Positions 1 through 64,000 of a stretch of 64,000 nt of DNA are shown one piece after another; within the stretch, counting starts at the first letter, position 1; each line of letters starts with the position of its first letter. The translations under genes and the position numbers were made by a program. The stretch is from a virus (taxonomy: Duplodnaviria; Caudoviricetes). Under the pieces are notes generated by a model. The model saw nothing but the letters and a program-made list of their open reading frames with translations. It was not told the origin of the DNA and searched no databases. The DNA lies in the IMG/VR virus record IMGVR_UViG_3300025016_000004; one strand, given 5' to 3'.

Positions 1-307
1 CCTTCTTAGATTGTTTGATACTATCTCTATTTGAACCTAATGTTTTATCAACCCATAACCTAGTTATTTTACCACCAATAAGTTTATACTCACTATCTGA
101 ACCATCACCTTCATAACTATCAAAGTAGTTTTTTAATCTTTTCATTTGAGCATAAGAAACTTTTCTATCTGATACAATATCTTTAGCTCTTTTAACCCCC
201 TTAGCATGGTCATCATTTGTAATAACCATTTTAAGAGCTTGATTAACTTTATTAAAGACTTTATCAGGTACGTTAAAGTACTTATCTTGTAAACTACTAT
301 TAGGCAT
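1..307 (-). CDS. Hypothetical phage protein, partial (runs off the window start)
   Basis: My translation from ATG (plus-strand cat 305-307) gives MPNSSLQDKYFNVPDKVFNKV...KQSKK, open for 102 codons; it overlaps the stop of 300..1013. Not in the ORF track. Confidence 0.75.
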   Translation of the reverse strand, partial: MPNSSLQDKYFNVPDKVFNKVNQALKMVITNDDHAKGVKRAKDIVSDRKVSYAQMKRLKNYFDSYEGDGSDSEYKLIGGKITRLWVDKTLGSNRDSIKQSKK

Positions 308-1013
308 TCGGTTTTAATTTATTTATTATAGAGTTTATTATCATATCTATTGTTTCAGGTTTATCACTTAACCCATTCATATTAATACTATTAACTAAAT
401 TATTAATACCACGGTCAACACTAGCTGGTAATTCTTTACCATCAATTATTGCGTTATCATTATAATCAGAATCTAATCCTTCTAATAATGATATAGCTTT
501 TTCTTTAGCTAATCTATCAAATTCTTCAGCGGTAACACCCATAACACGAGGGCCAACACTATTCACATTATATAAATATCTGTTAGGTTGAATTGCTACT
601 GTATTGAATTCATCTGATGTTGCTTGTGGTGCTGTTTTTATTTCAGTATTATTAACATTCTTTTCATCACCAGAAATGGGGGCTCCAAGTGCATTTACAA
701 ATTCATCTAAATTACCTTCTTCAACACCACCATTAAGTTCTGGGCGACTATAAAGTTTTGGGTAATTTATTTTAATGAATTCCTCAACTTGATTTGGGAT
801 ATTTGATAACACATCCATTTCTGGATACATAGCGTCATATATCTTCATAACAACATTTTCACCTTGAATAGGATTTAACTTTTTTAATATTGGACTTAAA
901 AATTCTTCAATCGCTTCTTGATAATCATCACCCAATCTTTCAGAATTATCATACCCACCTTCTTTAAGGTTTACCTTATAGTTTTTGATATCTTTTTTCT
1001 TTAAAGTTTGCAT
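300..1013 (-). CDS. Hypothetical protein
   Basis: 237-aa ORF with a sense-strand TATTTATA motif 14 nt upstream (plus-strand tataaata 1027-1034). Confidence 0.75.
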   Translation of the reverse strand: MQTLKKKDIKNYKVNLKEGGYDNSERLGDDYQEAIEEFLSPILKKLNPIQGENVVMKIYDAMYPEMDVLSNIPNQVEEFIKINYPKLYSRPELNGGVEEGNLDEFVNALGAPISGDEKNVNNTEIKTAPQATSDEFNTVAIQPNRYLYNVNSVGPRVMGVTAEEFDRLAKEKAISLLEGLDSDYNDNAIIDGKELPASVDRGINNLVNSINMNGLSDKPETIDMIINSIINKLKPNA

Positions 1014-1073
1014 ATATTCATTTTTATATAAATATAACCGAAAAGGTTAATATTTATATACAAACGTATATTT

Positions 1074-4000
1074 ATGTCTTTTGTAACCAAATTAGATTAC
1101 TCAGATAATAGACAAATAAAGCAATTCCAATTAACGAATACTAAACTTTCTGGAACAACAGAGTTCGGTCTTGATGTTAATGATTTGGGTGGTGTCAATG
1201 AATCAACAGTTTATCAAACTGGAACTTTAGTTAATATTACTTCGACTTTCTCAGGAAATTCAAGTACAACTATTTTTTGGTTTGGCGACTCTAGTATGAT
1301 TCCCGCAGCATCAAGTTTATATGCTATTACTAACTTAACATCAGGTGATACCCAAACTGCAAGAGGTTTTGAGGGTGTTGGTCCTACTATTGTCGATGGT
1401 AATAATATCTATAGTGGTTATACAGGTTCTACTTATGACCTTATAGTTACAGCGATAACTGAAACAGGTGTTAATGAATGGACTGGTGAAACTTATTCAA
1501 GTAATGTTGCTATTTTAAGTGGTGCTTCAGCTGATTTTACTGGTAGAGCTATATGGGTTGACGTTTTAGGTGTTACTAGGACCAAACGTTTAATTTTAGC
1601 CGATAAACCAGATTCTTTAACTGGTGTTACAACTGTATTAACTAGAGATGAATTTGGCGATATTTATGAAGTTGAATTCAGTGCTGTAACAAATGATAAT
1701 TATATTTCTGGTGCAACTTTTAGCGCATCAACTGGTGATTTACTCTTAATAAATACATCAGGTGAAACCATAACAACTAATCTTGATGGTAGATATCTAC
1801 CGTTATCTGCAACAACTGGTGATGACTATGTAACTGGAAGTACTTATGATTCATCTACTGGGTTAATTACATTTGAAAGACTTTCAGGTGGTACATTTAC
1901 TGCTAATATTGGTATTACTTCAGGTGATACAACTAATTGGGATTCAGCTTATAACAATATAATAACTGGTGTTACTGTAACTGGAACTAGTAATAAAACA
2001 TTAACTCTTACGCAAAGAAATGGTGTTACTATAACAACCTCTTTTGTTGATTTAACTGGTGGTGGAGCTGGTGAGACTATTACTGGTATAACGTTTAATA
2101 CAACTAACGGTGATTTAATCCTTACAACTAATTCAGGTAGTACAATCCCAACCAATTTAGATGGTAGATACTCATTAACTGGACACACCCACGATTTTAG
2201 TGGTTTAACAAACACAGGTCATACTCATGTTATTAGTGAAATAACTGATTTCCCAACCAACGTTTCATTTTTCACAAATGATGTTGGTTATTTAACGGCT
2301 TATACAAATACGGATAATTATTTAACAACCCATACCTTTAACACAAGTACTGGATTATTTGAATCCACATTACAATCTGGTGGTACTGTTTCAGTTAACC
2401 TTGATGGTAGATACGCATTTAGTTCAGGTCATACACATACGGTATCTGATATCACCGATTTTCCAACTGATTTATCAGCATTCACAAATAGTGTTGGTTA
2501 CATAACTGGATTCACTGATACGAATGATAATGATTATGTATCATCTGCTGGATTTGATATTGGTACTGGCGTATTAACTTTAACTAGATTATCTGGTGGA
2601 ACTGTAACAGTTGATTTGGATGATAGGTATTCATTAAGTGGTCATACACACCCTCAATATTTAACTGGTTATACAGATAATAATGATTATATTACATCTG
2701 GTTCATTCAACCCAGCAAATGGTGAAGTAACCCTTACAAGAGTTTCAGGTGGGACAGTAGTATACAATTTAGATGGTAGATATAGTCTTACTGGCCATAC
2801 TCATACTGTATCTGAAATAACTGATTTTCCAAGTGTTGTCTCATACTTCACAAATGATGTTGGGTATTTAACGGCCTATACGGATACAAATATATTCGTT
2901 AGTGGTGGAACTTTTAATTCTGAAATATTAGAATTCACAAATACATCAGGTGGCACATTTAATATAGATTTAAGCAACACATATACATTAACAGGGCATA
3001 CTCATACTGTTAGTAATATTACCGATTTTCCAACAAATATTTCATACTTCACCAATGACGTAGGTTATATCACAGGATTCACAGACACAAATGATTATGT
3101 AACTAGTGGGGTATTTGATATTTCAACTGGTAATTTAACATTAACAAGAGTTTCAGGTGGAACTGTTGTAACAAATTTAGATAATAGGTATTCATTAACT
3201 GGTCATACACATGTTGGTCTTTCTGATGATTATGTGTCATCCGCTGGATTTGATATTAGTACTGGGGTATTAACCCTAACTAGAATAAGTGGTGGAACAG
3301 TTACGGTTGATTTGGACGATAGATATTCATTAAGTGGACACACACACACTGTATCTGAAATAACAGATTTTCCAATTGTTATCAGCTATTTCACAAATGA
3401 TGTTGGGTATTTAACTGCATATACAGATACAAATATATTTGTATCAGGTGGTACATTCAGTTCTGAATTATTAGAATTCACCAACACTTCAGGTGGAACA
3501 TTCAATATAGATTTAAGTAATACGTATGCGTTAACAGGCCATACTCATACGATTAGTGATATAACTGATTATGTGGTGGTTGATGATTATGTTACTACAG
3601 CTTCATTAAATCAATCGACTGGTGATTTGACGTTAACAAGACTTTCAGGTGATACTGTTGTTACTAATTTAGGGTTTACTTCAGGTGATACAACCAACTG
3701 GAACTCAGCTTATAACGACATAATAACTGGTGCTACTTTCACTGGACTTGCAACTAAAACATTAACTCTTACACAAAGGGACGGTAATACAATAACAGCT
3801 AATTTCACAGATAATAGTGGTGGTGGAGCTGGTGAGACTATTACTGGTGCAACATTTGATACGTCAACTGGTGATTTAGATTTAAATAGTAATTCAGGTA
3901 ATACTATTACAACTAATTTAGATGGTAGATATTCATTAACTGGTCATACTCACGTTGTTGCAGACATAACAGATTTCCCAACTGATTTAAGTGGATTTAC

Positions 4001-6926
4001 TAACGGACCAGGTTACATAACTGGATTTACTGATACAAACGATAATATATTTGTAAGCGGAGCCACATTCAATACGGGTGATGGTGTGTTAGAATTTACC
4101 AATACTTCAGGTGGAACCTTTAATATCGATTTAGATGGAAGGTATTTAACTGGATATACAGATAATGATGATTACGTAACTAGTGCTACGTTTAATGCTG
4201 GGACTGGTGATTTAACTCTTTCAACGTTAAGTGGAAATACAATAATTGAAAATCTTGATGGTAGATACCTAACTGGGTATACTGAAACTGGGAATACTGA
4301 TGATTATGTAACAAGTGGTTCTTTCAACACAACTAACGGTGAAGTAACCCTTACTAGAGTAAGCGGTGGAACTGTTGTATATGATTTAGATGGGAGGTAT
4401 TCATTAACAGGGCATACTCATGATTTTAGTACTTTAACTAATACAGGTCATACGCATGATTTTAGCGAAATAACCAATACAGGTCATACTCATACGGTAT
4501 CTGAAATAACAGATTTTCCAACTGATTTAAGTGCATTTACAAATAGTGTTGGTTATATAACTGGATTCACAGATACAAATGATTATTTAACTACACATAC
4601 ATTTAACACTTCAACTGGATTATTTGAGTCTACATTGCAAAGTGGTGGAACGGTATCTGTTAACCTTGATGGTAGATATTTACCAATCTCAGCATATACA
4701 GATAACGATACAAATATCTTTGTAAGTGGTGGTACTTTTAACTCTGAAATATTAGAATTCACAAATACAAGTGGTGGAACATTCAACATAGATTTAAGCA
4801 ACACTTATTCATTAACTGGTCACACTCATACAATTAGTGATATTACTGATTATGTAGTAGTTGACGATTATGTAAATTCAGCTGGGTTTGATATTGGTAC
4901 TGGTGTATTAACTTTAACTAGATTATCTGGTGGAACCGTAACAGTTGATTTAGATGATAGGTATTCATTAAGTGGTCATACCCATGACTTTAGTGAGTTA
5001 ACAAATACAGGTCATACTCATACGGTAAGTGAAATAACTGATTTCCCAATAAATGTATCATATTTCACAAATGATGTCGGTTATTTAACGGCTTATACGG
5101 ATACAAATATCTTTGTATCAGGCGCAACATTCAATACTGGAAATGGAATTATTGAATTTACAAACACAAGTGGTGGAACATTTAATGTTGATATTGATAA
5201 TAGATACTTATTATCTTCAGATTATAATCCAACGGATGATTATGTAACTTCTGGGTCATTTAACACAACAAATGGTGTCTTAACTCTTACTAGATTAAGT
5301 GGTGGAACTGTTACAACAAATTTAGATAATCGTTATTCATTAACTGGGCATACCCATGACCTTTCTGGACTAACCAATACTGGTCATACCCATACGGTTT
5401 CTGAAGTAACAGATTTTCCAACTAATGTAAGTTTTTTCACTAATGATGTTGGTTATTTAACTGGTTATACTGAAACTGGAAATACGGATGATTATGTAAC
5501 TGGTGGTACATTTAACGTAACAAACGGTAATTTAACACTTACAAGAGTTTCAGGTGGTACCGTTAATGTAGACCTTGATGGTAGATATCTACTAATAACG
5601 GGATTTACTGCACCTACTGGTCTTGAAGCTATTGATGAAGGGAATGGAATTGGTTGGAGATTAATTAGTAGAAATTCGAGTAACTTTGGTGATATAGGAT
5701 TAGATGCTGTAGATTTTAGTAGAAGTACTTCAACATCTACAACTAGAGGGGCTGTTGGTGATTTTAGTTTTGCGGCTGGAGAAAATAATATAGTATTATC
5801 TGATAGAGGTACTGTTTTTGGTTCTGATAATACACTTGATTTAGCTGCATCTAGAGGGTTTGTTTGTGGTTATCAAAATACAGCTAACAATCAATACACC
5901 TTTGTCGCAAATAGAAAAAATTTAGCTTCTGGGAATGCATCATCAGCATTTGGTTTTAGTACTGTAGCTAGTGGTGAAGAATCATTTGCAATTGGTGATG
6001 ACTCTATAGCGGCTGGTACTACTTCATTTTGTGCTGGTGATGGTGGTACAGCTAATGGGGCTTATTCATCAACTTTAGGTGGTCAACTTAATAATTCTAA
6101 CGGTGATAGTTCAGCTTGTTTAGGCGTTGATAATGATGCTTATTCTTATGGTGAATTCTCAATAGGTATTGCATCTACAGTATATATACCAACTAGTACT
6201 ATTGCTTGGGCGGCTACTGATAGGGTTTTTAATGTTGGTAATGGGGTTGCTTTTGGTGTTAAAAGTGACGCTTTTACTATTTTAAAAAATGGTACTATAA
6301 CAGCACCTAGCTTAAGTAATGATATTATACTAACTGGTGATTCTAAAATAATAATAACTAAAGATTATCTAAATACCTATTATTCACCGACTTCAGGTAT
6401 TACAAATAATAATGATTACGTTACTTCAGGTTCATTTAATCCAGCAAATGGTGAAGTAACACTTACAAGACTTTCAGGTGGTACCGTTGTTTATGATTTA
6501 GATGGTAGATATAGTTTAACTGGTCATACTCACCCAGAATTTGATAATTATTTATTCTTATCTGGCGGTACTTTAACAGGGCCTGTTACTGGTACGACTT
6601 TCAACGTATCTGACGCATTATTAGATTATCAAGAAAATCTTGATGTTCTTTCTGCGGCAACTGAAGTTGTGGCTACAGTTTCTAAATTGACTTATGACGC
6701 TGTATTCTTTGATTATGTTGTTAAAAAAGATAGTAATTTAAGGGCTGGTATTGTTATGGCTGTACATGATGGCACTTCAGTAACTTATACAGATACTTCA
6801 ACAGCTGATTTAGGTGATACTTCAGGCGTGGTATTTACAGTTAATATTTCAGGTAACGATTTAAGATTAGTAGCTAGTGTAACTACAGATAATTGGATAA
6901 TTAAAACACTATTAAGAGGAATTTAA
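1074..6926 (+). CDS. Giant repeat-rich tail fibre or virion adhesin with YadA/Hep_Hag-like beta-roll segment
   Basis: 1950 aa. Interspersed repeat modules (DYVTSGxFNxxTGxLTLTRxSGGTVxxxLDGRY; GHTHTVSEITDFP; NIFVSGGTFN..LEFTNTSGGTFNIDL), about 19 GHTH motifs, and an SxAxGxxxxA-type segment at about 5750-6260. Confidence 0.8.
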   Translation: MSFVTKLDYSDNRQIKQFQLTNTKLSGTTEFGLDVNDLGGVNESTVYQTGTLVNITSTFSGNSSTTIFWFGDSSMIPAASSLYAITNLTSGDTQTARGFEGVGPTIVDGNNIYSGYTGSTYDLIVTAITETGVNEWTGETYSSNVAILSGASADFTGRAIWVDVLGVTRTKRLILADKPDSLTGVTTVLTRDEFGDIYEVEFSAVTNDNYISGATFSASTGDLLLINTSGETITTNLDGRYLPLSATTGDDYVTGSTYDSSTGLITFERLSGGTFTANIGITSGDTTNWDSAYNNIITGVTVTGTSNKTLTLTQRNGVTITTSFVDLTGGGAGETITGITFNTTNGDLILTTNSGSTIPTNLDGRYSLTGHTHDFSGLTNTGHTHVISEITDFPTNVSFFTNDVGYLTAYTNTDNYLTTHTFNTSTGLFESTLQSGGTVSVNLDGRYAFSSGHTHTVSDITDFPTDLSAFTNSVGYITGFTDTNDNDYVSSAGFDIGTGVLTLTRLSGGTVTVDLDDRYSLSGHTHPQYLTGYTDNNDYITSGSFNPANGEVTLTRVSGGTVVYNLDGRYSLTGHTHTVSEITDFPSVVSYFTNDVGYLTAYTDTNIFVSGGTFNSEILEFTNTSGGTFNIDLSNTYTLTGHTHTVSNITDFPTNISYFTNDVGYITGFTDTNDYVTSGVFDISTGNLTLTRVSGGTVVTNLDNRYSLTGHTHVGLSDDYVSSAGFDISTGVLTLTRISGGTVTVDLDDRYSLSGHTHTVSEITDFPIVISYFTNDVGYLTAYTDTNIFVSGGTFSSELLEFTNTSGGTFNIDLSNTYALTGHTHTISDITDYVVVDDYVTTASLNQSTGDLTLTRLSGDTVVTNLGFTSGDTTNWNSAYNDIITGATFTGLATKTLTLTQRDGNTITANFTDNSGGGAGETITGATFDTSTGDLDLNSNSGNTITTNLDGRYSLTGHTHVVADITDFPTDLSGFTNGPGYITGFTDTNDNIFVSGATFNTGDGVLEFTNTSGGTFNIDLDGRYLTGYTDNDDYVTSATFNAGTGDLTLSTLSGNTIIENLDGRYLTGYTETGNTDDYVTSGSFNTTNGEVTLTRVSGGTVVYDLDGRYSLTGHTHDFSTLTNTGHTHDFSEITNTGHTHTVSEITDFPTDLSAFTNSVGYITGFTDTNDYLTTHTFNTSTGLFESTLQSGGTVSVNLDGRYLPISAYTDNDTNIFVSGGTFNSEILEFTNTSGGTFNIDLSNTYSLTGHTHTISDITDYVVVDDYVNSAGFDIGTGVLTLTRLSGGTVTVDLDDRYSLSGHTHDFSELTNTGHTHTVSEITDFPINVSYFTNDVGYLTAYTDTNIFVSGATFNTGNGIIEFTNTSGGTFNVDIDNRYLLSSDYNPTDDYVTSGSFNTTNGVLTLTRLSGGTVTTNLDNRYSLTGHTHDLSGLTNTGHTHTVSEVTDFPTNVSFFTNDVGYLTGYTETGNTDDYVTGGTFNVTNGNLTLTRVSGGTVNVDLDGRYLLITGFTAPTGLEAIDEGNGIGWRLISRNSSNFGDIGLDAVDFSRSTSTSTTRGAVGDFSFAAGENNIVLSDRGTVFGSDNTLDLAASRGFVCGYQNTANNQYTFVANRKNLASGNASSAFGFSTVASGEESFAIGDDSIAAGTTSFCAGDGGTANGAYSSTLGGQLNNSNGDSSACLGVDNDAYSYGEFSIGIASTVYIPTSTIAWAATDRVFNVGNGVAFGVKSDAFTILKNGTITAPSLSNDIILTGDSKIIITKDYLNTYYSPTSGITNNNDYVTSGSFNPANGEVTLTRLSGGTVVYDLDGRYSLTGHTHPEFDNYLFLSGGTLTGPVTGTTFNVSDALLDYQENLDVLSAATEVVATVSKLTYDAVFFDYVVKKDSNLRAGIVMAVHDGTSVTYTDTSTADLGDTSGVVFTVNISGNDLRLVASVTTDNWIIKTLLRGI

Positions 6927-6984
6927 ATATTATTTGAGATATTTATTAGTAATACCTTTGGATAGTTGGAAGAAGGATTAAACT

Positions 6985-9900
6985 ATGGCAAACGAATTTA
7001 TTATACGTAACGGATTTATTTCTAAATCTGGTTCTACGGTACAGAATTTTTTAAACGTTAGTGGAAACACTACATCAGCCGCATTTGTAACAATTGGTGG
7101 AACAGAATTACAATTTGTAAAAGGTGATGGTACATTAGATTCAAATACATATTTAACGGGGGTAACTGATGCTAACATATCATTTAGTGGCACACCTAAC
7201 TACGTGCCAGTATTTGATGCTTCAAGTAATTTAACCGATTCACCAATTTATATTAGTGGGGGAAGTAGCAACGTTGGTATAGGCACTACAGGTCCAACTG
7301 AAAAATTACATGTATCTGGAAATACATTAATGACTGGTAAAGTAGCTGCTTCTGGTGCAACATTAACTGGTTTATCAAATCAAGGTTCTGAAGCTACCGC
7401 TTTAGTGATTGATAGTTCTGGAATTGTTGGGACAAGGGAGTTAGGTAGTGGTGCGTTTGTTTCTAGTGGTAGTTACTTATTAGATACAACAGATACATTT
7501 ACAGGTGTTTTAACCATAAATGGAGAAATAATCTCAACTGGTAATATCTATTCACAAACCAACTTACTTTTAGATTCCAACAAACGTATAGTTTTTGATA
7601 CTGATTTTGACGGATTTTCTTTTATCGAAAATGATTTTACAAATACATATTCTCACGGTATAAACGCTATGATTCACGGAGGGTATCCAACAGGACATCA
7701 TTTTATTGATGGAGAGGATAGTACTTATACCCCAGTTTATGCTAGTAACTTCACAGCAACTGGTACACTACAAGGTACAAGATTAATATCTACACAAACA
7801 ACAGGTACTGCACCATTTACAGTTGCTAGTACAACAGTAGTACCTAATCTTAATGCCGATTTGTTAGATGGTGTACAAGGTTCTAGTTTTTTAAGAAGTG
7901 ATGTGGCTGATACGAAAACATCAGGAAATTTAATATTCAATAATGATATTAGGCTTCAATTTGGTAATACTCCAAATGTTGATTTAAGAAGTTTTTCTGG
8001 GGGGGATTTTGGTATTACTACTTATATTAGTACAGGAGACCCTAATATAGTATTTAAAAGGGATGCATCAATCCAGTTTACATTTAATATGCCATCTGGT
8101 AACTTCATAGCAACTGGTGAAATAAGAAATTTAGCAAATAAATTTTATATTGGAAATAGTGATACAAGAACTATTATAAGAGACAATAATAGTGGAGCTA
8201 CTATCATATCTCAAAACCAAGTTGGGGGTGGAACTTTATTTTTCAGACCTAATAATGATGTTTCACCAGTTGGTCAAGCAACTCTTGAACCATCTGGTAA
8301 CTTCATAGCAACTGGAGCAATATTTTCAAAAAATTCGATGACTATTGATAATGGTTTAGCCGATGGAGGCTCATTATCATTACGTTCTCTTGGATATAAT
8401 AGTTGGGAATTTGATAACTTTTCTGGGGCTTTAAGAATGTTTCAAGGTGGAACTGTTAAACAGACAATATTAGAGAACGGTAATGTCGGTATTGGAACTA
8501 GTACACCTGATTATTTATTTGAAGTAGAAAACCCAAGCGGACCTGGTGCTTTTACAACTATAGCTAATTTTAAATCAGGAACAGATGCTGATAATACAGG
8601 AGCTCAGATTAATGTTGGTATGAATTCGAGGGGCTGGTTCGTGAGAGCTGGTCGCAATGTTGGGAATGTTGCAATATCAACTATGGGTCAAAGAGAATCT
8701 TACGGTTCTTTTGATTATATGACATTTAAAGGAGGTAATATAGGTATCGGTACTGCATCACCTAATGAACTTTTAGAAGTTGCTGGTAGTACTGGTGCTA
8801 CAATTAGAATAACAAGTACCAAAAATGGAACTTGGACAGTTGGTGAAGAATTAGGTGCGTTAGAGTTTTATGGTTCAGATACATCAGGAGCAGGAGCCAA
8901 TGTAAAAGCATCTATTAGAGTTTCTGACTTTAACACTTTTGGAGCAGCTCATAATATGACATTCTATACAAATGGTGGTACTACTGAAGCCGAAAGAATG
9001 AGAATTACTGCTACTGGAAACGTAAGTATTGGTAACACAAATGATACTTACAAACTAGATGTAAGTGGTACTTGTAGGTTTACAGGAGCATTAAGAGCAG
9101 AAGGTAATATACAATTAGCTAGTGATGCATCAACAATCGTCAATGGTAATAATGCTAGTATATTAAGAAATAACGGTTCTTCAACTATTATTTCATCACA
9201 GAATAACATTATGTATTTCAGACCAGTTGGTGATGCTAGTACTACGGGTCAAGCAACTCTTGATACAGCAGGTAATTTTATAACAACTGGAGCAATAACT
9301 TCAAAAAATTCGATGACTATTGATAATGGTTTAGCTGATGGAGGCTCATTATCATTATTTTCTCTTGGACATAATAGTTGGCAATTTGATAACTTTTCTG
9401 GGGCTTTAAGAATGTTTCAAGGTGGAACTGTTAAACAGACAATATTAGAGAACGGTAATGTAGGTATTGGTACAACAACACCTCAATCAAGAATACACGT
9501 ACAAAATAATTCTGACAATGCTAATATAGCGATGTTTAAAGGATTTTCAACAAATATCAATGACGTAACTACAATTAGCGTTAATAATGGGTTTTCAACA
9601 GAATATGGTAAGCAAGTTAAGATAGGGGCGGTTGCTGAATCAGCAAGTTCTAATGCAACTGGAATGGCTTTATTTACTTCACCTAATAGCAGCACAGCGT
9701 TAGAAAGAGTAAGAATTTCATCTGATGGTAACGTAGGTATTGGTACAACATCTCCAGCATACAAACTAGATGTAACTGGTACAGGTAGGTTTACTGGGGA
9801 TGTGACTGCCACAAATTTTGTGTTAAGCTCTGATAAAAGATTAAAAACAAAAATTAAAGATTTAGAAATTGAGCCTATTAATATTAATTGGAAACAATTT

Positions 9901-10077
9901 GAACTTAAATCAGAAGCTGGTCAAAAAAGGTATGGGGTAATAGCTCAAGAGTTAGAAAAAGACCACCCTAGTTTTATTAGAACAAATGCTGAAGGTATGA
10001 AGTCTGTAGCATATATAGATTTACTTATTGCCAAGGTAGCTGAATTAGAAGCAAGAATAAATAAATTAGAGAAATAA
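6985..10077 (+). CDS. Tail fibre with C-terminal intramolecular chaperone (peptidase S74-like)
   Basis: Repeated GNVGIGTTxP motifs; C-terminal SSDKRLKTKIKDL...GVIAQELEK...VAYIDLLIAKVAELEARINKLE is the typical S74 auto-cleaving chaperone with a coiled coil. Confidence 0.85.
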   Translation: MANEFIIRNGFISKSGSTVQNFLNVSGNTTSAAFVTIGGTELQFVKGDGTLDSNTYLTGVTDANISFSGTPNYVPVFDASSNLTDSPIYISGGSSNVGIGTTGPTEKLHVSGNTLMTGKVAASGATLTGLSNQGSEATALVIDSSGIVGTRELGSGAFVSSGSYLLDTTDTFTGVLTINGEIISTGNIYSQTNLLLDSNKRIVFDTDFDGFSFIENDFTNTYSHGINAMIHGGYPTGHHFIDGEDSTYTPVYASNFTATGTLQGTRLISTQTTGTAPFTVASTTVVPNLNADLLDGVQGSSFLRSDVADTKTSGNLIFNNDIRLQFGNTPNVDLRSFSGGDFGITTYISTGDPNIVFKRDASIQFTFNMPSGNFIATGEIRNLANKFYIGNSDTRTIIRDNNSGATIISQNQVGGGTLFFRPNNDVSPVGQATLEPSGNFIATGAIFSKNSMTIDNGLADGGSLSLRSLGYNSWEFDNFSGALRMFQGGTVKQTILENGNVGIGTSTPDYLFEVENPSGPGAFTTIANFKSGTDADNTGAQINVGMNSRGWFVRAGRNVGNVAISTMGQRESYGSFDYMTFKGGNIGIGTASPNELLEVAGSTGATIRITSTKNGTWTVGEELGALEFYGSDTSGAGANVKASIRVSDFNTFGAAHNMTFYTNGGTTEAERMRITATGNVSIGNTNDTYKLDVSGTCRFTGALRAEGNIQLASDASTIVNGNNASILRNNGSSTIISSQNNIMYFRPVGDASTTGQATLDTAGNFITTGAITSKNSMTIDNGLADGGSLSLFSLGHNSWQFDNFSGALRMFQGGTVKQTILENGNVGIGTTTPQSRIHVQNNSDNANIAMFKGFSTNINDVTTISVNNGFSTEYGKQVKIGAVAESASSNATGMALFTSPNSSTALERVRISSDGNVGIGTTSPAYKLDVTGTGRFTGDVTATNFVLSSDKRLKTKIKDLEIEPININWKQFELKSEAGQKRYGVIAQELEKDHPSFIRTNAEGMKSVAYIDLLIAKVAELEARINKLEK

Positions 10078-10082
10078 TTATA

Positions 10083-10703
10083 ATGAAGAAATATCACTAC
10101 TTATATATAACAGAAAATCTAATAAATAAAAAATTATATATTGGAGTACATTCTACTGATAATATAGAAGATGGTTATTTAGGTTCTGGTATGAATATTT
10201 TACGAGCTATAAAAAAATATGGAAAAGAAAATTTTGAAAGAGAAATTATTGAGTTTTTTGATTCTAGGGAAGAGGTAGAAGAAGCAGAAAAATTAATTGT
10301 TAATAAATATGTAGTAGATTGTAATCTATTTTATAATTTAAAAGAGGGTGGATGCCTTCCTCCTATAATGATAGGGAAAGATAATCCTATGTTTGGTAAA
10401 GAAAAAAATAAAGACACTAAATCTAAAATTTCTAATTCATTAAAAATATACCAAAGCAAAAATGGGTACAATAAACCTAATCTAGGTAAAAATTTTAGTG
10501 AAGAGTGGAAAGAAAATATAGGAAAAAGCCTAACTGGTAAAAAGAGACCAGAAATGTCAAGCAAAGTTTCTAGTCCAGTACAACATACTAAATTAAATAT
10601 ATTTTTTTCAAGCCTAAAAGAAGCTTGTGTAGTAATGGATATAAATTTAAGTACTGAGAGAGGTAGAATGTGGAGAAACAAATCTGATTTTAAATTTATA
10701 TAA
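10083..10703 (+). CDS. Free-standing GIY-YIG homing endonuclease (Seg-like) with NUMOD3-type repeats
   Basis: YLYITENLINKKLYIGVHST..YLGSG...E..E...YNLKEGG catalytic motifs; NPMFGK and GKNFSEEWKENIGKSLTGK DNA-binding motifs. Confidence 0.85.
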   Translation: MKKYHYLYITENLINKKLYIGVHSTDNIEDGYLGSGMNILRAIKKYGKENFEREIIEFFDSREEVEEAEKLIVNKYVVDCNLFYNLKEGGCLPPIMIGKDNPMFGKEKNKDTKSKISNSLKIYQSKNGYNKPNLGKNFSEEWKENIGKSLTGKKRPEMSSKVSSPVQHTKLNIFFSSLKEACVVMDINLSTERGRMWRNKSDFKFI

Positions 10704-10705
10704 AA

Positions 10706-11533
10706 ATGGTTCCAAATACAAATACATTTTCTTTACAAGATGTGGTAAATGAAATAATACCTACTACAAATGATTTAGCTAGTTGTATTGCAGATGCTAA
10801 TGCAAGTTTTTATGACCCAAGTTATTACACAGCACCGGCAACAAGTTTATTAGAGTTTAGAAATTATGGAGCAATTTCAGTATTTCCAACTGTTAGCAAC
10901 ACTTCTGGTGGTATTAATAACGTTGGGGGGTTTGGAGGTTTTGCAGATATAACAATAGGTGCTTCTGATACAATAGCCATGATATTTATATCTGCATATT
11001 CTAATTTAGGCACTGTTAGTGTTACTGATGATAAAGGTGTTACTTGGAGTCTATATGGAACTCCTTCTAGTAAACAGGCCATTTATTACACTTCGGATTT
11101 AGCTACAACGGGTGTTAGAAGGATTACATATAGCCTTTCAGGTACTTTTTATAGTGCACACTTAGCTGCAACATTTATAAATAGTGCTAATACACCTTCT
11201 GGCACTTTTATAACTAACTCAAGTACTTCAAGTACCTCAGTATCTCAATCTTTTACCCCAGTAGTAGCTACTCCATCTCTTATATTATCTATTTATTTTT
11301 CTTATAGAGGTGGAGAAGTGGGCTCAGTATCTGAATTAGACCCAACATCTTATGGTACTGGACAAGTATTTATAGACTCGGAGGGAGCAGATGGGTCTGG
11401 TGGCCCTCCTGATTTTGTTACAACCTTAACTAAAGAAGAAAAGACATCAACATCAGCAGATACACAATTATTTACAAATCTTATTACAAATGATAATAAG
11501 TTTATTATGTCTGTTGGTCTTAATGGAATTTAA
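10706..11533 (+). CDS. Putative virion or fibre-associated protein
   Basis: Ser/Thr/Gly-rich beta-type composition; follows the S74 fibre; N-terminus MVPNTNTFSLQDVV...SLLEFRNYG. Confidence 0.55.
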   Translation: MVPNTNTFSLQDVVNEIIPTTNDLASCIADANASFYDPSYYTAPATSLLEFRNYGAISVFPTVSNTSGGINNVGGFGGFADITIGASDTIAMIFISAYSNLGTVSVTDDKGVTWSLYGTPSSKQAIYYTSDLATTGVRRITYSLSGTFYSAHLAATFINSANTPSGTFITNSSTSSTSVSQSFTPVVATPSLILSIYFSYRGGEVGSVSELDPTSYGTGQVFIDSEGADGSGGPPDFVTTLTKEEKTSTSADTQLFTNLITNDNKFIMSVGLNGI

Positions 11534-11613
11534 CATAAAATAAAAAATAAGCTCTTAATTTTCCGTAAAGGATTTTTAACTATTTTTGTAAATAAATCTA
11601 AATCAAATCTAAA

Positions 11614-11847
11614 ATGCAAAAAAACATTAGAAAATTAATAGTTGGGGATAACTACTCTTACAATATTAAATATGTAAAAGGTGCTGAATACAAAGTAGGT
11701 ACTAAAAAGTGTATAATAACAGACTTCATTATAAATGAAGAAACAAACAGTATAGATATTTACGTAACTGACGGAGATTCAAAATTCTTATGGAAAACTA
11801 TCGGCTCAATTCCCTTAGAGGTAGAGTACGATGTAAACTTTTCATAA
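11614..11847 (+). CDS. Small hypothetical protein
   Basis: 77-aa ORF with an A-rich leader and TATTTTTG (11581-11588) upstream. Confidence 0.65.
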   Translation: MQKNIRKLIVGDNYSYNIKYVKGAEYKVGTKKCIITDFIINEETNSIDIYVTDGDSKFLWKTIGSIPLEVEYDVNFS

Positions 11848-11848
11848 C

Positions 11849-12046
11849 ATGAAAGCTACATTATATTTTCTTGTAGAAGTAACAAATGATTACAATAACT
11901 ACGAGACTCTTTCTAATGGATTAGAGGTGATGACTAATAATACAATAGAGAGTGTAGAAAACGTAAATAGAATAGTATTGGATTACCTGTCAACGCCAAT
12001 ACCAAAAAATTGGTTAAATGGTTATTTCTTAATAACGTTTATTTAG
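11849..12046 (+). CDS. Small hypothetical protein
   Basis: 65-aa ORF starting 1 nt after the previous stop. Confidence 0.55.
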   Translation: MKATLYFLVEVTNDYNNYETLSNGLEVMTNNTIESVENVNRIVLDYLSTPIPKNWLNGYFLITFI

Positions 12047-12136
12047 GTTGTGAACCTATCGGGGCTCAATTCTCATTTTAATCAATATATATCGTATTAA
12101 AGGTGTAAAGCTCATATTTATATAGAAATAGGGTTT

Positions 12137-13345
12137 ATGGCTTTTGTAACCAAAGTAGACTATTCCGATAATAGACAAATAAAACAGTATCTTCTTACGG
12201 ATACACAACTTTCTGGTACAACCACTTTTGGTATTGCCGATGCATTGATACCAATGAATGTTAGTGGTGATACTATTAATATTGATGCCTTACAATATAT
12301 TCAAGCTAGAGGTATTATTTTACCAAATTCATTACCCTTATTTACTGGTGCTACATCACAAATATTAGGTAGGGATAACGATACTGGTAAAATTGTTGAA
12401 ATTGAACTCAGTGGGGTTACCTTTACTGGTGGTAGTGATTATGTAGTTTCTAGTTCATTTAATATAGGTACTGGTGATTTAACTTTAACTAGAGTTTCAG
12501 GTGGGACTGTTATTACAAATTTAGATGGTCGTTATTTAACTGGTACTACTGAAATCGTAGAGTCAATTGCTAACCCTTTAAATGTTTATTTTGCAAACAG
12601 AGTTAAACCTGTTTCAGATAATGAAGGATTTTATGTTAATGCGTCATCAAATAAAGATTCTGGATATCTTGTAAATAATACTGACACCGTGGGCAATGCA
12701 GCGTTAGCTGGTTTTAGAGCTACAGTTAATGGAGACCCTTTTGGTAATGGTTTTTATTTTGGAGTTCCAAATACTAATTATTTTGCGCCATGGTTAAGGG
12801 AGCATGGAATAATAACGGGTAAAGATTTAAATATAATGGTCGGCACCAACGCTGGTACGATAAGCTTTTCACAAGGTAATACGAGTACTAACCAAATAAC
12901 AGAAGCTCAACAAGATAAAGTTTTACTCTTTAATACCGATAGAACCATTGTAGCACCAAGTTTAAGTAAAACGTTAATTGAGGGTGAGTCAAGTGGTAGA
13001 ATATTAACTACTAGAGAATTTTTAGAAAGTAATTATGTTAAAATAGGTAAAAGGATTATAGTTAGTGGTGCAACATCTTATAATTTTGACCATTCACTAG
13101 CTACTGATTGGAAATTTTACATGACAGGTGCAACCACATTTTCAGATAGTAATTTACCATCAGGTGATACTATAATCGAATTTACTGTAAAATTAACTGG
13201 TAATTTTACAGTAACTTGGCCAGTATATTGGGATGTTATTGGGGATACATACGATGGTACTATTTGGAACTTTATAGTGGTACGGGTACATGATGGAAAT
13301 TCTGGGACTGAAGAGGTTACGGCCTTAATTTCAAATATAGTGTAA
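12137..13345 (+). CDS. Short tail fibre-like protein, N-terminal paralogue of 1074..6926
   Basis: Starts MAFVTKVDYSDNRQIKQY..T.LSGTTTFG versus MSFVTKLDYSDNRQIKQF..T.LSGTTEFG, and carries one DYV...GDLTLTRVSGGTVITNLDGRY repeat. Confidence 0.75.
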   Translation: MAFVTKVDYSDNRQIKQYLLTDTQLSGTTTFGIADALIPMNVSGDTINIDALQYIQARGIILPNSLPLFTGATSQILGRDNDTGKIVEIELSGVTFTGGSDYVVSSSFNIGTGDLTLTRVSGGTVITNLDGRYLTGTTEIVESIANPLNVYFANRVKPVSDNEGFYVNASSNKDSGYLVNNTDTVGNAALAGFRATVNGDPFGNGFYFGVPNTNYFAPWLREHGIITGKDLNIMVGTNAGTISFSQGNTSTNQITEAQQDKVLLFNTDRTIVAPSLSKTLIEGESSGRILTTREFLESNYVKIGKRIIVSGATSYNFDHSLATDWKFYMTGATTFSDSNLPSGDTIIEFTVKLTGNFTVTWPVYWDVIGDTYDGTIWNFIVVRVHDGNSGTEEVTALISNIV

Positions 13346-13455
13346 TTGGGAGAACAAGGTTAATCATTTATTACATGTGGTATTTAAGTTTTATAATAAA
13401 AGCCTATAAAAATGTGTTTTAGAATAAAAAATTAACTATTTATAAAAAAAGATAA

Positions 13456-15186
13456 ATGACTAATATAAAGAATTATAATTTTAGTAGAATTGATTACCGA
13501 GTGAGTGATAGTGAATATTATGACTTTTATTTGTGTAGTGATAGTGCAAGTGTGTATATCAGTGATTTTGATTTTATATCTGATTTTGACGTTGAAGATT
13601 TTTTCTACTCTGATTTTAAATTAGATAATAGCCCTAGTGATTATTTGATTTCTTCATTTAATTTCAGTTCAGATAACCAATTAATTTCATTAATTAATAG
13701 TGCTAACACAAAAAGTAGTGTTTTTATACCTTTAAGTAGTACCTTTACGGCCTCTACATACGGTTTAACGGGGTTAGATAATGGAAGCATACCTTATACA
13801 CCAGAAACCGATGATTTCGCTCATAATGAGCTTATAAATACTTTAACGGGTAGTTCATTGGTGATTACTGGTGACACTGCATTAAAATTAAATAAAGTTA
13901 CTGGTTATACAGGTCAATTCGTATACCCAACTGAATTAATAACAACAGGTACCACTGCATACATAAATTTTTGTGGGGGATTTTATCAAGGGTTTTATAA
14001 ATTGGATGGTTATGACTATGAAGTTTTGCCTAATAGATACCAAAAAGGTTGGACTATCGAGACTTGGTTAAATAAATCAGATAATATATGTAGTGGTACA
14101 ACAGGTAACACATTAAATGATGAATATCCAGAAAATAAAGGATTTTTTTATTATGTCGGTACAAGGGCTGAAAATAAATTCTGGAATATATTTACTGGAA
14201 ACACTCTTTCCGCTTGTACTTCAGGCGCAACGTCTGGGTTCTGTACAGATATTAAAGAAATTGATGTTAATATAAATAATGTTACGGTTGATGGTAGTGG
14301 TAGTACTTTAAGTGTACCTATAAGCCCACCACCTATTGATATTAAACAAATAAAGAATAATTTCTTAATATTTGGTAGGTCTGAAGGTACGTTATGTAAT
14401 AATACCCCATCAAAAGATGGTTATGGGCAAGTAAGAGCTGGTAGAGATTTCGATAAAAATAAAATATATTATTCAAGAATTATTAGAGAAGAAACAACCA
14501 ATTTCTTAAATCCATTTTTAATATTTGGTAGGTCTGAAGGTACATTATGTACTAATCAACCATCTTCAGATGGTTATGGTCAAGTAAGAGCTGGTAGAGA
14601 TTTTTCAGGTATGACAACCCCTATATTAGAATTAGATAAAGATACTGATTTAATTGGTAACGCACTAGGGTTTAGAATTACTGATGATGGTCGTATTGGT
14701 TATAGGTTATTAGCGGTTTCAGCTGATTGTAAATCGGTTGATGTGATTGAGGAATATTCTGCTAGTGGTACTGTTACTGCGGATAAATGGACACATATCA
14801 CAGTTAAATGGGTTAATAATGATACTTATAATGCGTGTGATTTAATAAATGCTGGACCTAGAAAGGGTAAATATAAGTTTTATGTAAACTCTATGTTGGT
14901 TTTTATTTCACAAGAATTAGATGAAATAATACCTAAAAGGTTGGCTGATTTAATGGAAAAACAACTGGGTGTACCATATAATATAAGTATTGGTGGTGGT
15001 TCACAAGGGTTATTAGAAAGTATAACATTCGATGGGCAAGACCCTGATGATTTAGGTTTAATAATAGAACAAAATTTTGCTGGAACGTTTATTGGTTCAA
15101 TTTCAAGTTTTAAGATTTACTATAAAAATTTAAGTTGGTGTGAAATTAAAGAGACGTATAATAGTAACTTATCTAATTATTTATAA
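13456..15186 (+). CDS. Putative virion structural protein with LamG/concanavalin-like domain
   Basis: GWTIETWL...DKWTHITVKW...KFYVN...SISSFKIYYKNLS pattern resembles the LamG fold; contains an internal 51-aa-period duplication. Confidence 0.55.
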   Translation: MTNIKNYNFSRIDYRVSDSEYYDFYLCSDSASVYISDFDFISDFDVEDFFYSDFKLDNSPSDYLISSFNFSSDNQLISLINSANTKSSVFIPLSSTFTASTYGLTGLDNGSIPYTPETDDFAHNELINTLTGSSLVITGDTALKLNKVTGYTGQFVYPTELITTGTTAYINFCGGFYQGFYKLDGYDYEVLPNRYQKGWTIETWLNKSDNICSGTTGNTLNDEYPENKGFFYYVGTRAENKFWNIFTGNTLSACTSGATSGFCTDIKEIDVNINNVTVDGSGSTLSVPISPPPIDIKQIKNNFLIFGRSEGTLCNNTPSKDGYGQVRAGRDFDKNKIYYSRIIREETTNFLNPFLIFGRSEGTLCTNQPSSDGYGQVRAGRDFSGMTTPILELDKDTDLIGNALGFRITDDGRIGYRLLAVSADCKSVDVIEEYSASGTVTADKWTHITVKWVNNDTYNACDLINAGPRKGKYKFYVNSMLVFISQELDEIIPKRLADLMEKQLGVPYNISIGGGSQGLLESITFDGQDPDDLGLIIEQNFAGTFIGSISSFKIYYKNLSWCEIKETYNSNLSNYL

Positions 15187-15224
15187 CGTTAATAGGTTAA
15201 AGAGTATATTTATAATAAAAGATT

Positions 15225-16400
15225 ATGGCAGCATTAGATTTATATAAAGATAGAATATTTACACAATTTAAACACTCATTAGGGGCACCTATAAGGGATA
15301 TTGAGTTGTTGGATGAAATGTTATGTACATTTTTAGAGATAGCTACTGAGGACTATTCTATGTATGTTCAACAATGGTTAATTGAACATCAATGGCAATC
15401 ATTGTTAGGTAAGAACGTAGATACTACAGATATGGCATTTGCTTTAAGTGTGCGTGATTTCGATTTTGTTACTCAATATACTTATGCCTATTCTAAACAA
15501 ACTGGGTTACAAGCGAGAGGTCCATGGGAACTTAAGAAAGATTTTATTGAAGTTGAAGCTGGTAGACAAGTATATGTGATTCCAGCTGGTAGAGAAGTTA
15601 ATGAAGTGTTATGGATGACTCCACCAACTACTGATGCCGCATTATTTGCCAATTATGGTGGTTTTGACGCTGGTTATGGTGGTGGTTTTGCACAAATGGG
15701 TATTGGTCATGCGGCCAACGGTGCTTCAGGTGCTGGTGCTGGTGGTGGATATTACGTTGCCCCAGCTTTCGATGTATTATTAACAGCTTCAGATTTCAAC
15801 TTAAAAAATAGATTACTTAGAAGTGAATTAGCATATAAAATAACCGCTGGCCCTAATGGTACAAGATTATTACACCTTATGAGTACACCAGGTTCTAGAT
15901 TATCATTTGGTGGTGCTGGTGTAGGTGCTGGTGCGGGTGCTGGTGCGGGTCCTACAGCTGTAGGTTTACAAGGTTGTAAAGTTTGGTATCATTATTATGA
16001 CACTGGTGTTGACCCAGAAGCAATAAAGGAATGTAGAAAACTAAACCCTGATATAATTACATTACCAAATGAGGTCCCATTATCTAAATTAGATTTTTCT
16101 CAATTTAATGAACCAACTAAAGTATTAGTAAGACAGTTATTCATGGCTGAAGCTAAAAAAGCTTTAGGTAGAACTAGAGGTAAATTTGGTGGTATTGTTG
16201 GACCACCTGAAGCTGAAAGGACTATGGATTATGAAACTCTTATTTCTGAAGGTAACGAAGAAAAGAGATATACTTTAGAAAGGTTAGATAAGCAACTTGA
16301 AAGATTAGGTAGTGAAAAACAACTTGAGAGGGCTGCCAACGAAGCTGAGAATTTAAATAAACACCTTCGTTATCGCCCTTTGGGAATTTATTGGCATTAA
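15225..16400 (+). CDS. Putative neck or head-completion protein (T4 gp13-like)
   Basis: LGAP...IEL.DEM.....A.EDY N-terminus and LF.AEAK..LG..RGKF.G......MDYETLISEG.EE C-terminus; Gly-rich central loop; structural context. Confidence 0.55.
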   Translation: MAALDLYKDRIFTQFKHSLGAPIRDIELLDEMLCTFLEIATEDYSMYVQQWLIEHQWQSLLGKNVDTTDMAFALSVRDFDFVTQYTYAYSKQTGLQARGPWELKKDFIEVEAGRQVYVIPAGREVNEVLWMTPPTTDAALFANYGGFDAGYGGGFAQMGIGHAANGASGAGAGGGYYVAPAFDVLLTASDFNLKNRLLRSELAYKITAGPNGTRLLHLMSTPGSRLSFGGAGVGAGAGAGAGPTAVGLQGCKVWYHYYDTGVDPEAIKECRKLNPDIITLPNEVPLSKLDFSQFNEPTKVLVRQLFMAEAKKALGRTRGKFGGIVGPPEAERTMDYETLISEGNEEKRYTLERLDKQLERLGSEKQLERAANEAENLNKHLRYRPLGIYWH

Positions 16401-16402
16401 AC

Positions 16403-16428
16403 AAAAAGAGGTCAATTGACCTCTTTTT
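16403..16428. terminator. Bidirectional intrinsic terminator between convergent genes
   Basis: Perfect 26-nt palindrome aaaaagaggtcaattgacctcttttt overlapping the polymerase stop codon. Confidence 0.85.
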
Positions 16429-19400
16429 CTGTTTCTAACGCTACTTTATAGTCTTCTAATACCAACTCAACACCAGCTAAATCCAATTCTTTCTTAATCT
16501 TAAGAGCTTTTTTATCATCACCCTCTTTTCTAGCCTCAATCCAAAGGTGCGTTAACCAAAATTCGAAAGTTTTTTCTTTTCTAAGAGTTAGGGTTTGATA
16601 AAATTTTTGTCTTTGTGCCGCCCAAGGCTCATATTTTAAAATATCAGTAACACAACATAAATCAATTTCCCATTCTTTTGATTTGACATATATATTTGGT
16701 TTTCCATTTTCATCATCATGTACTGTAAATTCAGCTAAATTTTCTAAAGCTTTAGGTAATTTAGTGGTTTTCTTCATTTTTTGAATCTCATCATACTCTA
16801 ATCGTTTAATGATTTCACGGGTTTTAGATTTCTCAAACTTAATACCTTCAATCCTACGAATCCTTTCACGCTCATGATAATCTTCTTGAATTTGTTTCCA
16901 ATCCATGTTTAATTCTTCAAGATTATTTGGTATTTTATTGACTCTAATCCAAAATTGAATTTCCTTATCTTCCATTTCCATCAATTCAGCTAAAGTATTT
17001 TGGTCACCATCTTTGAACGCAGTACCACTATGTAACTCACACTCTTTTTTGGTAAATACTTTCCTTTCAGTTAACTCCATTTCTTTCGTTTTCTTATTTT
17101 TTACCATATCCATTAGAATACCTTCTCTGATTTCAGGTTTAAAACATACTAACAATGGATGAATCCTTTTATTGAAGGCATCTAAGTATTTAGGTACGTT
17201 ATATTCATCAGTTGTTAAATTAGGGTTATTTTCAATTTGCTCAGTTGGAATTAATTTACATTGCAGATTTATTGTTCTCTCACCAGTTTCTTTATTCGTT
17301 ACAACTTTAACATCACCATGACTTTTAACCGTACCTGTATTAACGTAATATACTGTATCACCTAAATTAGCTTTGATATTGTTGGCTATCAATAATTCCA
17401 TATGAGCTTTTTTAGCTTTTAAATTACCAGCTATTGTAGTTGTTTTCATATCAGTCATATAAGAAGATATTGAATCTTTAACATTAGCTTTTGAAGCTAT
17501 TTTAACTAATGGGATTCTAAAATTATAGATATCATCAACCGTTCTGTTGTATAAATCAATAAAACTTTCACCATCACCGTTTAAAAGATATTTAATCCCT
17601 TCATCTAGGAAATCTTCAATATAACCTGGCATCTTAGACGATTTAATAGTGTTACCAACCAACTTTGTTTTACCACCAATAAAGTTAGCATAATTTTTTC
17701 TAGAGAAATTAATTGTTGATGAACAAATATCATCAATATCTAATCCCATTCTACCAATCATAAATAATTCATTGAATTTGGCCACTACAGCGTCTAAACC
17801 TACAAGGATTTTACCTTTATCTTTTTCAGTAAATCTATGAGTACCTTTAGGTATGTAAGTATGTTTACTAACATCTTTTGGAATTGCGAAGTTGAATCCA
17901 TCGGTATTCTTTAAATTAACACCTCCAATACCACCTATGAAAGTCCCATCCTCAGTTGATATATCATAAACGTAATTTTCTTTATCTCTATTTAAAATTT
18001 CTTCATTTTTCCAAACCTCATTCGCTTGCATTATCGTTTTATCGGTAAACTCAGAATTATTACGATTACTATTTCTTAATTTAAATGATATGAAATTCTC
18101 TTTATCTTTACGAAGTTTTAATTTGTATTGAACTCCTAAACAATTCAAAAGATACCCAATACCCGACATCGCAACTTGTGATTTCATACCAATATCAGAA
18201 ACCGTTTCCATATCATTACCATACCCATCAGAAGCGCAAACACCATCCATGAAAGCTTTTTTATTTTCTAAAGTAGTATTTAAAACAAATGTTGGTACTT
18301 TCTTTTCTCTATAACTAGTATAAAAATCCTCACAGAACCTTTGACTAAAATCAGTTTTATACACCACAAGGTTATAAACACCACTACTTTTACGATGGTC
18401 TTTAATCCTTGGTTTAACATCCCAAAAAGCCCAATTTTCTTCAATAATGGATTTTAATTTCTCAAGGTTTTCCAAATTATTACTAGATATTTTCCACTCA
18501 CCTCTCACTCCTTTATTTATATGAGTTTCACCAGTTTTACGAGATTTATAATATTGTTTCCTTGACCCATATATCGCAGAACCATCCCCTAAGAAATATC
18601 CTAGTAACCAATAAAAATCAGTTCTAGTCTCAGGGAAAGTATCTGTATTATGCTGTGGTAATTGGTGAACGTCTATTAAATCACCCCTTTTAAGTGAAGA
18701 TGGTTTAACTTGAATTCCATTTTGGAATAAAGAGTGGTCTTCAGTAACGCAAACTAATCTATCTTTAGTGGAAACTCTATGAATTTGTTTTTGAGTTTCA
18801 TGTTTATAAACATAATTAATTTCTTTCCAACCATTAACAGTTAAAACTTCATAAGGTTTAGTCTCATAATCTCTAATTTCTTCTTCATCAATAGAATTCG
18901 AATTAGGGTTATATAAATCACAAATAGGTAAAATATCAATTGCCCCATTATCTTTCCATTTTATATAAATTGGCGTGTTAAAAGTAACAGAATCACCAAC
19001 CAGAGGTCTAAAATCATAATCCATAAAGAATTTAACCATCAATCTCAAATATTGTCTTCCTCTACATGTTGTTTCTTCAGCACAATTAATATCACCCCAG
19101 TTAAAGATATTTGGTGCCCCTAGTGAACCAAAGAATGAGTTACCAAGAATTTTAATTGGTAATTGTTTCTTATCGTACATACTAGCTAAACTACTTTCTT
19201 TTTCTATTTGAGATTCTAGTAATTCAAAATCTTCTTTAGGTAATTTATCACCATTAGCTTTCTTAAAGTCTTTTAATTTAGATAATTCACCTTTATGATG
19301 GTTCATTAGATTTTTAAATTTATCCCTTGTTGAAGCGATATAAATTAACATACCTTTCATTACTCCCGTAATATCAGTGTCAGGGAAAACATCATGCGTA

Positions 19401-20956
19401 ATCTCAATATTAGGATATAGAGCAGCAAAATCCAGTTTTGCGACGTCTTCAGCATATCCAACCTCTAGTAATCTAGATAATCCACCAGTAAATGTTTTTC
19501 TAGGTTTTAAATCAGGGATAGCCAATCTATTTTCATAAGACCATGCTAACATAATCAATTTCCAAATACCAGCTGTTCCCATTGTTGTTGAACGCATATA
19601 AGATGTAGGAATAATTTTAGATAATAAGAATGAAGCTTGATTATAAACACCATCCACTTGTTCAGTTTCCCAAAGGTCATCAAGTAAGTATTGTCTAACT
19701 ATATCAGAACCCTTAGCCTCCTTATAACCTTCTTTTAATGGGTTTTCTTCATTTATCTTATAATAAGTGCCATCAGTATTATTATAGGCGTATACGCTAT
19801 CCTTATCGTTCCAAGTTTCATATATTTTATTACCTTCAACATAAACTCGATTCTCTTTATTTAAACCTGAAAATTTGGTAATATATTTTAACCCCGCTTT
19901 TTTAATATTCGAGTTGATTGCTTTTGCTCTACGAACTGCATGATAAACATCAACAATATTATAACCCCACATTGTGGTTTGTTTATAATATTCACGCTCA
20001 CCACCTAATTTAAGTGATTTATCAACCCTTCTAATTTTACTATTACCATGTCTATCTAAAGTCTTAGCGATTAATTCAATATCTAACCCTAAAATATCAC
20101 ATCTAGTAAAAATAAAATGCCAGTCAAAGTTTTCTGAGTTATAACCAGCTATAACATCAGGTTTTAGTGTATTAATTACATCAAAAAATTTAAGAATTGA
20201 ATAAGCTTCATAATCCCTTAATTCTTGTTTGGTACCTTCTTGTGGAACTTCTATAATTTCTTCGTAACCTCTATTATCTCTAATACCAACTTGAAATATT
20301 TTATCATCCTTATACCTAATAGGTTCATTGGTACTATCAAATTCATATAATTTGGTTAAATCTTCACCAGTACCCATCCTCTCTTTAATATCTTCAATAT
20401 CTTCCTGAGATAATAATCGACCTTTTGGGTTTAATCCTGTTGTTTCTAAGTCAAATTGAAGTCTATGGACATCGTTATAATCATCCATCCCTTTAAACAA
20501 TCGTCTACCAGTGGCAATTAAATATTGTTCAACTGGGTTTATTGTTATAAAATAACTTTTGTGTGAATCACCATAAACATCAATACCACCATCTTTAAAA
20601 AAATTTAATAATTTTGTATAAGGGCCTTTAACTTTGGCAATGTATTTAAAACCATTCTTCATTCGCCTAGCTTCTTCTTGGTCAGGCATGGAAGTTTTTA
20701 GTTTTTTAATAGAAACACCATATTTTTTTGCAGAGGCGGCAATTAAATTTCTTTTACCACCAAACATTATTTTAGTAACTTCCTCTTTAAACCATAAAAA
20801 TGAAATTAATGAGTCTTTTGATATAAATTTACCTCTTTCAGGGTCATTAATTATCAATGAAACATCTGGGCTACCATATGGAATTTCTACACCTACAATA
20901 TATTTCTTTTGGTTTCTACCCTCTAAGAACCTAGCAATAATTTCTTCGTCAACCAT
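16412..20956 (-). CDS. polB: Family B DNA polymerase with one intein (about 1152 aa after splicing)
   Basis: ExoI FDLETTG, ExoII GYNSENFD, motif A LDFAALYP, motif B KILGNSFFG, motif C VGD|TDG split by the intein, and KNY. Confidence 0.95.
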   Translation of the reverse strand: MVDEEIIARFLEGRNQKKYIVGVEIPYGSPDVSLIINDPERGKFISKDSLISFLWFKEEVTKIMFGGKRNLIAASAKKYGVSIKKLKTSMPDQEEARRMKNGFKYIAKVKGPYTKLLNFFKDGGIDVYGDSHKSYFITINPVEQYLIATGRRLFKGMDDYNDVHRLQFDLETTGLNPKGRLLSQEDIEDIKERMGTGEDLTKLYEFDSTNEPIRYKDDKIFQVGIRDNRGYEEIIEVPQEGTKQELRDYEAYSILKFFDVINTLKPDVIAGYNSENFDWHFIFTRCDILGLDIELIAKTLDRHGNSKIRRVDKSLKLGGEREYYKQTTMWGYNIVDVYHAVRRAKAINSNIKKAGLKYITKFSGLNKENRVYVEGNKIYETWNDKDSVYAYNNTDGTYYKINEENPLKEGYKEAKGSDIVRQYLLDDLWETEQVDGVYNQASFLLSKIIPTSYMRSTTMGTAGIWKLIMLAWSYENRLAIPDLKPRKTFTGGLSRLLEVGYAEDVAKLDFAALYPNIEITHDVFPDTDITGVMKGMLIYIASTRDKFKNLMNHHKGELSKLKDFKKANGDKLPKEDFELLESQIEKESSLASMYDKKQLPIKILGNSFFGSLGAPNIFNWGDINCAEETTCRGRQYLRLMVKFFMDYDFRPLVGDSVTFNTPIYIKWKDNGAIDILPICDLYNPNSNSIDEEEIRDYETKPYEVLTVNGWKEINYVYKHETQKQIHRVSTKDRLVCVTEDHSLFQNGIQVKPSSLKRGDLIDVHQLPQHNTDTFPETRTDFYWLLGYFLGDGSAIYGSRKQYYKSRKTGETHINKGVRGEWKISSNNLENLEKLKSIIEENWAFWDVKPRIKDHRKSSGVYNLVVYKTDFSQRFCEDFYTSYREKKVPTFVLNTTLENKKAFMDGVCASDGYGNDMETVSDIGMKSQVAMSGIGYLLNCLGVQYKLKLRKDKENFISFKLRNSNRNNSEFTDKTIMQANEVWKNEEILNRDKENYVYDISTEDGTFIGGIGGVNLKNTDGFNFAIPKDVSKHTYIPKGTHRFTEKDKGKILVGLDAVVAKFNELFMIGRMGLDIDDICSSTINFSRKNYANFIGGKTKLVGNTIKSSKMPGYIEDFLDEGIKYLLNGDGESFIDLYNRTVDDIYNFRIPLVKIASKANVKDSISSYMTDMKTTTIAGNLKAKKAHMELLIANNIKANLGDTVYYVNTGTVKSHGDVKVVTNKETGERTINLQCKLIPTEQIENNPNLTTDEYNVPKYLDAFNKRIHPLLVCFKPEIREGILMDMVKNKKTKEMELTERKVFTKKECELHSGTAFKDGDQNTLAELMEMEDKEIQFWIRVNKIPNNLEELNMDWKQIQEDYHERERIRRIEGIKFEKSKTREIIKRLEYDEIQKMKKTTKLPKALENLAEFTVHDDENGKPNIYVKSKEWEIDLCCVTDILKYEPWAAQRQKFYQTLTLRKEKTFEFWLTHLWIEARKEGDDKKALKIKKELDLAGVELVLEDYKVALETEKEVN
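17906..18991 (-). mobile_element. Intein with LAGLIDADG endonuclease in PolB motif C (362 aa)
   Basis: Begins SVTFNTPIY and ends YVYDISTEDGTFIGGIGGVNLKN|T; LGYFLGDGS and FMDGVCASDG motifs; removing it restores VGDTDG. Confidence 0.92.
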
Positions 20957-21129
20957 TTTTGTCTATAACTTTGTGCAATAAAACACAATTTTTAGCCAAA
21001 AAACAAGTTTTTTTTAAAGATTTTTATCATAATTTGTTACTTACCAGGTTTTTACGATATTCATTTGTATGATAAAAGTTTTAAAATGTAATACAAAAAT
21101 ATTCACGAATTTATGGAGATTTAAGAAGT

Positions 21130-21492
21130 TTAATTCTCAAGGATGTGAATATATAATTTATCTCTAATTGGGACTATTAGAGTACCAGAGCCATCTCTAA
21201 ATACTATTTTAAATTCGCCAATATAAGTACCAGCTTGTTTAGTTTCTTTTTCTGTAAAGTAGTATGCAAGGTAATATTCTTCACCTACACAGTCACTTGA
21301 GGATTCTTTTAGTAAGCATAAAGCGTCTTTACCACCAATTCTTTTAACCCCAGTATTTGTATCTGTCATACAAAATGTTATATCAGAATTTTGTATCATA
21401 TCATGGAATCTACTATAATCGTTTCGTCCATCGTTAATTAATTCCAATTTTAAAATCGGTAATGTTGCTTTTTTATTTATGTAAAAATCCAT
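21130..21492 (-). CDS. Small Ig-like virion protein (BppU N-terminal-like, tentative)
   Basis: LP.LKLEL...ITFCM...YYFT..ET..AG.Y.GEF.I.F...TLIVP pattern; TATTTATA motif upstream (plus-strand tataaata 21505-21512). Confidence 0.45.
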   Translation of the reverse strand: MDFYINKKATLPILKLELINDGRNDYSRFHDMIQNSDITFCMTDTNTGVKRIGGKDALCLLKESSSDCVGEEYYLAYYFTEKETKQAGTYIGEFKIVFRDGSGTLIVPIRDKLYIHILEN

Positions 21493-21517
21493 TTGTTCTT
21501 TTATTATAAATATATTG

Positions 21518-21772
21518 TTATGTATTTAAAGATTGAATTAATACAATTGCTTGGTCAATTGTTTGGAAACTCCTATTTGGAACCAATACATGTTTATCAA
21601 ATATGATGATAGGGATTACAGGTTCACCAACGAAATCAAATAATTTAATGACATGTTCTCTATTGGAATCATCATCAATATTTATATTGGTGAACTCAAG
21701 GTTTAATTTGCTTAACTTTTCTTGTAAATCCTTACAATAAGGGCAATTATTACTTGTATATACTTTTATCAT
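21518..21772 (-). CDS. Glutaredoxin / NrdH-like redoxin
   Basis: IKVYTSNNCPYC active site and a VIP cis-Pro motif, 84 aa. Confidence 0.9.
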   Translation of the reverse strand: MIKVYTSNNCPYCKDLQEKLSKLNLEFTNINIDDDSNREHVIKLFDFVGEPVIPIIIFDKHVLVPNRSFQTIDQAIVLIQSLNT

Positions 21773-24678
21773 AACTCTAATCCGTTTTCTTCTAAATCAT
21801 TTAATAATCTGGATAATCTATCACTAGTTTTATCACCTCTATTTAATATTTTATCAATATTTTTTTGTTTATTCATCACAGAATACCACATCACAAAAGA
21901 TACTGTACCTCTAAATAATTGGTAATAAACTGAAACGTTATTTTTCTGCCCGATTCTGTAACAATTATGAACATTATAATTACCAACTACAAATGAGTGG
22001 TCATCTTCTACTGATAAATCATAAACCCTTTCCTCACCTCTTTTAGGTTTTGAAATTTTAATTGATTTAATCGGGTAAGTAATATAATCACCTACTTGAT
22101 TAATTCTTTTATTTTCAACTCTATTTAATGAATACTCAATTGAGTAATTATTAACATTTTTATTAGATAAAGTAACACTCCTACCTAAATTAGCGTTATA
22201 TCTAACCAATTGTGATATTAATTTTAAAGAAGCGGTAGTAGCTTGTTGAGTATTTTTACGTTGGTAACCATCACCATGATAATACCCATCTAATAAATGT
22301 TTTAATTGTTCATTATTTAAATAATCAACCCAATATGGTAATTGTTTAGAATATACATTTTCACCGAACCACATTTTAAATAAATTTGCCATTTCACTAG
22401 AATGTATGGTACAAGTTTTTGTATTATTTTTATCAACATAAGATGAATGTTTATCAATTTTAAAACCCCTTTTTATTATATCAATAATATATTCTGAAGC
22501 GTCATACATTTTAGGGTTAGTTATTTTTTGACATACATTAATTGTATCTGATTTATTATCAGAAATACTACACCAACCATCAGCAATGTAAAACCCAAAA
22601 GCGTATAATAATTCATTAGTTAATAAAACACTTTTAGGTAAAGTAACTAACCTACCATTGGTTTGTAAAAGATTGTGATTATTTTTAAAGTACTTACTTT
22701 TAAAACTTGGTATTTTTAATTCTTCTAATCTACTTATTGGTTGATGTTCACTTCTAATCGTTAAAAAATGATTCAAAATATTTAAATCTTTTGCTTCAAT
22801 CCAAATAAAATCATCTAATATTTTATCATATACATATAATTTATGGTCATGTGTAACTGATAAACTGTTATTATATCCAAAAGCATTTATATCATATCTT
22901 AATTTTTTACGTTCTAATTTAGAAGTTTTATCAATTACATTTTTAAATTTACCTTTATGTGTATAAACTTTATCACCAATTTCAATTTCTTGAATCATTT
23001 TATAACCATCGTCAGTCATAACCCATTGGTCACCAAATATACATCTATCTTCCGCTTGTTCATTATCCCCTGGCACCCAACTGAATGAATTAAAGATAAC
23101 CACAGTACCTTCAGTTAACGTAATACCAACACCCGCAGAAGCTATATTTCCAATAAATACCTTACATTTCTTATTGGTTTGGAATTTATCCACTGATTTT
23201 TGTTTTTCAGTTGAATTCATTCTACCATTATGTATAACGCATTGATTTCCGAAATGTTCAGCTAATTCTTCCAATTCATCAGTAAAAGTAGTAAAAATAA
23301 CGATTTTTTGACCTTGTTCTATGGCATCTTCAGCTAATTCGATTGTTTTTGGTATCACTTCCATAGCAATAAACTTTCTTAAAAGACCTAATTCAACCAA
23401 ATCTTTATTTAAACTAACTCGCTTACCTTCAGCCGCCTTTTTCTCTAAATATTCTTCCCAAAGGTTTTCATATTCAGCCCAACCACGTTTTGACATATCA
23501 TGATACATTGTGGTAATGGTTTTATCTGGCATATCCAAAACATCAGTTTTTAATCTTCTTAAAAGGTTGTTTTTAGTTCTAATTCCTAATTCATCTAAAT
23601 TAGAAGCACCATCAGTTATCCAAATCTGTCTTTTAACTCCGTTTATTACTTTATAAAATCTTTTAGCATCACAATATCTTTGAGCAAAGAACTTCCAATT
23701 ATCAGCCAATGGTGATTTAACCAATTTTAATAAATTGAAGAAATCCATAGGTCTATTAGCAATTGGTGTACCTGTTAATAACCACACTTTACCGATTTGA
23801 CCTTTAGAAACAATATCATTGATTAATTTGGTTCTTTGAGCTTTGGGGTTTTTAACCTTATGAGCTTCATCTAAAATCATCAAATCATAATCTTCATCAA
23901 TTATATTGGTGTAACAAGGGTCACCTTCTTTTTTAGGTTTACCTATACTGTGAAAGTTTTTAAGTATTTCATAATTTATAATGGTAAACCTACCAACGTG
24001 AGACCACTTACTACCATTAATAATCGTAGCTTTTTGTTTAAAACTTTCTATTTCTCGTTGCCAAGTAATTTTCATACTCACTGGACAAATTATTAAAACT
24101 TTTTTAATATCCATTTCTAATGCAGCGATAATTGATTGATAAGTTTTTCCTAGGCCCATCGAATCAGCTAAGATTGCACCATCTCTACACGCTAAGAACT
24201 CAATACCACTTTTTTGATGCTCATATGGGTGACGGCCATCAGTGTCTAATTCTTCATATTTACCCCAATCAATTTCAATTTCACATTCAGTAAAATATGG
24301 GTCATCCAAAACCATTGTTTTTGGTAACCAATACATTTTGGATTGTTTTTGTTTTTGTGTTAGCTTACCATAAACGTGATATGTCTTTTCTTGGTCAGCC
24401 AACATTGCTTGAATTAGCATACGCTCAGGTACAAAAGATAAACTGTATTTATCTTTTAATGATTCACCTAGAAATGGGTTAATCCTAATCACACGATTTA
24501 GGACTTGTGGTTCCACATCATGAAATTTATTTATATATTCAACTTGACCTTCAGTTAAAGTTATTTTATCATTTTTTCTTAACTTACTTTGCAAGTCTTT
24601 TAAGTATGGGTTAATCCCTGTATATGTTTGTAATAAGGTTACTGCACCTCTACTCTTTATGTCTTCTAAATTTATCAA
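21769..24678 (-). CDS. SNF2/SWI2-family helicase with one intein (about 609 aa after splicing)
   Basis: LADSMGLGKT, DEAH, LTGTPIAN, GVGITLT; motif VI QAEDR|CYRIGQ interrupted by the intein. Confidence 0.93.
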   Translation of the reverse strand: MINLEDIKSRGAVTLLQTYTGINPYLKDLQSKLRKNDKITLTEGQVEYINKFHDVEPQVLNRVIRINPFLGESLKDKYSLSFVPERMLIQAMLADQEKTYHVYGKLTQKQKQSKMYWLPKTMVLDDPYFTECEIEIDWGKYEELDTDGRHPYEHQKSGIEFLACRDGAILADSMGLGKTYQSIIAALEMDIKKVLIICPVSMKITWQREIESFKQKATIINGSKWSHVGRFTIINYEILKNFHSIGKPKKEGDPCYTNIIDEDYDLMILDEAHKVKNPKAQRTKLINDIVSKGQIGKVWLLTGTPIANRPMDFFNLLKLVKSPLADNWKFFAQRYCDAKRFYKVINGVKRQIWITDGASNLDELGIRTKNNLLRRLKTDVLDMPDKTITTMYHDMSKRGWAEYENLWEEYLEKKAAEGKRVSLNKDLVELGLLRKFIAMEVIPKTIELAEDAIEQGQKIVIFTTFTDELEELAEHFGNQCVIHNGRMNSTEKQKSVDKFQTNKKCKVFIGNIASAGVGITLTEGTVVIFNSFSWVPGDNEQAEDRCIFGDQWVMTDDGYKMIQEIEIGDKVYTHKGKFKNVIDKTSKLERKKLRYDINAFGYNNSLSVTHDHKLYVYDKILDDFIWIEAKDLNILNHFLTIRSEHQPISRLEELKIPSFKSKYFKNNHNLLQTNGRLVTLPKSVLLTNELLYAFGFYIADGWCSISDNKSDTINVCQKITNPKMYDASEYIIDIIKRGFKIDKHSSYVDKNNTKTCTIHSSEMANLFKMWFGENVYSKQLPYWVDYLNNEQLKHLLDGYYHGDGYQRKNTQQATTASLKLISQLVRYNANLGRSVTLSNKNVNNYSIEYSLNRVENKRINQVGDYITYPIKSIKISKPKRGEERVYDLSVEDDHSFVVGNYNVHNCYRIGQKNNVSVYYQLFRGTVSFVMWYSVMNKQKNIDKILNRGDKTSDRLSRLLNDLEENGLEL
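21964..23043 (-). mobile_element. Intein with LAGLIDADG endonuclease in SNF2 motif VI (360 aa)
   Basis: Begins CIFGDQWVMT and ends VYDLSVEDDHSFVVGNYNVHN|C; FGFYIADG and LDGYYHGDG motifs. Confidence 0.93.
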
Positions 24679-24795
24679 ATTAATTATTTTTATAACAATA
24701 TATTATATTGTTAATATACTAAATTTTAATGAAAAAGTAAATAGTTGGGACTATTTATATAATATGAAATATTTATCAATATATGATTAAGAGTT

Positions 24796-24843
24796 ATGGG
24801 TGCAAATAGAAATAAAATACCAATTAAAAGAATCAACAAATAA
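24796..24843 (+). pseudogene. Orphaned original 5' end of the neck gene (MGANRNKIPIKRINK*)
   Basis: Encodes PIKRINK, as does the start of 25619..26131; nt 24818-24841 are identical to 25632-25655. Confidence 0.7.
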
Positions 24844-24850
24844 GTTTTAT

Positions 24851-25064
24851 AAAACGGAGCGTAAAACCCATTCATCGCTTTAGCGTGAATGGGATGTAAG
24901 CAACAAAAAGATTTGACTTTTAAAAATAAAGTTGTATATTTTTATTAACTCTGGTTTTGGGATGCAATCGGAGTATAAACAAAAACAAGTGGAGGTGTTG
25001 ACGTTGGTCGAGTCTATGAAACTTGAAGCCCAACCCATCGGCTCGCCGTGGGTGGGTAGTTCAC
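24851..25064 (+). mobile_element. Non-autonomous IS200/IS605 derivative, copy 1 (tnpB deleted; left end, promoter and omegaRNA-like right end kept)
   Basis: 5' flank TTTAT; left end aaaacggagc plus hairpin cccattca/tgaatggg; TTGACT-16-TATATT; right end gaagccc...hairpin...gggtagttcac; homologous to copy 2. Confidence 0.8.
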
Positions 25065-25065
25065 T

Positions 25066-25641
25066 GAAAAACTTAAAAGTAGGAAAAAAGAAATTGGTTA
25101 TAATATATCAGTTGGTGGTCGAAATGGAGTAACTCTTAACAGAAAACATTCTAAAGAAACAATAAAGAAAATGAGTGAAACTAGAAAGGGGATTACATTT
25201 TCTAAGGAAACTTTAAAAAAAATGAGTGAAGCTAAAAAAGGTAAAAAACACTCTAAGGAAACTAGAGAAAAGATGAGTAGACTTAAAAAAGATAAAAAAG
25301 GTAAAAAACACTCTAAGGAAACTAGAGAAAAGATGAGTAGTCTTAGAAAAGGTAAAAAACATTCTAAGGAAACTTTAAAAAAAATGAGTGAAGTTAAAAA
25401 GGGTGATAATAACCATTTTTTTGGTTTATCTCACACAATGAAAATTAGAAATATCATTTCCAAAAAAAACTCTAAAAAAGTATTTGAATTTAAAGATGGT
25501 GATAAAATTAATGAATGGGATAGTTTAAGTAAATGTGCTTTAGATAATAATATTAATATTGGTTACTTATCAAAATGTATAACTAATAATAAAAAATGTA
25601 AAAAAAGATATTTTAAATATGAAAAAGTTGGTACCAATTAA
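25066..25641 (+). pseudogene. N-terminally truncated GIY-YIG/NUMOD3 homing endonuclease
   Basis: The frame upstream of ATG 25171 reads EKLKSRKKEIGYNISVGG (end of a GIY-YIG domain), followed by KHSKET..KMS repeats; no GIY-YIG catalytic motif is left. Confidence 0.75.
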
Positions 25642-26131
25642 AAGAATCAACAAATTTTTTTCTAAAAGAGATTTTGATTTGGAAATTTCTTTAGGTCGTG
25701 AAGCGATAGAAGGTGATGGAAATTTTACTGTAATTTTATATAGAGTTGATAGGAAAACAACCCAGGTTGATGATTTATATGGTGAAGCAAGTGCTAGTGA
25801 AATCAATTTTCTACCTCCCGTTGAGATTTATATAGTTCCGATTATAGATAAAGCTGAAAATAAAACATATAATCCAGATTCCATGCGTTATCTTGAAGAT
25901 GGTAATTTAACTTTCATTGTTTATGTACAACATTTAAACGAATTGGCTGTTGATATAACTGTTGGTGATTATATAGCGTATCCAATTGATGAATCGGACG
26001 TTGTTTATTTTAATGTGACTAATGCTGGTGAAAAGAATTACGACAACGCTCACACAATAATGGGTTATAAAGGTGCTTATAGAATTATCAATTGTACTTT
26101 TGCCAATGAAGATGAATTCAAAGGAATATAA
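25619..26131 (+). CDS. Putative neck or head-closure protein (T4 gp14-like)
   Basis: VILYRVDR..TQVDDLYGE...F.PPVEI...VGDYI...YFNV pattern; located before the terminator-like and sheath genes. Confidence 0.55.
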   Translation: MKKLVPIKRINKFFSKRDFDLEISLGREAIEGDGNFTVILYRVDRKTTQVDDLYGEASASEINFLPPVEIYIVPIIDKAENKTYNPDSMRYLEDGNLTFIVYVQHLNELAVDITVGDYIAYPIDESDVVYFNVTNAGEKNYDNAHTIMGYKGAYRIINCTFANEDEFKGI

Positions 26132-26143
26132 AAAAAATAAATT

Positions 26144-26887
26144 ATGCCACTACCAAAAGGGTTTATTAAAAAAGTAAATTTTATACATCAAAATGTCGGA
26201 CCTGAAAAAAGACAAGACTACCTTGATGATATAGATTATAAAGGTACGTACCTGCCAAAGGGTGTGAGCTATGAAGATATCGATAAAACATTCATCGATT
26301 TTATTGATAAAGAATTATCCCTAGAAATTGATGGTGAATTAGTGCCAGTAAGATTCTTAACCATTCAAAGGTTTGCTGAATTCTCTAAAACATGGTCATT
26401 TTCAGATAAATTTAAAAACTTAAAAATGCCCTTCATTACCGTAGTTAGACAACCTGATATTCAGGTAGGTACTAACCAAGCGGGTATATGGAATATTCCA
26501 GGCCAACAAGTCTATACATACATGAAAGTACCTACTTTTATTGATGGTAGAAAGGGTATGGACACATATAAAATTCCTCAACCAACTTCGGTTGATATTA
26601 CTTATGATGTTAGATTTTTCTGTAATAGAATGAAAGATTTGAATAAATTACACACAATTGTTCAAACAACCTTTAACTCTAGACAGTTTTATATTAATGT
26701 AAATGCACACCCAATGCCAATTCATTTAGAGAAAATTGGTGATGAGAGTCAAAAAGATGATTTCGACAAAAGAAGATTCTATGTTCAACATTTTGAAATG
26801 AAAGTATTGGGATATATTTTAGATGAAGAAGATTTCGAACATATCCCAACTATTAACAGGGGTAATATTCGATTTACGGAAGAATAA
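26144..26887 (+). CDS. Putative tail terminator or completion protein, paralogue 1
   Basis: KMPFITVVR...PTSVDITYDVRFFCNRMKDLN...HFEMKVLGYI resembles T4 gp15-like proteins; lies upstream of the sheath gene. Confidence 0.55.
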   Translation: MPLPKGFIKKVNFIHQNVGPEKRQDYLDDIDYKGTYLPKGVSYEDIDKTFIDFIDKELSLEIDGELVPVRFLTIQRFAEFSKTWSFSDKFKNLKMPFITVVRQPDIQVGTNQAGIWNIPGQQVYTYMKVPTFIDGRKGMDTYKIPQPTSVDITYDVRFFCNRMKDLNKLHTIVQTTFNSRQFYINVNAHPMPIHLEKIGDESQKDDFDKRRFYVQHFEMKVLGYILDEEDFEHIPTINRGNIRFTEE

Positions 26888-26911
26888 AGTGAAGCATTTA
26901 TATTTATTAGT

Positions 26912-27943
26912 ATGCCACAAGGATATAAAAAAAATATAAAATTTATAAATCAAAATATCGGACCTGAAAAAAGGCAAGATTATCTTGATAATATAGATTA
27001 TAAAGGAAGTTATTTACCTAAAAGTATCTATTACGAAGATATCGACCAAACATTTATTAATTTTGTTGATAAAATTTTAGAAATAGAAATTAATGGGGTA
27101 AAGGTCCCTGTTTATTTTTTAACCATCCAAAGATGGGCTGAATTCTATAAAACTTGGGATACAGCTGATAAATTCAAAAATATTAAAATTCCCTTCATTA
27201 CTATAGTTAGACAACCTGATATTCAAGTTGGAACAAATCAAAATGGATTATGGAATATTCCAGGCCATAAACTATACACTTATATGAAAGTACCTACCTA
27301 TATAGGTGGTAGAAAAGGTGCTGATATGTATAAAATCCCTCAACCAACTTCAGTTGATATAACTTATGAAGTTAGGTTTTTCTGTAATAGGATGAGAGAT
27401 TTAAATATGTTTAATAGAAAAACTCAATTTACTTTTCAATCAAGACAATACTACATCAACGTAAGTGGTCATCCAATGCCAATACATTTAGAGAATATTG
27501 GTGATGAAAGTCAGGTTACTGATTTTGATAGACGTAGATTTTATGTTCAAAATTTTGAAATGAAAGTATTGGGTTATATTTTAGATGAAAATGATTATGA
27601 ATTTGTACCAACTATCAATAGAATGATAGTGTTTACAGAATTATACGATAAAAAACTTAAACCTAAAGTAGTTATTAGGTCATTTAAAGATATTGATGAG
27701 ATAATTTTAAACGTTGTTATTAAAGCGGACCATTATACTGAAGAATTTATAATAGTACCAGAATATGATGCTGAAATAAGGTCAATAACATACGTAACAA
27801 ACGTTACAAATGTCAATATAGCCATCAATGGAGTTCAACAAACACTTCCATTTAATATTTTAGCAAACCAAGAAATAACTTTAACTGTTGATAGAGATGT
27901 AACTAAAGAAGCTAGATTTGAAATTAAAGGATTAGTTAAATAA
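26912..27943 (+). CDS. Putative tail terminator or completion protein, paralogue 2 with C-terminal extension
   Basis: Roughly two-thirds identical by eye to 26144..26887 over about 245 aa, plus about 100 extra residues. Confidence 0.55.
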   Translation: MPQGYKKNIKFINQNIGPEKRQDYLDNIDYKGSYLPKSIYYEDIDQTFINFVDKILEIEINGVKVPVYFLTIQRWAEFYKTWDTADKFKNIKIPFITIVRQPDIQVGTNQNGLWNIPGHKLYTYMKVPTYIGGRKGADMYKIPQPTSVDITYEVRFFCNRMRDLNMFNRKTQFTFQSRQYYINVSGHPMPIHLENIGDESQVTDFDRRRFYVQNFEMKVLGYILDENDYEFVPTINRMIVFTELYDKKLKPKVVIRSFKDIDEIILNVVIKADHYTEEFIIVPEYDAEIRSITYVTNVTNVNIAINGVQQTLPFNILANQEITLTVDRDVTKEARFEIKGLVK

Positions 27944-28232
27944 TGAGTAATATTAATAGAACATATGTATTTGAAACCGTATTAATTAGCGGTGGGACTA
28001 GTGGAACTACTCTTGAGTTCTTCACTGGTGCAACCTTTGATACAGGTACAGGTCATTTAGTGCTGATACAACAGTGATAGCCGCTGCGGTTTGGGATAAA
28101 TTAACTGCTGACCATCAAACTGCCGATACATTCGGTAAAATGTTATATGATATATTGGTTGCTACTGGACAGATTCAACATACAGGGAATGTCAATACTG
28201 AATTACTTAAAAATAAGCCAAATAATCCGTAA
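27943..28232 (+). pseudogene. Internally deleted fibre-like gene (N- and C-termini joined out of frame)
   Basis: Frame 0 reads MSNINRTYVFETVLISGGTSGTTLEFFTGATFDTGTGHLVLIQQ*; the -1 frame from about 28059 reads SADTTVIAAAVWDKLTADHQTADTFGKMLYD...NNP*. Confidence 0.55.
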
Positions 28233-28272
28233 TTTAATTTTACGAATTTTTTTCCATATTTATATATAGAGG

Positions 28273-28422
28273 TTATTCACCATATAAGTCTGCTTGTTTT
28301 TTACAAGCATCCTTGATTAACTTCTCAACAAACCCAAACATTTTAAGACCATTGTCTTGACAATAATCTTTTAAAATTTTATGTGTTGTTGGTGTGATTT
28401 TCAAGTTTTTACTCCTTTTCAT
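28273..28422 (-). CDS. Small ribbon-helix-helix-like DNA-binding protein (49 aa from ATG 28422)
   Basis: MKRSKNLKITPTTHKILKDYCQDNGLKMFGFVEKLIKDAC has a beta-strand/helix/G/helix pattern; TATTTATA motif 12 nt upstream on its strand. Confidence 0.65.
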   Translation of the reverse strand: MKRSKNLKITPTTHKILKDYCQDNGLKMFGFVEKLIKDACKKQADLYGE

Positions 28423-28573
28423 AGGGTTTTTATTATAAATATAGAGGAAGTATGATAAAACTAAGACAAAAATCATACTAATTATTATATATGTAATATA
28501 TAATAAAACCTTTTGATAAAAATTTATATATTTATTTAAAAATAAGAATTACAAACTTTAAAATATTAATTAC

Positions 28574-30994
28574 ATGAGTTCTAACAACAGAGTATTCGTA
28601 AGCCCAGGAGTTTACACTTCAGAGAAAGATTTATCATTTGTAACACGTCAAGTTGGTGTAACAACATTAGGTTTGGTAGGTGAGACAACAAAAGGTCCAG
28701 CTTTCCAACCAATTTTTGTTTCTGACTTTAACGAGTTCAAAGCGTTTTTCGGTGGTCTTAACGCAACAAAAGTAGCCAGCACAGGTTACCCAAAATATGA
28801 ATTGCCATATATCGCAAAATCATATTTCACAAAATCAAACCAACTGTATGTGACTAGAGTTTTAGGATTTTCAGGCTATGATGCTGGACAATCTTGGGCG
28901 ATAACAGCTGATAATAACCAAGTGGTTGCGCTTTTAAGAAGTAGAGCCGCTTATGATGGTACTGAAACATTAACATTCCAAACTACCGCATTAGGAATGG
29001 TTGATAGTTTAAGTGCGTTGACTGCTGATGCTAAGGCTGAGTTTACTCTTAGTGGGGCTTCAACAACAAGTACTGGATTTACATACAACGTTTCTTTTGA
29101 TTCAACCAAAAAGAATTTCATTACTAGAGTATTAGGTACTAACGCTGAAACAGGTCAAGCACCTATTTATGTTGAGGAAATTTATTCAAAGATGTTAGAA
29201 AATTTAATTTCTACTTCAGGTGTGACTGGATTAACTGTTGGGTTAATTGATAATGCGTCTATATTTTCAGATTATAAAACTGAATATTTACCAGCTGTAA
29301 CACCATGGGTAGTTTCAGAGGTTAACGGTAACGTTATTAAAAAATTATTTAGATTAGTTACAATATCTGATGGTAATACTGCAAACTCTGAAATTAAGGT
29401 TTCAATTGAAAATATTAAACCTGATGATAGAGAATTCGATGTTAGAATTAGGGCTTTTTATGATACTGATGCAAACCCTGTTACATTAGAAAGATTTTCA
29501 AGATGTACTATGGACCCAACTTCAGATAACTTCGTTGCTAGAAGAATTGGTACTTTAGATGGTTTTTATGCATCTAACTCAAATTATGTATTACTTGAAT
29601 TGGATGAAGATGAAGATACTACAACTTCTTTCCCAGCTGGTTTTACAGGTGTTCCATCAAGAATTTATAGTGGTGTTGATGCACCTTCAATTGGGTATAA
29701 CCAATCTTACGCTGCATATTCTAAAATTAGAAAAATTTATTTAGGTTTATCTGATACTGTTGGTATTGACCAAAATTTCTTTAATTACTTAGGTACTGAT
29801 TTAACAGTAACAAGTGGTGTTACTGATGGATTCCACATGGATAGCGGTGCAACTAACAGTATGTTAGCTGGATACACCTTTGTTAATGGTGATTCTGAAC
29901 TTAGAGATGATGCTGGAATAGTTGGTACTAGCTACGAAAAGATATATTCTCGTAAATTCACAATGGCACCTTACGGTGGTTTTGATGGGTGGGATATCTT
30001 TAGAAATAGTGAAAGAACAAACACTGACACATTCAAAATTGGTGGAGCTAAAAGTAGTTTAGCTATAACAAGTACTGCAATTGAAACTAAAGTTGTGAGT
30101 AACGGTGATTTAGGAACAACTTCCGATTATTACGCTTATTTTGAAGCTATAAACACATTCAATAACCCTGAAGCTATTAACATTAATGTGTTAGCAACAC
30201 CAGGTATTGATGTATTTAATCAAACAAATTTAGTTGAAGCTACAATTGAAATGGTTGAAGAGCAAAGATGTGATTCAATTTATATTGTAACTACACCAGA
30301 TAGAAATGCTGGTACTGAAGATATCTTAGATGTTGATGATGTAGTTTCTACATTGGATAATACAGGAATCGATAGTAACTATACTGCAACATACTGGCCT
30401 TGGGTGCAAGTATCTGATACAGATAACAACGTATTACTTTACTTACCGCCTACAAGAGATGTGTGTAGAAATATCGCATTAACTGATAATGTATCATTCC
30501 CATGGTTTGCTGTGGCGGGTGTTCAAAGAGGTGTTGTGCAAGCGATTAAAGCAAGAAAAAAATTAACTCTAGATGAAAGAGATACATTGTATGAAGGTAG
30601 AATTAACCCAATTGCAACATTCGCTTCTGAAGGACTTGTTATATTTGGTAATAAAAACTTACAAACTAAAGATTCTGCATTAAACAGACTTAACGTAAGA
30701 AGGTTATTATTACAAGCAAGAAAATTAATATCTGCTGTATCAATAAGATTATTATTCGAACAAAACGATGAAGTAGTAAGAAATCAATTCAAAACATTGG
30801 TTAACCCAATTCTTGAAAACATTAGAAGTGAAAGAGGTCTTACAGATTTCCGTGTAGAAGTTGATAACACACCTGAATCAATTGATAGAGGTGAATTAAA
30901 TGGTAGAATTTTAATAAAACCAACTAGAGCTTTAGAGTTCATCACAGTTGAATTTGTGGTAATGAATACTGGTGCTTCATTCGAGGACATATAA
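28574..30994 (+). CDS. Tail sheath protein
   Basis: SPGVYTSEKDLS, YWPWV, PWFAVAG..RG, INPI, FGNK.LQ, LNVRRL, FEQND, IKPTRALEFI: the canonical sheath motifs. Confidence 0.95.
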   Translation: MSSNNRVFVSPGVYTSEKDLSFVTRQVGVTTLGLVGETTKGPAFQPIFVSDFNEFKAFFGGLNATKVASTGYPKYELPYIAKSYFTKSNQLYVTRVLGFSGYDAGQSWAITADNNQVVALLRSRAAYDGTETLTFQTTALGMVDSLSALTADAKAEFTLSGASTTSTGFTYNVSFDSTKKNFITRVLGTNAETGQAPIYVEEIYSKMLENLISTSGVTGLTVGLIDNASIFSDYKTEYLPAVTPWVVSEVNGNVIKKLFRLVTISDGNTANSEIKVSIENIKPDDREFDVRIRAFYDTDANPVTLERFSRCTMDPTSDNFVARRIGTLDGFYASNSNYVLLELDEDEDTTTSFPAGFTGVPSRIYSGVDAPSIGYNQSYAAYSKIRKIYLGLSDTVGIDQNFFNYLGTDLTVTSGVTDGFHMDSGATNSMLAGYTFVNGDSELRDDAGIVGTSYEKIYSRKFTMAPYGGFDGWDIFRNSERTNTDTFKIGGAKSSLAITSTAIETKVVSNGDLGTTSDYYAYFEAINTFNNPEAININVLATPGIDVFNQTNLVEATIEMVEEQRCDSIYIVTTPDRNAGTEDILDVDDVVSTLDNTGIDSNYTATYWPWVQVSDTDNNVLLYLPPTRDVCRNIALTDNVSFPWFAVAGVQRGVVQAIKARKKLTLDERDTLYEGRINPIATFASEGLVIFGNKNLQTKDSALNRLNVRRLLLQARKLISAVSIRLLFEQNDEVVRNQFKTLVNPILENIRSERGLTDFRVEVDNTPESIDRGELNGRILIKPTRALEFITVEFVVMNTGASFEDI

Positions 30995-31008
30995 AGTATT
31001 AATATAAT

Positions 31009-31043
31009 AAAAAACTCCTTAATGATTTATTAAGGAGTTTTTT
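31009..31043. terminator. Bidirectional intrinsic terminator
   Basis: aaaaaactccttaat-gattt-attaaggagtttttt 15-bp stem between convergent genes. Confidence 0.85.
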
Positions 31044-32670
31044 TATATGTAATAGTTCCACAATCATAAATTCTATTAAAACCCCTATTACTCATTATCT
31101 CACATTCAGTTAGATTTCCATCAAAACCTTCTTTAATTAATTTATCTTTTCTAAAACCAAATCTATGTTTACGATTTTTATTAATAACATACCAATAATT
31201 AGGTTTGTTGATTCTAATTTCTTCAAAACCTAATGTTTTATATAATCCACCATCACTCCATCTTCTATCTGCATAACTAACAATTTCTTTCGGCCTATTT
31301 TCACGTATGAAATGTTTTAAAAGTTTTGATGCACCACCAATAACATTTGTGTTTAATTTATTACAAAATCTAGACAATTCAAAATCATATTTTTGTTGTC
31401 CAATACCCAATCTAGGTTTATTAAATAACATAATACTAACCAATTCACCCTTATAACGCAATCCAATGTGATGCGTTGCATTTATACCACCTTGTAGGTG
31501 ATTATCATTAAGAAATTTAATACTCTCTGAGTTACTTATATTATCTATAATACACTCTCTACCATAAATTCTATTTTCAGTTAGATTTAATAGATTTTTT
31601 AATCTTGATTTAACAATTTCTGGTGTGTTAACCCATTCATCTTCAAAAATATGGATTAATTGAATACCTTGTTTATCACATAATTGGGTTTTATTTAAAT
31701 GATAATCTTTATTTAAAAATTCTTCAGAATGCCAATATAATCCATCAAACTCGATTGCTATTTTCTTAGATGGTATGTATATATCTAATTCTTTACCTAA
31801 TATTATTGACCTATTAGATGTAATTGTGTCAACACCTAACGAATTAATGAATTTATTAATTTCAATTTCTTGGTTGGATATAATTGAGACACATTTAGCA
31901 CAACCATGTCCACTTAAATGGTCATAAGGTAATTGCTCAAAATCACCATGCTTGGGGCATGTAATATTGTATTTATTAACCATATTAACATAATCACCAG
32001 ACTTGTAAGTGTATTTATTATTATGAACAAGATTAGCTTTTATTATGAATTCTGTGTTTGATAAAGTTAATTTAACTTTTGTAGATTCAATACCACAACT
32101 AGGGCAGCCTTTACCTCTAATATGATTATAAGGTTGTTGTTTAAATTCACCATGAATTGGACATATAATTGTAACTTTTGTTTTTGAATCTACATAATTA
32201 ACTTTGATGTAATCATATTTATTACCATGGGTATTTTCAGATTTAATTAAAAAATCAGTTAATGTTTCTTTTATATTTTTACGTTCTAAATGACATTTTT
32301 GACAACCCGATTTATAATGACCATTTGGTAATTGTTCAAAATCACCATGTTTGGGGCATGTTATTATTAATTTATTTTCAGAACCGTTATACACTGTTTT
32401 AGAATAATTATATTTATTACCATGAGTGTTTTTAGCTTTAATTAAAAACTCATCTAAATTAGTAACTTTACCACCACATAAAACACATTTTTTATAACCT
32501 CTTAAATGTTCAATAGGTGTTTGTTTAAAATAAATTAAATGTTCATTACATAGGATATCTATTGGTGTTTGACTATCTAGGTAATTCATTTTTGAATAAT
32601 CGAATTTATTTTTGAATTTATTTTTAACCTTTTCTAAAAATTTATCAACCTTTTTAATATTTTTTTTCAT
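31030..32670 (-). CDS. Hef-like homing endonuclease with Zn-ribbon repeats, inserted antisense between sheath and tube
   Basis: Repeated YDYSK..Y......I.CPKHG.F.Q.P..H..G.GC..C units, a nuclease motif ELDIYIP..KIAIEFDGLYWH, and C-terminal ELSRFC...GGASKL...SYADRRWS.G.LY..LGF. Confidence 0.75.
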   Translation of the reverse strand: MKKNIKKVDKFLEKVKNKFKNKFDYSKMNYLDSQTPIDILCNEHLIYFKQTPIEHLRGYKKCVLCGGKVTNLDEFLIKAKNTHGNKYNYSKTVYNGSENKLIITCPKHGDFEQLPNGHYKSGCQKCHLERKNIKETLTDFLIKSENTHGNKYDYIKVNYVDSKTKVTIICPIHGEFKQQPYNHIRGKGCPSCGIESTKVKLTLSNTEFIIKANLVHNNKYTYKSGDYVNMVNKYNITCPKHGDFEQLPYDHLSGHGCAKCVSIISNQEIEINKFINSLGVDTITSNRSIILGKELDIYIPSKKIAIEFDGLYWHSEEFLNKDYHLNKTQLCDKQGIQLIHIFEDEWVNTPEIVKSRLKNLLNLTENRIYGRECIIDNISNSESIKFLNDNHLQGGINATHHIGLRYKGELVSIMLFNKPRLGIGQQKYDFELSRFCNKLNTNVIGGASKLLKHFIRENRPKEIVSYADRRWSDGGLYKTLGFEEIRINKPNYWYVINKNRKHRFGFRKDKLIKEGFDGNLTECEIMSNRGFNRIYDCGTITYKKTP

Positions 32671-32746
32671 TTTTTTTATATTTATTATTAAATAACAATT
32701 AGTATTTTACAATGATACTACAAAAAATTTAAAAAAACAAGAAAAT

Positions 32747-33235
32747 ATGTCAGATTTATTGATGAAAATGCCCGTACCATACGAGCCTAAGAAAAAAAAT
32801 AGATGGTTAATGAGATTTCCAGCCGAATTAGGTATTCAACAATGGTGGTTGCAATCAGCATCACGTCCTTCAATAGAACAAAATGAAGTGGAGATTCCTT
32901 TCTTGAATACTTCAACTTGGGTTATTGGTAGATTTACTTGGTCAACAATAGACGTTGTTTTCAGGGATGCAATTGGACCTTCATCTTCTCAAGCTATTAT
33001 GGAATGGGTAAGATTACAATCTGAGTCAGTAACTGGAAGACAAGGTTACGCTGCTGGATATAAAAAAGACGTTGAAATTGAAATGTTAGACCCAACTGGT
33101 GTTGTTGTTGAAAAATGGCAATTACAAGGAACGATGTTAACAAATGTTGGTTTTGGTGATTTAGCAATGGATGATGATGGTATCGCAGATATCACAGCTA
33201 CATTGAGATTTGACAGAGCAATATTAATATTCTAG
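32747..33235 (+). CDS. Tail tube protein (T4 gp19-like)
   Basis: 162 aa directly after the sheath region; EPKKKNRW...SRPSI....VEIPFLN...GRFTW..I...D.I...W...GYKKD.....LDPTG. Confidence 0.88.
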   Translation: MSDLLMKMPVPYEPKKKNRWLMRFPAELGIQQWWLQSASRPSIEQNEVEIPFLNTSTWVIGRFTWSTIDVVFRDAIGPSSSQAIMEWVRLQSESVTGRQGYAAGYKKDVEIEMLDPTGVVVEKWQLQGTMLTNVGFGDLAMDDDGIADITATLRFDRAILIF

Positions 33236-33388
33236 TATCATACTGATTATCAGTTAGTTACAAATTAAAAAGTAAAATAGCTACGTCAAATATTAGGATT
33301 CTAAAATTTCAAATAATGATATACAATATGTCATGTGGTTTGAAATGAAAATAAACGGTTTAGGACCGATTATAGTCAAACGGCTATT

Positions 33389-33427
33389 AAAATCACTTAA
33401 GTTTCGCTACCTAAGTGATTTTTTTTT
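33389..33427 (+). terminator. Intrinsic terminator after the tube gene region
   Basis: aaaatcactta...taagtgatttt stem followed by a T-run. Confidence 0.7.
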
Positions 33428-33449
33428 ATATTTATATTAAACAGATTTT

Positions 33450-33812
33450 ATGAAAATACCAATAGTTAAATACAGTGATAAATTCTTAGACTCAATTAGT
33501 TGGTTTATGAAAATAGGTGGCGTTACTTTATGGCCATATATCGTATTAAGAGAAAGATATAATAGCTCACAATATTATAAAAATGTGGCTAAAAAAATTA
33601 TTAATCACGAATCAATTCATATAAAACAACAACAAGAAATGTTAGTGATACCATTTTATTTATGGTATGGTATTGAATGGTTTATAAAACTTTTTAAATA
33701 CGGCACAAAGGCGTATAATAACATTTCATTTGAAAGAGAAGCGCATTCTAATGATGATAACCTAGATTATCTTAATGAAAGAAAATTCTGGGCATGGATT
33801 AAATATATATAA
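33450..33812 (+). CDS. Small protein with HExxH zinc-peptidase-like motif
   Basis: NHESIHIKQ...SFEREAH plus a hydrophobic segment. Confidence 0.55.
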   Translation: MKIPIVKYSDKFLDSISWFMKIGGVTLWPYIVLRERYNSSQYYKNVAKKIINHESIHIKQQQEMLVIPFYLWYGIEWFIKLFKYGTKAYNNISFEREAHSNDDNLDYLNERKFWAWIKYI

Positions 33813-33813
33813 A

Positions 33814-33969
33814 ATGACAAGAAGAAATGATAAAAAATCAGCAATGCGTGAAGCTAATAAGAGGTTTCAAGAAAGAATGAATGCTCAAAGTTTATATGCT
33901 GAAGAAAAAGTAGTTAAATACACTATTGTTCCAGATTTATACCCTCAATTGTCTAAAATCTTAAAATAA
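33814..33969 (+). CDS. Small hypothetical protein (probable start ATG 33814)
   Basis: MTRRNDKKSAMREANKRF...; its stop overlaps the next ATG (taatg). Confidence 0.5.
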   Translation: MTRRNDKKSAMREANKRFQERMNAQSLYAEEKVVKYTIVPDLYPQLSKILK

Positions 33970-34238
33970 TGAAAACAAAATTAAAGATAACCGAAGCACA
34001 ATTTAAAAGATTAAAAGAAATTTTAATCAAAGAAACTAAATTTAGTTGGGATGGAAGATATGCCAACGAAGATGTGAACGAAATTATGCTGGGTAATGAT
34101 ATGGAATTACCATTAGAAGAAGATTTAGATGAAACATGTGGTTGTCCACTTAACCAACCAGAACCAACAGACGTTAAAAATAGTCAATGGTTTTCAAAAG
34201 AAGATGGTGAAAGAACTATCGATAATATCTACAATTAA
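33969..34238 (+). CDS. Small hypothetical protein
   Basis: 89-aa ORF beginning MKTKLKITEAQFKRL, coupled to the previous ORF. Confidence 0.6.
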   Translation: MKTKLKITEAQFKRLKEILIKETKFSWDGRYANEDVNEIMLGNDMELPLEEDLDETCGCPLNQPEPTDVKNSQWFSKEDGERTIDNIYN

Positions 34239-34299
34239 GAAAAAAAACTTTATTTTAAGTATTTATAGTATATAATATATTTAAATAAGTTTTTATAAA

Positions 34300-35406
34300 A
34301 TGGAAAAACCAAATGTATTCCCAGCATCAAAAATGACTGATGCTATGAAGGAAGCCAATGAAACTGGCACAAAAATAGCTCAACAAGCTAAAGAAGAATT
34401 AGCTATCATCGAAAAACACAAATCTAAAGGTGAAATGGAGGCTCAAGCTCAAATGAATAAAGAAAGTCTTGAGCGTTTAGAAGAACAATTAAGATTAAGA
34501 GATGAATTAATCGCACAAAGAAAGGCTGAAGCTCAAGGTCTAGAAATTGAAGCACCAATTGATGTTAAACCTAAAGTAAGTTATTCACAACCTGAAACAA
34601 AAGCGCATAAAAAAATTGAATTATCTAATGAAGATAGATATGCGGCTTTAAGTACTCCACAAGAAGACGTGCCTTATGACCTACTTAAATTACCAAGTGA
34701 AGGGTTATTATACAAAAAAGGTAAAAGTGCCTTAAAAGTGGCTTATTTGAATGCTATGGATGAGAATATCATTACCAACCCAAATCTTTTAAAGTCAGGA
34801 AAGTTTTTAGAGATATTAATCAATAGAAAAATATTAGATACTAACATTAGATATAAAGATTTACATGTTGGTGATAGAAATGCAATTATGATTTGGTTAC
34901 GTTCTACAGGTTTTGGACCAATGTATAAAATTAAATTGAATGACCCTAACGATGATTATAAAGAATTTGAGGTTGAACTTGATTTATCTAAATTAGGAAT
35001 TAAACATTTAGGTGTAAAACCTGATGAAAATGGTCATTTTACATTTAAATTACCTGTTGCTCAAACAACAATAAAATTTAGACTATTAAATACTGGTGAT
35101 GTTGAAGATATTGAAACTCATTTGGATGAAATGTCTAAAGAAATGGGACCTGAATTTACTGACGCTTCAACATACACACTTTTAAAGCAAGTTGTTGCAG
35201 TTGAAGATGATTATGATTCTGAAACAGTTAAAAACTTTGTTGAACAAAAAATGAGACTTGGAGATGTGAGAGCATTTAGAAAGTATGTGAACGAAATTGA
35301 ATCTGGCATTGATATGAATATCACAGTCGAGACTCCTGGGGGTGGGTCCCTTGCCACGTTTCTTCCCCTTAACTTTTCATTTTTTTGGCCTGACCTTGGA
35401 ATATAA
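34300..35406 (+). CDS. Tail or baseplate-hub assembly chaperone (T4 gp26-like)
   Basis: LPSEGLLY...V.YL.A.DENI.....L...GDRNAI...LR..GFG...Y; ends LPLNFSFFWPD; lies between the tube and tape measure genes. Confidence 0.7.
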   Translation: MEKPNVFPASKMTDAMKEANETGTKIAQQAKEELAIIEKHKSKGEMEAQAQMNKESLERLEEQLRLRDELIAQRKAEAQGLEIEAPIDVKPKVSYSQPETKAHKKIELSNEDRYAALSTPQEDVPYDLLKLPSEGLLYKKGKSALKVAYLNAMDENIITNPNLLKSGKFLEILINRKILDTNIRYKDLHVGDRNAIMIWLRSTGFGPMYKIKLNDPNDDYKEFEVELDLSKLGIKHLGVKPDENGHFTFKLPVAQTTIKFRLLNTGDVEDIETHLDEMSKEMGPEFTDASTYTLLKQVVAVEDDYDSETVKNFVEQKMRLGDVRAFRKYVNEIESGIDMNITVETPGGGSLATFLPLNFSFFWPDLGI

Positions 35407-35614
35407 GAGGCAGTTATTGGAAGAAATTTATGTTTGTAGACAACATTTAGGGTTTTCTTATGAAGATTTAATGAGAATGCCAACTTATGAAAGACGATTC
35501 TTTATGGTTACGTTACAAAACGAAGCTATTGACGCTGAAGAACGTAGAAGTAGTGGTTCTAGAGTTACAAAAACAGGTAAATGGTCACAAACTAGGAAAT
35601 ATTCACCTAAATAA
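35387..35614 (+). CDS. Overlapping +1-frame ORF, candidate frameshift extension of the chaperone (GT-like)
   Basis: GLTLEYKRQLLEEIY..RQHLGFSYEDLMRMPTYERRFF resembles GT-type extensions; no early ATG; a T7 run at 35380-35386. Confidence 0.6.
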   Translation, partial: GLTLEYKRQLLEEIYVCRQHLGFSYEDLMRMPTYERRFFMVTLQNEAIDAEERRSSGSRVTKTGKWSQTRKYSPK

Positions 35615-35615
35615 G

Positions 35616-35642
35616 AAAAGCCCTTAATTATTAGGGGTTTTT
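35616..35642 (+). terminator. Intrinsic terminator
   Basis: aaaagcccttaa-tta-ttaggggttttt, immediately before IS derivative copy 2. Confidence 0.65.
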
Positions 35643-35644
35643 AT

Positions 35645-35968
35645 AAAACGGAGCATAAAACCCACCCACCGTTTTTACGTGGGTGGGATATAAGCGACAA
35701 AAAAACTTGACCTTTTAACTATAGAGTTGTATATTTACAAATAATAAGTTATCGATAACCAAGATAACCTGTTCTTTGATGTATGATATGTGGTTGGCAA
35801 ACAAGGTTTTGTTTGCCATAAAATCATGGAAAGCAAATGAAAAGAATTTTCATGTCTGAATGCGGGACGCATTTCGGACAATAAGCAAAAACAAGTGGAG
35901 GTGTTGTCGTTGGGCAAGTCAATGAAACTTGAAGCCCATCCATCACGAAGTGTGGATGGGTAGTTCAC
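35645..35968 (+). mobile_element. Non-autonomous IS200/IS605 derivative, copy 2 (degenerate tnpB 3' remnant plus omegaRNA-like right end)
   Basis: 5' flank TTTAT; left-end hairpin cccacccac/gtgggtggg; TTGACC-17-TATATT; broken Zn-finger remnants (CMICGW, ECG); right-end hairpin cccatcca/tggatggg followed by tagttcac. Confidence 0.8.
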
Positions 35969-35995
35969 TAGATATTTATATTAAAACGATTCATT

Positions 35996-37216
35996 ATGAG
36001 TGATATGACATACGCATATAAAGTTATGGCTTCATTATTATTAGAAGCTGAACTAAAGGAAGTTTTACCAAATATACAACAAGAAAGTGTAATTAGATTG
36101 GTTTTAAAAGATAAATCTGAAAAAACATTTTTTGTTGAGTCAAATTTAGCTGGTAGAGTTATTATGGTTGATAAAAGTGATGGTAAAGAATACACTTTTA
36201 CCAAAGATGCGATTAGTGATGGTACTTTAACAATTTATAAATATGAAAAAAATTCACCAAGTGGTGAAGGTGCTAAAATCGTATTGAAAGTTGAAGAGTT
36301 TAGTACTGCTAAAAAAGGTGGCGAAATAAAACAAGTAGATATCGTTAAACCTATTGAAGAGAATCGTTTAGAGGAAAGAATGAATGAAATGAATGACATT
36401 ATAAAAACGGCTAAAAAAGGTTCTATAATCAACATTGCTTCAGAAGAAAAAATTGCTGAAAATGATGGTATAACAAATAATATTTTTTTAAGAGTTAATG
36501 AAATTACCCCTAAAAAATTAAGTTGTACGTTAGAAGATATCAATTCTGATGGTGAAAGTACTAAAATTAAAACTTTATTAAATACATTTAAAAATAGAAA
36601 TATATATATCAGCATTAATAGTTTAGTAAAAATTAAAAATAACGATTTAGTGTTAAATCTTTATAGGTCAGATAGAATTGTACAAATTACTGGGTTATTA
36701 AATATTGAAGTAGGTGGCGGTGGGGTTGATAACGGTGATAGTGATTACACACCAATGAGTAAACAAGAATTAATTGATAAAATCAAAAGTAGCCCACATA
36801 GTAAAGAATATTTAGAAGCTATGGATAAAACACCTGATTTTTGGGATACATTAATGAATGCATCACCAAAAGGTGTTAATCAATTAAACCAAATATTAGA
36901 TAAAGAGGTAACTAAAAATTCTTATTTAACCGTAGGAAGGCAAATTCAATTCGAAATAATTTCTGGGTCAGTTATAGTTGACAATAACATTAAATTATTG
37001 AATACTGATAAATTTAGAAGTCATAAATACCCTGGTAAAATAGAAAAAGGTAATATTATAATAAGTGGGCGTAGAAGAAGTACTAATGGACATTGGGAGT
37101 TAAAAATTTTAAAAGATTTAGGTGATGGTAATTTTAAAGTTAGGGTAAGTCATTGTGATATGGACCTTAATTGTAAAATAGTAGAGGATGAAGGCGCAAT
37201 AAGAATTGTTGAATAA
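35996..37216 (+). CDS. Hypothetical protein in the tail module
   Basis: 406-aa ORF with TATTTATA at 35973; no family recognised. Confidence 0.7.
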   Translation: MSDMTYAYKVMASLLLEAELKEVLPNIQQESVIRLVLKDKSEKTFFVESNLAGRVIMVDKSDGKEYTFTKDAISDGTLTIYKYEKNSPSGEGAKIVLKVEEFSTAKKGGEIKQVDIVKPIEENRLEERMNEMNDIIKTAKKGSIINIASEEKIAENDGITNNIFLRVNEITPKKLSCTLEDINSDGESTKIKTLLNTFKNRNIYISINSLVKIKNNDLVLNLYRSDRIVQITGLLNIEVGGGGVDNGDSDYTPMSKQELIDKIKSSPHSKEYLEAMDKTPDFWDTLMNASPKGVNQLNQILDKEVTKNSYLTVGRQIQFEIISGSVIVDNNIKLLNTDKFRSHKYPGKIEKGNIIISGRRRSTNGHWELKILKDLGDGNFKVRVSHCDMDLNCKIVEDEGAIRIVE

Positions 37217-37224
37217 TATAAATA

Positions 37225-39828
37225 ATGGCTAAGAAAAATAAACTACAAGAAGAAGAACTTGCTGCCCATAAAGAGAGGGTTAGATTGATTAATGAAGCGT
37301 CAAAAAGTTTAAATGACTATAATAAGTTATTACACGAAACTGAAAGCCTCAATAAAAATCTATTATACATACAAGGTCAACGTGCTAAACTACAAGAAGA
37401 AGCTAAAAAGCTTCAAGATGAAATAACTAAACGTGAAGCTAACGGTCTTGCATTAACTGATAAAGAAATTGATGCCCGTAAGGTTAAAATAGGGTTAATA
37501 AATAATGAGGTTAATTCACTTACAAACGTTGAAATTCAAGCTGAGAAAAACCTTAAAATACACCAAGATGCAGTAAAAAGTGTTAAAGTCCATGCTTTAA
37601 CTGCAAAAGATATTGTTAGACAAACCAAAGAGTTAGGTAAAATATTATATGACCAACGTCATTATTGGTTAAAACAACAAAAATCTGTTAGAGAGACCGA
37701 ACTTCAAATGGGTATTCTTTCTAACCAAGCTGCTGGATTCAGAGATAACATATATAAATCTTCTATTACTACTGCTAAAATTGGTATTAACACTAAAGAT
37801 TTAGCACAACTTCAAGGTAGATATAGTGACAATATTGGGCGTAGTGTTCAATTATCTGGTGAGCAATTAGAGGCAATGTCTCAATTAGCTAAAGGTACTG
37901 TTTTAGGTGTTGAGGGTGCTGGTGAATTTGCCGCTGAAATGGAAAACTTCAATATTTCAGCAAAAGGTTCCGTAGCATTCGTTGAAGATATGCTTGCTAC
38001 ATCCACTAAAATGGGTGTTTCAAGTGGTAAAGTTATTAAGAATGTTCAAAATAACATGAAAATAGCTAACAAATATGCATTTAAAGGTGGTATTAAAGGT
38101 TTAGGTGAGATGGCTAACCTAGCTACCAAATTTAAAATTGAAATGCAAACTATTGCTGATTTCGCTGAAAACTTAATCACACCTGAAGGTGCGGTAGAAG
38201 CTGCGGCTAAATTACAAGTTTTAGGTGGTGCTTGGGCTAGATTAGGTGACCCATTCGAGTTGATGTATAGAAGTAGAAATGATATGAAAGGGCTAACTCA
38301 AGATATTATCAATGCTACTAAAGAAACGGCTAGATTTGATGAAGCTACTGGTGAAGTTACTATTGACCCAATGGAATTACATAGGTTAAGGGAAGTTGCC
38401 AATGCAACAGGAATGTCATTTGATGAATTAGCTAAATCAGCTAGGGAAGCTGCAAAATTTACTAAAATAGAAAGTGGTATATCTAGTATTTTCAGTGATG
38501 AAGATAAATCATTTATATCAAGTCTTGCTCAATTTGATAAAGATAGTGGTGAGTTCAAGGTTACCATGCAAGTAGGTAACGAAACGGTAACTGAAAGTGT
38601 TGATGCACTTCAAAGAATTACACCTGAAATTGTAAAATCACAACAAGAATACCAGAAAAGTCTTCAAGGAAGAGCTGAAGAAGCGATGACATTCAATGAA
38701 AGATTTGATGCGTTGAAAGATACCTTTAAATCTGGATTATTACCAGCATTTGAAAAGATTTCAGGTGTGATTGAAAGTTTAATTGCTACTTTCAGTCCTA
38801 TGGTCACAAATATAGCTGAATTTATGGCTGAATGGCCAAAAACATTTGCAGCTATTGGTGGTGTAGTTACTGGATTAGCATTGATTGGTAAAGAAGCTTT
38901 ATGGTTTGCTAGAGGTATTAAATTAGGTTTAGGTTTTAATAGTGTTGCTAATGCTGATGGTGGTATTAATAGCCTTTTAGATGATGCTAAAGGTGTTACT
39001 TCTAAACAATGGGGTGGTAAATTATTTGGTAATATGGCTAAAGGTGGTGGATTTAAAGGGTTACTTAGAAATGTAGGTAAAGGTTCAGTTTCTGGTGGTG
39101 CTATTGGTGCTGGTCTTTTAGCTGGTGGTTTAGCTGGTTATAATGAATGGTCTGAAAACAAAGAAGCTGGTATGGATACTGGTGAAAATATACATCGTAC
39201 TGCAATGACTGGCCTTGGTGGTGGCCTTGGTGCTTGGGGTGGTGCTGCTGCTGGTGCTGCAATTGGTTCAATTATTCCTGTAATTGGTACTACTATTGGT
39301 GGTATTGTTGGTGGTATTGTTGGTGGTTGGGGTGGTACTAAACTCGGTGATTTGGCTGGTGATGCTAGATATGGTGGTGAAGGTATGAATTATAGTATGC
39401 CACAAAATGATTTCATTGCTAGACCTAATCAAGATGCAATTCCATTTAATTCAAGTGATACATTGATTGGAGCTAAACCCGATGGACCTATTGATAGAAT
39501 ATTAGATAAAAACGGCATTGCTAAGCCAGGTAAAAATGACGATTCAATTGATAGTTCATCATTAATAAAAGCGATTGAAAAAGGTAAGAACATTGAAAGA
39601 TATATTAGTAAAGAAAAAGCTTATAACCATAGTGGTAGTAAGGTTTTAGTCGAATTTAATAAACCTTTAGCGGTTGAAGGAAAGTTAGAATTAACTACTA
39701 ATGATGGAAGTTTTAAAATTGATTTAAACGACCCATTTTTAATGAGAGAATTGAGTAGGAAGATACAAGAACAATTAACTTCGGCTATTAATGGAGGTAG
39801 AATACCTTCTAACCCAATTGTTGCTTAA
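37225..39828 (+). CDS. Tape measure protein
   Basis: Long helical or coiled-coil N-half, Gly/Ala-rich hydrophobic GGAAAGAAIGS..PVIGT..GG..G segment, and position between chaperone and baseplate genes. Confidence 0.8.
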   Translation: MAKKNKLQEEELAAHKERVRLINEASKSLNDYNKLLHETESLNKNLLYIQGQRAKLQEEAKKLQDEITKREANGLALTDKEIDARKVKIGLINNEVNSLTNVEIQAEKNLKIHQDAVKSVKVHALTAKDIVRQTKELGKILYDQRHYWLKQQKSVRETELQMGILSNQAAGFRDNIYKSSITTAKIGINTKDLAQLQGRYSDNIGRSVQLSGEQLEAMSQLAKGTVLGVEGAGEFAAEMENFNISAKGSVAFVEDMLATSTKMGVSSGKVIKNVQNNMKIANKYAFKGGIKGLGEMANLATKFKIEMQTIADFAENLITPEGAVEAAAKLQVLGGAWARLGDPFELMYRSRNDMKGLTQDIINATKETARFDEATGEVTIDPMELHRLREVANATGMSFDELAKSAREAAKFTKIESGISSIFSDEDKSFISSLAQFDKDSGEFKVTMQVGNETVTESVDALQRITPEIVKSQQEYQKSLQGRAEEAMTFNERFDALKDTFKSGLLPAFEKISGVIESLIATFSPMVTNIAEFMAEWPKTFAAIGGVVTGLALIGKEALWFARGIKLGLGFNSVANADGGINSLLDDAKGVTSKQWGGKLFGNMAKGGGFKGLLRNVGKGSVSGGAIGAGLLAGGLAGYNEWSENKEAGMDTGENIHRTAMTGLGGGLGAWGGAAAGAAIGSIIPVIGTTIGGIVGGIVGGWGGTKLGDLAGDARYGGEGMNYSMPQNDFIARPNQDAIPFNSSDTLIGAKPDGPIDRILDKNGIAKPGKNDDSIDSSSLIKAIEKGKNIERYISKEKAYNHSGSKVLVEFNKPLAVEGKLELTTNDGSFKIDLNDPFLMRELSRKIQEQLTSAINGGRIPSNPIVA

Positions 39829-40101
39829 TTATTTTATCTCTCAAAACCCTTATAAAATAAGGAAAAGTAAAATTTTTTAAAAAAAGTTGAGTTTTTCCTT
39901 GTATTTTTTTAATTTATTTTGTTTTTTATAAAGTATTAATAGAATATATTATATATTAAAATTAATTTAAATACTAATAGTATACTAATTTAAATACTAA
40001 TATTGCGTTTTTAAGTTTTCAACTAAACCCTACTGTTTTTAATGAATTAAAATTAAAATATAAAAAAAGAGTTAAATTAATATTTATAATAAAAGAAAAG
40101 C

Positions 40102-43100
40102 ATGGCTAATTCAATAAATTATTTATCTCCCAATTTTAGAGATTTGTTATTAAACAGAAATTTAATATTATCTGATACTGTAACTAATAACGGTTTAAGT
40201 GTTTCTGCTATTGGTTTAGGTTCTCAAGCGAATATATCCACTAATTTTGATTCCATTCAACCATCTGAAAATTTAGAAGATTCAGGTGTTAATTATCGTA
40301 ATGATGTTATTAGTAGAAATAGATATACTTCAACCGAAGATATGGTTGCCGCAACCATAATAAACAATTCTTATAGTTATGCTCAACGTGATGGTGGTTA
40401 TATTGATGAGAATAAAGATTTAAATCTTGGTGGTTATGGAACCAAAAGTTTGGATGTTTTAGATAGTATTCTATCTCAAGAAGGTTTTGGATTAGGAAAT
40501 GGTAGTTTCACTTCTCAAGGTGACATCAGAACAACATTAGCTGGGAGGGCTCTAGGAGCCACTGGGGGTATAAATGAGACACCTTTAGGTATAATAGGTG
40601 GTCAACAGTTACTTTTAGCTTTGGGTCAAAGAGCGACCTTTAATGCGCAAAGAGAGTTATTCGGTCAAGTTAATCTTCAACCGTTTAGTTTATTAAGTGG
40701 GTCTGACTTTATTGTACCCGATAATAGTATTACTGTTAGAGGTACAACTGCTGGTAGAATTGGTGATTTAGCTTTAGATATTACAGGATTCAATTTACCA
40801 ATTGATATTATTGATGAAAACGCTTCAATTTTTACGAATAATGTAGACGTTAATATGAGTGAAGCTAGTTTATTAAGAAACGTTTCTTTAATCAAATATA
40901 CAGGTAAAGGACAATTACTTAGATTATTTGATAATCTTAATTTAAATGAATTTAAACCTGCATATACTTCAGATGGTGCTGGTAGAAGTAAATTAGGTGT
41001 TACTGACCCTCGTGAATATAACGTAAATACTAGTGGTGTAACTTTAAATTCACTTGAGTTTAGTCCACTTAATGGTTTACCTGTTGCAAGTCAAACAGAA
41101 TTTAACGGAAGTGATTCAATTTGGAACCCAAATTCAACTTTTAGTGATACTGGTGATTTATTATCTAAAACTAAAGATTTATTCAATGATATTGTAAAAT
41201 ATAAAATTAATTTCGATGCTCAAGGTACACCTTTAGTTGATTTCTCACAATTAAACACACCATCAGGTAATAGATTATCTAAAAGTAGTGGGGTTTTAAG
41301 TCAAGATTATCTAATGGGTAGTTCTGATATTGATAATGTGTTTTGTAGAACATGGACATCAACTAAAACTTATGGTTCAGTTAGTGATTTACAAAAAAAT
41401 AGCGGGTTATTTAATTATAGAGATAAAATTAGGAATGATATTGAAGATTCTGTATTAGGTAGTAATGGTTTTGTTAAAATTTCACCTTATAAAATACCTG
41501 ATAGCGGTGCTGTTGACCCTTATGAGGCTAAGAAATTCATGTTTTCAATTGAAAACTTAGCTTGGAATGATTCATTAGAAAACTTACCTAAATTTGAAAT
41601 TGGTAATGGTGACCCTAAAACAGGAACTAAAGGTAGAATTATGTGGTTTCCACCATATGACATAAAATTTACTGACACAACAACAATTGATTGGGATTCA
41701 ACTAAATTCATTGGTAGAGGAGAACCAGTTTATACTTATAATAATACTGAAAGAAGTGGTACTTTAGCATTTAAAGTAATAATTGATTATCCTGATTATA
41801 TGAATAATAGTAAAATTATTACTAATGAATTAATGGCTAGTTTAGTTGCTGGTTGCACTGATTATAACCAATATTTTTCACAAAATGAATTAGCTCAATT
41901 ACAAGAAGAAATAAATGCTGATATTAAATTAGAAGAAGAATTTATAGCTACGGACGTTTATTTACCAGATAATTTTAACTTTTATTTCCCTAATGACGTT
42001 GCTTCGTTATATCCAGATTATGAAGATAACAATGCGATATCCCCACTTATTACATATTCTGAAGGTTACACATCAAGTGTAGGAACACCTTCCAATAACT
42101 GGACTCAATATGGATTAAATACTCGTTGGAATGTAGTAGGGTTTTCAGATTTAATTAAAGAGGCTGTATTACAAAATAATGGTATAGCTATTAAATTAAG
42201 TGGTTATGCAAGTAAAGTTGGGACTGCTGAATCAAATATAAGATTATCTGATGCTAGAATTGCAACAGTAAAACAATGGTTTCAAACTAATGTTAAAAGT
42301 GATATAAGATTTGTAGAAACAACATCAAGAGGTGATAAAGATGCTACTTCTGATGCTACTTATAGAGTAGATTCTGAGTTGGTTAAAAAAGAAAGAGCTG
42401 TGATAGTCGAATTCATTTATCAACCTGAATACGATGAACAAATATCAAATGTTACGGATATTAAGACAGAAAAAACAAATTCCGCAGCTAAAGAAATTAT
42501 ACGTAGAGTCACGAATAGATTCCATCGTGAAGATGAATATTTTGAGAAATTAAAGAAAAGTGATTCTCAAAGTGATAAAATTATTTATAATAATATTAGG
42601 GAGAAAATAAAATTCTTTCACCCAGCATTTCATTCAACAACACCAGAAGGATTTAATTCTAGATTAACATTTTTACAACAATGTACTAGGCAAGGCCCAA
42701 CTAATAAAACTAACAAGAGTAATAATTTAGCTTTTGGAAAACCACCAGTATGTATTTTAAGAATTGGTGATTTTTATCACACTAAAATAATAATTAATAG
42801 CCTTGGGATAGATTATGAACCATTGGTTTGGGATTTAAATCCAGAAGGTGTTGGAGTTCAACCAATGATAGCAAATGTTAATATATCATTTAAATTCATT
42901 GGTGGAAGTGCGTTAAATGGGCCTATAAATAAATTACAAAATGCTGTTTCTTTTAATTATTTTGCCAATTCGGGTGTTTATGACCCTAGAGCTGATAGAT
43001 GGGTTAGGAAAGAAAAAATAAACCCAACAAAACCAGAATTATTTGACCCTTTAGAAGGTGTTACTAATTTAAGAGAGTTTGCTGAAGAAGCTTATGACCC

Positions 43101-43569
43101 ATTTAAGAAACCAAAAACCTCACTAAAAAATGATGAAAATACTGTAGCTGAAGTTGAAGCTAAAAAACAAAGTGAAGTAAATGCAACTACCATTTCAGAT
43201 GAGCAGATATTTAAAAATCTTGGATGGACTGTAAAATTTAATAGTTTTGTAAATTTAGGTACCACAAATACTTTTGATTTAACTTATACTAGTGGAGGTA
43301 GTTACCCATTAACTAGTCTTTCTAAAAATTATGGCTATAAAATCGAAATTGGAACTTCAAGTGGGTTTAAAATAATTATGACTGGGCAATTTAATTCTAC
43401 GTCACCTAACAGTGCGGTTATAAATTCTTCAGCATCAATACCTAATACAACTTGGAATCAATCAGAGTATGGTACTGGTAATAAATCATTTAAATTTTCT
43501 TTAACGAGTGGTGGTCTTACTTATACTGAAACAATAATAGTTGATGTAGAAACTGGTTTAGAGATTTAA
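40102..43569 (+). CDS. Baseplate or tube-initiator-like protein containing an OmpA-like domain
   Basis: IMWFPPYDIKF...WDST.FIGRGEPVYTYNNTERSG.L.F and PP...LRIGDF...I...L.IDY tube-fold-like segments flank an OmpA_C-like insert. Confidence 0.65.
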   Translation: MANSINYLSPNFRDLLLNRNLILSDTVTNNGLSVSAIGLGSQANISTNFDSIQPSENLEDSGVNYRNDVISRNRYTSTEDMVAATIINNSYSYAQRDGGYIDENKDLNLGGYGTKSLDVLDSILSQEGFGLGNGSFTSQGDIRTTLAGRALGATGGINETPLGIIGGQQLLLALGQRATFNAQRELFGQVNLQPFSLLSGSDFIVPDNSITVRGTTAGRIGDLALDITGFNLPIDIIDENASIFTNNVDVNMSEASLLRNVSLIKYTGKGQLLRLFDNLNLNEFKPAYTSDGAGRSKLGVTDPREYNVNTSGVTLNSLEFSPLNGLPVASQTEFNGSDSIWNPNSTFSDTGDLLSKTKDLFNDIVKYKINFDAQGTPLVDFSQLNTPSGNRLSKSSGVLSQDYLMGSSDIDNVFCRTWTSTKTYGSVSDLQKNSGLFNYRDKIRNDIEDSVLGSNGFVKISPYKIPDSGAVDPYEAKKFMFSIENLAWNDSLENLPKFEIGNGDPKTGTKGRIMWFPPYDIKFTDTTTIDWDSTKFIGRGEPVYTYNNTERSGTLAFKVIIDYPDYMNNSKIITNELMASLVAGCTDYNQYFSQNELAQLQEEINADIKLEEEFIATDVYLPDNFNFYFPNDVASLYPDYEDNNAISPLITYSEGYTSSVGTPSNNWTQYGLNTRWNVVGFSDLIKEAVLQNNGIAIKLSGYASKVGTAESNIRLSDARIATVKQWFQTNVKSDIRFVETTSRGDKDATSDATYRVDSELVKKERAVIVEFIYQPEYDEQISNVTDIKTEKTNSAAKEIIRRVTNRFHREDEYFEKLKKSDSQSDKIIYNNIREKIKFFHPAFHSTTPEGFNSRLTFLQQCTRQGPTNKTNKSNNLAFGKPPVCILRIGDFYHTKIIINSLGIDYEPLVWDLNPEGVGVQPMIANVNISFKFIGGSALNGPINKLQNAVSFNYFANSGVYDPRADRWVRKEKINPTKPELFDPLEGVTNLREFAEEAYDPFKKPKTSLKNDENTVAEVEAKKQSEVNATTISDEQIFKNLGWTVKFNSFVNLGTTNTFDLTYTSGGSYPLTSLSKNYGYKIEIGTSSGFKIIMTGQFNSTSPNSAVINSSASIPNTTWNQSEYGTGNKSFKFSLTSGGLTYTETIIVDVETGLEI

Positions 43570-43580
43570 AATTAAAAATT

Positions 43581-43901
43581 ATGGCACAAAAATATTTAGA
43601 TAGATACGATAGGTTTAGGAGTGACAATGACTATAAACCAATCCCTGGAATTAAGATACCAGAAAAAAATACAGATAAGTACTTGATTTATAAGGTTGGT
43701 AGCACTAGATTTGATGTGTTGAGTCAAAAATATTACGATACACCTTATTATGGGTGGTTAATTATGTTAGCAAACCCAGAATTTGGAGGTTTAGAATTCA
43801 ACATACCAAATAATAAAATAATTAGGGTACCATTCCCTTTCGTTACATCTATTAATGATTATTTAGATGAAATAGATATATATTTCAAATTGTATGGCTA
43901 A
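43581..43901 (+). CDS. LysM-like baseplate wedge protein (T4 gp53-like)
   Basis: TRFDVLSQKYYDTPYYGWLIMLANP...I.IP. Confidence 0.7.
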   Translation: MAQKYLDRYDRFRSDNDYKPIPGIKIPEKNTDKYLIYKVGSTRFDVLSQKYYDTPYYGWLIMLANPEFGGLEFNIPNNKIIRVPFPFVTSINDYLDEIDIYFKLYG

Positions 43902-46900
43902 TTTAAAGTCGAATGTTAAAGTTACTAAAGTTAAGAATCTTTGGGTTATAGACCCAAATGGTGAAGACTCTACAGCAGCTAATTTAGAAGATTTAAATAT
44001 ATCTGTTGAGTTAGAAGTTTTAGTAAGAGGTGATGACCCTATAATTTATTCTAAAAATAATATAAACGCTACTAACCCTACCAGTAATGAAGTAACTAGA
44101 ATTAGTTTTATTGATGGTTCTGGTAATGAAGAAAAGTATTTAACAACTCACTACACTGAATTAAACACTAAATTTAATAGGGATAATAAAGATTTGGGTA
44201 CATTAGGTATCGAGACAATAGATATTAGTTTTAACACTTCATATGTACCTATTGTAAAAATCAAATTCAAAGATATAAGAGGTCAATTATTTGAATTAGG
44301 TGAAGAGTCACCATATTCATTTTTATTTAAAATGCCTTACCCAATATTTTATTTAACTGTTAAAGGTTATTACGGAAAACCCGTTCAATATGCTTTACAT
44401 ATGACTAAATTTAACGGTAATTTAGATAATGAAACGGGTAGTTTTATTATTACATGTGATTTTATTGGTTATACATATGCATTTTTATCTGATTTATTAA
44501 TGGGTATATTAAAAGGAACGCCTTACACACAAAAAGGTATTAATGCTATTAAATCCATTCAAGGGTTTACAACTTTTGAAGAATTACGAAGTATTGTTAA
44601 AAAATTGGAAGATTATATCATTAAATTCAGAGAAGATAATAAACAATTAAAGGCGTTAACCATTTATGATAAATTAAATACGAAATTACTTTCCATTGAA
44701 CAATCATTAACAAATGTGTTTCCATTAATATTTGAAGGTTATACTAAACTTACTGACACTGGGGTAACCACAGCTCAAAACATGGCTGTAGCTATGAATA
44801 CCAATGTAAATTATTTCACAAATAATCCTGATTATTTAAAACCATATACATTATCTGACACTACTAAAAAAGAATATAAAAATTCCACATTAAAATTAGT
44901 TGAAGAATATAATGAGTTAAACCAAGTTAAAGGGGATTCAAAAACTTTTAAGTTAAATATTGAAGATTTTCAATTGGATAGTAATGGAATATTTTATAAT
45001 AATTTTAAAGTAGCAGATTTTATTCGTAAAAACGAATTTAATATAGCTACTACATCATTTTATTCATTTGATGAATTTCAAAAAAGTAAGGATATTAAAA
45101 AATACCTTAATTTTAAAATAAAAGAACAAAATGACACTTTTATTAAAGAAATGTATGGGTATACGCTTGATATAATTAATAAAAAGTATAGAGATAATAA
45201 TTTAATAACCGACCCTTCAATAAAAAACATGGTTGATATTAGATTTGCATTAAATAAAGTTAGATTAACTAGGGAAAAATTACAAGAGGAATTTGATAAA
45301 AATAAAAAGTTAGTAACTGAATCTTTCACTCAAGATATTAACAGTTTCTTAAAAAAAGAAGGAACTAAATTTGACGCTTCAATAGGGTCTTTATTTAAAA
45401 TTTTATGTGACCATGTTGATTTATTTATTGATGTTGTTAAAAACCTTGAAGAAGAAATAGAAAATGACCGAAAAAATGGTAATAGAAATTTACAAGCAGC
45501 TGATAAAAGAAATTTTACTGAATTTATAAGCATTAACGGTTCTAATCAAATTGCGGTTGCACCATTTCCAGAATATGTAGAAGATGAAGGTAAAGACACC
45601 AACGGTGATGGTACTTTGGTTGAAAAATGGTTAGGTTCTAAGCGTAAATTTAGTGAATATGCTGAAGTTAAATTTATCAACGATTTATACGATTCTATTA
45701 AAATGGCCGCTAAAAAGGATAAAGAAATAATAGAGGGTATTTACGCTGACTCTAAAGCGTGGTTTCCAATAAACCCATTAGAAACATTAGCGTTTGATGA
45801 AAACAATGAAAATCCTTGGAATAGCGTAATCCATTCTAACATACAACCAGCCATGAAATTGATTGTTCAAAGAATGGCATTATTTTTAGGTTTTTCGCAT
45901 AAAAATTTAACTATTGAAGAAATTACTGAAGTAGCTAAAATTGAAGCTAATCAAGCCTATAACACTCTTATAGATGTTAAAAATGTTATAATAGAACCTA
46001 ACGGTAATATTGATACACAAATAAAAACATATTTTGGTGATAGTCAAGAAACATTTGGTAAAGTAGGCACATTTCATGGATTAAGATTATATTATAATAA
46101 AAGTTTTTTAGGTGGGGATAAAATTGTTTATCATCACGATAAACCAGATATTGGTAATGGTGGTTTTAAAAATTTTAATGATGCATTTAATAACAGACCA
46201 GAATTTATTCCAATTAACCAAACAACCAAATCTTTAGATAGTAAATTTAATGAATTAAATACAAATACTGGTAGAAGTTATTTTAATGGTACGTTTATTA
46301 GTAATGTAATATCTAATAGTCAATTGAATGAGGGTACAAATAATGAGATTGAATATGAAAAATTTATTAAAATAATAGATAAAAGTGATTATACTAAACA
46401 ATTAATTTACGAAAGTTATGTAACGGGTGGTGACGGTAATGGTGTTGTAAGCGAAATGGCTGAAAATGAGTTAGTGAGTACACATAATACATTACTTGGT
46501 GGTCGATATAGAACACATGAATTCATGACATACAAAACTCCAAAAAGTGAATCACCTTTATTTTATGAATTTTATGATATAAGATTAAAAGAAAATCTTA
46601 TAAGTAGAGCTGGTGATGAAGGTAAAAATTTTATTTTTAATTCAAATTTTAAAAGTAATAAAAAAATTTATAATTTATTTGGTTCTAGATTTTATTATAA
46701 TCAAACAGATAATTATAGTAAAGCTTTATTATTTTTACATTCAATACCTTTTGAAGGACTTTTATATAAAAATTCTTATGAAATTTTACCTTTAGGGTTA
46801 TTGAGTAATAAAACTTTAAAATATTTTAATGAAAGGGCTGGGTTTACTTCAATCCCATATTCTTGGATTTTGTTTATGGGTGGTTTATTATTTAGAAATT

Positions 46901-49206
46901 CTAAATCTTCAGATATTCTTAAATATAGTATAACAAAAATTGGTGATGAAAGTTTAATTCCTAATATAAATAATGTTGAAATCAATAAAGATGAATACTT
47001 AATTTATTCATCAATTAGTAGTACACCAATAAATTTTAATACTGTTAGTATAGGTTCTACTAAGTACGAACAACTTTCAGATGTAATTAAAAATTTACCA
47101 AATAGTGTTAAAGATATTTTCATCAATGAGTTTATTAATTGGGTTGATAGTGAAAATGGTTGGTTAAATATACAGAATAATTTAGAAATTTTTGATGATA
47201 CCACATCAGATGACCAAATAATTACAATTTGGAATAACTTAAAAGTCAACCCTAATGATACGACAGGATTTAAAACAAATGTTTCAACTAATTATAAAGT
47301 TATACCAAATAACGAAAAGGGTTATTTTGATTTAGAAATCATAACCGCTAGTCCAGCGTCAAATGATACATTCTTATTTCTTATTGATGAAAAAGTTTTA
47401 ATAAACGGAACTTATAGAATTTGGGAAGGTAAAACTGATAGAATTAGTAATTTTGAAATTCCATCAATTCAACAAAAAGAATATCTTAGTACATTTTTTT
47501 CCACATATAAAACCTTAAATGCTACATCAACTAACCCTGATGCAGAAATTAATAAAAATTTATTTGGCACTGATAAAGTTGATGATATTAAATTAGGGTT
47601 ATATAAAAATATTAAATCTATTTATAATAAATGGATTCTTGGTGTACATCCAAGTATGGAATCTATAATAACTGGTAATTTATACAAAAATTTTAACTTT
47701 CTAGATAGGGCTTATATTGATATTAGCGGTAAATTTAAAGTTTCACCTACTGGATTCGTAGATTACCTATCAAGTAATTCAAACATTAGTTTTTATAATT
47801 TTATTGCTAGAATACTTAGAGATAATAACTTTGATTTTATTCCATTACCAACATTTATTGATTATTCTTCTAAAGAAAGTGTTACTAGTATATTTGAACC
47901 ATATAATTTTAATGATTCAGTTACTGCCACTAACCCACAATTTATTTGTATGTATTTTGGTGAACAATCAAATCAATTAAACATTGATAAAAAAAACACA
48001 AAAAGACCTAATGATAGTTTTTCATTACCAAGTAAATATGACCCAAAAACTGGTGAATTAATAATCACAGATACGGAATTACCAACAGATTTTAAAGATG
48101 GTGGTCAAAACATACCTTATTTTTTAGTTAATTATGTAGACCAAAACCAATCAATATTTAAAGAAATTCATTTAGACCAAAGTGAATTTACTGAAACAAA
48201 TGAAAGTCTTGAAATTATCGATAGTCTTTCTAAATTGAATAGAAATAACTCAATTGGTCAAAACTTATTCGATATTTATAATAATAGAGCATACTCAGTT
48301 GAAGTTGAAATGTTAGGTTGTGCACAAATTCAACCATTTATGTTATTCCAAATTAATAATGTCCCTATTTTTGATGGTGCTTACACTATTATTAATACTA
48401 GACATCATATTAAAGCTAATCATATGACAACCACATTTAAAGGGGTTAGAATTAGAAGGATTAAAACTAAAATGGTTGATGATGAAACACTATATGCACA
48501 TTTATTAGCTAACTTAGATGAAGTCGATTCTAAGGGGGCTTCATTAAGCGATTTAAGTAATGTTGGTAGTAATACAAATTATATTTTTACTAAACCTACA
48601 ACAGCAGAACTCAACCAGAATCAAGTCGCTGTTAAACAATATTTTAAAGATAGAGGGTATAATAAAGAAATTGTTGCTGGAATCATGGGTAATATGGAGA
48701 TTGAATCAAGTTTTAATTTATCAGCCGTAAACTCAAGAGATACAAATGAATTAGTATCAATAGGTTTAATACAATGGAATTTTGGTTCATACCCCGATGT
48801 ATTTCAATTATATTCAAGTGGTATATTTTCAACTGTTGAACAACAATTAGATTATTTAACAAAAATGGAAACGTGGGATAAATTTATAAAAGAAGTAAAT
48901 ATAATCACACCACCTGTAACATATTATGATGAACAATATGTTGCATTTTTATTTGCTCATTATGTGGAAGTATGTTGTGGTTGCGCTAGAACTAAAGGTT
49001 ATAACACTTTAAATGAAATTTATAGTGGGCCATATACTAAAGGTTGGGGATGTCCACAAGATGACCCAAATGCTACCATATTTTTTCCACATAAACGAAG
49101 TCAAGCTGCATCATACTTTATGAAAAGATTTAATAACCCAAAAGATGCATTATATTGGAAAGAACCCACTGTAGAAATAAATCATGGATTTATTTCTTCA
49201 ATTTAA
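43894..49206 (+). CDS. Large baseplate hub protein with C-terminal phage tail lysozyme domain
   Basis: 1770 aa; hub-like N-terminus and YSVEVEMLG...IQP...FQ..NVPIFDGAY.I....H; C-terminal AGIMGNMEIESSFN...SIGLIQWN matches Phage_lysozyme2. Confidence 0.75.
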   Translation: MANLKSNVKVTKVKNLWVIDPNGEDSTAANLEDLNISVELEVLVRGDDPIIYSKNNINATNPTSNEVTRISFIDGSGNEEKYLTTHYTELNTKFNRDNKDLGTLGIETIDISFNTSYVPIVKIKFKDIRGQLFELGEESPYSFLFKMPYPIFYLTVKGYYGKPVQYALHMTKFNGNLDNETGSFIITCDFIGYTYAFLSDLLMGILKGTPYTQKGINAIKSIQGFTTFEELRSIVKKLEDYIIKFREDNKQLKALTIYDKLNTKLLSIEQSLTNVFPLIFEGYTKLTDTGVTTAQNMAVAMNTNVNYFTNNPDYLKPYTLSDTTKKEYKNSTLKLVEEYNELNQVKGDSKTFKLNIEDFQLDSNGIFYNNFKVADFIRKNEFNIATTSFYSFDEFQKSKDIKKYLNFKIKEQNDTFIKEMYGYTLDIINKKYRDNNLITDPSIKNMVDIRFALNKVRLTREKLQEEFDKNKKLVTESFTQDINSFLKKEGTKFDASIGSLFKILCDHVDLFIDVVKNLEEEIENDRKNGNRNLQAADKRNFTEFISINGSNQIAVAPFPEYVEDEGKDTNGDGTLVEKWLGSKRKFSEYAEVKFINDLYDSIKMAAKKDKEIIEGIYADSKAWFPINPLETLAFDENNENPWNSVIHSNIQPAMKLIVQRMALFLGFSHKNLTIEEITEVAKIEANQAYNTLIDVKNVIIEPNGNIDTQIKTYFGDSQETFGKVGTFHGLRLYYNKSFLGGDKIVYHHDKPDIGNGGFKNFNDAFNNRPEFIPINQTTKSLDSKFNELNTNTGRSYFNGTFISNVISNSQLNEGTNNEIEYEKFIKIIDKSDYTKQLIYESYVTGGDGNGVVSEMAENELVSTHNTLLGGRYRTHEFMTYKTPKSESPLFYEFYDIRLKENLISRAGDEGKNFIFNSNFKSNKKIYNLFGSRFYYNQTDNYSKALLFLHSIPFEGLLYKNSYEILPLGLLSNKTLKYFNERAGFTSIPYSWILFMGGLLFRNSKSSDILKYSITKIGDESLIPNINNVEINKDEYLIYSSISSTPINFNTVSIGSTKYEQLSDVIKNLPNSVKDIFINEFINWVDSENGWLNIQNNLEIFDDTTSDDQIITIWNNLKVNPNDTTGFKTNVSTNYKVIPNNEKGYFDLEIITASPASNDTFLFLIDEKVLINGTYRIWEGKTDRISNFEIPSIQQKEYLSTFFSTYKTLNATSTNPDAEINKNLFGTDKVDDIKLGLYKNIKSIYNKWILGVHPSMESIITGNLYKNFNFLDRAYIDISGKFKVSPTGFVDYLSSNSNISFYNFIARILRDNNFDFIPLPTFIDYSSKESVTSIFEPYNFNDSVTATNPQFICMYFGEQSNQLNIDKKNTKRPNDSFSLPSKYDPKTGELIITDTELPTDFKDGGQNIPYFLVNYVDQNQSIFKEIHLDQSEFTETNESLEIIDSLSKLNRNNSIGQNLFDIYNNRAYSVEVEMLGCAQIQPFMLFQINNVPIFDGAYTIINTRHHIKANHMTTTFKGVRIRRIKTKMVDDETLYAHLLANLDEVDSKGASLSDLSNVGSNTNYIFTKPTTAELNQNQVAVKQYFKDRGYNKEIVAGIMGNMEIESSFNLSAVNSRDTNELVSIGLIQWNFGSYPDVFQLYSSGIFSTVEQQLDYLTKMETWDKFIKEVNIITPPVTYYDEQYVAFLFAHYVEVCCGCARTKGYNTLNEIYSGPYTKGWGCPQDDPNATIFFPHKRSQAASYFMKRFNNPKDALYWKEPTVEINHGFISSI

Positions 49207-49209
49207 TTA

Positions 49210-49241
49210 TTTGTTTTTTTAATTATTTTTTAGTATCTTTG
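49210..49241 (+). promoter_or_regulatory. Bacteroidota-type housekeeping promoter (-33 TTTG, -7 TAnnTTTG)
   Basis: TTTG 49210-49213, a 20-nt spacer, then TATCTTTG 49234-49241 followed by CA. Confidence 0.7.
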
Positions 49242-49245
49242 CAAT

Positions 49246-49857
49246 ATGGAAATAGCTAATATTGTTTGTACTGATGTAATAAATGTTGGCCCAGAGTTTA
49301 ACGTTGTTAAATCTTTGGACGATATTATATACACCAATTTACCAACTTTAATCATAGGGTATGAAACAGTGGTGGATTTATATGGTATTGACAATATCAA
49401 TGTATTAAATAGAAGTATTAATAAAAATATCTTTTGGACATTTAGACGAACTGTTGAACGTAAAATATATGAGCCAGACCTTGAGGACTTTATGAGGCAT
49501 GCATATAAAAAAGCTATTGAAAATATAAACTATGTAGATTTAGATGTAATTCAATTTGATAGAAGTAAATTATATAAAATTGTTAAAAAAATACTTAAAT
49601 TAAAAGACCCAATTTCTTATAAAAATGAGAATAATGTAATATATATTTATTCGGGTAATTTAATCTTTGGTGTTGACTTGAATTTATTGAATTTTGTAGG
49701 GTCTAATATTGAAAAAGCTGAGAAAAAAATAATTAAGAAAAGCAAGGTGTTTCTGGAAGGTAGTGAGATACTTATTGAATATAATAACCATTTGGAACGA
49801 TTAAATTACGATTGTAAGTATGTTCCATTGTTATATTCAATTAATCCACATGAATAA
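49246..49857 (+). CDS. Hypothetical protein
   Basis: 203-aa ORF; the first gene of the replication-side block. Confidence 0.75.
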   Translation: MEIANIVCTDVINVGPEFNVVKSLDDIIYTNLPTLIIGYETVVDLYGIDNINVLNRSINKNIFWTFRRTVERKIYEPDLEDFMRHAYKKAIENINYVDLDVIQFDRSKLYKIVKKILKLKDPISYKNENNVIYIYSGNLIFGVDLNLLNFVGSNIEKAEKKIIKKSKVFLEGSEILIEYNNHLERLNYDCKYVPLLYSINPHE

Positions 49858-50254
49858 AAAAATATTAATAGCCTCTTTTATAGATAAGGAGGTGTTAAAA
49901 GAGTTCTTAATATATATTCAAAACACCTTTGAGGTAGATTCAGATAAAGTTTTTATATTTGAAAGCCTCCAAGATAAATCCCAATATATCTTAACTTTTT
50001 TTATAGAATTACCGCTAGGGGGACATATAAACCTTAGAAAACACTTCAAAAACGCCTTAATAGTTCATAAAAAGAAAAAGACTTTTTATACGATAAATGC
50101 GTTAAATACGTTAATAGAAACTGAATTTGATTTACCAAAAGGTAATATCAATTATAAACAGTGGAAGATTGATTGGAGTAAATATGAAAACCAATTAATA
50201 ATAAATAGTAACAATAATTTGGTTTTAATAGACTTAAAACGGTTTTTTTGCTAA
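49850..50254 (+). CDS. Hypothetical protein (probable start MNKKILIASF)
   Basis: ATG at 49850 overlaps the previous stop (atgaataa). Confidence 0.7.
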   Translation: MNKKILIASFIDKEVLKEFLIYIQNTFEVDSDKVFIFESLQDKSQYILTFFIELPLGGHINLRKHFKNALIVHKKKKTFYTINALNTLIETEFDLPKGNINYKQWKIDWSKYENQLIINSNNNLVLIDLKRFFC

Positions 50255-50300
50255 TTTCTCTCTATTTATATTAAAATAAGTACTTTAAATATTTAATATT

Positions 50301-50477
50301 ATGGAGAAAAATAAATTAGACGATTTAAATAGGTTTTTGGAAGGTGATAATGAAGAAGGAACTGTTTGTGATTTAGATGGTAATTGCAGACCTAAACTTA
50401 TTAAGGTTGATAAGAGTATTGTTGAAAGAGTCAACAAAAAAATAATAATTGAAGACGGAAGACAACTTTTAATGTAA
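50301..50477 (+). CDS. Small hypothetical protein (58 aa, not in the ORF track)
   Basis: MEKNKLDDLNRFLEGDNEEGTVCDLDGNC...IIIEDGRQLLM*; TATTTATA at 50263; stop overlaps the next ATG. Confidence 0.7.
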   Translation: MEKNKLDDLNRFLEGDNEEGTVCDLDGNCRPKLIKVDKSIVERVNKKIIIEDGRQLLM

Positions 50478-51178
50478 TGAAAAAATATACAAACGAAGAT
50501 AATAAAAAAGATAGAGATAAATTCAGGTTATTATTTGAATATGATTTCTATGTAGAAGAAGAAGAGGTTTACGACCCTGAATTGGACAATGAAACTGGCG
50601 AAATTATTACCGAAGAGCCACCAGAAGGTGAAGCTCCAGAAGGTGGTGAAGATATGGGTGATGAAGAATTTCCTGAAGCTGGTAGTGAAGATATGGGTGA
50701 TGAAGAATTTCCTGAAGCTGGTAGTGAAGAATTACCAGAACCAGAAGCAATGGAAGATGAAGTTGAATTAGATGTAACTGAATTAGTACAAGGCACGGAA
50801 GAAGCAAAAGCGTCTTCTGATAGAGCTAGTCAACAAATTGATATATTAATGGGTAAATTTGAAACATTATCTCAATCATTAGAAAAAATGACAGCAATTA
50901 ATCAAAAAATTGATGATTTGGAACATGAAATTGAAAAAAGAAATCCAACACCACAAGAAAGATTAGAAATGCAATCATTAAATTCATTTCCATATAGCTT
51001 AAAATTAACAGATTATTGGTCAGAAAAAGAAGGTAATTATGACGCAATGGGTGGACAAAAAGAAGATGAAGAATATGTACTAACTCAAGATGAAGTAGAT
51101 AGAGATTATAATGCAATTGAAATTAAAGATTCGTTTGTAAATCCAAATGAAGATGAATTTATTAAAAAGAAATTTTAA
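50477..51178 (+). CDS. Acidic hypothetical protein with central coiled coil
   Basis: 233 aa, Glu/Asp-rich, contains an exact 39-nt tandem duplication. Confidence 0.75.
   Translation: MKKYTNEDNKKDRDKFRLLFEYDFYVEEEEVYDPELDNETGEIITEEPPEGEAPEGGEDMGDEEFPEAGSEDMGDEEFPEAGSEELPEPEAMEDEVELDVTELVQGTEEAKASSDRASQQIDILMGKFETLSQSLEKMTAINQKIDDLEHEIEKRNPTPQERLEMQSLNSFPYSLKLTDYWSEKEGNYDAMGGQKEDEEYVLTQDEVDRDYNAIEIKDSFVNPNEDEFIKKKF
50648..50725 (+). repeat. In-frame tandem repeat 2 x 39 nt (EDMGDEEFPEAGS)
   Basis: gaagatatgggtgatgaagaatttcctgaagctggtagt occurs twice. Confidence 0.9.
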
Positions 51179-51204
51179 CCTATAAAACATTAAAAAAGAG
51201 ACTA

Positions 51205-51240
51205 TTAAAGTGTGGTATGAAAATATCACACTTTTTTTTT
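51205..51240 (+). terminator. Intrinsic terminator
   Basis: aaagtgtggtat-gaaa-atatcacacttt followed by a T-run. Confidence 0.75.
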
Positions 51241-51260
51241 GAAAAAACTTTAAAAAATAC

Positions 51261-51291
51261 TTGTAATAATTTCTTTTCTGTAGTATAATTG
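51261..51291 (+). promoter_or_regulatory. Host-type promoter for the SSB/recombinase operon
   Basis: TTGTAA-17-TATAAT; it also reads as TTG-20-TATAATTG, one mismatch to Bacteroidota TAnnTTTG. Confidence 0.65.
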
Positions 51292-51422
51292 CATCACGTT
51301 ACTTAAATTCAGTTTAATTAACTAAAGATTGCCGCTGATGAATTATAACTGGTGGTAATACAAATAAAGACCCCGATATTAAAAAACGAAGTCGGGCCAT
51401 TAAAAACAATTAATAAATTATT

Positions 51423-52355
51423 ATGGAAACACAAAAAAACTCAGTGTTAGACGCAATGCTTTCTCAGTATGAAAAAGCTACATCATTCTCAAGTGAAAAT
51501 TCATTTGATATTAAAAACTATTTTACAACTTTCTTACCTGATGGTATTGATAGTAAAATGAAACACATCAGAATTTTACCTGTAAACGGTTCTCCTTTTC
51601 AAGAAGTTCACGTTCATAGTGCAAAAGTTGATGGTAAAAATCGTAAATTTACATGTATCGCTAAATTAGAAGACGTACCATGTCCTTTCTGCGAAGCAAG
51701 AGAGAGACTTATGGCTACTGGCGAAAAAAGTGACGATGAATTAGCGAAAAGCTATAAATCTAGGTTAATGTATGTTGTTAAAGTAATTGATAGAGAAAAT
51801 GAGGCTGACGGCCCAAAATTCTGGAGATTCCCAATCAACTATAAGAAAGAAGGTATCATGGACAAAATCATGGCATCTGTTCAAATGGTTGGTGAAGATA
51901 TCACTGATGCAGAAACTGGAAGAGATTTAGTTCTTAACGTTGTAAGAGTTAAAAACCCAAGAGGTGGAACATATCCAGCAGTAAATTCAGTACAAGCAAT
52001 GGACAGAAAACCATTAAGTTCTGATGCTAAATTATCTAAAAAATGGGTTGAAGACAAAAAAACATGGCAAGATGTTTATTCAGTGAAAGATTATGATTAT
52101 TTAAAATTAATCGTGATGGGAGAAGTTCCAGCTTGGAGTAAAAAACTTGAAAAGTTTGTTGCTAAATCAAGCTTATCTCCTGAAGACGAACAAGATACCG
52201 CTGAAGACTTAGATTCTAAAGTGAGTATGGGTGCAAATGCACAAAAAAAATCTGAAACTCCAATTGAAACTGAAGTTCCAGTTGCCTCTAAAGAGACAAC
52301 ATATGTGGCTGATGTTGATATTGATGAAGAAGAAGATGATGATTTACCATTTTAA
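51423..52355 (+). CDS. Single-stranded DNA-binding protein (T4 gp32-like)
   Basis: IRILP...F.EV..H......C......CPFCE...V.VIDR.....K.W.F......D.ETGRD and an acidic tail ending EEEDDDLPF. Confidence 0.85.
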   Translation: METQKNSVLDAMLSQYEKATSFSSENSFDIKNYFTTFLPDGIDSKMKHIRILPVNGSPFQEVHVHSAKVDGKNRKFTCIAKLEDVPCPFCEARERLMATGEKSDDELAKSYKSRLMYVVKVIDRENEADGPKFWRFPINYKKEGIMDKIMASVQMVGEDITDAETGRDLVLNVVRVKNPRGGTYPAVNSVQAMDRKPLSSDAKLSKKWVEDKKTWQDVYSVKDYDYLKLIVMGEVPAWSKKLEKFVAKSSLSPEDEQDTAEDLDSKVSMGANAQKKSETPIETEVPVASKETTYVADVDIDEEEDDDLPF

Positions 52356-52381
52356 TTAACGGTAAATTAAATAAGAAGTGA

Positions 52382-52412
52382 AAGGGGGTGAGGTTACCTA
52401 CCCCCTTATTTT
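52382..52412 (+). terminator. Intrinsic terminator
   Basis: aagggggt(g)agg-tta-cctaccccctt followed by atttt. Confidence 0.65.
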
Positions 52413-52470
52413 AGCTCTAATAATAACGAAATAGGGTTAAAATTAAATAAACTCAGGGGGCTCAATAATT

Positions 52471-53568
52471 ATGGCTAAAAAACCATCAAAAACGACTGTA
52501 GCAAAGACCGAATACAGTTTAGAAGATTTTAAAAAATCACAAGGCATTCAAAAAACAATAAAAGATAAAGATTTAACTTGGGTTCCATTATCAAAAGCAT
52601 GGCATGATGCGATTAAATTACCAGGATTTGCTAGAGGTTTTGTAAACTCAGTAAGAGGTTACTCAAACACTGGTAAATCAACTGCGTTTTATGAGGCAAT
52701 TGCTGGGGCGCAAAGAATAGGTGACTTACCAGTTATATTTGAAACTGAAGGTAACTTTAATTGGACTCACGCTAGGTTATGCGGAATGCAATTTGAGGAA
52801 GTAGTGGATGAAGAAACGGGTGAAATCACTTATGGTGGTAATTTCCTGTTTATGGGTAATAAAGATTTACTTGATAGGTATCAAAATTATGACCACCAAC
52901 ACAGTAAAGAAGGTAAAACACCATTAAGATATGAACCAGTTTTGGAAGATATCGCTTTATATATGACAGAATTATTAGATTTACAAGCTGAAGGAAAATT
53001 AAATGAAAACCTATGTTTCTTATGGGATTCCATCGGAACTTTAAATGGTTTTAAATCTGCAATATCTAAAACAACTAACAATATGTGGAATGCTGGTTCA
53101 ATGAAAGTATTTCAAGCAATTGTTAATTTTAGAATACCAACTTCTAGAAGAGAAGATAGTGAATTTACAAATACATTTATTTGTGTACAAAAAATTTGGT
53201 ATGATAGTATGAATATGAAGATTAAACACAGTTGTGGTGAATTTATGTTCTTTAACTCTAGATTAATAGTTCATATGGGTGGCATTATTTCACATGGCAC
53301 ATCTAAACTTAAAGCAACTGCTTTAGGAAATGAATTTCAATATGGAACTGAAGTAAAAATTTCTTGTGAAAAGAATCATATTAATGGTATTGAAAAGAAA
53401 GGTAGTATTGCTTCAACACCGCATGGTTTCTGGAACCCAGATGAATTAGACGCTTATAAGAAAGAAAAAAGAGATTTCATACATGAAAATCTAAATGTGT
53501 CTTATGATGTTGAAATAGCATATACGACTGAAGAGGGTGAAAAATCTGTTGAAGATTTAGGAGCTTAA
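52471..53568 (+). CDS. uvsX: RecA/UvsX-like recombinase
   Basis: Walker A GYSNTGKST, FETEG, Walker B-like FLWDSIG, and KISCEKNHI. Confidence 0.8.
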   Translation: MAKKPSKTTVAKTEYSLEDFKKSQGIQKTIKDKDLTWVPLSKAWHDAIKLPGFARGFVNSVRGYSNTGKSTAFYEAIAGAQRIGDLPVIFETEGNFNWTHARLCGMQFEEVVDEETGEITYGGNFLFMGNKDLLDRYQNYDHQHSKEGKTPLRYEPVLEDIALYMTELLDLQAEGKLNENLCFLWDSIGTLNGFKSAISKTTNNMWNAGSMKVFQAIVNFRIPTSRREDSEFTNTFICVQKIWYDSMNMKIKHSCGEFMFFNSRLIVHMGGIISHGTSKLKATALGNEFQYGTEVKISCEKNHINGIEKKGSIASTPHGFWNPDELDAYKKEKRDFIHENLNVSYDVEIAYTTEEGEKSVEDLGA

Positions 53569-53590
53569 TATTAACGTTAAAAAAAGGATT

Positions 53591-54664
53591 ATGGCTAATA
53601 AGCCGAGAAAATTTAATACTCTTAGTAGTAATACTAAGAATATTTTACTTGTTGATGGAAACGCCCTATTTAAGTTGGGATTTTTTGGGGCGAAAGATAT
53701 GTTTACTAGGGATGGTAAACACATAGGTGGACTCTATGCGTTTATTACCATCCTTAGAAAACTTCTTGAAGAAAAACTGTATCATAGGGTCTTTGTATTT
53801 TGGGATGGTAAATTTAGTGGTAAGATGAGATGGCAATTATACTCAGATTACAAAGTAGACCGAAATAAAGATTACATCAATGGTACGCACCCAGTTGACA
53901 TACAAGAGGTAACTGAAAAATTTTTAATAAGACAATATCTAGAAGAATTATGTATTAGACAAATGATTGATAATACTAATGCTGGTGTTGAAGCTGATGA
54001 TTTCATAGCTTATTATTGTAAAATTAAAAGTGCTGATGAAAAAATTACTATTTGTACAACGGATAGAGATTTGTGTCAATTAATTAATGAAGATGTTAGG
54101 ATATATTTGTGTGATAAGAAAGCGTATATCGATACCAAAAATTATCGAGAGCATTTCAAACATCACCATAAAAATAGTAAACTGATAAAAATTATTGGTG
54201 GTGATAATAGTGATTGTATTAAGGGAATTAGCGGTGTTAAAGAAACTACATTACTAAAATACTTCCCTCAATTAGCTGAAAGAGAAATATCATTACAAGA
54301 AATAATTACTTTAGCTAAGGAATATCAAGAGGAAAGGATTAAAGAAAAGAAAAAACCAATAAAAGCATTGACAAATATTATTGAATCTAACACTGATGGT
54401 GTACAGGGTAAGGATATTTACAAAATCAATGAAGTGATTATTGATTTAAGTAATCCTTTAATTGATAAAGTAAATCAACAGTTATTGAAATATAACAAAG
54501 GGTCTATGGGTGATTTTGAAGAACGTGGAATTAAAAACGTTTACACATATATGAAACGTGATGGTGTTGCAAAACAAATTGAATCATTCAGTACCAACTA
54601 TCTTTTACCTTTTAAACAACTGATAGAAAGAGAGAAAAAAGAAGCGAATTTAATAAATAATTAA
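53591..54664 (+). CDS. 5'-3' exonuclease / flap endonuclease (T4 RNase H or T5 D15-like)
   Basis: LLVDGN, FWDG, YK.DR, EADDFIA, TTDRDLCQL, GGDNSDCIKGISGV. Confidence 0.92.
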   Translation: MANKPRKFNTLSSNTKNILLVDGNALFKLGFFGAKDMFTRDGKHIGGLYAFITILRKLLEEKLYHRVFVFWDGKFSGKMRWQLYSDYKVDRNKDYINGTHPVDIQEVTEKFLIRQYLEELCIRQMIDNTNAGVEADDFIAYYCKIKSADEKITICTTDRDLCQLINEDVRIYLCDKKAYIDTKNYREHFKHHHKNSKLIKIIGGDNSDCIKGISGVKETTLLKYFPQLAEREISLQEIITLAKEYQEERIKEKKKPIKALTNIIESNTDGVQGKDIYKINEVIIDLSNPLIDKVNQQLLKYNKGSMGDFEERGIKNVYTYMKRDGVAKQIESFSTNYLLPFKQLIEREKKEANLINN

Positions 54665-54666
54665 TT

Positions 54667-55227
54667 ATGGAAAAAAGGACAGGCATCGTAAAACCATTTG
54701 AGTTTTCATTAAAGATTAATGATAATATCATTTGTCAAAGATTTTTTAGTATCAAAAATTATAATAGTGATAGTAGAGAGTCTTTAGAGATTAAAGAAAT
54801 GATGGATGAAATCATGGGAGTAAATCAAAATTTAACATTAGGCCTTATACCTGAATTTTTCAAGTACCAATGTATTGATAATTCATATAAACCTTACAAT
54901 TTACAAAACAACAATTTGTTTAACAAAGATGATTATTTTACATTAGAAGTGTCCAAAAATAATGTGAATAAATTGAAAAATAAAAACGGTCAGTTTGATA
55001 TTACGGATTTAAAAAAAGACGTTATAGCTTCAGGAACGTTTGATGGTAATTTATTCCACCCAAATGTGAGGTATGAGATTGATATTAGAGGTATTATCCC
55101 AGAGATTATTAATATAATCTCAAAGTATTTGAGCCTGAAGGAATATACACATCATTTTGGTAGTGTTAAATTAACTAGGCTTAATAGACTAAGTGCTTAT
55201 GATTTAGAGAGAATAAAACAAGATTAA
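54667..55227 (+). CDS. Hypothetical protein
   Basis: 186-aa ORF tightly packed between the exonuclease and helicase genes. Confidence 0.75.
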   Translation: MEKRTGIVKPFEFSLKINDNIICQRFFSIKNYNSDSRESLEIKEMMDEIMGVNQNLTLGLIPEFFKYQCIDNSYKPYNLQNNNLFNKDDYFTLEVSKNNVNKLKNKNGQFDITDLKKDVIASGTFDGNLFHPNVRYEIDIRGIIPEIINIISKYLSLKEYTHHFGSVKLTRLNRLSAYDLERIKQD

Positions 55228-55228
55228 T

Positions 55229-57679
55229 ATGAGTGACATCAACAAGCAAGATGGTTTTGGATTTTTAGGAATTCCTTACCAAAGAAGACTTATAACCCAA
55301 TTAATCACAGACCATAAATTTGCTACAAATATAATGGGGATAGTAGACCCAAACTACTTCACAGATTTATATTTGAGAATTATAGCATCTGAAATAAAAA
55401 ATGCGTTTGAGACTGATGAAGTTATACCAGATATTGAAAGCTTAGAATTTAGGTTAAATGGTAGAAAAGATAATGAAACTACTAAACTATATATCAAAGC
55501 ATCAATAGCTGAAATTAAAGATGGTAACCTGAACGATTCAGAATATGTTCAGGATATGGCCATGAAATTTTGTAAACAACAAGAATTAAAGAAATCAGTT
55601 CATGAAATTCAAGAAATAATAGATAAAGGTGATTTAGATTCATATGATGAATGTGAAGAAATATTAAAAAGAGCGTTAGAAGTCGGAAGTGATAAAGATT
55701 CTGGAATTGATGTTTTTTTTAATATTGAGGCAGTTCTAGAGGATGATTTTAGAAAACCAATACCTACAGGTATTGCTGGTTTAGATGATAAAATGGGTGG
55801 TGGTTTATCAAAAGGTGAATTGGGTGTTATATTAGCACCGTTTGGTGTTGGTAAAGCACAACCATTACATTCTAAAATATTAACACCTAATGGTTGGACT
55901 ACTATGGGTGAGATACAAGTTGGTGATGAAGTTATAAGTAGGGATGGTAAAGCGACTAAAGTCACTGGAGTGTTTCCACAAGGCGTTAGACCAATTTATG
56001 AGGTTAGATTTAATGATAATACTAAAACTTTATGTGATGCTGAACATTTATGGTCAGTTAATACAATCAATCAACGAAATAGAAAAACTAAAAAAAATGG
56101 TGTGATGGTTAAATTAGAACCTGATAATTCATTTAAAACTTTAAAAACTATTGATATGGTTGATAAAGTTAGGGTTTGGGGTAATAAGCGTTTAAATTAT
56201 AAAATACCAAATATCTTACCCGTAAATTTTAATAAAAATGAATTAATTATTAACCCATATTTATTAGGTGTTATATTAGGTGATGGATGTATAACTGAAC
56301 ATAATCAACCCCATATTACAACTAAAGATGTTGAATTAATAGATGAAATTGAAAAATATCATAATAATATTAATATTACTGAGCAAACACGAATGTTTGA
56401 AGTTTACAAAAATGGGAAATTTGAAAATGTAGAAAGAACCTTAACAAAAATTTCTTTATTAGGTATTAAAGATGATTTAAGTAGTTTAAAATTATATGGT
56501 TGTAATTCAGAAACTAAATTTATCCCACATAACTATCTATATTCTTCAGTTGAAGATAGAGTTTCGTTATTACAAGGATTAGTAGATACTGATGGTTATA
56601 TTGGTAACAATAGAATTGAGATTTGTACCGTATCAAAAATGATGTCGGAACAAATCAAAGAATTAGTATTGTCATTAGGTGGTACTTGTAATATAGGTGT
56701 AAAAATTGGTAGTTATTTGAAAGAGGGGGTTAAAATTAGATGTAAAAAAGCATATCGAGTTTATTTTAGTTTACCAACACAAATAAAATTTAATCCATGT
56801 AGACTTGAAAGGAAGTTGAATAATTTAAGTAAAAGGTCTAAATATGCTAATAATAAATTTATTACTAGTATTGAATATTCACATGAGGAAGAAGCTCAAT
56901 GTATTATGGTTGATAATCCAGAACATTTATATATAACTGATGATTATATAGTAACACATAACACAACCATGGTCACCAAAATAGCCAACGAAGCTTTTAA
57001 TCATGGATATAATGTTCTTCAAATATTTTTTGAAGATATTCCTAAAGTGATTCAAAGAAAACATTTATCATGTTGGACTGGGATAGCTCAAAACGATTTA
57101 CCATTAAAAGCAAACAGACCCATCATTGATGAAGTCATGAAAGAAAAAAATGATGGTAAAGGGTATTTAGAATTGAAAAAATTTCCTAGTGATGGAACAA
57201 CAATTCCTATGATTAAAAATTATATTAGAAAACTAGCAGCCGCTGGTAGAAAACCTGATGTAATTTTAATTGATTACATTGATTGTGTATCATCAACCAA
57301 ACATTACGATAAGGGATATGAGGCTGAAGGGCCAATTATGAGACAATTCGAATCATTATTGAGCGAATTTGATTTGGTTGGATGGACTGCAATTCAAGGT
57401 AATCGATGTGTTTCATTAGATACTATTATTGAAGATTCTAAACGTGGTAAAATTGAAATTAGAGATGTTAAGTTAGGGGATGAAATTTTAACTCATAAGG
57501 GTTACAAAAAAGTTACCCATATATTTCCTATTGCTAAGCAACCAGTTTATAAAATAAAATTAAAATCTGGTAAAACCATTAAAGTATCTAAAAAACATAA
57601 GTTCCCAACAAAAGATGGTGAAATGTTATCAATTGAAGATGGTTTAAAAGTTGGAAACATACTTTTAGGTAAAAAATAA
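55229..57679 (+). CDS. dnaB: DnaB/gp41-like replicative helicase, N-terminal half (contiguous intein plus split-intein IntN)
   Basis: PTG...LD....GG...GELGVILAP.GVGK|T Walker A, LIDYID Walker B; ends QGNR|C-IntN-stop. Confidence 0.93.
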   Translation: MSDINKQDGFGFLGIPYQRRLITQLITDHKFATNIMGIVDPNYFTDLYLRIIASEIKNAFETDEVIPDIESLEFRLNGRKDNETTKLYIKASIAEIKDGNLNDSEYVQDMAMKFCKQQELKKSVHEIQEIIDKGDLDSYDECEEILKRALEVGSDKDSGIDVFFNIEAVLEDDFRKPIPTGIAGLDDKMGGGLSKGELGVILAPFGVGKAQPLHSKILTPNGWTTMGEIQVGDEVISRDGKATKVTGVFPQGVRPIYEVRFNDNTKTLCDAEHLWSVNTINQRNRKTKKNGVMVKLEPDNSFKTLKTIDMVDKVRVWGNKRLNYKIPNILPVNFNKNELIINPYLLGVILGDGCITEHNQPHITTKDVELIDEIEKYHNNINITEQTRMFEVYKNGKFENVERTLTKISLLGIKDDLSSLKLYGCNSETKFIPHNYLYSSVEDRVSLLQGLVDTDGYIGNNRIEICTVSKMMSEQIKELVLSLGGTCNIGVKIGSYLKEGVKIRCKKAYRVYFSLPTQIKFNPCRLERKLNNLSKRSKYANNKFITSIEYSHEEEAQCIMVDNPEHLYITDDYIVTHNTTMVTKIANEAFNHGYNVLQIFFEDIPKVIQRKHLSCWTGIAQNDLPLKANRPIIDEVMKEKNDGKGYLELKKFPSDGTTIPMIKNYIRKLAAAGRKPDVILIDYIDCVSSTKHYDKGYEAEGPIMRQFESLLSEFDLVGWTAIQGNRCVSLDTIIEDSKRGKIEIRDVKLGDEILTHKGYKKVTHIFPIAKQPVYKIKLKSGKTIKVSKKHKFPTKDGEMLSIEDGLKVGNILLGKK
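55856..56962 (+). mobile_element. Class 3-type intein (Ala1, WCT triplet) with LAGLIDADG endonuclease in the helicase P-loop (369 aa)
   Basis: GK|AQPLHSKILTPNGW...DAEHLW...EAQCIMV...IVTHN|T; LGVILGDG and LQGLVDTDG motifs. Confidence 0.9.
57407..57676 (+). mobile_element. Split intein N-fragment of dnaB (90 aa)
   Basis: CVSLDTII...IEIRDVKLGDEI...VSKKHKFPT; blocks A and B only, then a stop. Confidence 0.92.
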
Positions 57680-57746
57680 TAATAATCTTTTTTGTATTGC
57701 ACTTAAACTTTTACATTATCGGTGATATTTATATTAAAATATTATC

Positions 57747-58889
57747 ATGATTAAAATTGACGTAGAAAATGTAATTAATAGAAAAACCATAAAACCCCTT
57801 TATCTAAAAGGGGTTTTAACTCAAAGACATAAAAATGAAATAAATAATATTTGTGATGTATATAATAGTGTTACTATAAAAAATAGAATTAAAAATATAC
57901 ACGATTTTATAAAATATGATGTTGACGGTACAATCCCTTGGGTTAAAAGGTTGGAAATTATACAGAAAGAATTGAATAATGATATTGCTAGTAAGTATGC
58001 CTTAGAAATAAGATATGGTAAGTGTAATGTAGATAAAAAGAGGTTTGAATTGGGGGTTAAGTTTTCTCATACTTTGGAAAAGTATATTGAAAAATATGGT
58101 AAAATAATCGGTAATGAAAAGTATGATGAATATTTAAGAAAATCTAAAACACCTTGGGGTTTAAAAGGTTGTGTGGATAGATATGGTGAAATAGAAGGTA
58201 AAAAAAAATGGGTGGAAAGGTTAAATAAAAAAATAAACACTCAAAATGAAAGAAAAAAAATAAAACCATATAGGAATGGTAGGACATTGAATGAATATCA
58301 AAATAAATATGGTGTAAAACTTGGTTACTTTAAGTGGAAAAAAAGAAATGAAAAGCAGAGTTATAGATTCTCAAAAAAATATTATATAAATACTTATGGT
58401 AGTGAAAAAGGTAATATTAAATGGGTTGAGTATAAAAAAAGTATGGATAAAACTTCCTTAAAAAGTTTTATCAATAGGTATGGAGAAAAAGATGGGATTA
58501 ATAAATATGAATCTTATTTAAGTAAAATTAATGATAGTGGTGTTTTTTATAGTAAAAGTTCACAAAAGTTATTTTGGTTAATTTATAATCAATTAAGTGA
58601 CGATAAGAAAAAACTTTGTCGTTTTGCAAAATTAAATGGTGAAGAATATTTCATAGTAAATAAATTTGGTTTTAACAATATTTTAGTAGATTTTAAATGT
58701 GAGAATAAAATAATCGAATTTGATGGAGATTATTGGCATTTAAATAAAAAACAAATTGAAATTGATAAATTGAGGGATGAGTTTTTAACTTCTAAGGGTT
58801 ATCAGATTTTAAGGGTTAGAGATAGTGAATTTGAGGTTAATAAAGAAAAAGTAATTAAAGAATGTATAAAATTTATAAAAAATGAATAA
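57747..58889 (+). CDS. Free-standing Vsr/DUF559-like endonuclease between the dnaB halves
   Basis: At least five KYGxxxGxxK(W/Y) repeats; C-terminal VDF...KIIEFDGDYWH...D..RD..L..KGY.ILRV. Confidence 0.8.
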   Translation: MIKIDVENVINRKTIKPLYLKGVLTQRHKNEINNICDVYNSVTIKNRIKNIHDFIKYDVDGTIPWVKRLEIIQKELNNDIASKYALEIRYGKCNVDKKRFELGVKFSHTLEKYIEKYGKIIGNEKYDEYLRKSKTPWGLKGCVDRYGEIEGKKKWVERLNKKINTQNERKKIKPYRNGRTLNEYQNKYGVKLGYFKWKKRNEKQSYRFSKKYYINTYGSEKGNIKWVEYKKSMDKTSLKSFINRYGEKDGINKYESYLSKINDSGVFYSKSSQKLFWLIYNQLSDDKKKLCRFAKLNGEEYFIVNKFGFNNILVDFKCENKIIEFDGDYWHLNKKQIEIDKLRDEFLTSKGYQILRVRDSEFEVNKEKVIKECIKFIKNE

Positions 58890-59397
58890 AAATGAAATTA
58901 TGAATCTAGAGGGGTTTACTTTAGATGAAATAGAGAGTATTGACTTAATAGGTGAAGAAGATACCATAGATATAACTGTGGATGATACCCATATGTTTTT
59001 CGCTAATGATATATATACACATAATTCATCGATTAATGCTGAAAATGTTGATTCAAGTATGATTGGTGGGTCAATCAAAAAAGGTCAAATTGGGCATTTT
59101 ATTGTTTCAATAGCTAAAGATTTAGACCAAAAAGAGGGTGGTAGAGCTAATATGGCGATATTAAAATCTAGGTTTGGTGTAGATGGAATTATTTTTACTG
59201 ATGTAGTATTTGATAACTCCAAAATACAAATAACTATTGATGAAGGTAAAGTATTAAAAGCTTCAGAAATGGATGACTATAAGAATGAACAAGTTAAAGG
59301 AAGAATGAAAGATTTGTTCGAACAATATGAAAAAACTAAAGAAGTTTTAATCACTTCTGAAGTTGATAAAAAAGAAAAAACAGAGGATGTTAACTAA
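58882..59397 (+). CDS. dnaB: DnaB helicase C-terminal half preceded by split-intein IntC (48 aa, 58882-59025)
   Basis: ...EDTIDITVDDTHMFFANDIYTHN|SSINAE...GGSIKKGQIGHFIVSI...ILKSRFG (helicase motifs H3/H4 and the arginine finger). Confidence 0.92.
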   Translation: MNKNEIMNLEGFTLDEIESIDLIGEEDTIDITVDDTHMFFANDIYTHNSSINAENVDSSMIGGSIKKGQIGHFIVSIAKDLDQKEGGRANMAILKSRFGVDGIIFTDVVFDNSKIQITIDEGKVLKASEMDDYKNEQVKGRMKDLFEQYEKTKEVLITSEVDKKEKTEDVN

Positions 59398-62300
59398 AAA
59401 AGAAAAAAGAGTTAAATATTTTAGCGGTGATGATTTAGCCGCAACGGTTTGGAATGATAAATACAAACTAGGGGATGAAGGTTCGGAAATTGAAGAATCT
59501 ACGCCAGCTGATATGCACTTAAGAATGGCAAAAGAATTTGCTAGAGTTGATGGTAAATATCAAGTAAAAGAATTAAAAAAATTATTGGATAATCCAGAAA
59601 TTAAACTTAGTGATTATGGATTTAATCGTAAAGATTTAACAGTTAAAGAAATATACGCTTTATTGGAGAATTTTGGTAAAATAGTTCCACAAGGTTCTGT
59701 TATGTCACAGTTAGGTAATGACGAACAAATTGGTTCATTATCTAATTGTTTTGTTATAGGACAACCTGAAGATTCTTATGGTGGAATTATGCTTAAAGAC
59801 CAAGAATTGGTTCAATTGATGAAACGTAGAGGTGGTGTAGGTATCGATATATCGTCATTAAGACCTAGTGAAACTCCAACATCAAATGCGGCCAAGAGTT
59901 CAACTGGTGCAGTTTCTTTTATGGAAAGATTTAGTAACTCAACTAGAGAAGTTGCTCAAAATGGTCGTAGAGGTGCACTTATGCTTTCAATTGATGTAAG
60001 ACATCCAGATGTAGCTGATTTCGTTAAGATTAAGAATGATAGAACCAAAGTTACTGGTGCTAACATATCAGTTTCATTAAGAGATGATTTCATGAAAGCG
60101 GTTAAAGCTGATGGGGATTATATTTTAAGATATCCAATTAATGAAGAAATACACCCTGAATGGGATGGATTGAATGAATATGAATATAATAAATTATATA
60201 CGCTAGAAGATGCTAATAACGTTAAAACTTGGGTTAAAAAAATTAAAGCTAAAGAATTATATGACCTTATAATTGAGAATGCTTGGGACAACGCTGAACC
60301 TGGTCAGATTTTCATTGATAGACACTGGGATTATAGCCCTGATGGTGTTTATCCAGAATATAGAGGTATAACTACAAACCCTTCATTGCGTCATGATACA
60401 TTAATACAAACTGATTTAGGGTTATACCCTATAAAGGAATTAGCTGAAAGTGATGGGTTAACAATCGTTAAAAATATTAAAAATGAATGGCAAGTTGGTA
60501 AAGTGTTTTTATCTGGTAAAGGTAAAGAATTGTATAAAATTACTTTTACTAATGGATATGAAGTATATTGCACTGCTGAGCATAAATGGCCGATATTGAA
60601 TTCACAGAAAAATATTTTTAATAAAGTGAATGGTTCGGTTTTGAAAAAAAGGACTGATGAGTTAATGTTTGGACACCCAAAACTTGGTGGTGATAGAACA
60701 CATTTAGAGTTTAACCCTAATTATGAGGGTAATGTGAGTTGTAAATTAACAAAAAATGATGGATTTTTAAGTGGTTATTGGTTAGGTGATGGACACACTT
60801 CGATAACAACTGAGGGAGTTAAACAATACGGATTTATAGTATCTGATGATGAATTATTAGATTGTGGCGATAAATTACTTAATATAATCGGTGAAAATAA
60901 AATAAAAAACACTAACAATAATTTTAATAGAGACCATGAAAGTGAAGCATACTCACTATATATTAGCGAGATTGGATTCAGAGAGTATTGTGATAGATTA
61001 AAATTAGGGTATGATAAAATTAATGGGATACCCGAAACAGTTTTCAAAAGTGGTAATAAATTTATAAAAGGGTTTATAGATGGATTGTTTTCTGCTGATG
61101 GCTCTGTGTGGGCTAATGAAGATTTAGTACATAGTAGAGTTACATTAACAAGTAGTAGATTTAACATAGTAAAAGACGTTCAAAAATTATTAAATTTATT
61201 TGGAATTTCTAGTAATATACAAGAGCGTAAAGATAAGTTAAATGATAAAACGTTTACTGGGTATAATTTAGTTATTAGTGGGGTACACAGTAGGAAATTT
61301 GCAACGTGTTTTACTTTAACTTCTAAAGATAAACAAGATAAATTAGATACTATATTAAATTATGAAAACACATATAAAGATAATAGAGAGTATTTAATTA
61401 TTAAAAATGTTGAACCAACTGGTATTTTTGAGGATGTGTATGATATAACAGTATTTGATGATACACACACTTTTAAAGGAGAGTTTGGTACGACTGGTAA
61501 TTGTGGTGAAATATTTATGCAACCATATGATGCTTGTAGATTAATGGCATTGAATTTTTATTCATTTGTAGATAACCCATTTACTAAAAACGCTAGAGTC
61601 AATTATCAAGCTGTATATGAAGCGGCCTACGAGCAACAAAGATTAGCTGATGATTTAGTTGATTTAGAATTAGAAAAAATTGATAGAATTATCGCTAAGG
61701 TTAAAAATGACCCTGAAAGCGAAATGACAAAAGCTGTTGAATTACAACTTTGGGAAAATATCCGTAAAGTTGCAGCTTCTGGTAGAAGAACTGGATGTGG
61801 TTTTACTGGGTTAGGTGATATGATTGCGGCCACTGGTGTTGATTATGATTCTGAAGAAGGGTTAGATATCATTGATAAGGTTATGAGGGCTAAAATGAGC
61901 GGTGAGTTAGACTGTACTATCGATTTAGCAGCTCTTAGAGGTCATTTCGATGGATATAACAACGAATTAGAGTATTCTGATGGTGTAGGCACCAATGAGT
62001 TCTTTAAGATGCTTAAAACTGAGTTTAAAGAGCAATATGATAGAATGATTATTTATGGAAGAAGAAACGTATCATTCTCAACGGTTGCACCTACAGGTTG
62101 CTTAGTTAAAGAAACTAAACTAAAAACAAATCGAGGTATCATTGAATTGAAAGATTTATTTTTAATTAATGGTATTGATATAGATAAATTAAAAAATGAA
62201 AAAAATATTTGGTTTGATATTGAAGAAGAAATAATGGTTTATGATATTAATGGTGGTGAACATAAAATAAATAAATTATATTGGAATGGTTATAGTAAAA

Positions 62301-62443
62301 CTAAAAAAATTAAATTGGGTAATAATGAAAGTGTTGAATCTAGTACCGAACATAAGTGGTTGGTTAGGGTTTCTGAAACTGAGGCTAAATGGGTTAGAGC
62401 TGACGAATTGAAAATTTCTGATAAAATTATTAAAATAAATTAA
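59363..62443 (+). CDS. nrdJ: Class II (B12-dependent) ribonucleotide reductase, N-terminal half (contiguous intein plus split-intein IntN); start may be ATG 59387
   Basis: SNCFV, RRGGVG.D.S.LRP, RRGALM, TTNP|CGEI, C.L, RR.G.G..G; ends STVAPTG|C-IntN-stop. Confidence 0.92.
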   Translation: MIKKKKQRMLTKKEKRVKYFSGDDLAATVWNDKYKLGDEGSEIEESTPADMHLRMAKEFARVDGKYQVKELKKLLDNPEIKLSDYGFNRKDLTVKEIYALLENFGKIVPQGSVMSQLGNDEQIGSLSNCFVIGQPEDSYGGIMLKDQELVQLMKRRGGVGIDISSLRPSETPTSNAAKSSTGAVSFMERFSNSTREVAQNGRRGALMLSIDVRHPDVADFVKIKNDRTKVTGANISVSLRDDFMKAVKADGDYILRYPINEEIHPEWDGLNEYEYNKLYTLEDANNVKTWVKKIKAKELYDLIIENAWDNAEPGQIFIDRHWDYSPDGVYPEYRGITTNPSLRHDTLIQTDLGLYPIKELAESDGLTIVKNIKNEWQVGKVFLSGKGKELYKITFTNGYEVYCTAEHKWPILNSQKNIFNKVNGSVLKKRTDELMFGHPKLGGDRTHLEFNPNYEGNVSCKLTKNDGFLSGYWLGDGHTSITTEGVKQYGFIVSDDELLDCGDKLLNIIGENKIKNTNNNFNRDHESEAYSLYISEIGFREYCDRLKLGYDKINGIPETVFKSGNKFIKGFIDGLFSADGSVWANEDLVHSRVTLTSSRFNIVKDVQKLLNLFGISSNIQERKDKLNDKTFTGYNLVISGVHSRKFATCFTLTSKDKQDKLDTILNYENTYKDNREYLIIKNVEPTGIFEDVYDITVFDDTHTFKGEFGTTGNCGEIFMQPYDACRLMALNFYSFVDNPFTKNARVNYQAVYEAAYEQQRLADDLVDLELEKIDRIIAKVKNDPESEMTKAVELQLWENIRKVAASGRRTGCGFTGLGDMIAATGVDYDSEEGLDIIDKVMRAKMSGELDCTIDLAALRGHFDGYNNELEYSDGVGTNEFFKMLKTEFKEQYDRMIIYGRRNVSFSTVAPTGCLVKETKLKTNRGIIELKDLFLINGIDIDKLKNEKNIWFDIEEEIMVYDINGGEHKINKLYWNGYSKTKKIKLGNNESVESSTEHKWLVRVSETEAKWVRADELKISDKIIKIN
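60383..61501 (+). mobile_element. Intein with LAGLIDADG endonuclease directly before the RNR catalytic Cys (373 aa)
   Basis: TTNP|SLRHDTLIQ...CTAEHKW...VYDITVFDDTHTFKGEFGTTGN|CGEI; GYWLGDG and IDGLFSADG motifs. Confidence 0.92.
62099..62440 (+). mobile_element. Split intein N-fragment of nrdJ (114 aa)
   Basis: CLVKETKLKTNRG...ESSTEHKWLV...WVRADELKISDKI, then a stop; no block F or G. Confidence 0.9.
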
Positions 62444-62447
62444 CTAA

Positions 62448-62483
62448 AACGCCCTTTGTTTTATACTTATTACAAAGGGCGTT
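62448..62483 (+). promoter_or_regulatory. Strong hairpin abutting the endonuclease start codon
   Basis: aacgccctttgt / acaaagggcgtt perfect 12-bp stem with a 12-nt loop; no T-tail; ATG at 62488. Confidence 0.7.
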
Positions 62484-62487
62484 AGTT

Positions 62488-63600
62488 ATGAAAATAAAAT
62501 ATGTAGAATATTATAATGAATTGGTTAGTAAATATGGTGAAGAAGATGGGTTAAAAAAATATAAATCATTTTTGAGGTCATCAACATTAGAAACTTATAT
62601 TATTAAATTTGGTGAAAAGCGTGGTACAGATAAATTCAATAATAAGAAAAAGTCAGGAATATCACTAGAAAAAATGATTGAGAAATATGGTGAAAAAGAC
62701 GGTACTAATAGATATAATAATTGGTTATCTAAAATTAGGCAAGATTTACCAAATTTTATTAAGAGATATGGTGAAAAAGACGGATTAAAAAAATATAATG
62801 AATTTAAAGATAATTGTATTGTTAAAACAAAAATAAAAGAAAACCCCAACTCAAAATATAATAATAGGTTACATAATACTAGATATGAATTTTTTTTAGA
62901 AGAAAATAATGGTGATATTAATAAAGCTAAAAAACAATTAATTAAAAGACAAAGAACGAGTGATTTAAAATCTTTCATTAAAAAACACGGCTTAATAGAG
63001 GGTGAAAAAAAATATAAATTAGCTAATAAAAAAAAATCTAATAATATTAAGAATTTTATTAGATTATATGGTGATGTTGAAGGTAATAGACGATATTTTA
63101 ATTATATTAAAAAACTAAAATATATTCATAGTGAAAAATATTATTTAGATAAGTATGGTGAAATAGAAGGTAAAGTTAGGTGGGTAGAATTGATTAATAA
63201 AAAAACTAATAATTTTATTAATGGTCAATCTAAAATTGGTGATGAATTTTGTAATAATTTATTTAATGAAATAAAAAAAGATGTTGATGATAAATATTAT
63301 TTTTCTGAAAATGAATATAAATTCTTTATTCATGATGAAGAATATAAAATAATTCAGCCAGATTTTTTAATTAAAGAAAGTAAAATAGTTGTTGAATTTT
63401 ATGGTGATTACTGGCATAGAAATCCAGAAATATATAATGATGATATTTCAAAAATAATTAGGGAAAAAGATGAAGAAAGGATAAAAAAAATAGAATCTTT
63501 AGGGTATATCATATATATTATATGGGAAAAGGAATATCGTTTAAATAAAATTGGAGTAATAAAAAATTTAAGTAATAAAATAATTAATAAAATAAAATAA
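62488..63600 (+). CDS. Free-standing Vsr/DUF559-like endonuclease between the nrdJ halves
   Basis: About seven (K/R)YGExxGxx(K/R)Y repeats; C-terminal QPDF...KIVVEFYGDYWH...D.ER...IESLGY.IYIIWE. Confidence 0.8.
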   Translation: MKIKYVEYYNELVSKYGEEDGLKKYKSFLRSSTLETYIIKFGEKRGTDKFNNKKKSGISLEKMIEKYGEKDGTNRYNNWLSKIRQDLPNFIKRYGEKDGLKKYNEFKDNCIVKTKIKENPNSKYNNRLHNTRYEFFLEENNGDINKAKKQLIKRQRTSDLKSFIKKHGLIEGEKKYKLANKKKSNNIKNFIRLYGDVEGNRRYFNYIKKLKYIHSEKYYLDKYGEIEGKVRWVELINKKTNNFINGQSKIGDEFCNNLFNEIKKDVDDKYYFSENEYKFFIHDEEYKIIQPDFLIKESKIVVEFYGDYWHRNPEIYNDDISKIIREKDEERIKKIESLGYIIYIIWEKEYRLNKIGVIKNLSNKIINKIK

Positions 63601-64000
63601 TGAAGGAAAATAACGAAATAATTGATATTAGTAATGTTAATTACAGTGAATGTGAAATATTAGATATTGTAGATGGATATGATTATACTATGGATTTTGA
63701 GGTGGGTGATACACATTACTATACATTAGAAAATGGTTTAGTGAGTCATAATAGTGTGAGTATTCTTACTCAAACTACTTCGGGGTTAGAGCCAGTATTT
63801 TCCGTATTCCCTTATTTAAGACGTAAAAAGTTAAACCCTAACGATAAAAACGCTAGAGTAGATTTTACTGATGATAATGGTGACCAATGGCAAGAGTTTT
63901 CAGTAACTCATAAACCGCTTATGGATTATATCAAAATCAATAAATTGGATGAAGCAATCACTGAATTAAATGATAAAATGAATAAAACCAAAGCTGAAGA
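63600..64000 (+). CDS. nrdJ: NrdJ C-terminal half preceded by split-intein IntC (51 aa, 63600-63752); partial and not in the ORF track
   Basis: My translation is MKENNEIIDISNVNYSECEILDIVDGYDYTMDFEVGDTHYYTLENGLVSHN|SVSILTQTTSGLEPVF...; splicing restores APTG-SVS..TTSGLEPVF. Confidence 0.92.
   Translation, partial: MKENNEIIDISNVNYSECEILDIVDGYDYTMDFEVGDTHYYTLENGLVSHNSVSILTQTTSGLEPVFSVFPYLRRKKLNPNDKNARVDFTDDNGDQWQEFSVTHKPLMDYIKINKLDEAITELNDKMNKTKAE

Follow-up and report, generated by a model that had tools for sequence, protein, structure and literature searches.

Two tnpB-less IS605-type elements in a phage genome keep complete omegaRNA scaffolds and may provide guide RNAs for TnpB in trans

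Why would a transposon derivative that has lost its nuclease gene keep the whole scaffold of the guide RNA that belongs to this nuclease? The question is raised by two short elements, copy 1 and copy 2, in a 64-kb stretch of phage DNA (the window, meaning the whole stretch analysed, 64,000 nucleotides). A sequence-only reading had described them as IS200/IS605 mini-elements that look like stand-alone omegaRNA cassettes, which could arm a TnpB supplied in trans. Palindrome-associated transposable elements (PATEs) have been stated to carry, in many cases, omegaRNAs on which TnpB acts in trans, so the general idea of trans-used PATE omegaRNAs is already known, and such elements have been noted earlier in bacteria (Meers et al. 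2023, bioRxiv 10.1101/2023.03.14.532601). We examined the ends, the scaffold, the promoters and the relatives of the two copies, whose features are listed in Table 1.

Table 1. Features of copy 1 and copy 2 in the window.
Feature	Position	Strand	Basis or remark
TTTAT target motif (predicted TAM), 5′ of copy 1	24846-24850	+	Sequence
Copy 1, 214-nt non-autonomous IS605-type element without ORF	24851-25064	+	
Copy 1 left end	24851-24905	+	Sequence; matches full element L099:6917-6971
Copy 1 putative DNA-guide tetranucleotide AAAA	24863-24866	+	Within left end
Copy 1 TnpA hairpin CCCATTCA/TGAATGGG	24867-24893	+	Covaries across family
Copy 1 promoter-like site TTGACT-16-TATATT	24913-24940	+	10/12 consensus positions
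Copy 1 omegaRNA scaffold, 116 nt	24949-25064	+	Model R2: 91.8 bits, E 3e-23
Copy 1 stem 1	24948-24974	+	
Copy 1 long-range stem	24986-24990/25021-25025	+	
Copy 1 stem 2	24998-25011	+	
Copy 1 right-end hairpin	25028-25057	+	Followed by tail AGTTCAC
Copy 1 predicted 16-nt guide TGAAAAACTTAAAAGT	25065-25080	+	By analogy with ISDra2 (PMC10097598)
TTTAT target motif (predicted TAM), 5′ of copy 2	35640-35644	+	Sequence
Copy 2, 324-nt non-autonomous IS605-type element without tnpB and tnpA	35645-35968	+	
Copy 2 left end	35645-35699	+	Compared with family left ends
Copy 2 left hairpin CCCACCCAC/GTGGGTGGG	35661-35687	+	C in place of the usually bulged T
Copy 2 promoter-like site TTGACC-17-TATATT	35707-35735	+	10/12 consensus positions
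Copy 2 leader, about 110 nt	35742-35852	+	Common to L051/L168 and L062
Copy 2 omegaRNA scaffold, 116 nt	35853-35968	+	Same four helices; z -3.9; model R2: 68 bits, E 1e-16
Copy 2 predicted 16-nt guide TAGATATTTATATTAA	35969-35984	+	Upstream of gene starting at 35996

Both elements directly follow TTTAT and share the terminus GGGTAGTTCAC (25054-25064 in copy 1 and 35958-35968 in copy 2), as the sequence-only reading had noted. Its other observations on the ends were also confirmed, including left-end hairpins that differ in sequence while pairing is kept, an inner right-end hairpin that reads TTGAC-GTTG-GTCGA in one copy and TTGTC-GTTG-GGCAA in the other, and a CAAGT/ACTTG pair found in copies 1 and 2. 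The motifs shared by the copies are far beyond chance, since the 21-mer CAAAAACAAGTGGAGGTGTTG occurs twice in the window versus 0.01 expected and a 15-mer of the left end twice versus 0.22 expected. No third copy was found across the 64-kb window. In IS608, hairpin feet and cleavage sites follow the pairing rule TTAC/AAAG and TCAA/GAAT; in copies 1 and 2, AAAA (left foot)/TTAT and GAAG (right foot)/TCAC are seen.

Judged from sequence comparison, both copies belong to a widespread IS605-type family of Bacteroidota and phages. With a left-end pattern, the matches listed came from more than 118 loci in metagenomes and 49 in genomes, nearly all of them Bacteroidota. The scan pattern included TTTAT, and the TTTAT in these loci is therefore there by construction. 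Support that does not depend on this pattern comes from two loci found with other patterns (L168 and L172) and from one site present in both an empty and an occupied version (L017). The empty version reads TTTAT directly followed by AGAACATC, and there is no target-site duplication, which indicates that the family inserts exactly 3′ of TTTAT. Complete elements among the matches listed fall into size classes of 47-53, 194-366, 1301-1357 (tnpB only) and 1657-1799 nt (tnpA plus tnpB). One full element (L099:6917-8704) encodes TnpA (PF01797) and a 400-aa TnpB (PF12323, PF01385 and PF07282), the latter matching ISDra2 TnpB (8H1J, 8BF8) at E 1e-79. Its left and right ends, which flank the Y1 TnpA and TnpB genes, match those of the window copies, and its tnpB stop codon is the TAG within GGGTAGTTCAC. 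The right-end hairpin profile of the family also matches left-end hairpins, and the hairpin pairs covary across the family. A sister of copy 2, 356 nt long, occupies two different sites on a single viral contig with 100% identity between the two, and sister elements have, from such sequence identity, been mobile recently. We found no match when both copies were compared by blastn with 50,697 phage records, and a window-specific right-end pattern gave 0 matches in viral contigs. The 406-aa protein encoded downstream of copy 2, used as a query for relatives, returned none, and no empty-site allele was thus obtained for the insertion sites of the window itself.

The tnpB gene had been read as gone or broken, and our results indicate that it is gone. 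Searches by tblastn with 16 family TnpBs and one TnpA found neither tnpA nor tnpB in the 64-kb window; the only matches were two C-terminal TnpB tails, so the gene is absent and not merely broken. The ORFs inside the elements are only of chance size. In a relative of the source phage (L102), an intact TnpB of 400 aa is encoded together with a scaffold of the same type. When TnpB was sought in three viral records with sister elements (15-53% complete), only element tails and one truncated TnpB were found. The family ends flanking TnpA and TnpB and the covarying family scaffold on the right support the IS200/IS605 mini-element reading: both copies appear to be tnpB-less derivatives that keep a left end, a promoter, an omegaRNA scaffold and a right end.

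In both copies, the rightmost 116 nt correspond, by alignment, to the last ~38 codons of tnpB and the right end. This scaffold has, across 28 members of the family, 36 pairs in four covarying helices. Paired cells amount to 91.8%, versus 34-42% in slid-partner controls, and the covariation score is 0.448 versus about 0.07, with 20 pairs changing on both sides; most of the sequences behind these values are also protein-coding, and kinship inflates such counts. Copy 1 keeps 35 of the 36 pairs, with one non-canonical pair among the ten of stem 1 (two in the R2 alignment), and in copy 2 every pair is kept, in a register of its own. The minimum-energy folds of copy 1, copy 2 and the full element L099 share one topology. 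Building a covariance model had been suggested as a check on the reading, and the model R2, built solely from scaffolds inside intact tnpB genes, picks exactly two places in the window, copies 1 and 2, each over the full model length. The stem-1 loop GGRA at -105..-103 and the tail UUC at -5..-3 have complementary sequences; cells compatible with this possible pseudoknot make up 88%, versus 13-54% in slid controls, and the invariant tail allows no covariation. The nearest intact-tnpB scaffolds are only about 72-78% identical to those of the window, and recognition by an available TnpB is therefore not assured. Rfam searches of the whole window gave no family at gathering score, and around copy 2 only chance-level matches at E<=10. 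A group I intron or IStron was rejected, as Rfam gave no match and an intron-like core is absent. We also observed a decayed orphan scaffold (L055:13340-13462) in which the left end is missing and motifs are damaged.

The promoter-like motif TTGAC-16/17-TATATT is kept in both copies and lies directly before the scaffold in copy 1, as previously read. The copy 1 site can also be read as the Bacteroidota type TTTG-N19-TATATTTT; comparable promoter matches around copy 1 number 8 versus 2.4 expected, in a phage that is AT-rich. From the spacing, transcription of copy 1 is predicted to start at about 24947-24949, which is 0-2 nt upstream of the stem 1 base. With the promoter segments as BLAST queries, no parent of full length that shares the promoter was recovered. 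In copy 2, the promoter is followed by a leader consisting of a hairpin with the loop TCGATAACCAAGA, a GTTCTTTGA box, a second covarying hairpin and ATAAAA. The 3′ part of this leader may be diverged tnpB. A second search pattern for the leader gave no new variant. The leader was also considered as a small ORF (26 codons) and rejected by eye, as the L051 homologue apparently lacks the frame.

These observations can be explained in several ways, and the deletion derivatives of the family help to distinguish them. Both copies may simply be inert IS605 deletion relics, in which the scaffold survives through its proximity to the right end and through recency, and guide RNA is neither made nor used. 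Such an origin is conceivable, if rather doubtful. It would fit a window without TnpB or TnpA, the atypical left-end hairpin of copy 2, the existence of decayed orphan scaffolds such as the one described above, and the rearranged locus of copy 1, where a homing-endonuclease gene has lost its left part. However, about eight independent deletion lineages, identified by reading among the matches listed, retain right ends of 117-149 nt, and lengths between 45 and 116 nt are absent among them, so that the junctions cluster there and never fall inside the scaffold, although some of these junction events may share ancestry. Pairing is also kept despite a broken reading frame in both copies. By reading, a 1-nt deletion in the copy 1 sequence falls in the hairpin loop and leaves pairing intact; in copy 2, stem 1 carries an insertion of 1 nt and compensating changes have rebuilt the right hairpin. 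The two copies diverge by ~20%, yet every helix is retained in both, and the recent mobility of the sister elements likewise argues against relics. The sequence-only reading had named, as a result that would count against it, structural conservation no greater than expected from divergence of the parent elements; at the family level, the helices covary, and the independent deletion derivatives all end just outside the scaffold. The same derivatives bear on whether the retained right part is a DNA structure for TnpA transposition instead of an RNA. The right-end hairpin and the GAAG foot, which are TnpA recognition features, do lie within the retained block, but eighteen complete elements of 47-53 nt, among the matches listed, consist only of a fused left/right hairpin and feet and occupy many different TTTAT sites, one of them with a matching empty site. 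The scaffold is thus dispensable for transposition, which needs no stem 1, long-range stem or stem 2, and it is these three helices that carry most of the covariation. We regard a purely DNA-level role as very improbable.

The elements might also be kept as portable promoters or leaders for co-directional downstream genes, with the RNA structure serving as a leader. Both promoters point into + strand genes downstream, copy 2 sits between the end of the upstream gene and the gene at 35996, and its leader contains conserved hairpins. By contrast, the tnpB-linked scaffold occurs in hundreds of unrelated contexts with no tie to particular downstream genes, and the downstream genes appear to have AT-rich promoter-like motifs of their own, which makes this use improbable to us. 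The explanation that we favor, and consider probable, is that both loci are PATE-like derivatives that have kept a promoter and a complete scaffold and provide guide RNAs for a TnpB acting in trans.

Under the guide RNA model, an internal deletion would have stripped tnpA and nearly all of tnpB from an IS605-type parent. The promoter of the element would then drive the scaffold and read through into flanking phage DNA, and the product would be an omegaRNA with the right flank as its 16-nt guide (tgaaaaacttaaaagt for copy 1 and tagatatttatattaa for copy 2). The guide of copy 1 falls inside the truncated GIY-YIG/NUMOD3 homing-endonuclease frame. TnpB, which could come from a full element in the phage, from a co-infecting relative or from the host, would load the omegaRNA and cut DNA carrying TTTAT plus the guide sequence. 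The target would be an element-free site, either after excision or in a competing phage, and repair by recombination from the occupied copy would restore or spread the element. The occupied site would be protected, because the right end supplies TTCAC at the TAM position. We sought a self-target of TTTAT plus guide in the window and found none; the occupied sites read TTCAC plus guide.

The closest known counterparts are the ISGst PATEs of Geobacillus stearothermophilus (Meers et al. 2023), which have similar IS-like ends, no protein gene and a retained omegaRNA, and which likewise depend on TnpB and TnpA in trans. Unlike the ISGst PATEs, the window copies come from the genome of a large phage and from an IS605 lineage of Bacteroidota whose ends are TTTAT/TTCAC, and they were characterised by sequence comparison. 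Copy 1 has its promoter no more than about 2 nt from the 5′ end of the scaffold, and copy 2 and its relatives have an extra conserved leader. Full family members encode a TnpB closely homologous to that of ISDra2 from Deinococcus radiodurans, whose experimentally defined scaffold has 116 nt, four stems and a pseudoknot between -5..-3 and -103..-105 (Nakagawa et al. 2023, PMC10097598). The window scaffolds resemble it in their 116 nt, their four stems and a possible pseudoknot of -5..-3 with about -105..-103; in both, the guide (predicted for the window copies) follows directly on the right end and spans 16 nt, and the scaffold extends over C-terminal tnpB codons that are dispensable. They differ from ISDra2 in the predicted TAM (TTTAT versus TTGAT), in an unrelated scaffold nucleotide sequence, and in having no tnpB in cis in the window. 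If the trans-TnpB model is true, the outcome in mixed infection would be that of the free-standing homing endonucleases of T4-like phages, for which intronless homing and marker exclusion have been reviewed (PMC13565253): the element-free allele would be cut, and the genome bearing the element would then either template its repair or exclude it. Unlike those endonucleases, recognition would use an RNA guide plus TAM redefined with each insertion, and the nuclease gene would be unlinked.

The derivatives of the family form a natural deletion series from which the smallest guide-RNA scaffold of a TnpB lineage can be read: in the course of evolution, elements have been cut down to about 116-123 nt, which matches the size determined experimentally for ISDra2, and copy 1 is a natural case of a promoter set at the scaffold 5′ end. 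In practical terms, the family offers an ISDra2-like TnpB with a predicted TTTAT TAM and many natural scaffold variants. A bolder and, in our judgement, unlikely extension is that large Bacteroidota phages keep up a population of promoter-driven, tnpB-less cassettes that share one or a few TnpB genes in a distributed form of RNA-guided homing and marker exclusion during mixed infections, and that the conserved leader of the copy 2 lineage is a new regulatory RNA controlling guide production; if the distributed-homing reading is true, super-Mendelian inheritance would be conferred by each cassette on the locus where it sits. Should the cassettes be in use, phage-phage competition would include RNA-guided homing with nuclease and guides unlinked, and the 'transposon retention' role of TnpB would extend to viral genomes.

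The phage from which the window derives is a large tailed phage that encodes a tail sheath, a tail tube and a baseplate hub, along with a gp32-like protein, a 5'-3' exonuclease and an intein-bearing SNF2 helicase. Two non-coding elements, copy 1 and copy 2, lie in this region and are homologous to each other. Both have TTTAT immediately 5', start with AAAACGGAGC and end with GGGTAGTTCAC, and the motifs common to them occur at only two places in the window, far above chance expectation. Inspection of both copies confirmed the features of the sequence-only reading: the left-end hairpins, the inner hairpin, CAAGT/ACTTG, the promoter-like sites and the flanks are all present as first described. 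The proposed identity as tnpB-less IS200/IS605 elements also held, as the ends match those of full elements and the right parts align with tnpB 3' ends. When 16 TnpBs of the family and one TnpA were compared with the whole window by tblastn, just two short C-terminal tails were detected.

Coordinates of the two mini-elements, their surroundings and related loci
Feature	Location	Strand	Remarks
SNF2-type helicase gene	21769-24678	minus	intein, LAGLIDADG-like domain; Pfam PF14890, PF14528
24-nt exact repeat	24818-24841 and 25632-25655		flanks copy 1 and GIY-YIG/NUMOD3 gene
Copy 1	24851-25064		214 nt
Model R2 match, copy 1	24936-25064		91.8 bits, E about 3e-23
Copy 2	35645-35968		324 nt
Copy 2 leader	35742-35852		conserved; homologues in L051, L062, L168
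Model R2 match, copy 2	35844-35968		68 bits, E about 1e-16
Typical full element of family	L099:6917-8704		
Y1 transposase of L099		minus	PF01797
TnpB of L099		plus	400 aa; PF12323, PF01385, PF07282
L017 before/after pair	2987-3038 and 4733-4832		52-nt minimal element present in one, absent in other
Orphan scaffold	L055:13340-13462	minus	89% identical to copy 1

The parent family was collected with a pattern of 23 specified bases of the left end, which gave at least 118 metagenome loci and 49 genome loci. The genome loci are Bacteroidota almost throughout, with many Sphingobacterium as well as Flammeovirgaceae, Algoriphagus, Galbibacter, Taibaiella and Flavobacteriales, and full elements are numerous in Bacteroidota hosts. 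Pairing of left and right ends yielded at least 55 complete elements, which among the matches listed fall into discrete size classes: 47-53 nt (left and right hairpins fused), 194-366 nt, 562-1019 nt (few members), 1301-1357 nt (tnpB only) and 1657-1799 nt (tnpA and tnpB). In the typical full element, from locus L099, the tnpB stop codon is the TAG inside GGGTAGTTCAC, and TnpB residues 5-370 match the ISDra2 TnpB structures 8H1J and 8BF8 (E 1e-79). On one contig, L017, the same intergenic stretch is found twice in near-identical form, once empty and once occupied. The empty site reads TTTAT followed by AGAACATC..., and the minimal element sits exactly between both parts in the occupied version, which fixes the element boundaries and shows that no target duplication occurs. 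Together, the family ends, the full members with TnpA and TnpB and these boundaries identify the family as IS605-type elements, of which the two window copies are gene-less derivatives.

The right part kept in both copies is the guide-RNA scaffold, and over its last ~120 nt each copy aligns with tnpB 3' ends from intact genes. The structure drawn across 28 right ends of two subfamilies has 36 pairs, spread over four helices: stem 1, which is a 5' hairpin; a long-range stem; stem 2, which is a nested hairpin; and the right-end hairpin. Of the cells, 91.8% pair, and sliding the 3' partners by 1-3 columns lowers this to 34-42%. The covariation score is 0.448 versus about 0.07. Both sides change at 20 of the pairs, and compensated changes are found at 8/8 pairs of stem 2 and 4/5 pairs of the long-range stem (for example, CAAGT/ACTTG, CGGAG/CTCCG, CAGGA/TCCTG and CGTAA/TTACG). 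RNAalifold independently recovered the same three 3' helices, and copy 1, copy 2 and the scaffold of the intact L099 element share one topology in their minimum-energy folds. To avoid circularity, a covariance model (R2) was built only from 13 scaffolds inside intact tnpB genes. Run against the 64-kb window with filters off, it matched strongly at two places only, each over the full model length and each at one copy. Copy 1 keeps 35/36 pairs, and copy 2 keeps every pair provided that its right hairpin, which is shorter, is given a register of its own. By our reading of the alignment, neither copy any longer has an unbroken tnpB frame, while the helices are retained. In copy 1 the right-hairpin loop has lost 1 nt; in copy 2 stem 1 has gained 1 nt, and the right hairpin is 3 nt shorter with compensating changes. 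A related scaffold at locus L055 has no left end, a damaged stem-1 5' arm and altered motifs (TAAGCCC, GGGTAATTCAC); it adjoins the 3' end of an ORF and has the look of a solo right end that is decaying or has been immobilised.

The ISDra2 omegaRNA consists of a 116-nt scaffold and a 16-nt guide, the region further 5' (-231 to -117) being dispensable, and its scaffold has four stems and a pseudoknot that pairs -5..-3 with -103..-105 (Nakagawa et al., PMC10097598). In copies 1 and 2 the base of stem 1 lies at -116/-117, and the stem-1 loop GGRA (about -105..-103) is complementary to UUC at -5..-3, part of the invariant tail AGUUCAC. A putative 4-bp loop/tail interaction is compatible with 88% of cells versus 13-54% in slid controls, the tail being invariant and covariation thus uninformative.

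Differing junction sequences show that separate deletions gave rise to the short elements. A tnpA-end stub is joined to -149 in locus L012, a longer one to about -123 in L020, and another sequence to about -123 in a 194-nt group (L058, L064, L066, L100). In copy 1 the promoter-like site is joined to about -117 to -122, and in copy 2, L051 and L055b the leader is joined to about -119 to -131 (blast) or about -170 (L051 tblastn match). A 272-nt element of the second subfamily ends at -126, a 780-nt element at -123 and a third type at -133. By our reading of the matches listed, about eight deletion lineages all keep 117-149 nt, and none keeps between 45 and 116 nt. Much longer retention is rare among the matches listed (517 nt in L014, for example), and two other mid-sized elements, L045 and L016, showed right-end homology over no more than 45-62 nt. 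By our own rough estimate, assuming independent events and uniform endpoints within 45-149 nt, eight endpoints would all avoid 45-116 nt with p about (33/105)^8 = 1e-4. The scaffold is unneeded for mobility, since at least 18 elements of 47-53 nt, which form via fusion of the two homologous end hairpins, are found at many different TTTAT sites. We take the sequence comparison as evidence that the scaffold is probably retained for a reason in deletion derivatives. The closest architecture to copy 2 is a 356-nt type from locus L051, with left end, promoter, leader, scaffold, right end and no ORF. It occupies two sites in one IMG/VR contig with 100% identity over 356 nt, which indicates that a tnpB-less cassette has recently transposed in a phage.

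Each copy has a promoter-like site matching 10/12 sigma-70 consensus positions, a kind of match that is common in AT-rich DNA. Both sites also fit the Bacteroidota promoter pattern TTTG-N19-20-TAnnTTT(G/A/T). As the -10 box of copy 1 ends at 24940, transcription is predicted to start at about 24947-24949, 0-2 nt ahead of 24948/24949, where the pairing of stem 1 begins. In copy 2, a leader of about 110 nt separates promoter and scaffold. This 5' leader should be no obstacle, because TnpB reportedly matures omegaRNA from its own transcript (PMC10278001). One hairpin of the leader combines a loop that is invariant, TCGATAACCAAGA, with a stem that covaries (GTTAT/ATAAC versus CAAACT/AGTTTG). The leader also has a GTTCTTTGA box, another hairpin that occurs with three different stems, and ATAAAA, and Rfam gives no match to it. 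Its 3' part may be diverged tnpB, as suggested by a match between L051 and L096 (54 aa, E 1e-10), and no relative of its 5' part was detected.

The predicted guide of copy 1 lies inside the frame of a truncated GIY-YIG/NUMOD3 endonuclease gene, and that of copy 2 lies shortly upstream of a gene starting at 35996. TTTAT followed by either guide is absent from the window. The occupied sites read TTCAC plus guide, differing from TTTAT at two positions, which fits the known TAM/TEM self-protection described by Meers et al. 2023 (bioRxiv 10.1101/2023.03.14.532601). The copy 1 locus (24796-25655) is made of nested selfish elements; its homing-endonuclease gene is without the N-terminal catalytic part, and the frame opens at the right end of copy 1 (EKLKSRKKEIGYN...). 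Genes are repeatedly preceded by a ATATTTATA(T/A)TAA motif (33420-33440, 35972-35984 and 48264-48284), possibly a promoter motif of the phage, and the second of these occurrences overlaps the predicted guide of copy 2. By eye, insertion often took place where a hairpin with a terminator-like T-run ends, at 35616-35644 in the window and at many other loci such as L018 and L087, the T-run together with AT providing the TTTAT target. In the terminator scan, the window site 35616-35644 was not called.

Gene-less elements bearing omegaRNA are already known as a kind, since PATE-like elements related to ISGst elements were described by Meers et al. 2023 (bioRxiv 10.1101/2023.03.14.532601). New in the present case are the occurrence in a phage, a Bacteroidota lineage with TTTAT, convergent trimming down to a scaffold of ISDra2 size, the predicted promoter adjoining the scaffold, and the conserved leader of the copy 2 lineage. 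A fragment of a related phage, L102 (66-76% nucleotide identity in the sheath region), encodes a complete TnpB of 400 aa, whose scaffold is of the same type. It is plausible, judging from sequence, that the two mini-elements would provide guides for a TnpB supplied in trans.

Follow-up and report, generated by a model that had tools for sequence, protein, structure and literature searches.

How does a phage obtain a working helicase and a working ribonucleotide reductase (RNR) from two adjacent genes that are each broken by inteins, a stop codon and an endonuclease gene, and does the likeness of the two breaks reflect evolution as a pair or repeated invasion? The window analyzed here is the whole stretch of 64,000 nucleotides, in which dnaB (55229–59397) and nrdJ (59387 to beyond the window end) are neighbors on the plus strand. 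Both genes follow one order: extein, LAGLIDADG intein, extein, IntN of a split intein, stop, Vsr-like (EDxHD) endonuclease, IntC and extein. An initial sequence-only reading had described this shared architecture, in which each gene would need one cis- and one trans-splicing event, and had recognized the class as one already known, the fractured genes of Dassa et al. (2009). The layout is indeed of that type, and the dnaB–nrdJ locus adds one more case to the known class rather than representing a novel type of system. Matches in Pfam, NCBIfam, and PHROGs cover DnaB, NrdJ, Hint, and LAGLIDADG domains, as well as DUF559/MTES_1575/Vsr on the endonucleases. The source is a large aquatic (aquifer) phage, a myovirus, and the region is a replication and nucleotide-metabolism module. 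We consider it probable (about 0.85) that selfish homing elements entered this module in repeated, independent invasions, and that cis- and trans-splicing restore both proteins.

The Helicase Locus

The features of the helicase gene are as follows (here and below, a slash within a motif marks the splice point).

55229–57679, plus strand: N-terminal gene of the dnaB/gp41-like helicase, 816 aa (extein 55229–55855, contiguous intein, extein 56963–57406, IntN, stop)
55856–56962, plus strand: contiguous LAGLIDADG intein of dnaB, 369 aa (aa 210–578), in the Walker A P-loop, flanks GVGK / TTMV
57407–57676, plus strand: IntN of the helicase split intein, 90 aa, net charge +10, assigned to the gp41-8 lineage, site GNR/S
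58882–59397, plus strand: C-terminal gene of dnaB, with IntC at 58882–59025 (48 aa, net charge −12) and the extein from SSINAE

The contiguous intein has two LAGLIDADG motifs, and position 1, directly after GVGK, is Ala1 in place of Cys, Ser, or Thr, as in six homologues. Class 3 inteins are characterized by a block B Trp at position 12, a block F Cys, a block G Thr at position 5, and a Ser or Thr at +1 (PMC2807308). The WCT triplet is found in AEHLW, the block F Cys (AQCIMV) and VTHN, is accompanied by a +1 Thr, and is kept in six to seven homologues; by sequence criteria, the P-loop intein is of class 3. The prototype of that class, the DnaB intein of mycobacteriophage Bethlehem (PMC2807308), likewise combines Ala1, WCT, and +1 Thr with a position in the helicase P-loop, but it belongs to another phage group, whereas the intein described here includes a LAGLIDADG domain, and a class 1 split intein interrupts the same gene.

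The Cys1, block B His, terminal HN, and +1 Ser of the split intein are present in all 16 helicase alleles compared, and the IntN(+)/IntC(−) charge pattern is common to 16 of 16. IntN matches the gp41-1 intein structure 6QAZ (E = 2e-14), the split intein is about 50% identical to the printed gp41-8 sequence as judged by eye, and its junction, QGNR/SSI compared with the published LNR/SAY of gp41-8, falls at the same NR/S point; it is assigned to the published gp41-8 lineage. The gp41-8 locus itself likewise comprises a phage gp41/DnaB-like helicase split at xNR/S with a Vsr-like endonuclease between the halves (PMC2677866, PMC7090010), and there too IntN is basic and IntC acidic. What differs here is a new allele, the addition of the putative class 3 P-loop LAGLIDADG intein, and a second fractured gene directly after the first.

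The Ribonucleotide Reductase Locus

59387–62443, plus strand: N-terminal gene of nrdJ (class II RNR; extein 59387–60382, contiguous intein, extein 61502–62098, IntN, stop)
60383–61501, plus strand: contiguous class 1 LAGLIDADG intein of nrdJ, 373 aa, running from Ser1 to GN/C, at TTNP/CGEI
62099–62440, plus strand: IntN of the NrdJ split intein, 114 aa, net charge +1, basic interface strand KTKKIKL, site VAPTG/S
63600–64000 and continuing beyond the window, plus strand: C-terminal gene of nrdJ, 403 aa in total, with IntC at 63600–63752 (51 aa, net charge −11) and the extein from SVSILTQ

The start of nrdJ is most likely the ATG at 59387 rather than an upstream TTG. Its top match is TIGR02504 (NrdJ_Z) at 295.8 bits, a score that stays below the cut-off of that model owing to the interruptions in the gene and its partial length, and the RNR is assigned to class II (NrdJ), not class I. 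No nrdB is adjacent to nrdJ, a difference from four relatives (L004, L006, L009, and L011) in which nrdB is adjacent. The contiguous intein lies immediately N-terminal to the thiyl-radical Cys, and TTNP/CGEI is the commonest intein site in RNR genes (PMC2677866).

The split falls about 200 residues downstream of the NP/C point at which the contiguous intein sits, at VAPTG/SVS, whereas the NrdA-1 to NrdA-7 and NrdJ-1 inteins (Dassa et al., 2009) split at NP/C (NrdA) and NPC/S (NrdJ-1). Assignment to the NrdJ-1 type was rejected on this point, the NPC/S site not being used. A NrdJ-1-like polarity, with IntN negative and IntC positive, was likewise rejected: NrdJ-1 and NrdA-2 are IntN(−)/IntC(+), but here the IntN strand reads KTKKIKL and IntC has a net charge of −11. 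The polarity is thus opposite to that of the NrdA homologues and the same as that of the co-resident helicase intein. The splicing residues are likewise kept in ten NrdJ IntC homologues. The PTG/S intein belongs to a widespread family, for which no description was found in the literature searched. A complex model of NrdJ IntN and IntC scored 0.74 against 0.11 for the best control, although the modeling method may have memorized split inteins of known structure. Among solved complexes, 51 of 78 reached that level, as did 2 of 108 mismatched pairs. The runs agreed in at least 94% of contacts, with a partner pLDDT of 73, and the modeling supports pairing of the two halves.

Endonuclease Genes and Their Leaders

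57747–58889, plus strand: endo1 (380 aa), putative Vsr-like homing endonuclease of the EDxHD family, free-standing and with five KYG repeats; phrog_22677
62488–63600, plus strand: endo2 (370 aa), putative Vsr-like homing endonuclease of the EDxHD family, free-standing and with seven KYG repeats
57715–57751, plus strand: hairpin in the endo1 leader, weak (z −1.3), taking in the AUG
57726–57733, plus strand: promoter-like TATTTATA motif in the endo1-leader hairpin
62448–62483, plus strand: hairpin before endo2, perfect 12-bp, ending 4 nt before the AUG (−20.3 kcal/mol, z −5.5)

The KYG repeats noted in the initial reading are present in both proteins, and all three endonuclease copies of the genome match phrog_22677. 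Endo1 exceeds the Pfam cut-offs for MTES_1575 and DUF559, and endo2 scores under the cut-off for MTES_1575. The match of endo2 to the Vsr structures 1CW0 and 1VSR is weak (E = 0.08), and in that weak alignment the Asp of PDF, the Glu of VEF, the His of WH, and the Asp of EKDEER are retained; the structure model of endo2 has a pLDDT of 38. The conserved core points to Vsr-type (EDxHD) nucleases, probably capable of cleavage. The prototype of the family, I-Bth0305I (Taylor et al., 2011; PMC3239194), likewise combines a C-terminal Vsr-like core, in which acidic and His residues are conserved, with a distinct N-terminal repeat region presumed to bind DNA. It is, however, intron-encoded and has two NUMOD repeats, whereas the present proteins are free-standing within split inteins and have five to seven repeats of about 25–29 aa (…F/YI.KYGE..G..KY…).

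In published fractured genes, a non-coding spacer of 27–51 nt and a 5′ leader hairpin, often with a late-promoter-like element, precede the endonuclease gene, and its 3′ end overlaps the IntC frame by 6–69 bp in 15 loci (PMC2677866). The spacers here are 67 nt (dnaB) and 44 nt (nrdJ). The suggestion that each IntC start codon overlaps the endonuclease stop holds for nrdJ, where the overlap is 1 nt (TAATG) and below the published range, but not for dnaB, where the reading frames overlap by 8 nt and the IntC ATG (58882–58884), 3 nt before the TAA (58887–58889), shares no base with it. The endo1-leader hairpin has stronger counterparts in L005, L010, and L014. The endo2-type hairpin is structurally conserved in L085 and L086 with other stem sequences (z −5.5, −6.9, and −5.3 at the three NrdJ loci), and a ATATTTATA-like motif occurs in the hairpin loops. 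Overall enrichment of TATTTATA is marginal (33 found, 23.8 expected), and the promoter reading therefore rests on motif positions. In phage Aeh1 nrdA/mobE (Gibb and Edgell; Crona et al., PMC3045599), an RNR gene is likewise cut by a free-standing endonuclease, a hairpin containing a late promoter keeps the endonuclease repressed, and there is overlap between the endonuclease gene and the downstream half; no intein is present there, however, and the halves assemble non-covalently.

Distribution Among Relatives

A syntenic relative, L012 (73–85% amino acid identity), has dnaB and nrdJ uninterrupted at all four predicted junctions, reading GVGKTTMI, QGNRGSINAD, TTNPCGEIFMQ, and VAPTGSVSILTQTTSGLEP without a break, and its intein-free DnaB has 475 aa. 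The peptides that had been predicted for the ligated junctions (QGNRSSINAE and APTGSVSILTQ) match this natural allele, which also supplies candidate target sequences for the endonucleases. Other relatives have NrdJ split only (L085), DnaB split only, or a split DnaB along with one or two splits in NrdA (L004, L006, L009, and L011). With the four inteins and two endonucleases present in all combinations across the relatives, the elements assort independently, the pattern expected of independent invasions. The proposed search for the same tandem arrangement was successful, in that further public viral contigs carry a fractured helicase gene and a fractured RNR gene in tandem. Within the same genome, SbcC is a third fractured gene, with a split intein and a paralogous endonuclease, and ClpC is presumably a fourth.

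Single genes with both kinds of splicing have precedents. The dnaE gene of Trichodesmium erythraeum reportedly carries a split intein and further contiguous inteins, and so combines cis- and trans-splicing; that is a cellular gene with distant halves, whereas here two adjacent phage genes are concerned. The DnaE-1 locus is another single gene needing both (Dassa et al., PMC2677866).

Proposed Restoration of the Two Proteins

On the reading favored here, repeated invasion followed by restoration through splicing, the N-terminal precursor of each protein would lose its contiguous intein by cis-splicing, after which the basic IntN strand and the acidic IntC would associate and ligate the halves by trans-splicing, yielding a helicase of about 480 aa and a NrdJ of about 883 aa. 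In read-through transcripts, the hairpin over or just before the endonuclease start, with a promoter-like motif inside it, may keep that gene quiet, while the IntC–extein frames would have their own starts inside the final bases of the endonuclease gene. Cross-reaction between the pairs would be avoided through divergence, not design.

A more tentative proposal is that the genome holds a natural set of at least three, probably four, non-interfering split inteins, with specificity in non-electrostatic interface residues that were selected against cross-splicing; this is possible, although we would not expect it. If it were true, two members of the set would share charge polarity and a similar interface strand, one or two would be atypically split (IntN of about 30 aa), and the compensated charge reversal between NrdJ and NrdA would be a natural record of the evolution of a split-intein pairing code.

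The original proposal was that the two split inteins are a natively co-evolved orthogonal pair and that trans-splicing, tied to synthesis of the endonuclease, could control when replication begins, which now seems unlikely. Its charge counts for the two IntC fragments (−12 and −11) were correct, as was its premise: at the interface, both the helicase and the NrdJ pair are IntN(+)/IntC(−), and their IntN strands have similar KIKL cores, so that electrostatics cannot separate them and specificity would have to be of another kind. That shared polarity, opposite to the one in the NrdA homologues, is, however, the reverse of the outcome expected under selection for electrostatic orthogonality. The two inteins are about 24% (IntN) and 35% (IntC) identical, and at such divergence orthogonality is the default among published split inteins; in published tests (PMC7090010), mutual orthogonality held for 15 of 16 unrelated split inteins, so that it needs no co-evolution. 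The independent assortment of the elements also argues against co-evolution, and the SbcC split intein means that the pair is not a pair. The frame overlaps at endonuclease stops and the hairpins on endonuclease starts would suit a gate, but both are generic to fractured genes, and the hairpins lie as in the published repression model (PMC2677866). Shine-Dalgarno sites occur in 3 of 30 phage genes, and the IntC frames, like most genes of the phage, are preceded by A-rich leaders of their own; initiation of IntC therefore need not depend on endonuclease translation.

It is very improbable that the halves assemble non-covalently and function without ligation, the intein fragments serving as interaction domains only. 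The fragmented NrdA of Aeh1 provides a precedent (PMC3045599), and the strong IntN–IntC interface predicted by modeling would also suit plain association. Yet all splicing residues are kept in every allele examined, the splits lie in conserved active-site loops (QGNR/S and PTG/S) where a retained Hint domain of about 140–165 aa would likely disturb function, and gp41-1 and gp41-8, close relatives of the helicase intein, splice fast in vitro (PMC7090010).

An assembly artefact, or decaying pseudogenes in a phage that uses host enzymes, can be dismissed almost entirely: the source is a metagenome and another contig of the phage has a suspicious 80,191-bp loop, but the sequence agrees between independent runs and assemblers (single contigs at 63–78x depth in three separate runs, with 0–2 differences and no indels), every frame is open, synonymous changes make up 17 of the 21 differences from the ENA strain, and the exteins are 73–85% identical to uninterrupted homologues. 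The stops and intervening genes, whose reality had been questioned at the outset, are thus real. The stretch is present in 23 DNA runs from 23 studies, with identical proteins in 98 collection blocks, and the synonymous excess indicates purifying selection on the locus. RNA is represented by four short contigs in one library, which could be contaminating DNA.

Significance

The locus leaves the known picture unchanged. Four inteins and two endonuclease genes within 9 kb constitute a heavy load of mobile elements on essential replication genes. Among known protein-ligation tools, split inteins of this lineage (gp41-1, gp41-8, NrdJ-1, and IMPDH-1) are the fastest, and jointly usable sets are in demand; three or four pairs coexisting in one infected cell would be nature-tested candidate sets. 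The charge swap between NrdJ and NrdA bears on how pairing specificity is encoded, and the empty, split, and split-without-endonuclease alleles of the relatives provide a series for testing the gene-breaking model.

Organization of the dnaB-nrdJ Locus

The region from 55229 to the window end is a well-supported, genuine example of the fractured-gene arrangement, situated within a heavily parasitised phage replication module. Mapping and translation of ORFs revealed seven co-directional, closely packed frames on the + strand (boundaries computed), in which extein-IntN and IntC-extein parts (IntN and IntC being the N and C halves of a split intein) are separated by a Vsr-like endonuclease gene.

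Features of the dnaB-nrdJ locus
55229-57679, +, dnaB-N, 816 aa: extein, 369-aa insert, extein, 90-aa IntN, stop
55856-56962, +, dnaB contiguous intein, 369 aa, flanked by GVGK and TTMV
57407-57676, +, dnaB IntN, 90 aa, stop directly after
57747-58889, +, endonuclease 1 (endo1), 380 aa, preceded by a 67-nt spacer
58882-59397, +, dnaB-C: 48-aa IntC with terminal THN, then SSINAE
59387-62443, +, nrdJ-N, ATG start at 59387: extein, 373-aa insert, extein, 114-aa IntN, stop
60383-61501, +, nrdJ contiguous intein, 373 aa, flanked by TTNP and CGEI
62099-62440, +, nrdJ IntN, 114 aa, preceded by VAPTG, stop after
62488-63600, +, endonuclease 2 (endo2), 370 aa, preceded by a 44-nt spacer
63600 to past the window end, +, nrdJ-C: 51-aa IntC with terminal SHN, then SVSILTQ

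The nrdJ-N start overlaps the end of dnaB-C by 11 nt, and the complete nrdJ-C product, taken from an identical contig, is 403 aa long. Profile matches back the DnaB, NrdJ, Hint, and LAGLIDADG domains (best NCBIfam model for NrdJ, TIGR02504) and place the endonucleases in DUF559/MTES_1575/Vsr. Several particulars of the sequence-only reading were borne out: the net charges recomputed for the IntC fragments are exactly the -12 (dnaB) and -11 (nrdJ) it had given, and the KYG motif it had noticed in the endonucleases occurs five times in endo1 and seven times in endo2, repeating every ~25-29 aa. Its further statement that each IntC start codon overlaps the endonuclease stop is correct for nrdJ (TAATG) but not for dnaB, where the ATG lies 3 nt before the TAA and the frames overlap by 8 nt.

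A natural empty allele was found in L012, a viral contig of 7 kb whose genes follow the order seen in the window (5'-3' exonuclease, 186-aa gene, dnaB, nrdJ), with protein identities of 73-85%. Its 475-aa DnaB is unbroken and reads GVGKTTMI and QGNRGSINAD, while its NrdJ reads TTNPCGEIFMQ and VAPTGSVSILTQTTSGLEP, both likewise unbroken; the four predicted excision points are therefore confirmed. The L012 NrdJ (2617-6528) has an intein of its own at LSN|CF, a third site, which lies upstream of both nrdJ sites of the window.

Occurrence and Strain Variation

The possibility that the stops and intervening genes are assembly artefacts was checked in separate runs and is not supported. In each of three runs, a single contig of 63-78x depth covers all 8,772 bases, differing at 0-2 positions and free of indels. 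The same gene order is found in three contigs from different samples, with 0, 6, and 21 nt differences over 11.5 kb, and 99-100% of sampled words are present in 23 DNA runs from 23 studies, mostly of aquifer metagenomes and including one hot spring sample. The endo2 protein is recorded in 98 assembly-collection blocks; among GenBank phages, the stretch has no megablast match. Four short identical contigs in a cold-spring RNA library, located within endo1, nrdJ, and endo2, hint at transcription, though carried-over DNA is possible.

Of the 21 differences that separate the window from the ENA strain (L001), 17 are synonymous. Thirteen of the 21, all synonymous, are clustered in 110 nt (60265-60373), ending 10 nt upstream of where the nrdJ LAGLIDADG intein is inserted, and there are no differences inside that intein or over ~540 nt upstream of the cluster. 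The cluster resembles a patch copied in from a diverged allele by gene conversion (co-conversion), and would then record recent homing or recombination at this site.

Inteins of the Helicase and NrdJ

Among the inteins of the locus are a known split intein in a new allele, a class 3 intein, and, at a different site, a split intein of an NrdJ/NrdA family. The dnaB split intein is a member of the gp41-1/gp41-8 lineage: a search with its IntN hits the structure of the gp41-1 intein (E 2e-14), its junction GNR|S is the gp41-8 site (LNR|SAY in gp41-8), and about half of its residues match, by eye, the gp41-8 sequence in the supplement of Pinto et al. Cys1, the block B His, THN, and the +1 Ser are kept in all 16 dnaB split alleles from viral contigs, and in all 16 the IntN is basic (+5 to +15) and the IntC acidic (-8 to -15).

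The contiguous dnaB intein, inserted in the Walker A loop (the P-loop intein), begins with Ala and carries Trp two residues past the block B His, a block F Cys, a terminal Thr-His-Asn, and a +1 Thr. An Ala1-type start, WCT-type residues, and +1 Thr define class 3 (PMC2807308), and these features are conserved in seven homologues, so that it is classed, from its motifs, as a class 3 intein and not an ordinary one. A 29.5-kb contig, present in three runs at ~73-82x (the depth of the phage), matches only the ends of the P-loop intein (55872-55915 and 56924-56965), with 993 other bases between the two matches; the phage genome thus probably has a related intein in a second gene.

In nrdJ, the contiguous intein directly precedes the thiyl-radical Cys, the commonest RNR intein site (PMC2677866). 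The split site, PTG|S, differs from the published NrdA (NP|C) and NrdJ-1 (NPC|S) positions. The PTG|S site also carries a homologous acidic IntC in the NrdJ C-halves of at least nine other protein clusters, with the expected context in the loci L085-L087, and homologues also occur in class I NrdA in the same loop (PTAS|S). The PTG|S intein is a member of an NrdJ/NrdA split-intein family that is apparently undescribed; a PDB search with the NrdJ IntN gave no meaningful sequence match. The predicted NrdJ IntN-IntC complex scored 0.74, against 0.11 for the best control. Of 78 solved complexes, 51 score as high, as do 2 of 108 mismatched pairs; because split-intein complexes have already been solved, the result is to be read as likeness, not proof. 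With at least 94% contact agreement between runs and a partner pLDDT of 73, the modeling supports pairing of the two halves.

Endonucleases and Their Expression

Endo1 and endo2 are paralogues that share 26% identity over 307 aa, and both fall in phrog_22677. Aligned to Vsr, endo2 retains both catalytic Asp residues, the catalytic His, and the Glu specific to the family, albeit in a weak match (E 0.08), consistent with membership of the EDxHD family defined on I-Bth0305I (PMC3239194); its single-sequence AlphaFold model has a pLDDT of only 38. The N-terminal two thirds of these endonucleases, and of a third at L095:16321-17340 (described below), consist of arrays of 25-29-aa repeats (…F/YI.KYGE..G..KY..Y/W…), which have no match in Pfam and may constitute a modular DNA-recognition array.

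The endo2 leader contains a perfect 12-bp hairpin (62448-62483, -20.3 kcal/mol, z -5.5), whose end is 4 nt upstream of the AUG. Endonuclease-leader hairpins with different stem sequences are present in L085 (z -6.9) and L086 (z -5.3), and in the helicase loci L005, L010, and L014 the AUG lies inside the hairpin; that of endo1 in the window is weak (z -1.3). The hairpin loops hold a ATATTTATA-like motif. TATTTATA is slightly over-represented in the window (33 found, 23.8 expected), and at least nine of its copies, correctly oriented, fall 14-40 nt upstream of gene starts, mostly of structural genes but also of endo1. This arrangement matches the published model of endonuclease repression, in which read-through transcripts hide the endonuclease start and the hairpin contains a promoter (PMC2677866). 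A Shine-Dalgarno-like core precedes 3 of 30 phage genes and leaders are A-rich, which, with the TATTTATA positions, suggests a host that dispenses with Shine-Dalgarno sequences (e.g., Bacteroidota) and a phage-specific promoter. Since the IntC frames have A-rich leaders like other genes, C-half synthesis has no evident need for endonuclease translation, and the proposal that trans-splicing gates replication is left without support.

Fractured Genes in Related Phages and Elsewhere in the Genome

Relatives of the helicase C-half are encoded on 80 viral contigs, of which 22 carry the split intein; an endonuclease is missing from some of the 22, and some have the P-loop intein as well. A search of viral contigs for the tandem arrangement found comparable or denser loci (L004, L006, L009, and L011). 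In L004, fractured dnaB is followed by nrdB and an nrdA split once; in the other three, the same order ends in a class I nrdA in three pieces, via two split inteins at SNL|C and PTAS|S, giving three split pairs in 7 kb, and L006 and L011 also carry the P-loop intein. L009 and L011 have an extra ORF, likely an endonuclease, between the first two nrdA pieces, and both nrdA gaps of L006 are without one. In L085, an intact dnaB adjoins a fractured nrdJ. These varied combinations indicate that the elements assort independently. [quoted passage not shown] The tandem helicase and RNR arrangement is not special; it is denser than published examples and the same in kind.

A walk along identical contigs located a third fractured gene of the window's genome, ~43 kb past the window end (L095:15686-18611; 106,944 in window-equivalent coordinates). 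It is SbcC-like, and an intein with an atypical split point breaks it in Walker A (ANQGGK|…|TT).

Parts of the SbcC-like fractured gene (contig L095)
SbcC N part: ends …ANQGGK, then 29-aa IntN, stop
16321-17340, endonuclease in the gap: KYG-repeat paralogue, 31% identical to endo1, phrog_22677
SbcC C part, in an overlapping frame: 128-aa IntC with terminal SHN, then TTFSVDAIKF and the SbcC-like body

An SbcD-like Metallophos gene lies upstream. Nearby, at L095:11078-13205, a 589-aa gene with a LAGLIDADG match and a 108-aa LAGLIDADG ORF on the opposite strand are further mobile elements of this genome. Within the window, a 969-aa ORF on the minus strand (21769-24678) probably holds another intein, its translation at ~21960-22060 reading …RVYDLSVEDDHSFVVGNYNVHN|CYRIGQ…, as is typical of block F/G of an intein followed by a +1 Cys.

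In a 266,763-bp JGI contig (L090/L091), a 14.7-kb block from downstream of the window is present twice, 80,191 bp apart, and the first copy is followed by a tail-fibre gene and then by a stretch with 100% identity to window 7765-13107. Either fibre-gene repeats have caused a misassembly or the block is truly duplicated, and statements on the size of the phage genome need care because of it. An 80-kb genome assembled as a concatemer was suspected from the spacing and from the return into the window, and was set aside for the window's genome, as the SbcC locus lies in unique DNA collinear with that genome.

Pairing and Orthogonality of the Split Halves

The two split pairs of the window are ~24% identical over a 41-residue stretch of IntN and 35% identical in IntC. 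Of 16 split inteins, 15 were mutually orthogonal in vivo, with exceptions mostly among atypically split fragments, and gp41-1, gp41-8, NrdJ-1, and IMPDH-1 have been used together in one pot (Pinto et al., PMC7090010). Because identity between the pairs is low and orthogonality was so general among published split inteins, it is the expected default; as the elements also assort independently, a natively co-evolved orthogonal pair, as the sequence-only reading had it, is not supported.

The NrdA homologues (L004, L006, L009, and L011) have an acidic IntN strand (…KIEMEDG…, net -7 to -11) and a basic IntC (MKIKKISKG…, net +1), whereas in the window NrdJ the charges are reversed in both halves, with …KKIKLGNN… in IntN and …ECEILDIVDGYDY… in IntC (net -11), the latter also bearing an extra 16-aa acidic N-terminal extension. 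This compensated swap supports electrostatic pairing of the halves. Its outcome is a window phage with two pairs of equal polarity and a similar KIKL strand core; in L006-type phages, the polarity of the helicase pair is opposite to that of both NrdA pairs. What keeps the window's pairs apart is accordingly a fair question, but the pattern speaks against selection for charge-based orthogonality.

From anatomy and homology we infer that the precursor halves would be joined by cis- plus trans-splicing, with the endonuclease gene kept repressed. The locus exceeds published fractured-gene examples in density, while loci as dense or denser are already present in public viral contigs.

Follow-up and report, generated by a model that had tools for sequence, protein, structure and literature searches.

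The window analysed here, i.e. the whole stretch of 64,000 nucleotides, comes from a large tailed phage found in aquifer metagenomes, and between positions 55229 and 59397 it contains, with an estimated probability of about 0.85, a fractured gene for a helicase of the T4 gp41 type (DnaB-like). The gene is interrupted in its QGNR|S motif by a split intein accompanied by a free-standing gene for a Vsr-like/EDxHD endonuclease, the complete helicase being the presumed product of splicing. Most likely, the two helicase pieces are stitched together after translation by a natural split intein of the gp41-8 type.

Parts of the locus and its genomic setting

The locus consists of the following parts (in brackets, the basis of each assignment):

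55229–55855, plus strand: helicase N-extein, first part, up to the P-loop APFGVGK (within the ORF 55229–57679)
55856–56962, plus strand: contiguous LAGLIDADG intein of 369 aa in the P-loop, AQPL...VTHN|T, with a class 3 signature (Pfam LAGLIDADG_3, Hom_end and Hom_end_hint)
56963–57406, plus strand: helicase extein, middle part, ending AIQGNR (ORF; uninterrupted homologues)
57407–57679, plus strand: IntN, 90 aa, with Cys1, block B SKKH and net charge +10, plus the TAA stop (translation; alignment with gp41-1 and gp41-8)
57680–57746, plus strand: spacer with a weak hairpin, the 3' arm of which reaches the endonuclease start codon (fold energy; relatives)
57747–58889, plus strand: free-standing putative homing endonuclease gene, 380 aa, with a Vsr-like/EDxHD C-terminal nuclease domain (Pfam, PDB, PHROG 22677)
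58882–59025, plus strand: IntC, 48 aa, net charge -12, ending THN (translation; alignment with gp41-1 and gp41-8; relatives)
59026–59397, plus strand: helicase C-extein, 123 aa, from Ser+1 (SSINAE) (ORF; uninterrupted homologues)

Concerning the helicase itself, its N-terminal region matches the PDB entries 8DTP, 8DUE and 8G0Z, described as ‘DnaB-like replicative helicase’ (E about 1e-5), and the first part of the N-extein is colinear with uninterrupted homologues. The limits of the contiguous class 3 intein have been set by homologues reading GVGK|TTM, and its best PDB matches are the DnaB inteins 6RIX, 6RIY and 6BS8. The middle extein shares 88% protein identity with the empty-site allele L001. 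With both inteins removed in silico, the helicase has 480 aa, in agreement with the approximately 480 aa and the joined QGNR-SSINAE proposed in an earlier note made from the DNA letters, and it aligns over residues 1–471, with zero gaps and at 82% identity, with the uninterrupted helicase of a viral contig.

The helicase gene is embedded in a replication module—SSB, UvsX-like recombinase, exonuclease, helicase and ribonucleotide reductase (RNR). Among cultured phages, a blastn search with the locus found no close relative, the matches being just short intein/helicase fragments with 69–79% identity. As far as transcription is concerned, a scan for sigma-70-like promoter sites gave 57 sites versus a shuffled expectation of 64, i.e. 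no excess, and two contigs from RNA libraries are identical to 58052–58217 and 59233–59400, carry-over of DNA being possible.

The source being metagenomic, the arrangement might have arisen in assembly, for instance through a chimeric join or the collapsing of variants, and the contigs of two DNA runs do cover the stretch in short, partly fitting pieces that include no joint. A separately assembled ENA contig (another assembly) does, however, carry the same locus, 99.8% identical over 10 kb; 57 contigs are indexed for the IntC protein, 22 aquifer runs contain all sampled words of the locus stretch, and independent viral contigs of 50–80% identity exhibit the same architecture; the probability of an artefact is considered negligible.

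The split intein and its closest relatives

Translation of 57407–57676 yields an IntN of 90 aa that starts CVSLDT and has 19 K and 2 R versus 6 D and 5 E (21 basic versus 11 acidic residues), followed by TAA at 57677–57679. IntC, located 1.2 kb downstream, has 48 aa with 7 D and 6 E (13 acidic residues) versus a single K, and its C-terminus reads ...DTIDITVDDTHMFFANDIYTHN|S, the extein continuing as SSINAE. All these features—the lengths, charges, stop codon, distance and the THN|S end—had been given in the earlier note and reproduce exactly. The start of IntC at 58882 is supported by P0004, a relative in which the alternative Met7 is an Ile. The two halves are on separate polypeptides, with the TAA after IntN and an ATG of its own for IntC, and the gap between them is filled by the 380-aa ORF (57747–58889). 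One contiguous intein with a nested endonuclease (57407–59025) was considered but is not tenable, given the TAA in frame, the spacer of 67 nt and the differing frames. It should be noted that the split lies between the blocks matching residues 13–88 and 92–128 of 6QAZ, that is, in the endonuclease-insertion loop.

The resemblance to gp41-8, suggested in the earlier note, is borne out by the alignment with the gp41-8 sequence given by Pinto et al. 2020 (PMC7090010): 47 of 86 residues are identical in IntN (55%, E 7e-30) and 20 of 35 in IntC (57%, E 2e-12). The motif CLSLDT quoted in that note is that of gp41-8, the window itself reading CVSLDT. To gp41-1 (PDB 6QAZ), the identity is about 43% over IntN residues 11–87 (E 2.2e-14), IntC being matched with E 3e-5, and the intein blocks are present in both halves in the alignments with gp41-1 as well as gp41-8. 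These identities support the designation gp41-8-like split intein and, by sequence comparison, place it closer to gp41-8 than to gp41-1. The lower-ranked PDB matches of the halves comprise DnaE, DnaB and NrdJ-1 inteins, and Pfam Intein_splicing matches both halves, albeit under its curated cut-off. The designed repeat proteins Cake and Scone, which occupy the top PDB rows for IntC, were discarded as artefacts of repeats, no single stretch being significant.

With regard to catalytic residues, the class 1 nucleophile position is occupied by Cys in IntN, invariant in 17 aligned IntN sequences. Block B is S61-K-K-H64, aligned to SEEH of gp41-1 and SANH of gp41-8; its His is likewise invariant in the 17 sequences, and its Ser replaces the Thr of the canonical TxxH, as it does in gp41-1 and gp41-8, both of which splice. 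Of 120 related ORFs, 119 begin with an acidic IntC that has HN at its end and Ser next to it. The dN/dS values are 0.15–0.21 for IntN and 0.04–0.17 for IntC, those of the exteins being similar (0.11–0.44), all of them to be taken as rough, since dS is near saturation (0.5–2.5). Judged from these ratios, both intein halves are under purifying selection, and since the catalytic residues are also intact, trans-splicing by IntN and IntC is likely.

The fractured copy could, alternatively, be a decaying relic, with the working helicase supplied by another phage gene or by the host, and one complete related phage record does have two helicase paralogues, which are 57% and 47% identical to the query. 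Of the five related viral records searched, however, four (including one that is 100% complete) have a single helicase copy, which bears on the phage itself indirectly; in addition, the three ORFs are all open, the dN/dS of exteins and intein halves alike is well below 1, alleles lacking the endonuclease retain both intein halves intact, and the gene resides within the replication module. A relic is therefore very improbable.

The predicted IntN–IntC complex scores 0.89, the best control scoring 0.00; among 78 solved complexes 51 reach this mark, and among 108 mismatched pairs two do. At least 97% of the contacts agree between runs, with a partner pLDDT of 80 or more, and the contacts of lowest error are predicted between IntN 48–53 and 81–86 and IntC 14–22. 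The prediction is confident, but similar complexes have already been solved, so that it is to be taken as likeness and not as proof of binding. Such a tight heterodimer, if formed as modelled, could hold the helicase fragments together without any chemistry, the intein halves associating with no peptide bond made; phage products that are split and assemble without splicing are known from the Aeh1 nrdA, a gene split by an endonuclease gene, as cited in Dassa et al. 2009 (see also PMC3045599). By analogy with the Aeh1 NrdA, the helicase might be a non-covalent complex of this kind, yet Cys1, the block B His, the penultimate His, the terminal Asn and Ser+1 would all be unneeded there and are all conserved. 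[quoted passage not shown] Mere association is thus very improbable, and splicing in trans is the preferred reading.

The intein gp41-8 was described from the GOS metagenome with the host ‘phage-like gp41’ (Dassa et al. 2009, PMC2677866), and its fast kinetics have been measured. Both inteins have, as far as described, a phage gp41/DnaB-like helicase as the host, an IntN of about 89–90 aa that is basic, an IntC of 45–48 aa that is acidic, block B of the form S-x-x-H, the C-terminus THN|S and a free-standing endonuclease gene between the halves. They differ in about 45% of the residues and in the host precursor, which here holds a second, contiguous class 3 intein. The native junction of gp41-8 is LNR|SAY (Pinto et al. 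2020, PMC7090010) and that of the present intein GNR|SSI, with NR|S in common; judged from this short motif, with three extein residues compared per side, the insertion site may be identical. With gp41-1 (6QAZ, 6RIZ), the intein shares the Hint fold family, the split position and the charge polarity (N-half positive, C-half negative); according to Dassa et al. 2009 (PMC2677866), however, gp41-1 has another integration point, in cyanophage gp41, and an endonuclease of another type than the gp41-8/9 group.

The present intein shares with the cyanobacterial DnaE inteins (Npu, Ssp) its class 1 type, its natural split in the endonuclease-insertion loop and, presumably, the electrostatic association of the halves. 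Its charge polarity is the reverse of that of DnaE, the two halves of which are encoded far apart from each other. The residue at position +1 is Cys in the cyanobacterial DnaE split inteins and Ser here. The earlier note was right that a basic IntN and an acidic IntC reverse the DnaE polarity, but its emphasis on novelty is not supported, the same having been published for gp41-1 and gp41-8 (Dassa et al. 2009, PMC2677866); a preprint on the gp41-1 crystal structure also contrasts the polarity of gp41-1 with that of Npu DnaE. The polarity is a trait of the family, since all the surveyed IntN are net basic and all the IntC acidic.

Insertion site and endonuclease gene

The empty-site allele L001/P0006, with 86–88% DNA identity, lacks exactly the window positions 57410–59028, the L001 alignment running up to 57409 and restarting at 59029. 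It encodes AIQGNRSSINAE without interruption (AIQGNR|SSINAE), the empty site lying around L001:322–368, and, in comparison with such uninterrupted homologues, the insertion is precise and in frame. At this one site, 80 viral-contig loci comprise 14 with IntN, endonuclease and IntC, five split without the endonuclease, and about 60 that are empty. The ORF composed of IntC plus C-extein occurs in at least 374 protein clusters of public metagenomes, and the present sequence is therefore one allele of a large family.

The endonuclease gene is missing from both the empty-site and the endonuclease-less alleles. Residues 294–377 of its product match Pfam MTES_1575 (E 3.5e-10) and DUF559 (E 2.6e-9), and a weak match (E 0.0011 over 53 residues) is found to PDB 3R3P, the nuclease domain of I-Bth0305I. 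The Pfam and 3R3P matches span the core ..VDF..IEFDGDYWH..ID.., which would contain the conserved E, D, H and D residues. The N-terminus carries at least five copies of repeated YG..G..KY/W modules, in which a Pfam search for NUMOD gave no match. The C-terminal Vsr-like domain with the ..IEFDGDYWH.. core resembles that of I-Bth0305I and the EDxHD group (PMC3239194; 3R3P), and the repeated, putatively DNA-binding N-terminal region likewise resembles the EDxHD (Vsr-like) homing endonucleases (PMC3239194). Unlike I-Bth0305I, the gene is free-standing between intein halves and not within a group I intron. Its stop codon overlaps the ATG of IntC by 8 nt on the same strand (ATGAATAA). The hairpin in the spacer (-9.8 kcal/mol, z -0.88) is not significant alone and becomes credible solely by comparison with four relatives (L004, L008, L009 and L013) that have clear hairpins in the same place, around the endonuclease start codon.

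This layout has been known since the description of ‘fractured genes’ by Dassa et al. 2009 (PMC2677866), who reported a split intein together with a free-standing endonuclease of the Vsr-like type, a stop codon that overlaps the next start, and alleles lacking the endonuclease. The present locus shares with it the phage setting, the overlap of the endonuclease 3' end with the downstream start, the hairpin before the endonuclease start and the endonuclease-less alleles, there being no difference in kind. What goes beyond that layout is the presence of two fractured genes, for the helicase and the ribonucleotide reductase, back to back, each with a contiguous intein, too.

Proposed splicing and meaning of the locus

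The split intein and the endonuclease gene would together constitute a mobile element inserted in the conserved QGNR|S motif, so that the helicase would be made as two polypeptides: the first, of 816 aa, consisting of the N-extein with its contiguous class 3 LAGLIDADG intein and ending in the basic IntN of 90 aa, the second of the acidic IntC of 48 aa followed by the C-extein of 123 aa. The basic IntN strand (YKIKLK) and the acidic IntC strand (LDEIESID) may capture each other to form one Hint domain, in which Cys1 would form a thioester, Ser+1 would attack it and the terminal Asn would cyclise, the expected product being the 480-aa helicase with the native AIQGNR-SSINAE. The class 3 intein has to be excised in cis from the precursor bearing IntN; were it to stay, the helicase would be dead regardless of the split intein. 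The endonuclease, for its part, may cut the intein-less alleles of relatives in a co-infection, thereby spreading the cassette as a whole.

A second split pair, with IntN at 62099–62440 and IntC at 63600–63752, is present in the ribonucleotide reductase gene of the same operon, its IntC having one K/R versus 12 D/E and its IntN being nearly neutral. It is tentatively suggested, although this is rather doubtful, that the helicase allele splices fast and shows no cross-reaction with either gp41-8 or gp41-1, and that the two pairs of the operon form a co-evolved, mutually orthogonal set whose specificity does not come from bulk charge. Protein ligation makes wide use of the fast natural split inteins of the gp41 class, and additional orthogonal pairs are of value.

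Based on the sequence comparisons, the intein is a new allele within the already described fractured-gene/gp41-8-like family; the novelty claimed in the earlier note holds for the allele but not for the layout, which is that of Dassa et al. 2009. No new principle is involved, the architecture and the charge polarity having been in the literature since 2009. The allele and its hundreds of relatives offer a natural pool of gp41-8 variants for protein ligation, and the locus represents a clean example of the homing cycle, with empty, split with endonuclease, and split without endonuclease states at one site in related phages.

Organization of the helicase locus and its empty counterpart

The window region 55229-59397 contains three ORFs on the plus strand; the first and third encode the two parts of the helicase and carry the N- and C-terminal halves (IntN and IntC) of a split intein:

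55229-57679, plus strand: first helicase ORF (816 aa), with IntN as its last 90 residues
57747-58889, plus strand: endonuclease ORF (380 aa), between the IntN and IntC ORFs
58882-59397, plus strand: third ORF (171 aa), with IntC as its first 48 residues

In translation, IntN begins with CVSLDT and terminates at a TAA, IntC ends with THN directly followed by SSINAE, and the ATG of the third ORF overlaps the stop of the 380-aa ORF by 8 nt (ATGAATAA). The full catalytic set—Cys1, the block B S-K-K-H, the penultimate His, the terminal Asn and Ser+1—is present. The best intein match of IntN in the PDB is gp41-1 (6QAZ; E 2.2e-14, residues 11-87 on 13-88), the DnaE and DnaB inteins ranking below it, while IntC falls on residues 92-128 of the same structure (E 3e-5), with the DnaB, NrdJ-1 and DnaX inteins lower. 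Pfam Intein_splicing matches both segments with scores under the curated threshold, as half-domains would be expected to do. Judged by these sequence features, IntN and IntC are intein halves. It should be pointed out that designed repeat proteins ranking above 6QAZ for IntC were rejected as artefacts, having no single significant stretch.

Concerning the boundaries, the protein search retrieved a relative (P0006) reading ...MVGWTAIQGNRSSINAENVDSSMIGG... unbroken. Its contig, L001, is 86-88% identical to the window in DNA and aligns to 57105-57409 and then straight to 59029-60381, lacking 57410-59028. Taking both helicase inteins out in silico leaves 480 aa, aligning over residues 1-471 with the uninterrupted helicase of a 197-kb viral contig (zero gaps, 82% identity). 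The interval 57407-59025 and the joined helicase of about 480 aa proposed in the earlier note are thus borne out, the former to within three ambiguous bases. In the PDB, the N-terminal region of the helicase resembles chains of 432-475 aa labelled 'DnaB-like replicative helicase', which are phage T4 gp41. At the codons beside the insertion (57385-57406 and 59026-59050 versus L001:322-368), the occupied allele shows synonymous differences from the empty one—Arg CGA versus AGA, Ser-Ser TCA TCG versus AGT TCT, Asn AAT versus AAC—and this could reflect co-conversion or an occupied site protected from the endonuclease.

The same precursor also contains a contiguous LAGLIDADG intein of 369 aa in the helicase P-loop (55856-56962, plus strand; GVGK|AQPL...VTHN|TTM), its best PDB matches being the DnaB inteins 6RIX, 6RIY and 6BS8. 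It starts with Ala; Trp stands two residues past the His of block B (AEHLW), block F has Cys in place of the usual Asp (AQCIMV), and Thr precedes the terminal HN, a combination that makes up the class 3 'WCT' signature. Further inteins lie in a family B DNA polymerase (1514 aa; 16412-20956, minus strand) and, with a LAGLIDADG domain, in an SNF2-type helicase (969 aa; 21769-24678, minus strand); counting the helicase, reductase, polymerase and SNF2 genes, six inteins occur in 64 kb.

Relationship to gp41-8 and predicted association of the halves

The likeness to gp41-8 proposed in the earlier note was confirmed by BLASTP for both halves, with 47/86 identities for IntN (55%, E 7e-30) and 20/35 for IntC (57%, E 2e-12); the gp41-8 sequence, for which no structure exists, is the one given in the supplementary material of Pinto et al. 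2020 (PMC7090010). With gp41-1 the identity is lower, about 43% across IntN residues 11-87 as counted from the 6QAZ alignment. The native gp41-8 junction, LNR|SAY (PMC7090010), is compatible with the same insertion point as GNR|SSI in the window, in a comparison limited to three residues per side. The reading as a naturally split intein of the gp41-8 type, housed in a DnaB-like helicase, is therefore supported.

The predicted IntN-IntC complex obtained a score of 0.89, whereas the best of three controls obtained 0.00 (51 of 78 solved complexes attain that mark, as do 2 of 108 mismatched pairs), with at least 97% contact agreement between runs and partner pLDDT of at least 80. The lowest-error contacts join basic strands of IntN, residues 48-53 (YKIKLK) and 81-86, to an acidic strand of IntC, residues 14-22 (LDEIESIDL). 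Since split-intein complexes of this family have already been solved, the prediction shows likeness and is no proof of binding. Trans-splicing would be the most likely function of the pair, with a probability of roughly 85%.

Endonuclease genes and the neighbouring reductase locus

The C-terminal 85 residues of the 380-aa protein match Pfam MTES_1575 and DUF559 as well as the nuclease domain of I-Bth0305I (PDB 3R3P; E 0.0011), the prototype of the Vsr-like 'EDxHD' homing endonucleases (PMC3239194), and by this similarity the middle gene is a predicted homing endonuclease gene. Repeated YG..G..KY/W modules make up its N-terminal two thirds, and a paralogue encoded in the reductase locus (62488-63600) has them too; in both Vsr-like enzymes the module measures about 25-35 aa with the core (K/R)YG.x.G.xK(Y/W), the arrays covering 57747-58600 and 62488-63250. 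PHROG 22677 spans part of this region, the arrays match no Pfam DNA-binding family, and they presumably form the target-recognition region. A 546-aa ORF (31030-32670, minus strand), with weak zinc-ribbon/DUF723/CapR-like and MTES_1575 (Vsr-like) matches mostly at or below Pfam cut-offs, is probably another free-standing homing endonuclease.

The endonuclease ORF of the helicase locus contains, inside its first 25 codons, a 12-bp hairpin, AAAACCCCTTT...AAAGGGGTTTT (57790-57818), which scores as terminator-like on both strands and has a similar counterpart at the same place in the related locus L003. Just past the IntN stop (57680-57700), a conserved motif, TTTTTTGTAT(T/C)GC, recurs in the viral loci L003, L004, L008 and L009; it was seen in relatives having the endonuclease gene and may be a control element moving with the endonuclease cassette.

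Directly downstream, a second fractured gene, that of the ribonucleotide reductase large subunit (59363-64000, plus strand), comprises:

60383-61501, plus strand: contiguous LAGLIDADG intein (373 aa), TTNP|SLRH...TTGN|CGEI
62099-62440, plus strand: reductase IntN (114 aa), APTG|CLVKE...
62488-63600, plus strand: Vsr-like endonuclease gene
63600-63752, plus strand: reductase IntC (51 aa), ...VSHN|SVSIL

Both insertions are missing from the empty-site contig, which lacks 60382-61501 and 62106-63751. The reductase IntC is acidic (1 K/R versus 12 D/E) and its IntN nearly neutral (21 versus 20). A strong predicted hairpin separates the stop of the reductase IntN from the start of the endonuclease gene (62441-62488, plus strand; -23.2 kcal/mol, z -7.2, 0/200 shuffles as good); its 3' arm (ACAAAGGGCGTTAG) stands directly before the endonuclease ATG and would hide a ribosome-binding site. 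It is of the same kind as the hairpins preceding endonuclease start codons in the fractured loci of Dassa et al. 2009.

Distribution, selection and place in the known family

The window comes from a tailed phage and codes for a tail sheath, a tail lysozyme and tail fibre-like proteins as well as a family B DNA polymerase, an SNF2 helicase, SSB, a UvsX-like protein and an exonuclease. Contigs on which the IntC protein is indexed reach 314,960 bp, and 22 aquifer-metagenome runs contain every sampled word of the stretch. Short RNA-seq contigs identical to 58052-58217 and 59233-59400, from two libraries (cold-spring and aquifer metatranscriptomes), give a weak hint of transcription, DNA carry-over being another possible source.

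A scan of viral contigs yielded 498 stretches encoding relatives, 80 of which were kept as loci and classified. IntN, a homologous endonuclease and IntC occupy the helicase site in 14/80; five have IntN and IntC without the endonuclease, with either a stop and a short spacer or an ATGA overlap between them, both halves still being intact; and about 60 have an empty site. Such a three-state distribution is what a homing element would be expected to produce. The same design of IntC plus C-extein (the flanking helicase piece) recurs in a large protein database in at least 374 clusters (90% identity) of 150-190-aa ORFs; among those listed, 119/120 have an acidic IntC ending in HN followed by Ser, and the core DEIESIELIGEEDTIDITV.DTHMF.ANDIYTHN is nearly invariant. 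All 16 aligned natural IntN, as well as gp41-8, have a net basic charge and retain both Cys1 and the His of block B. Against two relatives, dN/dS was 0.15-0.21 for IntN, 0.04-0.17 for IntC, 0.11-0.44 for the exteins and 0.32 for the endonuclease, the values being rough as dS is near saturation; even so, they speak against a relic in decay. Of five related viral records, four have one copy of the helicase, one of these four being rated 100% complete and another carrying the split form; the fifth, a second complete record, has two paralogues.

The observation in the earlier note is confirmed in full, its charge counts being reproduced exactly (IntN 21 K/R versus 11 D/E; IntC 1 K versus 13 D/E), so the polarity reversed relative to cyanobacterial DnaE pairs is real in the window. 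It is, however, not new but a known family trait, since a positive N-intein and negative C-intein in gp41-1 and gp41-8, with cyanobacterial DnaE halves reversed, were stated by Dassa et al. 2009 (PMC2677866), and the gp41-1 structure preprint (bioRxiv 10.1101/546465) likewise set this polarity against that of Npu DnaE and tested charge swapping; the claim of novelty by way of polarity is not supported. In ocean metagenomes, Dassa et al. 2009 (PMC2677866) had also reported 26 'fractured gene' loci, every one with an enzyme gene interrupted by a split intein and, between the two intein halves, a free-standing gene for a GIY-YIG or Vsr-like endonuclease. Hairpins ahead of the endonuclease start, an endonuclease 3' end running into the start downstream, and one allele lacking the endonuclease are described in that paper as well. 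The split intein of the window is a new allele of a large family already described, in an arrangement already described.

Follow-up and report, generated by a model that had tools for sequence, protein, structure and literature searches.

A fractured nrdJ gene in an uncultured aquifer phage with a predicted trans-splicing intein at the APTG|S site

Introduction

How might a phage obtain an intact B12-type ribonucleotide reductase (NrdJ) from a gene that codes for the enzyme as two pieces? The question is raised by the fractured nrdJ of an uncultured aquifer phage (Caudoviricetes; IMG/VR record IMGVR_UViG_3300025016_000004), which we analyzed within a stretch of 64,000 nucleotides, hereafter the window. 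An initial annotation had proposed that this gene carries a split intein at APTG|S, that the C-terminal intein half (IntC) was missed by the ORF track and that the pair may be a different, uncharacterized split allele; profile searches with both halves and extension of the contig had been suggested as checks.

Results

All features of the locus lie on the plus strand. The ORF encoding the N-half starts at ATG 59387 in public gene calls, the earliest possible start being TTG 59363, and ends at 62443. The first part of the N-extein (59387..60382, boundary computed; TIGR02504 NrdJ_Z and PF02867) ends with GITTNP and is followed by a contiguous intein of 373 amino acids (60383..61501; NP|S...GN|CGEI) that matches the Pfam models LAGLIDADG_3 and Intein_splicing. 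This contiguous intein is positioned just before the thiyl-radical Cys of nrdJ, at a loop that reads STNPCGEI in the intein-free homologue L012, and must be removed by cis-splicing from the same N-half precursor. The second part of the N-extein (61502..62098), 44% identical to residues 333-530 of L012 NrdJ, ends with YGRRNVSFSTVAPTG and leads directly into the N-terminal intein half (IntN, 62099..62440; 114 amino acids), which carries Cys1 and an S-x-x-H block B. The end of the ORF therefore reads ...STVAPTG|CLVKET...KIIKIN, with the TAA stop at 62441-62443. An RNA hairpin (62441..62488) pairs the Shine-Dalgarno-like region up to the ATG of a free-standing, putative homing endonuclease gene (62488..63600; 370 amino acids), whose product has KYG-type repeats in its N-terminal part and a putative Vsr-like or I-Bth0305I-like nuclease domain in its C-terminal part. 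IntC (63600..63752; 51 amino acids), with D...H in block F and SHN in block G, opens at an ATG that shares its A with the endonuclease TAA (TAATG overlap), and its ORF is translated as MKENN...GLVSHN|SVSILTQTTSGLEPVF. The C-extein (63753..64000) begins with the +1 Ser (SVSILTQTTSGLEPVF...). Because the frame at 63600 runs off the window, the default ORF list omits it, although a listing that admits open-ended frames includes it, and IntC had indeed been missed for this reason; the N-half ending APTG|CLVKET...KIN, the overlapping ATG 63600 and blocks F and G were likewise seen in the ORFs as annotated.

The insertion point is exact, since the intein-free NrdJ of another phage (L012) reads unbroken across it as APTG-SVSILTQT. 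Aligned to this protein, the N-extein runs up to G530 and the C-extein resumes at S531, so that removing the intein restores an uninterrupted conserved host sequence. The annotated continuation of the 63600 frame into the C-terminus of the reductase was borne out by L002, a more extended version of the window's contig retrieved by exact-protein look-up, where the C-half reaches 326 amino acids, carries the C-extein on for 275 amino acids and includes NrdJ C-terminal motifs. The TIGR02504 NrdJ_Z match in the C-half begins at residue 52, which is the +1 Ser, and the C-extein aligns to T. maritima NrdJ (1XJE) as well as to L012. The contig copies that we found, L002 included, stop before the nrdJ stop codon, and the last ~70 residues of NrdJ are therefore known from homologues only. 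The intein motifs, the exact L012 junction and the domain match starting at the +1 Ser uphold the call of a split intein in NrdJ at APTG|S.

All catalytic residues of a class 1 split intein are present in the window. Cys1 directly follows APTG and is invariant in eight loci (the window and seven others), and in nearly all full-length matches among the best 150 the intein begins with Cys. Block B reads S-T-E-H; its His is invariant, and Ser or Thr stands three residues earlier in 8/8 loci. Blocks F and G read TMDFEVGDTHYY...GLVSHN|S, with the block F Asp and the SHN followed by S/T invariant in 8/8 loci and the block F His kept in most. IntN had been described as near neutral, in agreement with its net charge of +1; that of IntC is -11, and in relatives of this intein both halves can be net negative. 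With IntN neutral, IntC acidic and both halves sometimes negative in relatives, the electrostatic steering of other split inteins is not evident across the family. The insert of about 20 amino acids that had been noted in IntN (roughly NGIDIDKLKNEKNIWFD) is present and is modelled as a helix and a strand in a close relative; being conserved throughout the family, it is a family trait and not peculiar to the window copy.

Profile searches with the two halves returned solved inteins at weak E-values (0.009-0.1). Matches of the IntN profile in PDB were inteins, barring two O-methyltransferase entries, and the IntC profile matched Npu DnaE IntC and gp41-1. The Pfam Intein_splicing model gave no match in IntN or IntC, and PrgB, the sole match returned for IntN by phmmer against PDB, was dismissed as spurious. 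The intein is recognized from its motifs and exact junction, together with the complex model and a structure model made for a relative. The contiguous natural relative (P0088:242-404) was modelled with a pLDDT of 93.5, and the sole low-confidence loop of this model coincides with the point where the window intein is split. Among its best 50 Foldseek matches, 50/50 have the HINT fold, being inteins and two Hedgehog autoprocessing domains, with Mxe GyrA on top (TM 0.79). Pairing of IntN with IntC is supported by complex prediction, with a score of 0.75 against 0.00 for the best of three controls, on a scale whose mark was reached by 51/78 solved complexes and 2/108 mismatched pairs; split-intein complexes are among the structures already solved, and the pass may mirror likeness to them. 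At least 95% of contacts were shared over three runs of the predicted complex, with partner pLDDT of at least 74.

The three-gene arrangement recurs in eight further public phage loci, namely the unannotated GenBank entry LR756500.1 and IMG/VR loci L003-L009, with IntN identities of 38-54%. Two ORF-borne intein halves on one strand, with a free-standing endonuclease between them, are seen in L001 and L003-L009 as they are in the window. Across the loci compared for catalytic residues, identity of IntN is 30-54%, and as eight diverged loci show these same junctions, the fractured nrdJ is not a chance event. A word-indexed homologue search of the IntN region returned the window's own protein only, and an IMG/VR scan with a single sequence gave no match; the IMG/VR loci came from an alignment query. 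In the profile search, IntN matched 254 protein clusters at E<=1e-10 and 901 at E<=1e-3. Among the 150 best clusters, IntN lies within 16 residues of the C-terminus in 112, and these C-terminal IntN copies sit at the same ribonucleotide reductase loop, in enzymes of class II as well as class I, preceded by APTG-like motifs, KPxG or the class I motifs MPxES/MPTAS. Contiguous relatives are found at this site too, cultured Campylobacter phages being one example, and in two database proteins (P0021 and P0052) IntN runs in frame into a KYG-repeat endonuclease. In a tree of 131 IntN sequences (113 columns) inteins group by reductase type with non-split forms scattered, although 61/128 inner branches are unresolved and the direction of change is not given by the tree. 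Overall, the window allele is not rare, and its insertion site and intein family are common in public metagenomes.

Matches of the endonuclease were weak yet specific. It scored 20.6 bits against PF18741 (curated cut-off 38.2) and 21.8 bits against TIGR00632 Vsr (curated cut-off 97.85), matched phrog_22677, and had its best PDB matches, also weak, in I-Bth0305I (3R3P, E 0.0096) and Vsr. It is 41% identical to its L001 orthologue and 30% identical to a paralogue at the gp41 locus; the paralogue at 57747-58889 passes PF18741 and DUF559. The hairpin at its start has a dG of -23.2 kcal/mol (z -7.6), and equivalent hairpins with changed stem sequences are found in L003-L009; none was found in L010, a split allele devoid of the endonuclease gene. 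A hairpin upstream of the endonuclease start is also a feature of previously described fractured genes (PMC2677866).

In two RNA-library runs there are short contigs that match stretches of the helicase, of the nrdJ N-extein and of both endonuclease genes without a difference; the pieces span 150-210 bases and leave IntN and IntC uncovered, and such libraries can hold DNA. Joints seen in the DNA runs were rejected: their sides are 21-42 bases long and derive from other organisms or repeats, and none of them speaks for a variant in the sample that lacks the intein or the endonuclease.

Discussion

We consider it very likely that the fractured nrdJ carries a class 1 intein in its APTG|S loop, divided over two polypeptides and predicted to trans-splice. 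Within the barrel of this class II ribonucleotide reductase, the intein sits in the conserved APTG|S loop and is itself interrupted, at the usual endonuclease-insertion loop, by the free-standing gene for the putative Vsr-like homing endonuclease; with the intein thus interrupted, the enzyme is translated in two parts, NrdJ-N + IntN and IntC + NrdJ-C. IntN and IntC would then associate into a HINT fold and trans-splice, with Cys1 performing the N-S acyl shift, the +1 Ser the transesterification and the terminal Asn the cyclization, restoring an uninterrupted APTG-SVS loop, and the N-half would in addition cis-splice the contiguous LAGLIDADG intein at its thiyl-radical loop. Most likely, cleavage of cassette-free nrdJ alleles by the endonuclease is what allows the cassette to spread, and the hairpin over the ribosome-binding site may hold back endonuclease translation. 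The anatomy, the exact junction, the conservation of the catalytic residues and the recurrence of the arrangement among diverged phages are directly observed; association of the halves is supported by a model, and splicing and homing are inferred.

The complex model shows association rather than chemistry, and the intein halves could in principle act as a non-covalent dimerization module, yielding a two-chain reductase without ligation. A published precedent exists in Aeh1 NrdA, a fragmented reductase reported to be assembled without splicing (PMC3045599). Nevertheless, we regard this as improbable, for docking would not need Cys1, the block B His, the terminal His-Asn and the +1 Ser/Thr, all of which are kept across diverged loci, and the break interrupts a conserved loop, APTG-S, within the active-site barrel. 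The same conservation of catalytic residues speaks against nrdJ being a decaying pseudogene, broken by endonuclease invasion and left with unused halves. Mobile-element load does seem to drive the degeneration of some phage ribonucleotide reductase genes, and Campylobacter phage nrdA has been discussed in this light (PMC3653736), but here both exteins are full-length and open with conserved motifs, and no fewer than eight diverged phage lineages, along with more than 100 protein clusters, retain the arrangement intact, so that decay seems very improbable.

The least credible explanation, to which we attach hardly any weight, is an assembly or sequencing artefact in which errors falsely divided a contiguous intein with an internal endonuclease domain. 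P0021 and P0052, with their in-frame fusion of IntN and KYG-repeat endonuclease, speak in its favour. However, the identical stretch is present in contigs of 22 DNA runs, and in both of the two among these that were aligned to it one contig spans it with zero differences; the diverged relatives all have the stop, the intergenic hairpin and a separately started endonuclease ORF.

Trans-splicing of a split nrdJ intein remains our preferred reading. The 2009 picture of fractured ribonucleotide reductase genes, in which a pair of neighbouring sites occupies the thiyl-radical loop, is incomplete: the conserved APTG-S loop is a second hotspot, at which split copies far outnumber contiguous ones in public data. 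In public records the halves are tagged 'hypothetical protein' or left unannotated, and virome surveys of ribonucleotide reductases will therefore miscount such genes. There is roughly an even chance that a broader reading holds in all its parts, namely that the window intein belongs to a very large clade, undescribed in the literature and mostly split, at one position in the conserved P-T-G/S loop of the reductase barrel; that dimeric and KPxG-type class II enzymes share this position, with a one-residue shift in class I; and that the split forms are interspersed with contiguous, LAGLIDADG-bearing and endonuclease-fused ones. In that case, the clade would be a major natural reservoir of split inteins with Ser/Thr(+1) and Gly(-1), some of them pairs without charge complementarity between halves, and a good system for studying how inteins split and re-fuse. 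Natural split inteins with Ser at +1 and a small -1 residue are sought after, and NrdJ-1 is prized accordingly. A second split pair, in the helicase, with its IntN ending at 57676 and its IntC at 58882-59025, is co-expressed by the same phage, and the nrdJ and helicase pairs are therefore presumably orthogonal in vivo.

The fractured-gene layout itself was described in 2009 (Dassa, London, Stoddard, Schueler-Furman and Pietrokovski, PMC2677866). In that work the NrdA split site precedes the thiyl-radical Cys, whereas the site of NrdJ-1/-2 is one residue past this Cys, and the native exteins of NrdJ-1 are NPC/SEI (bioRxiv 10.64898/2026.03.03.709324); the initial annotation had placed NrdJ-1 correctly at this active-site position. 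The NrdJ-1 and NrdJ-2 genes share with the window the same host enzyme (phage NrdJ), the order extein-IntN, free-standing endonuclease (in the window putatively Vsr-like) and IntC-extein, the hairpin over the endonuclease start, and Cys1 and Ser+1. They differ in that the window site APTG|S lies ~190 residues downstream of their NPC|S, in the sequence family of the intein, and in the extra contiguous intein that the window precursor carries by the thiyl-radical Cys; this contiguous intein precedes the NrdJ-1 site by one residue and occupies the NPC position as NP|...|C. By this sequence comparison APTG|S is a different, non-allelic site. NrdJ-1 (8UBS; ultrafast, Ser+1) resembles the window intein in its typical HINT split position, Cys1/Ser+1 chemistry and fragment sizes, with native junction residues of C/S as against G/S in the window; it is 18% identical to, and ranks 43 among structural matches of, the model of the close contiguous relative, and is not among the profile matches of the window intein at E<=1.

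A literature search, with InBase outside its scope, found no publication of a split intein at APTG|S; lettered RIR1 sites (rir1-b, -g, -k, -l, -m) are named there without sequence context, and literature on ribonucleotide reductase phylogeny does not mention inteins. The insertion site and the intein family thus appear unpublished as split inteins, with an ordinary mechanism. Of the suggestion of an uncharacterized allele, the distinct site and the lack of a publication stand; the allele is not rare, given LR756500.1, the IMG/VR loci and hundreds of clusters.

The I-Bth0305I/Vsr-like (EDxHD) homing endonuclease family was first predicted from fractured genes (PMC3239194). I-Bth0305I and Vsr are the best, if weak (E about 0.01), matches for the C-terminal nuclease domain of the 370-amino-acid ORF; I-Bth0305I is intron-encoded, whereas the window gene is a free-standing one within an intein, with a long KYG-type repeat region in the N-terminal part of its product. 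Aeh1 NrdA, split by MobE, is similar in that a mobile endonuclease gene divides the large subunit of a phage ribonucleotide reductase into two translated parts; it is reported to form a non-covalent complex without an intein (PMC3045599), whereas in the window complete intein halves flank the break. Finally, the NrdA mini-intein of Campylobacter phages PC14 and NCTC12673 (Fletchervirus) occupies the same structural site (APTA|C...SHN|TSG) and belongs to the same family as the window intein, with 31% identity to IntN over 113 residues. In contrast to the window intein, it is contiguous, has no internal endonuclease gene and resides in a host protein annotated as class I-like NrdA.

A split intein in a fractured nrdJ gene

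We found that the nrdJ gene of the window is fractured by a genuine naturally split intein. The N-half reading frame (59363–62443, + strand, from a TTG; ATG 59387 in public gene calls) corresponds to the first three quarters of a class II ribonucleotide reductase (RNR; PF02867, TIGR02504 NrdJ_Z), and its end reads ...YGRRNVSFSTVAPTG followed by a 114-residue tail with Cys first and a TAA. A 44-base spacer separates it from a 370-aa endonuclease ORF (62488–63600, + strand), whose TAA shares its last base with the ATG at 63600. The frame opened by this ATG encodes a 51-residue acidic peptide ending ...GLVSHN, then SVSILTQTTSGLEPVF... up to the end of the window; because it is 3'-open, it is missing from the default ORF listing. 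ORF and sequence reading thus agree with the initial annotation on the APTG|Cys tail and its stop, the endonuclease gene, the C-half frame and its absence from the ORF track.

Extending the contig, as the initial annotation had proposed, showed that the frame at 63600 does continue into an RNR C-terminus. Many public contigs, of up to 315 kb, encode an identical N-half protein, and one of them, a longer copy of the window's contig (L002), lengthens the C-half to 326 aa with NrdJ C-terminal motifs and a match to residues 572–640 of T. maritima NrdJ (1XJE). The TIGR02504 match in the C-half starts at residue 52, the first after SHN, and covers profile positions 459–604. The 635-kb uncultured phage LR745206.1 encodes an uninterrupted NrdJ homologue (...YGRRNIALLTIAPTGSVSILTQTSSGIEPVF...), on which the alignment of the window N-extein ends at G530 and that of the C-extein begins at S531, so that the insertion point is exact to the residue. 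On 1XJE chain A (sequence numbering) it corresponds to the G492–S493 junction, in a loop that we take to match the substrate-phosphate-binding P621-S625 of E. coli NrdA.

Evidence for intein identity and pairing of the halves

The standard Pfam intein model matches neither the N-fragment (IntN) nor the C-fragment (IntC), detecting in nrdJ only the other, contiguous intein, so that the identification relies on other evidence, including the exact extein junction. Canonical residues are present in the window (Cys1, block B S-x-x-H, block F Asp and His, terminal His-Asn and +1 Ser), and the nucleophiles, block B His and terminal His-Asn are invariant in eight diverged loci. Profile searches of PDB sequences, a check suggested at the outset, returned weak matches that were almost exclusively solved inteins, both for IntN (Mxe GyrA, Ssp DnaB, gp41-1, Npu DnaE) and for IntC (Npu DnaE IntC and gp41-1). 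A natural contiguous relative (P0088:242-404), modeled from an alignment of 12 contiguous relatives, reached a pLDDT of 93.5, and its sole low-confidence loop is the exact point at which the window's intein is divided. The best 50 Foldseek matches of this model are all HINT-fold domains (inteins and two Hedgehog autoprocessing domains), with Mxe GyrA at the top (TM 0.79). Complex prediction supports association of IntN and IntC with a score of 0.75 (best of 3 controls, 0.00), a pass that may reflect likeness to the split-intein complexes already solved. Of 78 solved complexes, 51 scored at least this high, as did 2 of 108 mismatched pairs; agreement between runs was at least 95% of contacts, with a partner pLDDT of at least 74. 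Ordinary protein trans-splicing is very probably how the nrdJ split intein functions.

IntN is near neutral (net +1), as initially described, and IntC carries −11; in the predicted complex, a Lys-rich strand of IntN faces an acidic strand of IntC. Among IMG/VR relatives, both halves are net negative in L005 (6043–6393 and 7617–7763; −7 and −8), and in L010 IntN has −14 and IntC is neutral. These charges are at odds with simple charge-complementary pairing and, as both halves are net negative in some relatives, global charge complementarity is not a family trait. The neighboring gp41/DnaB-type helicase gene (55229–59397) has the same build as nrdJ: a contiguous LAGLIDADG intein precedes an IntN of 90 aa, basic (net +10) and closed by a stop codon, a Vsr-like endonuclease gene (57747–58889, 380 aa) lies between the halves, and the acidic 48-aa IntC (net −12) ends THN|SS. 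Since the two split pairs are co-expressed in one phage, they presumably must not cross-react.

The intervening endonuclease gene

The 370-aa product combines KYG-type repeats with a C-terminal domain that matches the Vsr family and I-Bth0305I best (PF18741, TIGR00632, PDB 3R3P, 1VSR), in all cases below curated thresholds. Its identity is 41% with the counterpart at the same place in phage LR756500.1 and 30% with the helicase-locus paralogue, which passes PF18741 and DUF559. The gene is a probable member of the 'Vsr-like' homing endonuclease family predicted from fractured genes by Dassa et al. (PMC2677866). The spacer before its ATG contains a 48-base hairpin (dG −23.2, z −7.6) in which the GGAG-like region is base-paired as far as the start codon. 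Equivalent hairpins with different stem sequences occur in the relatives L003–L009, and none was found in the endonuclease-less L010; Dassa et al. described the same feature and proposed it as a regulator of translation (PMC2677866). In two metagenomic proteins, P0021 (residues 631–1125) and P0052 (148–686), IntN of this family runs in frame into a KYG-repeat Vsr-like endonuclease. Such fusions could be intermediates between free-standing and nested endonucleases, or gene-calling or sequencing artefacts.

Distribution among phages and metagenomes

The same three-gene arrangement is present in the unannotated 462-kb GenBank phage LR756500.1, where the C-half is 47% identical to that of the window and IntN with a short flanking stretch of N-extein 48%. 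Scanning IMG/VR with the IntN alignment yielded nine loci, seven of them with this arrangement (one from the same phage as LR756500.1). In the remaining two, a related split intein sits at KPAG|C...SHN|TTS of another NrdJ type, with 46 bases between the halves and no endonuclease gene. One of these, L010 (6022–7099, same as L011), has a short 34-aa IntC and resembles the gp41-7 locus of Dassa 2009, which is also endonuclease-less (PMC2677866). In another IMG/VR relative, L003 (1912–6387), the N-half frame is 1492 residues long and probably includes two or more further contiguous inteins ahead of IntN.

Against 1.84 billion cluster representatives, the IntN profile matched 901 proteins at E≤1e-3 (254 at E≤1e-10). 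Among the best 150, 112 end at most 16 residues after IntN, three have short tails of 17–40 residues, 17 are fragments and 18 run well beyond; the latter comprise 12 contiguous mini-inteins, four with LAGLIDADG domains and two in-frame IntN-endonuclease fusions. The split forms in this set are preceded by KPxG (51), APTG-like residues (43), class I-like MPxES or MPTAS (8) or PTGN (5), and the class I site MPTAS|T lies one residue downstream of APTG|S in gapless register. A contiguous relative is found in NrdA of cultured Campylobacter phages (PC14, NCTC12673 and others) at APTA|C...SHN|TSG. In PC14 (NC_031909.1, 92935–102273), what is annotated as an 'NrdA-like large subunit' represents only the enzyme's C-terminal part, starting just after the thiyl-radical loop and carrying a contiguous mini-intein of this family; around it lie three genes annotated as homing endonucleases (Hef71, Hef73 and an unnamed one). 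A tree built from 131 IntN sequences is poorly resolved; in it, inteins group by RNR type (11 changes versus 56.7 in shuffles) and non-split forms are scattered (15 changes), which gives no direction of change.

The nrdJ stretch is identical in contigs of 22 DNA runs from aquifer and spring metagenomes, probably including the sample of origin, and in the two runs examined single contigs span it without differences. Two RNA-library runs on spring and aquifer samples contain short contigs identical to 58052–58217, 59504–59682, 60155–60295 and 62632–62947. These stretches lie within the nrdJ N-extein and the two endonuclease genes, which is suggestive, not proof, of expression in situ.

Comparison with known RNR inteins

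The full-text literature that we searched holds no description of a split intein at the APTG|S site of RNR; for contiguous inteins, this site is very likely on record in InBase, the Pietrokovski database and subscription journals. The large family to which the split intein belongs appears unpublished. The finding is of moderate interest, chiefly because it supplies new split inteins and corrects the way phage RNR genes are annotated.

Split inteins of NrdA lie directly N-terminal to the thiyl-radical residue, and NrdJ-1 and NrdJ-2 one residue further on (Dassa et al., PMC2677866). NPC and SEI are the native exteins of NrdJ-1 (structure 8UBS; 2026 preprint, bioRxiv 10.64898/2026.03.03.709324), and both sources agree with the active-site position given in the initial annotation. 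In the window, the NPC position is occupied instead by a contiguous 373-aa LAGLIDADG intein (60383–61501, NP|S...GN|CGEI), with Ser1 and a Gly-Asn end in which the customary penultimate His is missing; the Cys of the NPC thiyl-radical motif is its +1 nucleophile. From there, about 190 extein residues separate it from the split intein downstream. 8UBS was absent from the IntN and IntC profile matches at E≤1 among PDB sequences, and it ranked 43rd, at 18% identity, against the P0088:242-404 model in Foldseek. The suspected difference from NrdJ-1 therefore holds on both site and relatedness, and the window's split intein is non-allelic with NrdJ-1.
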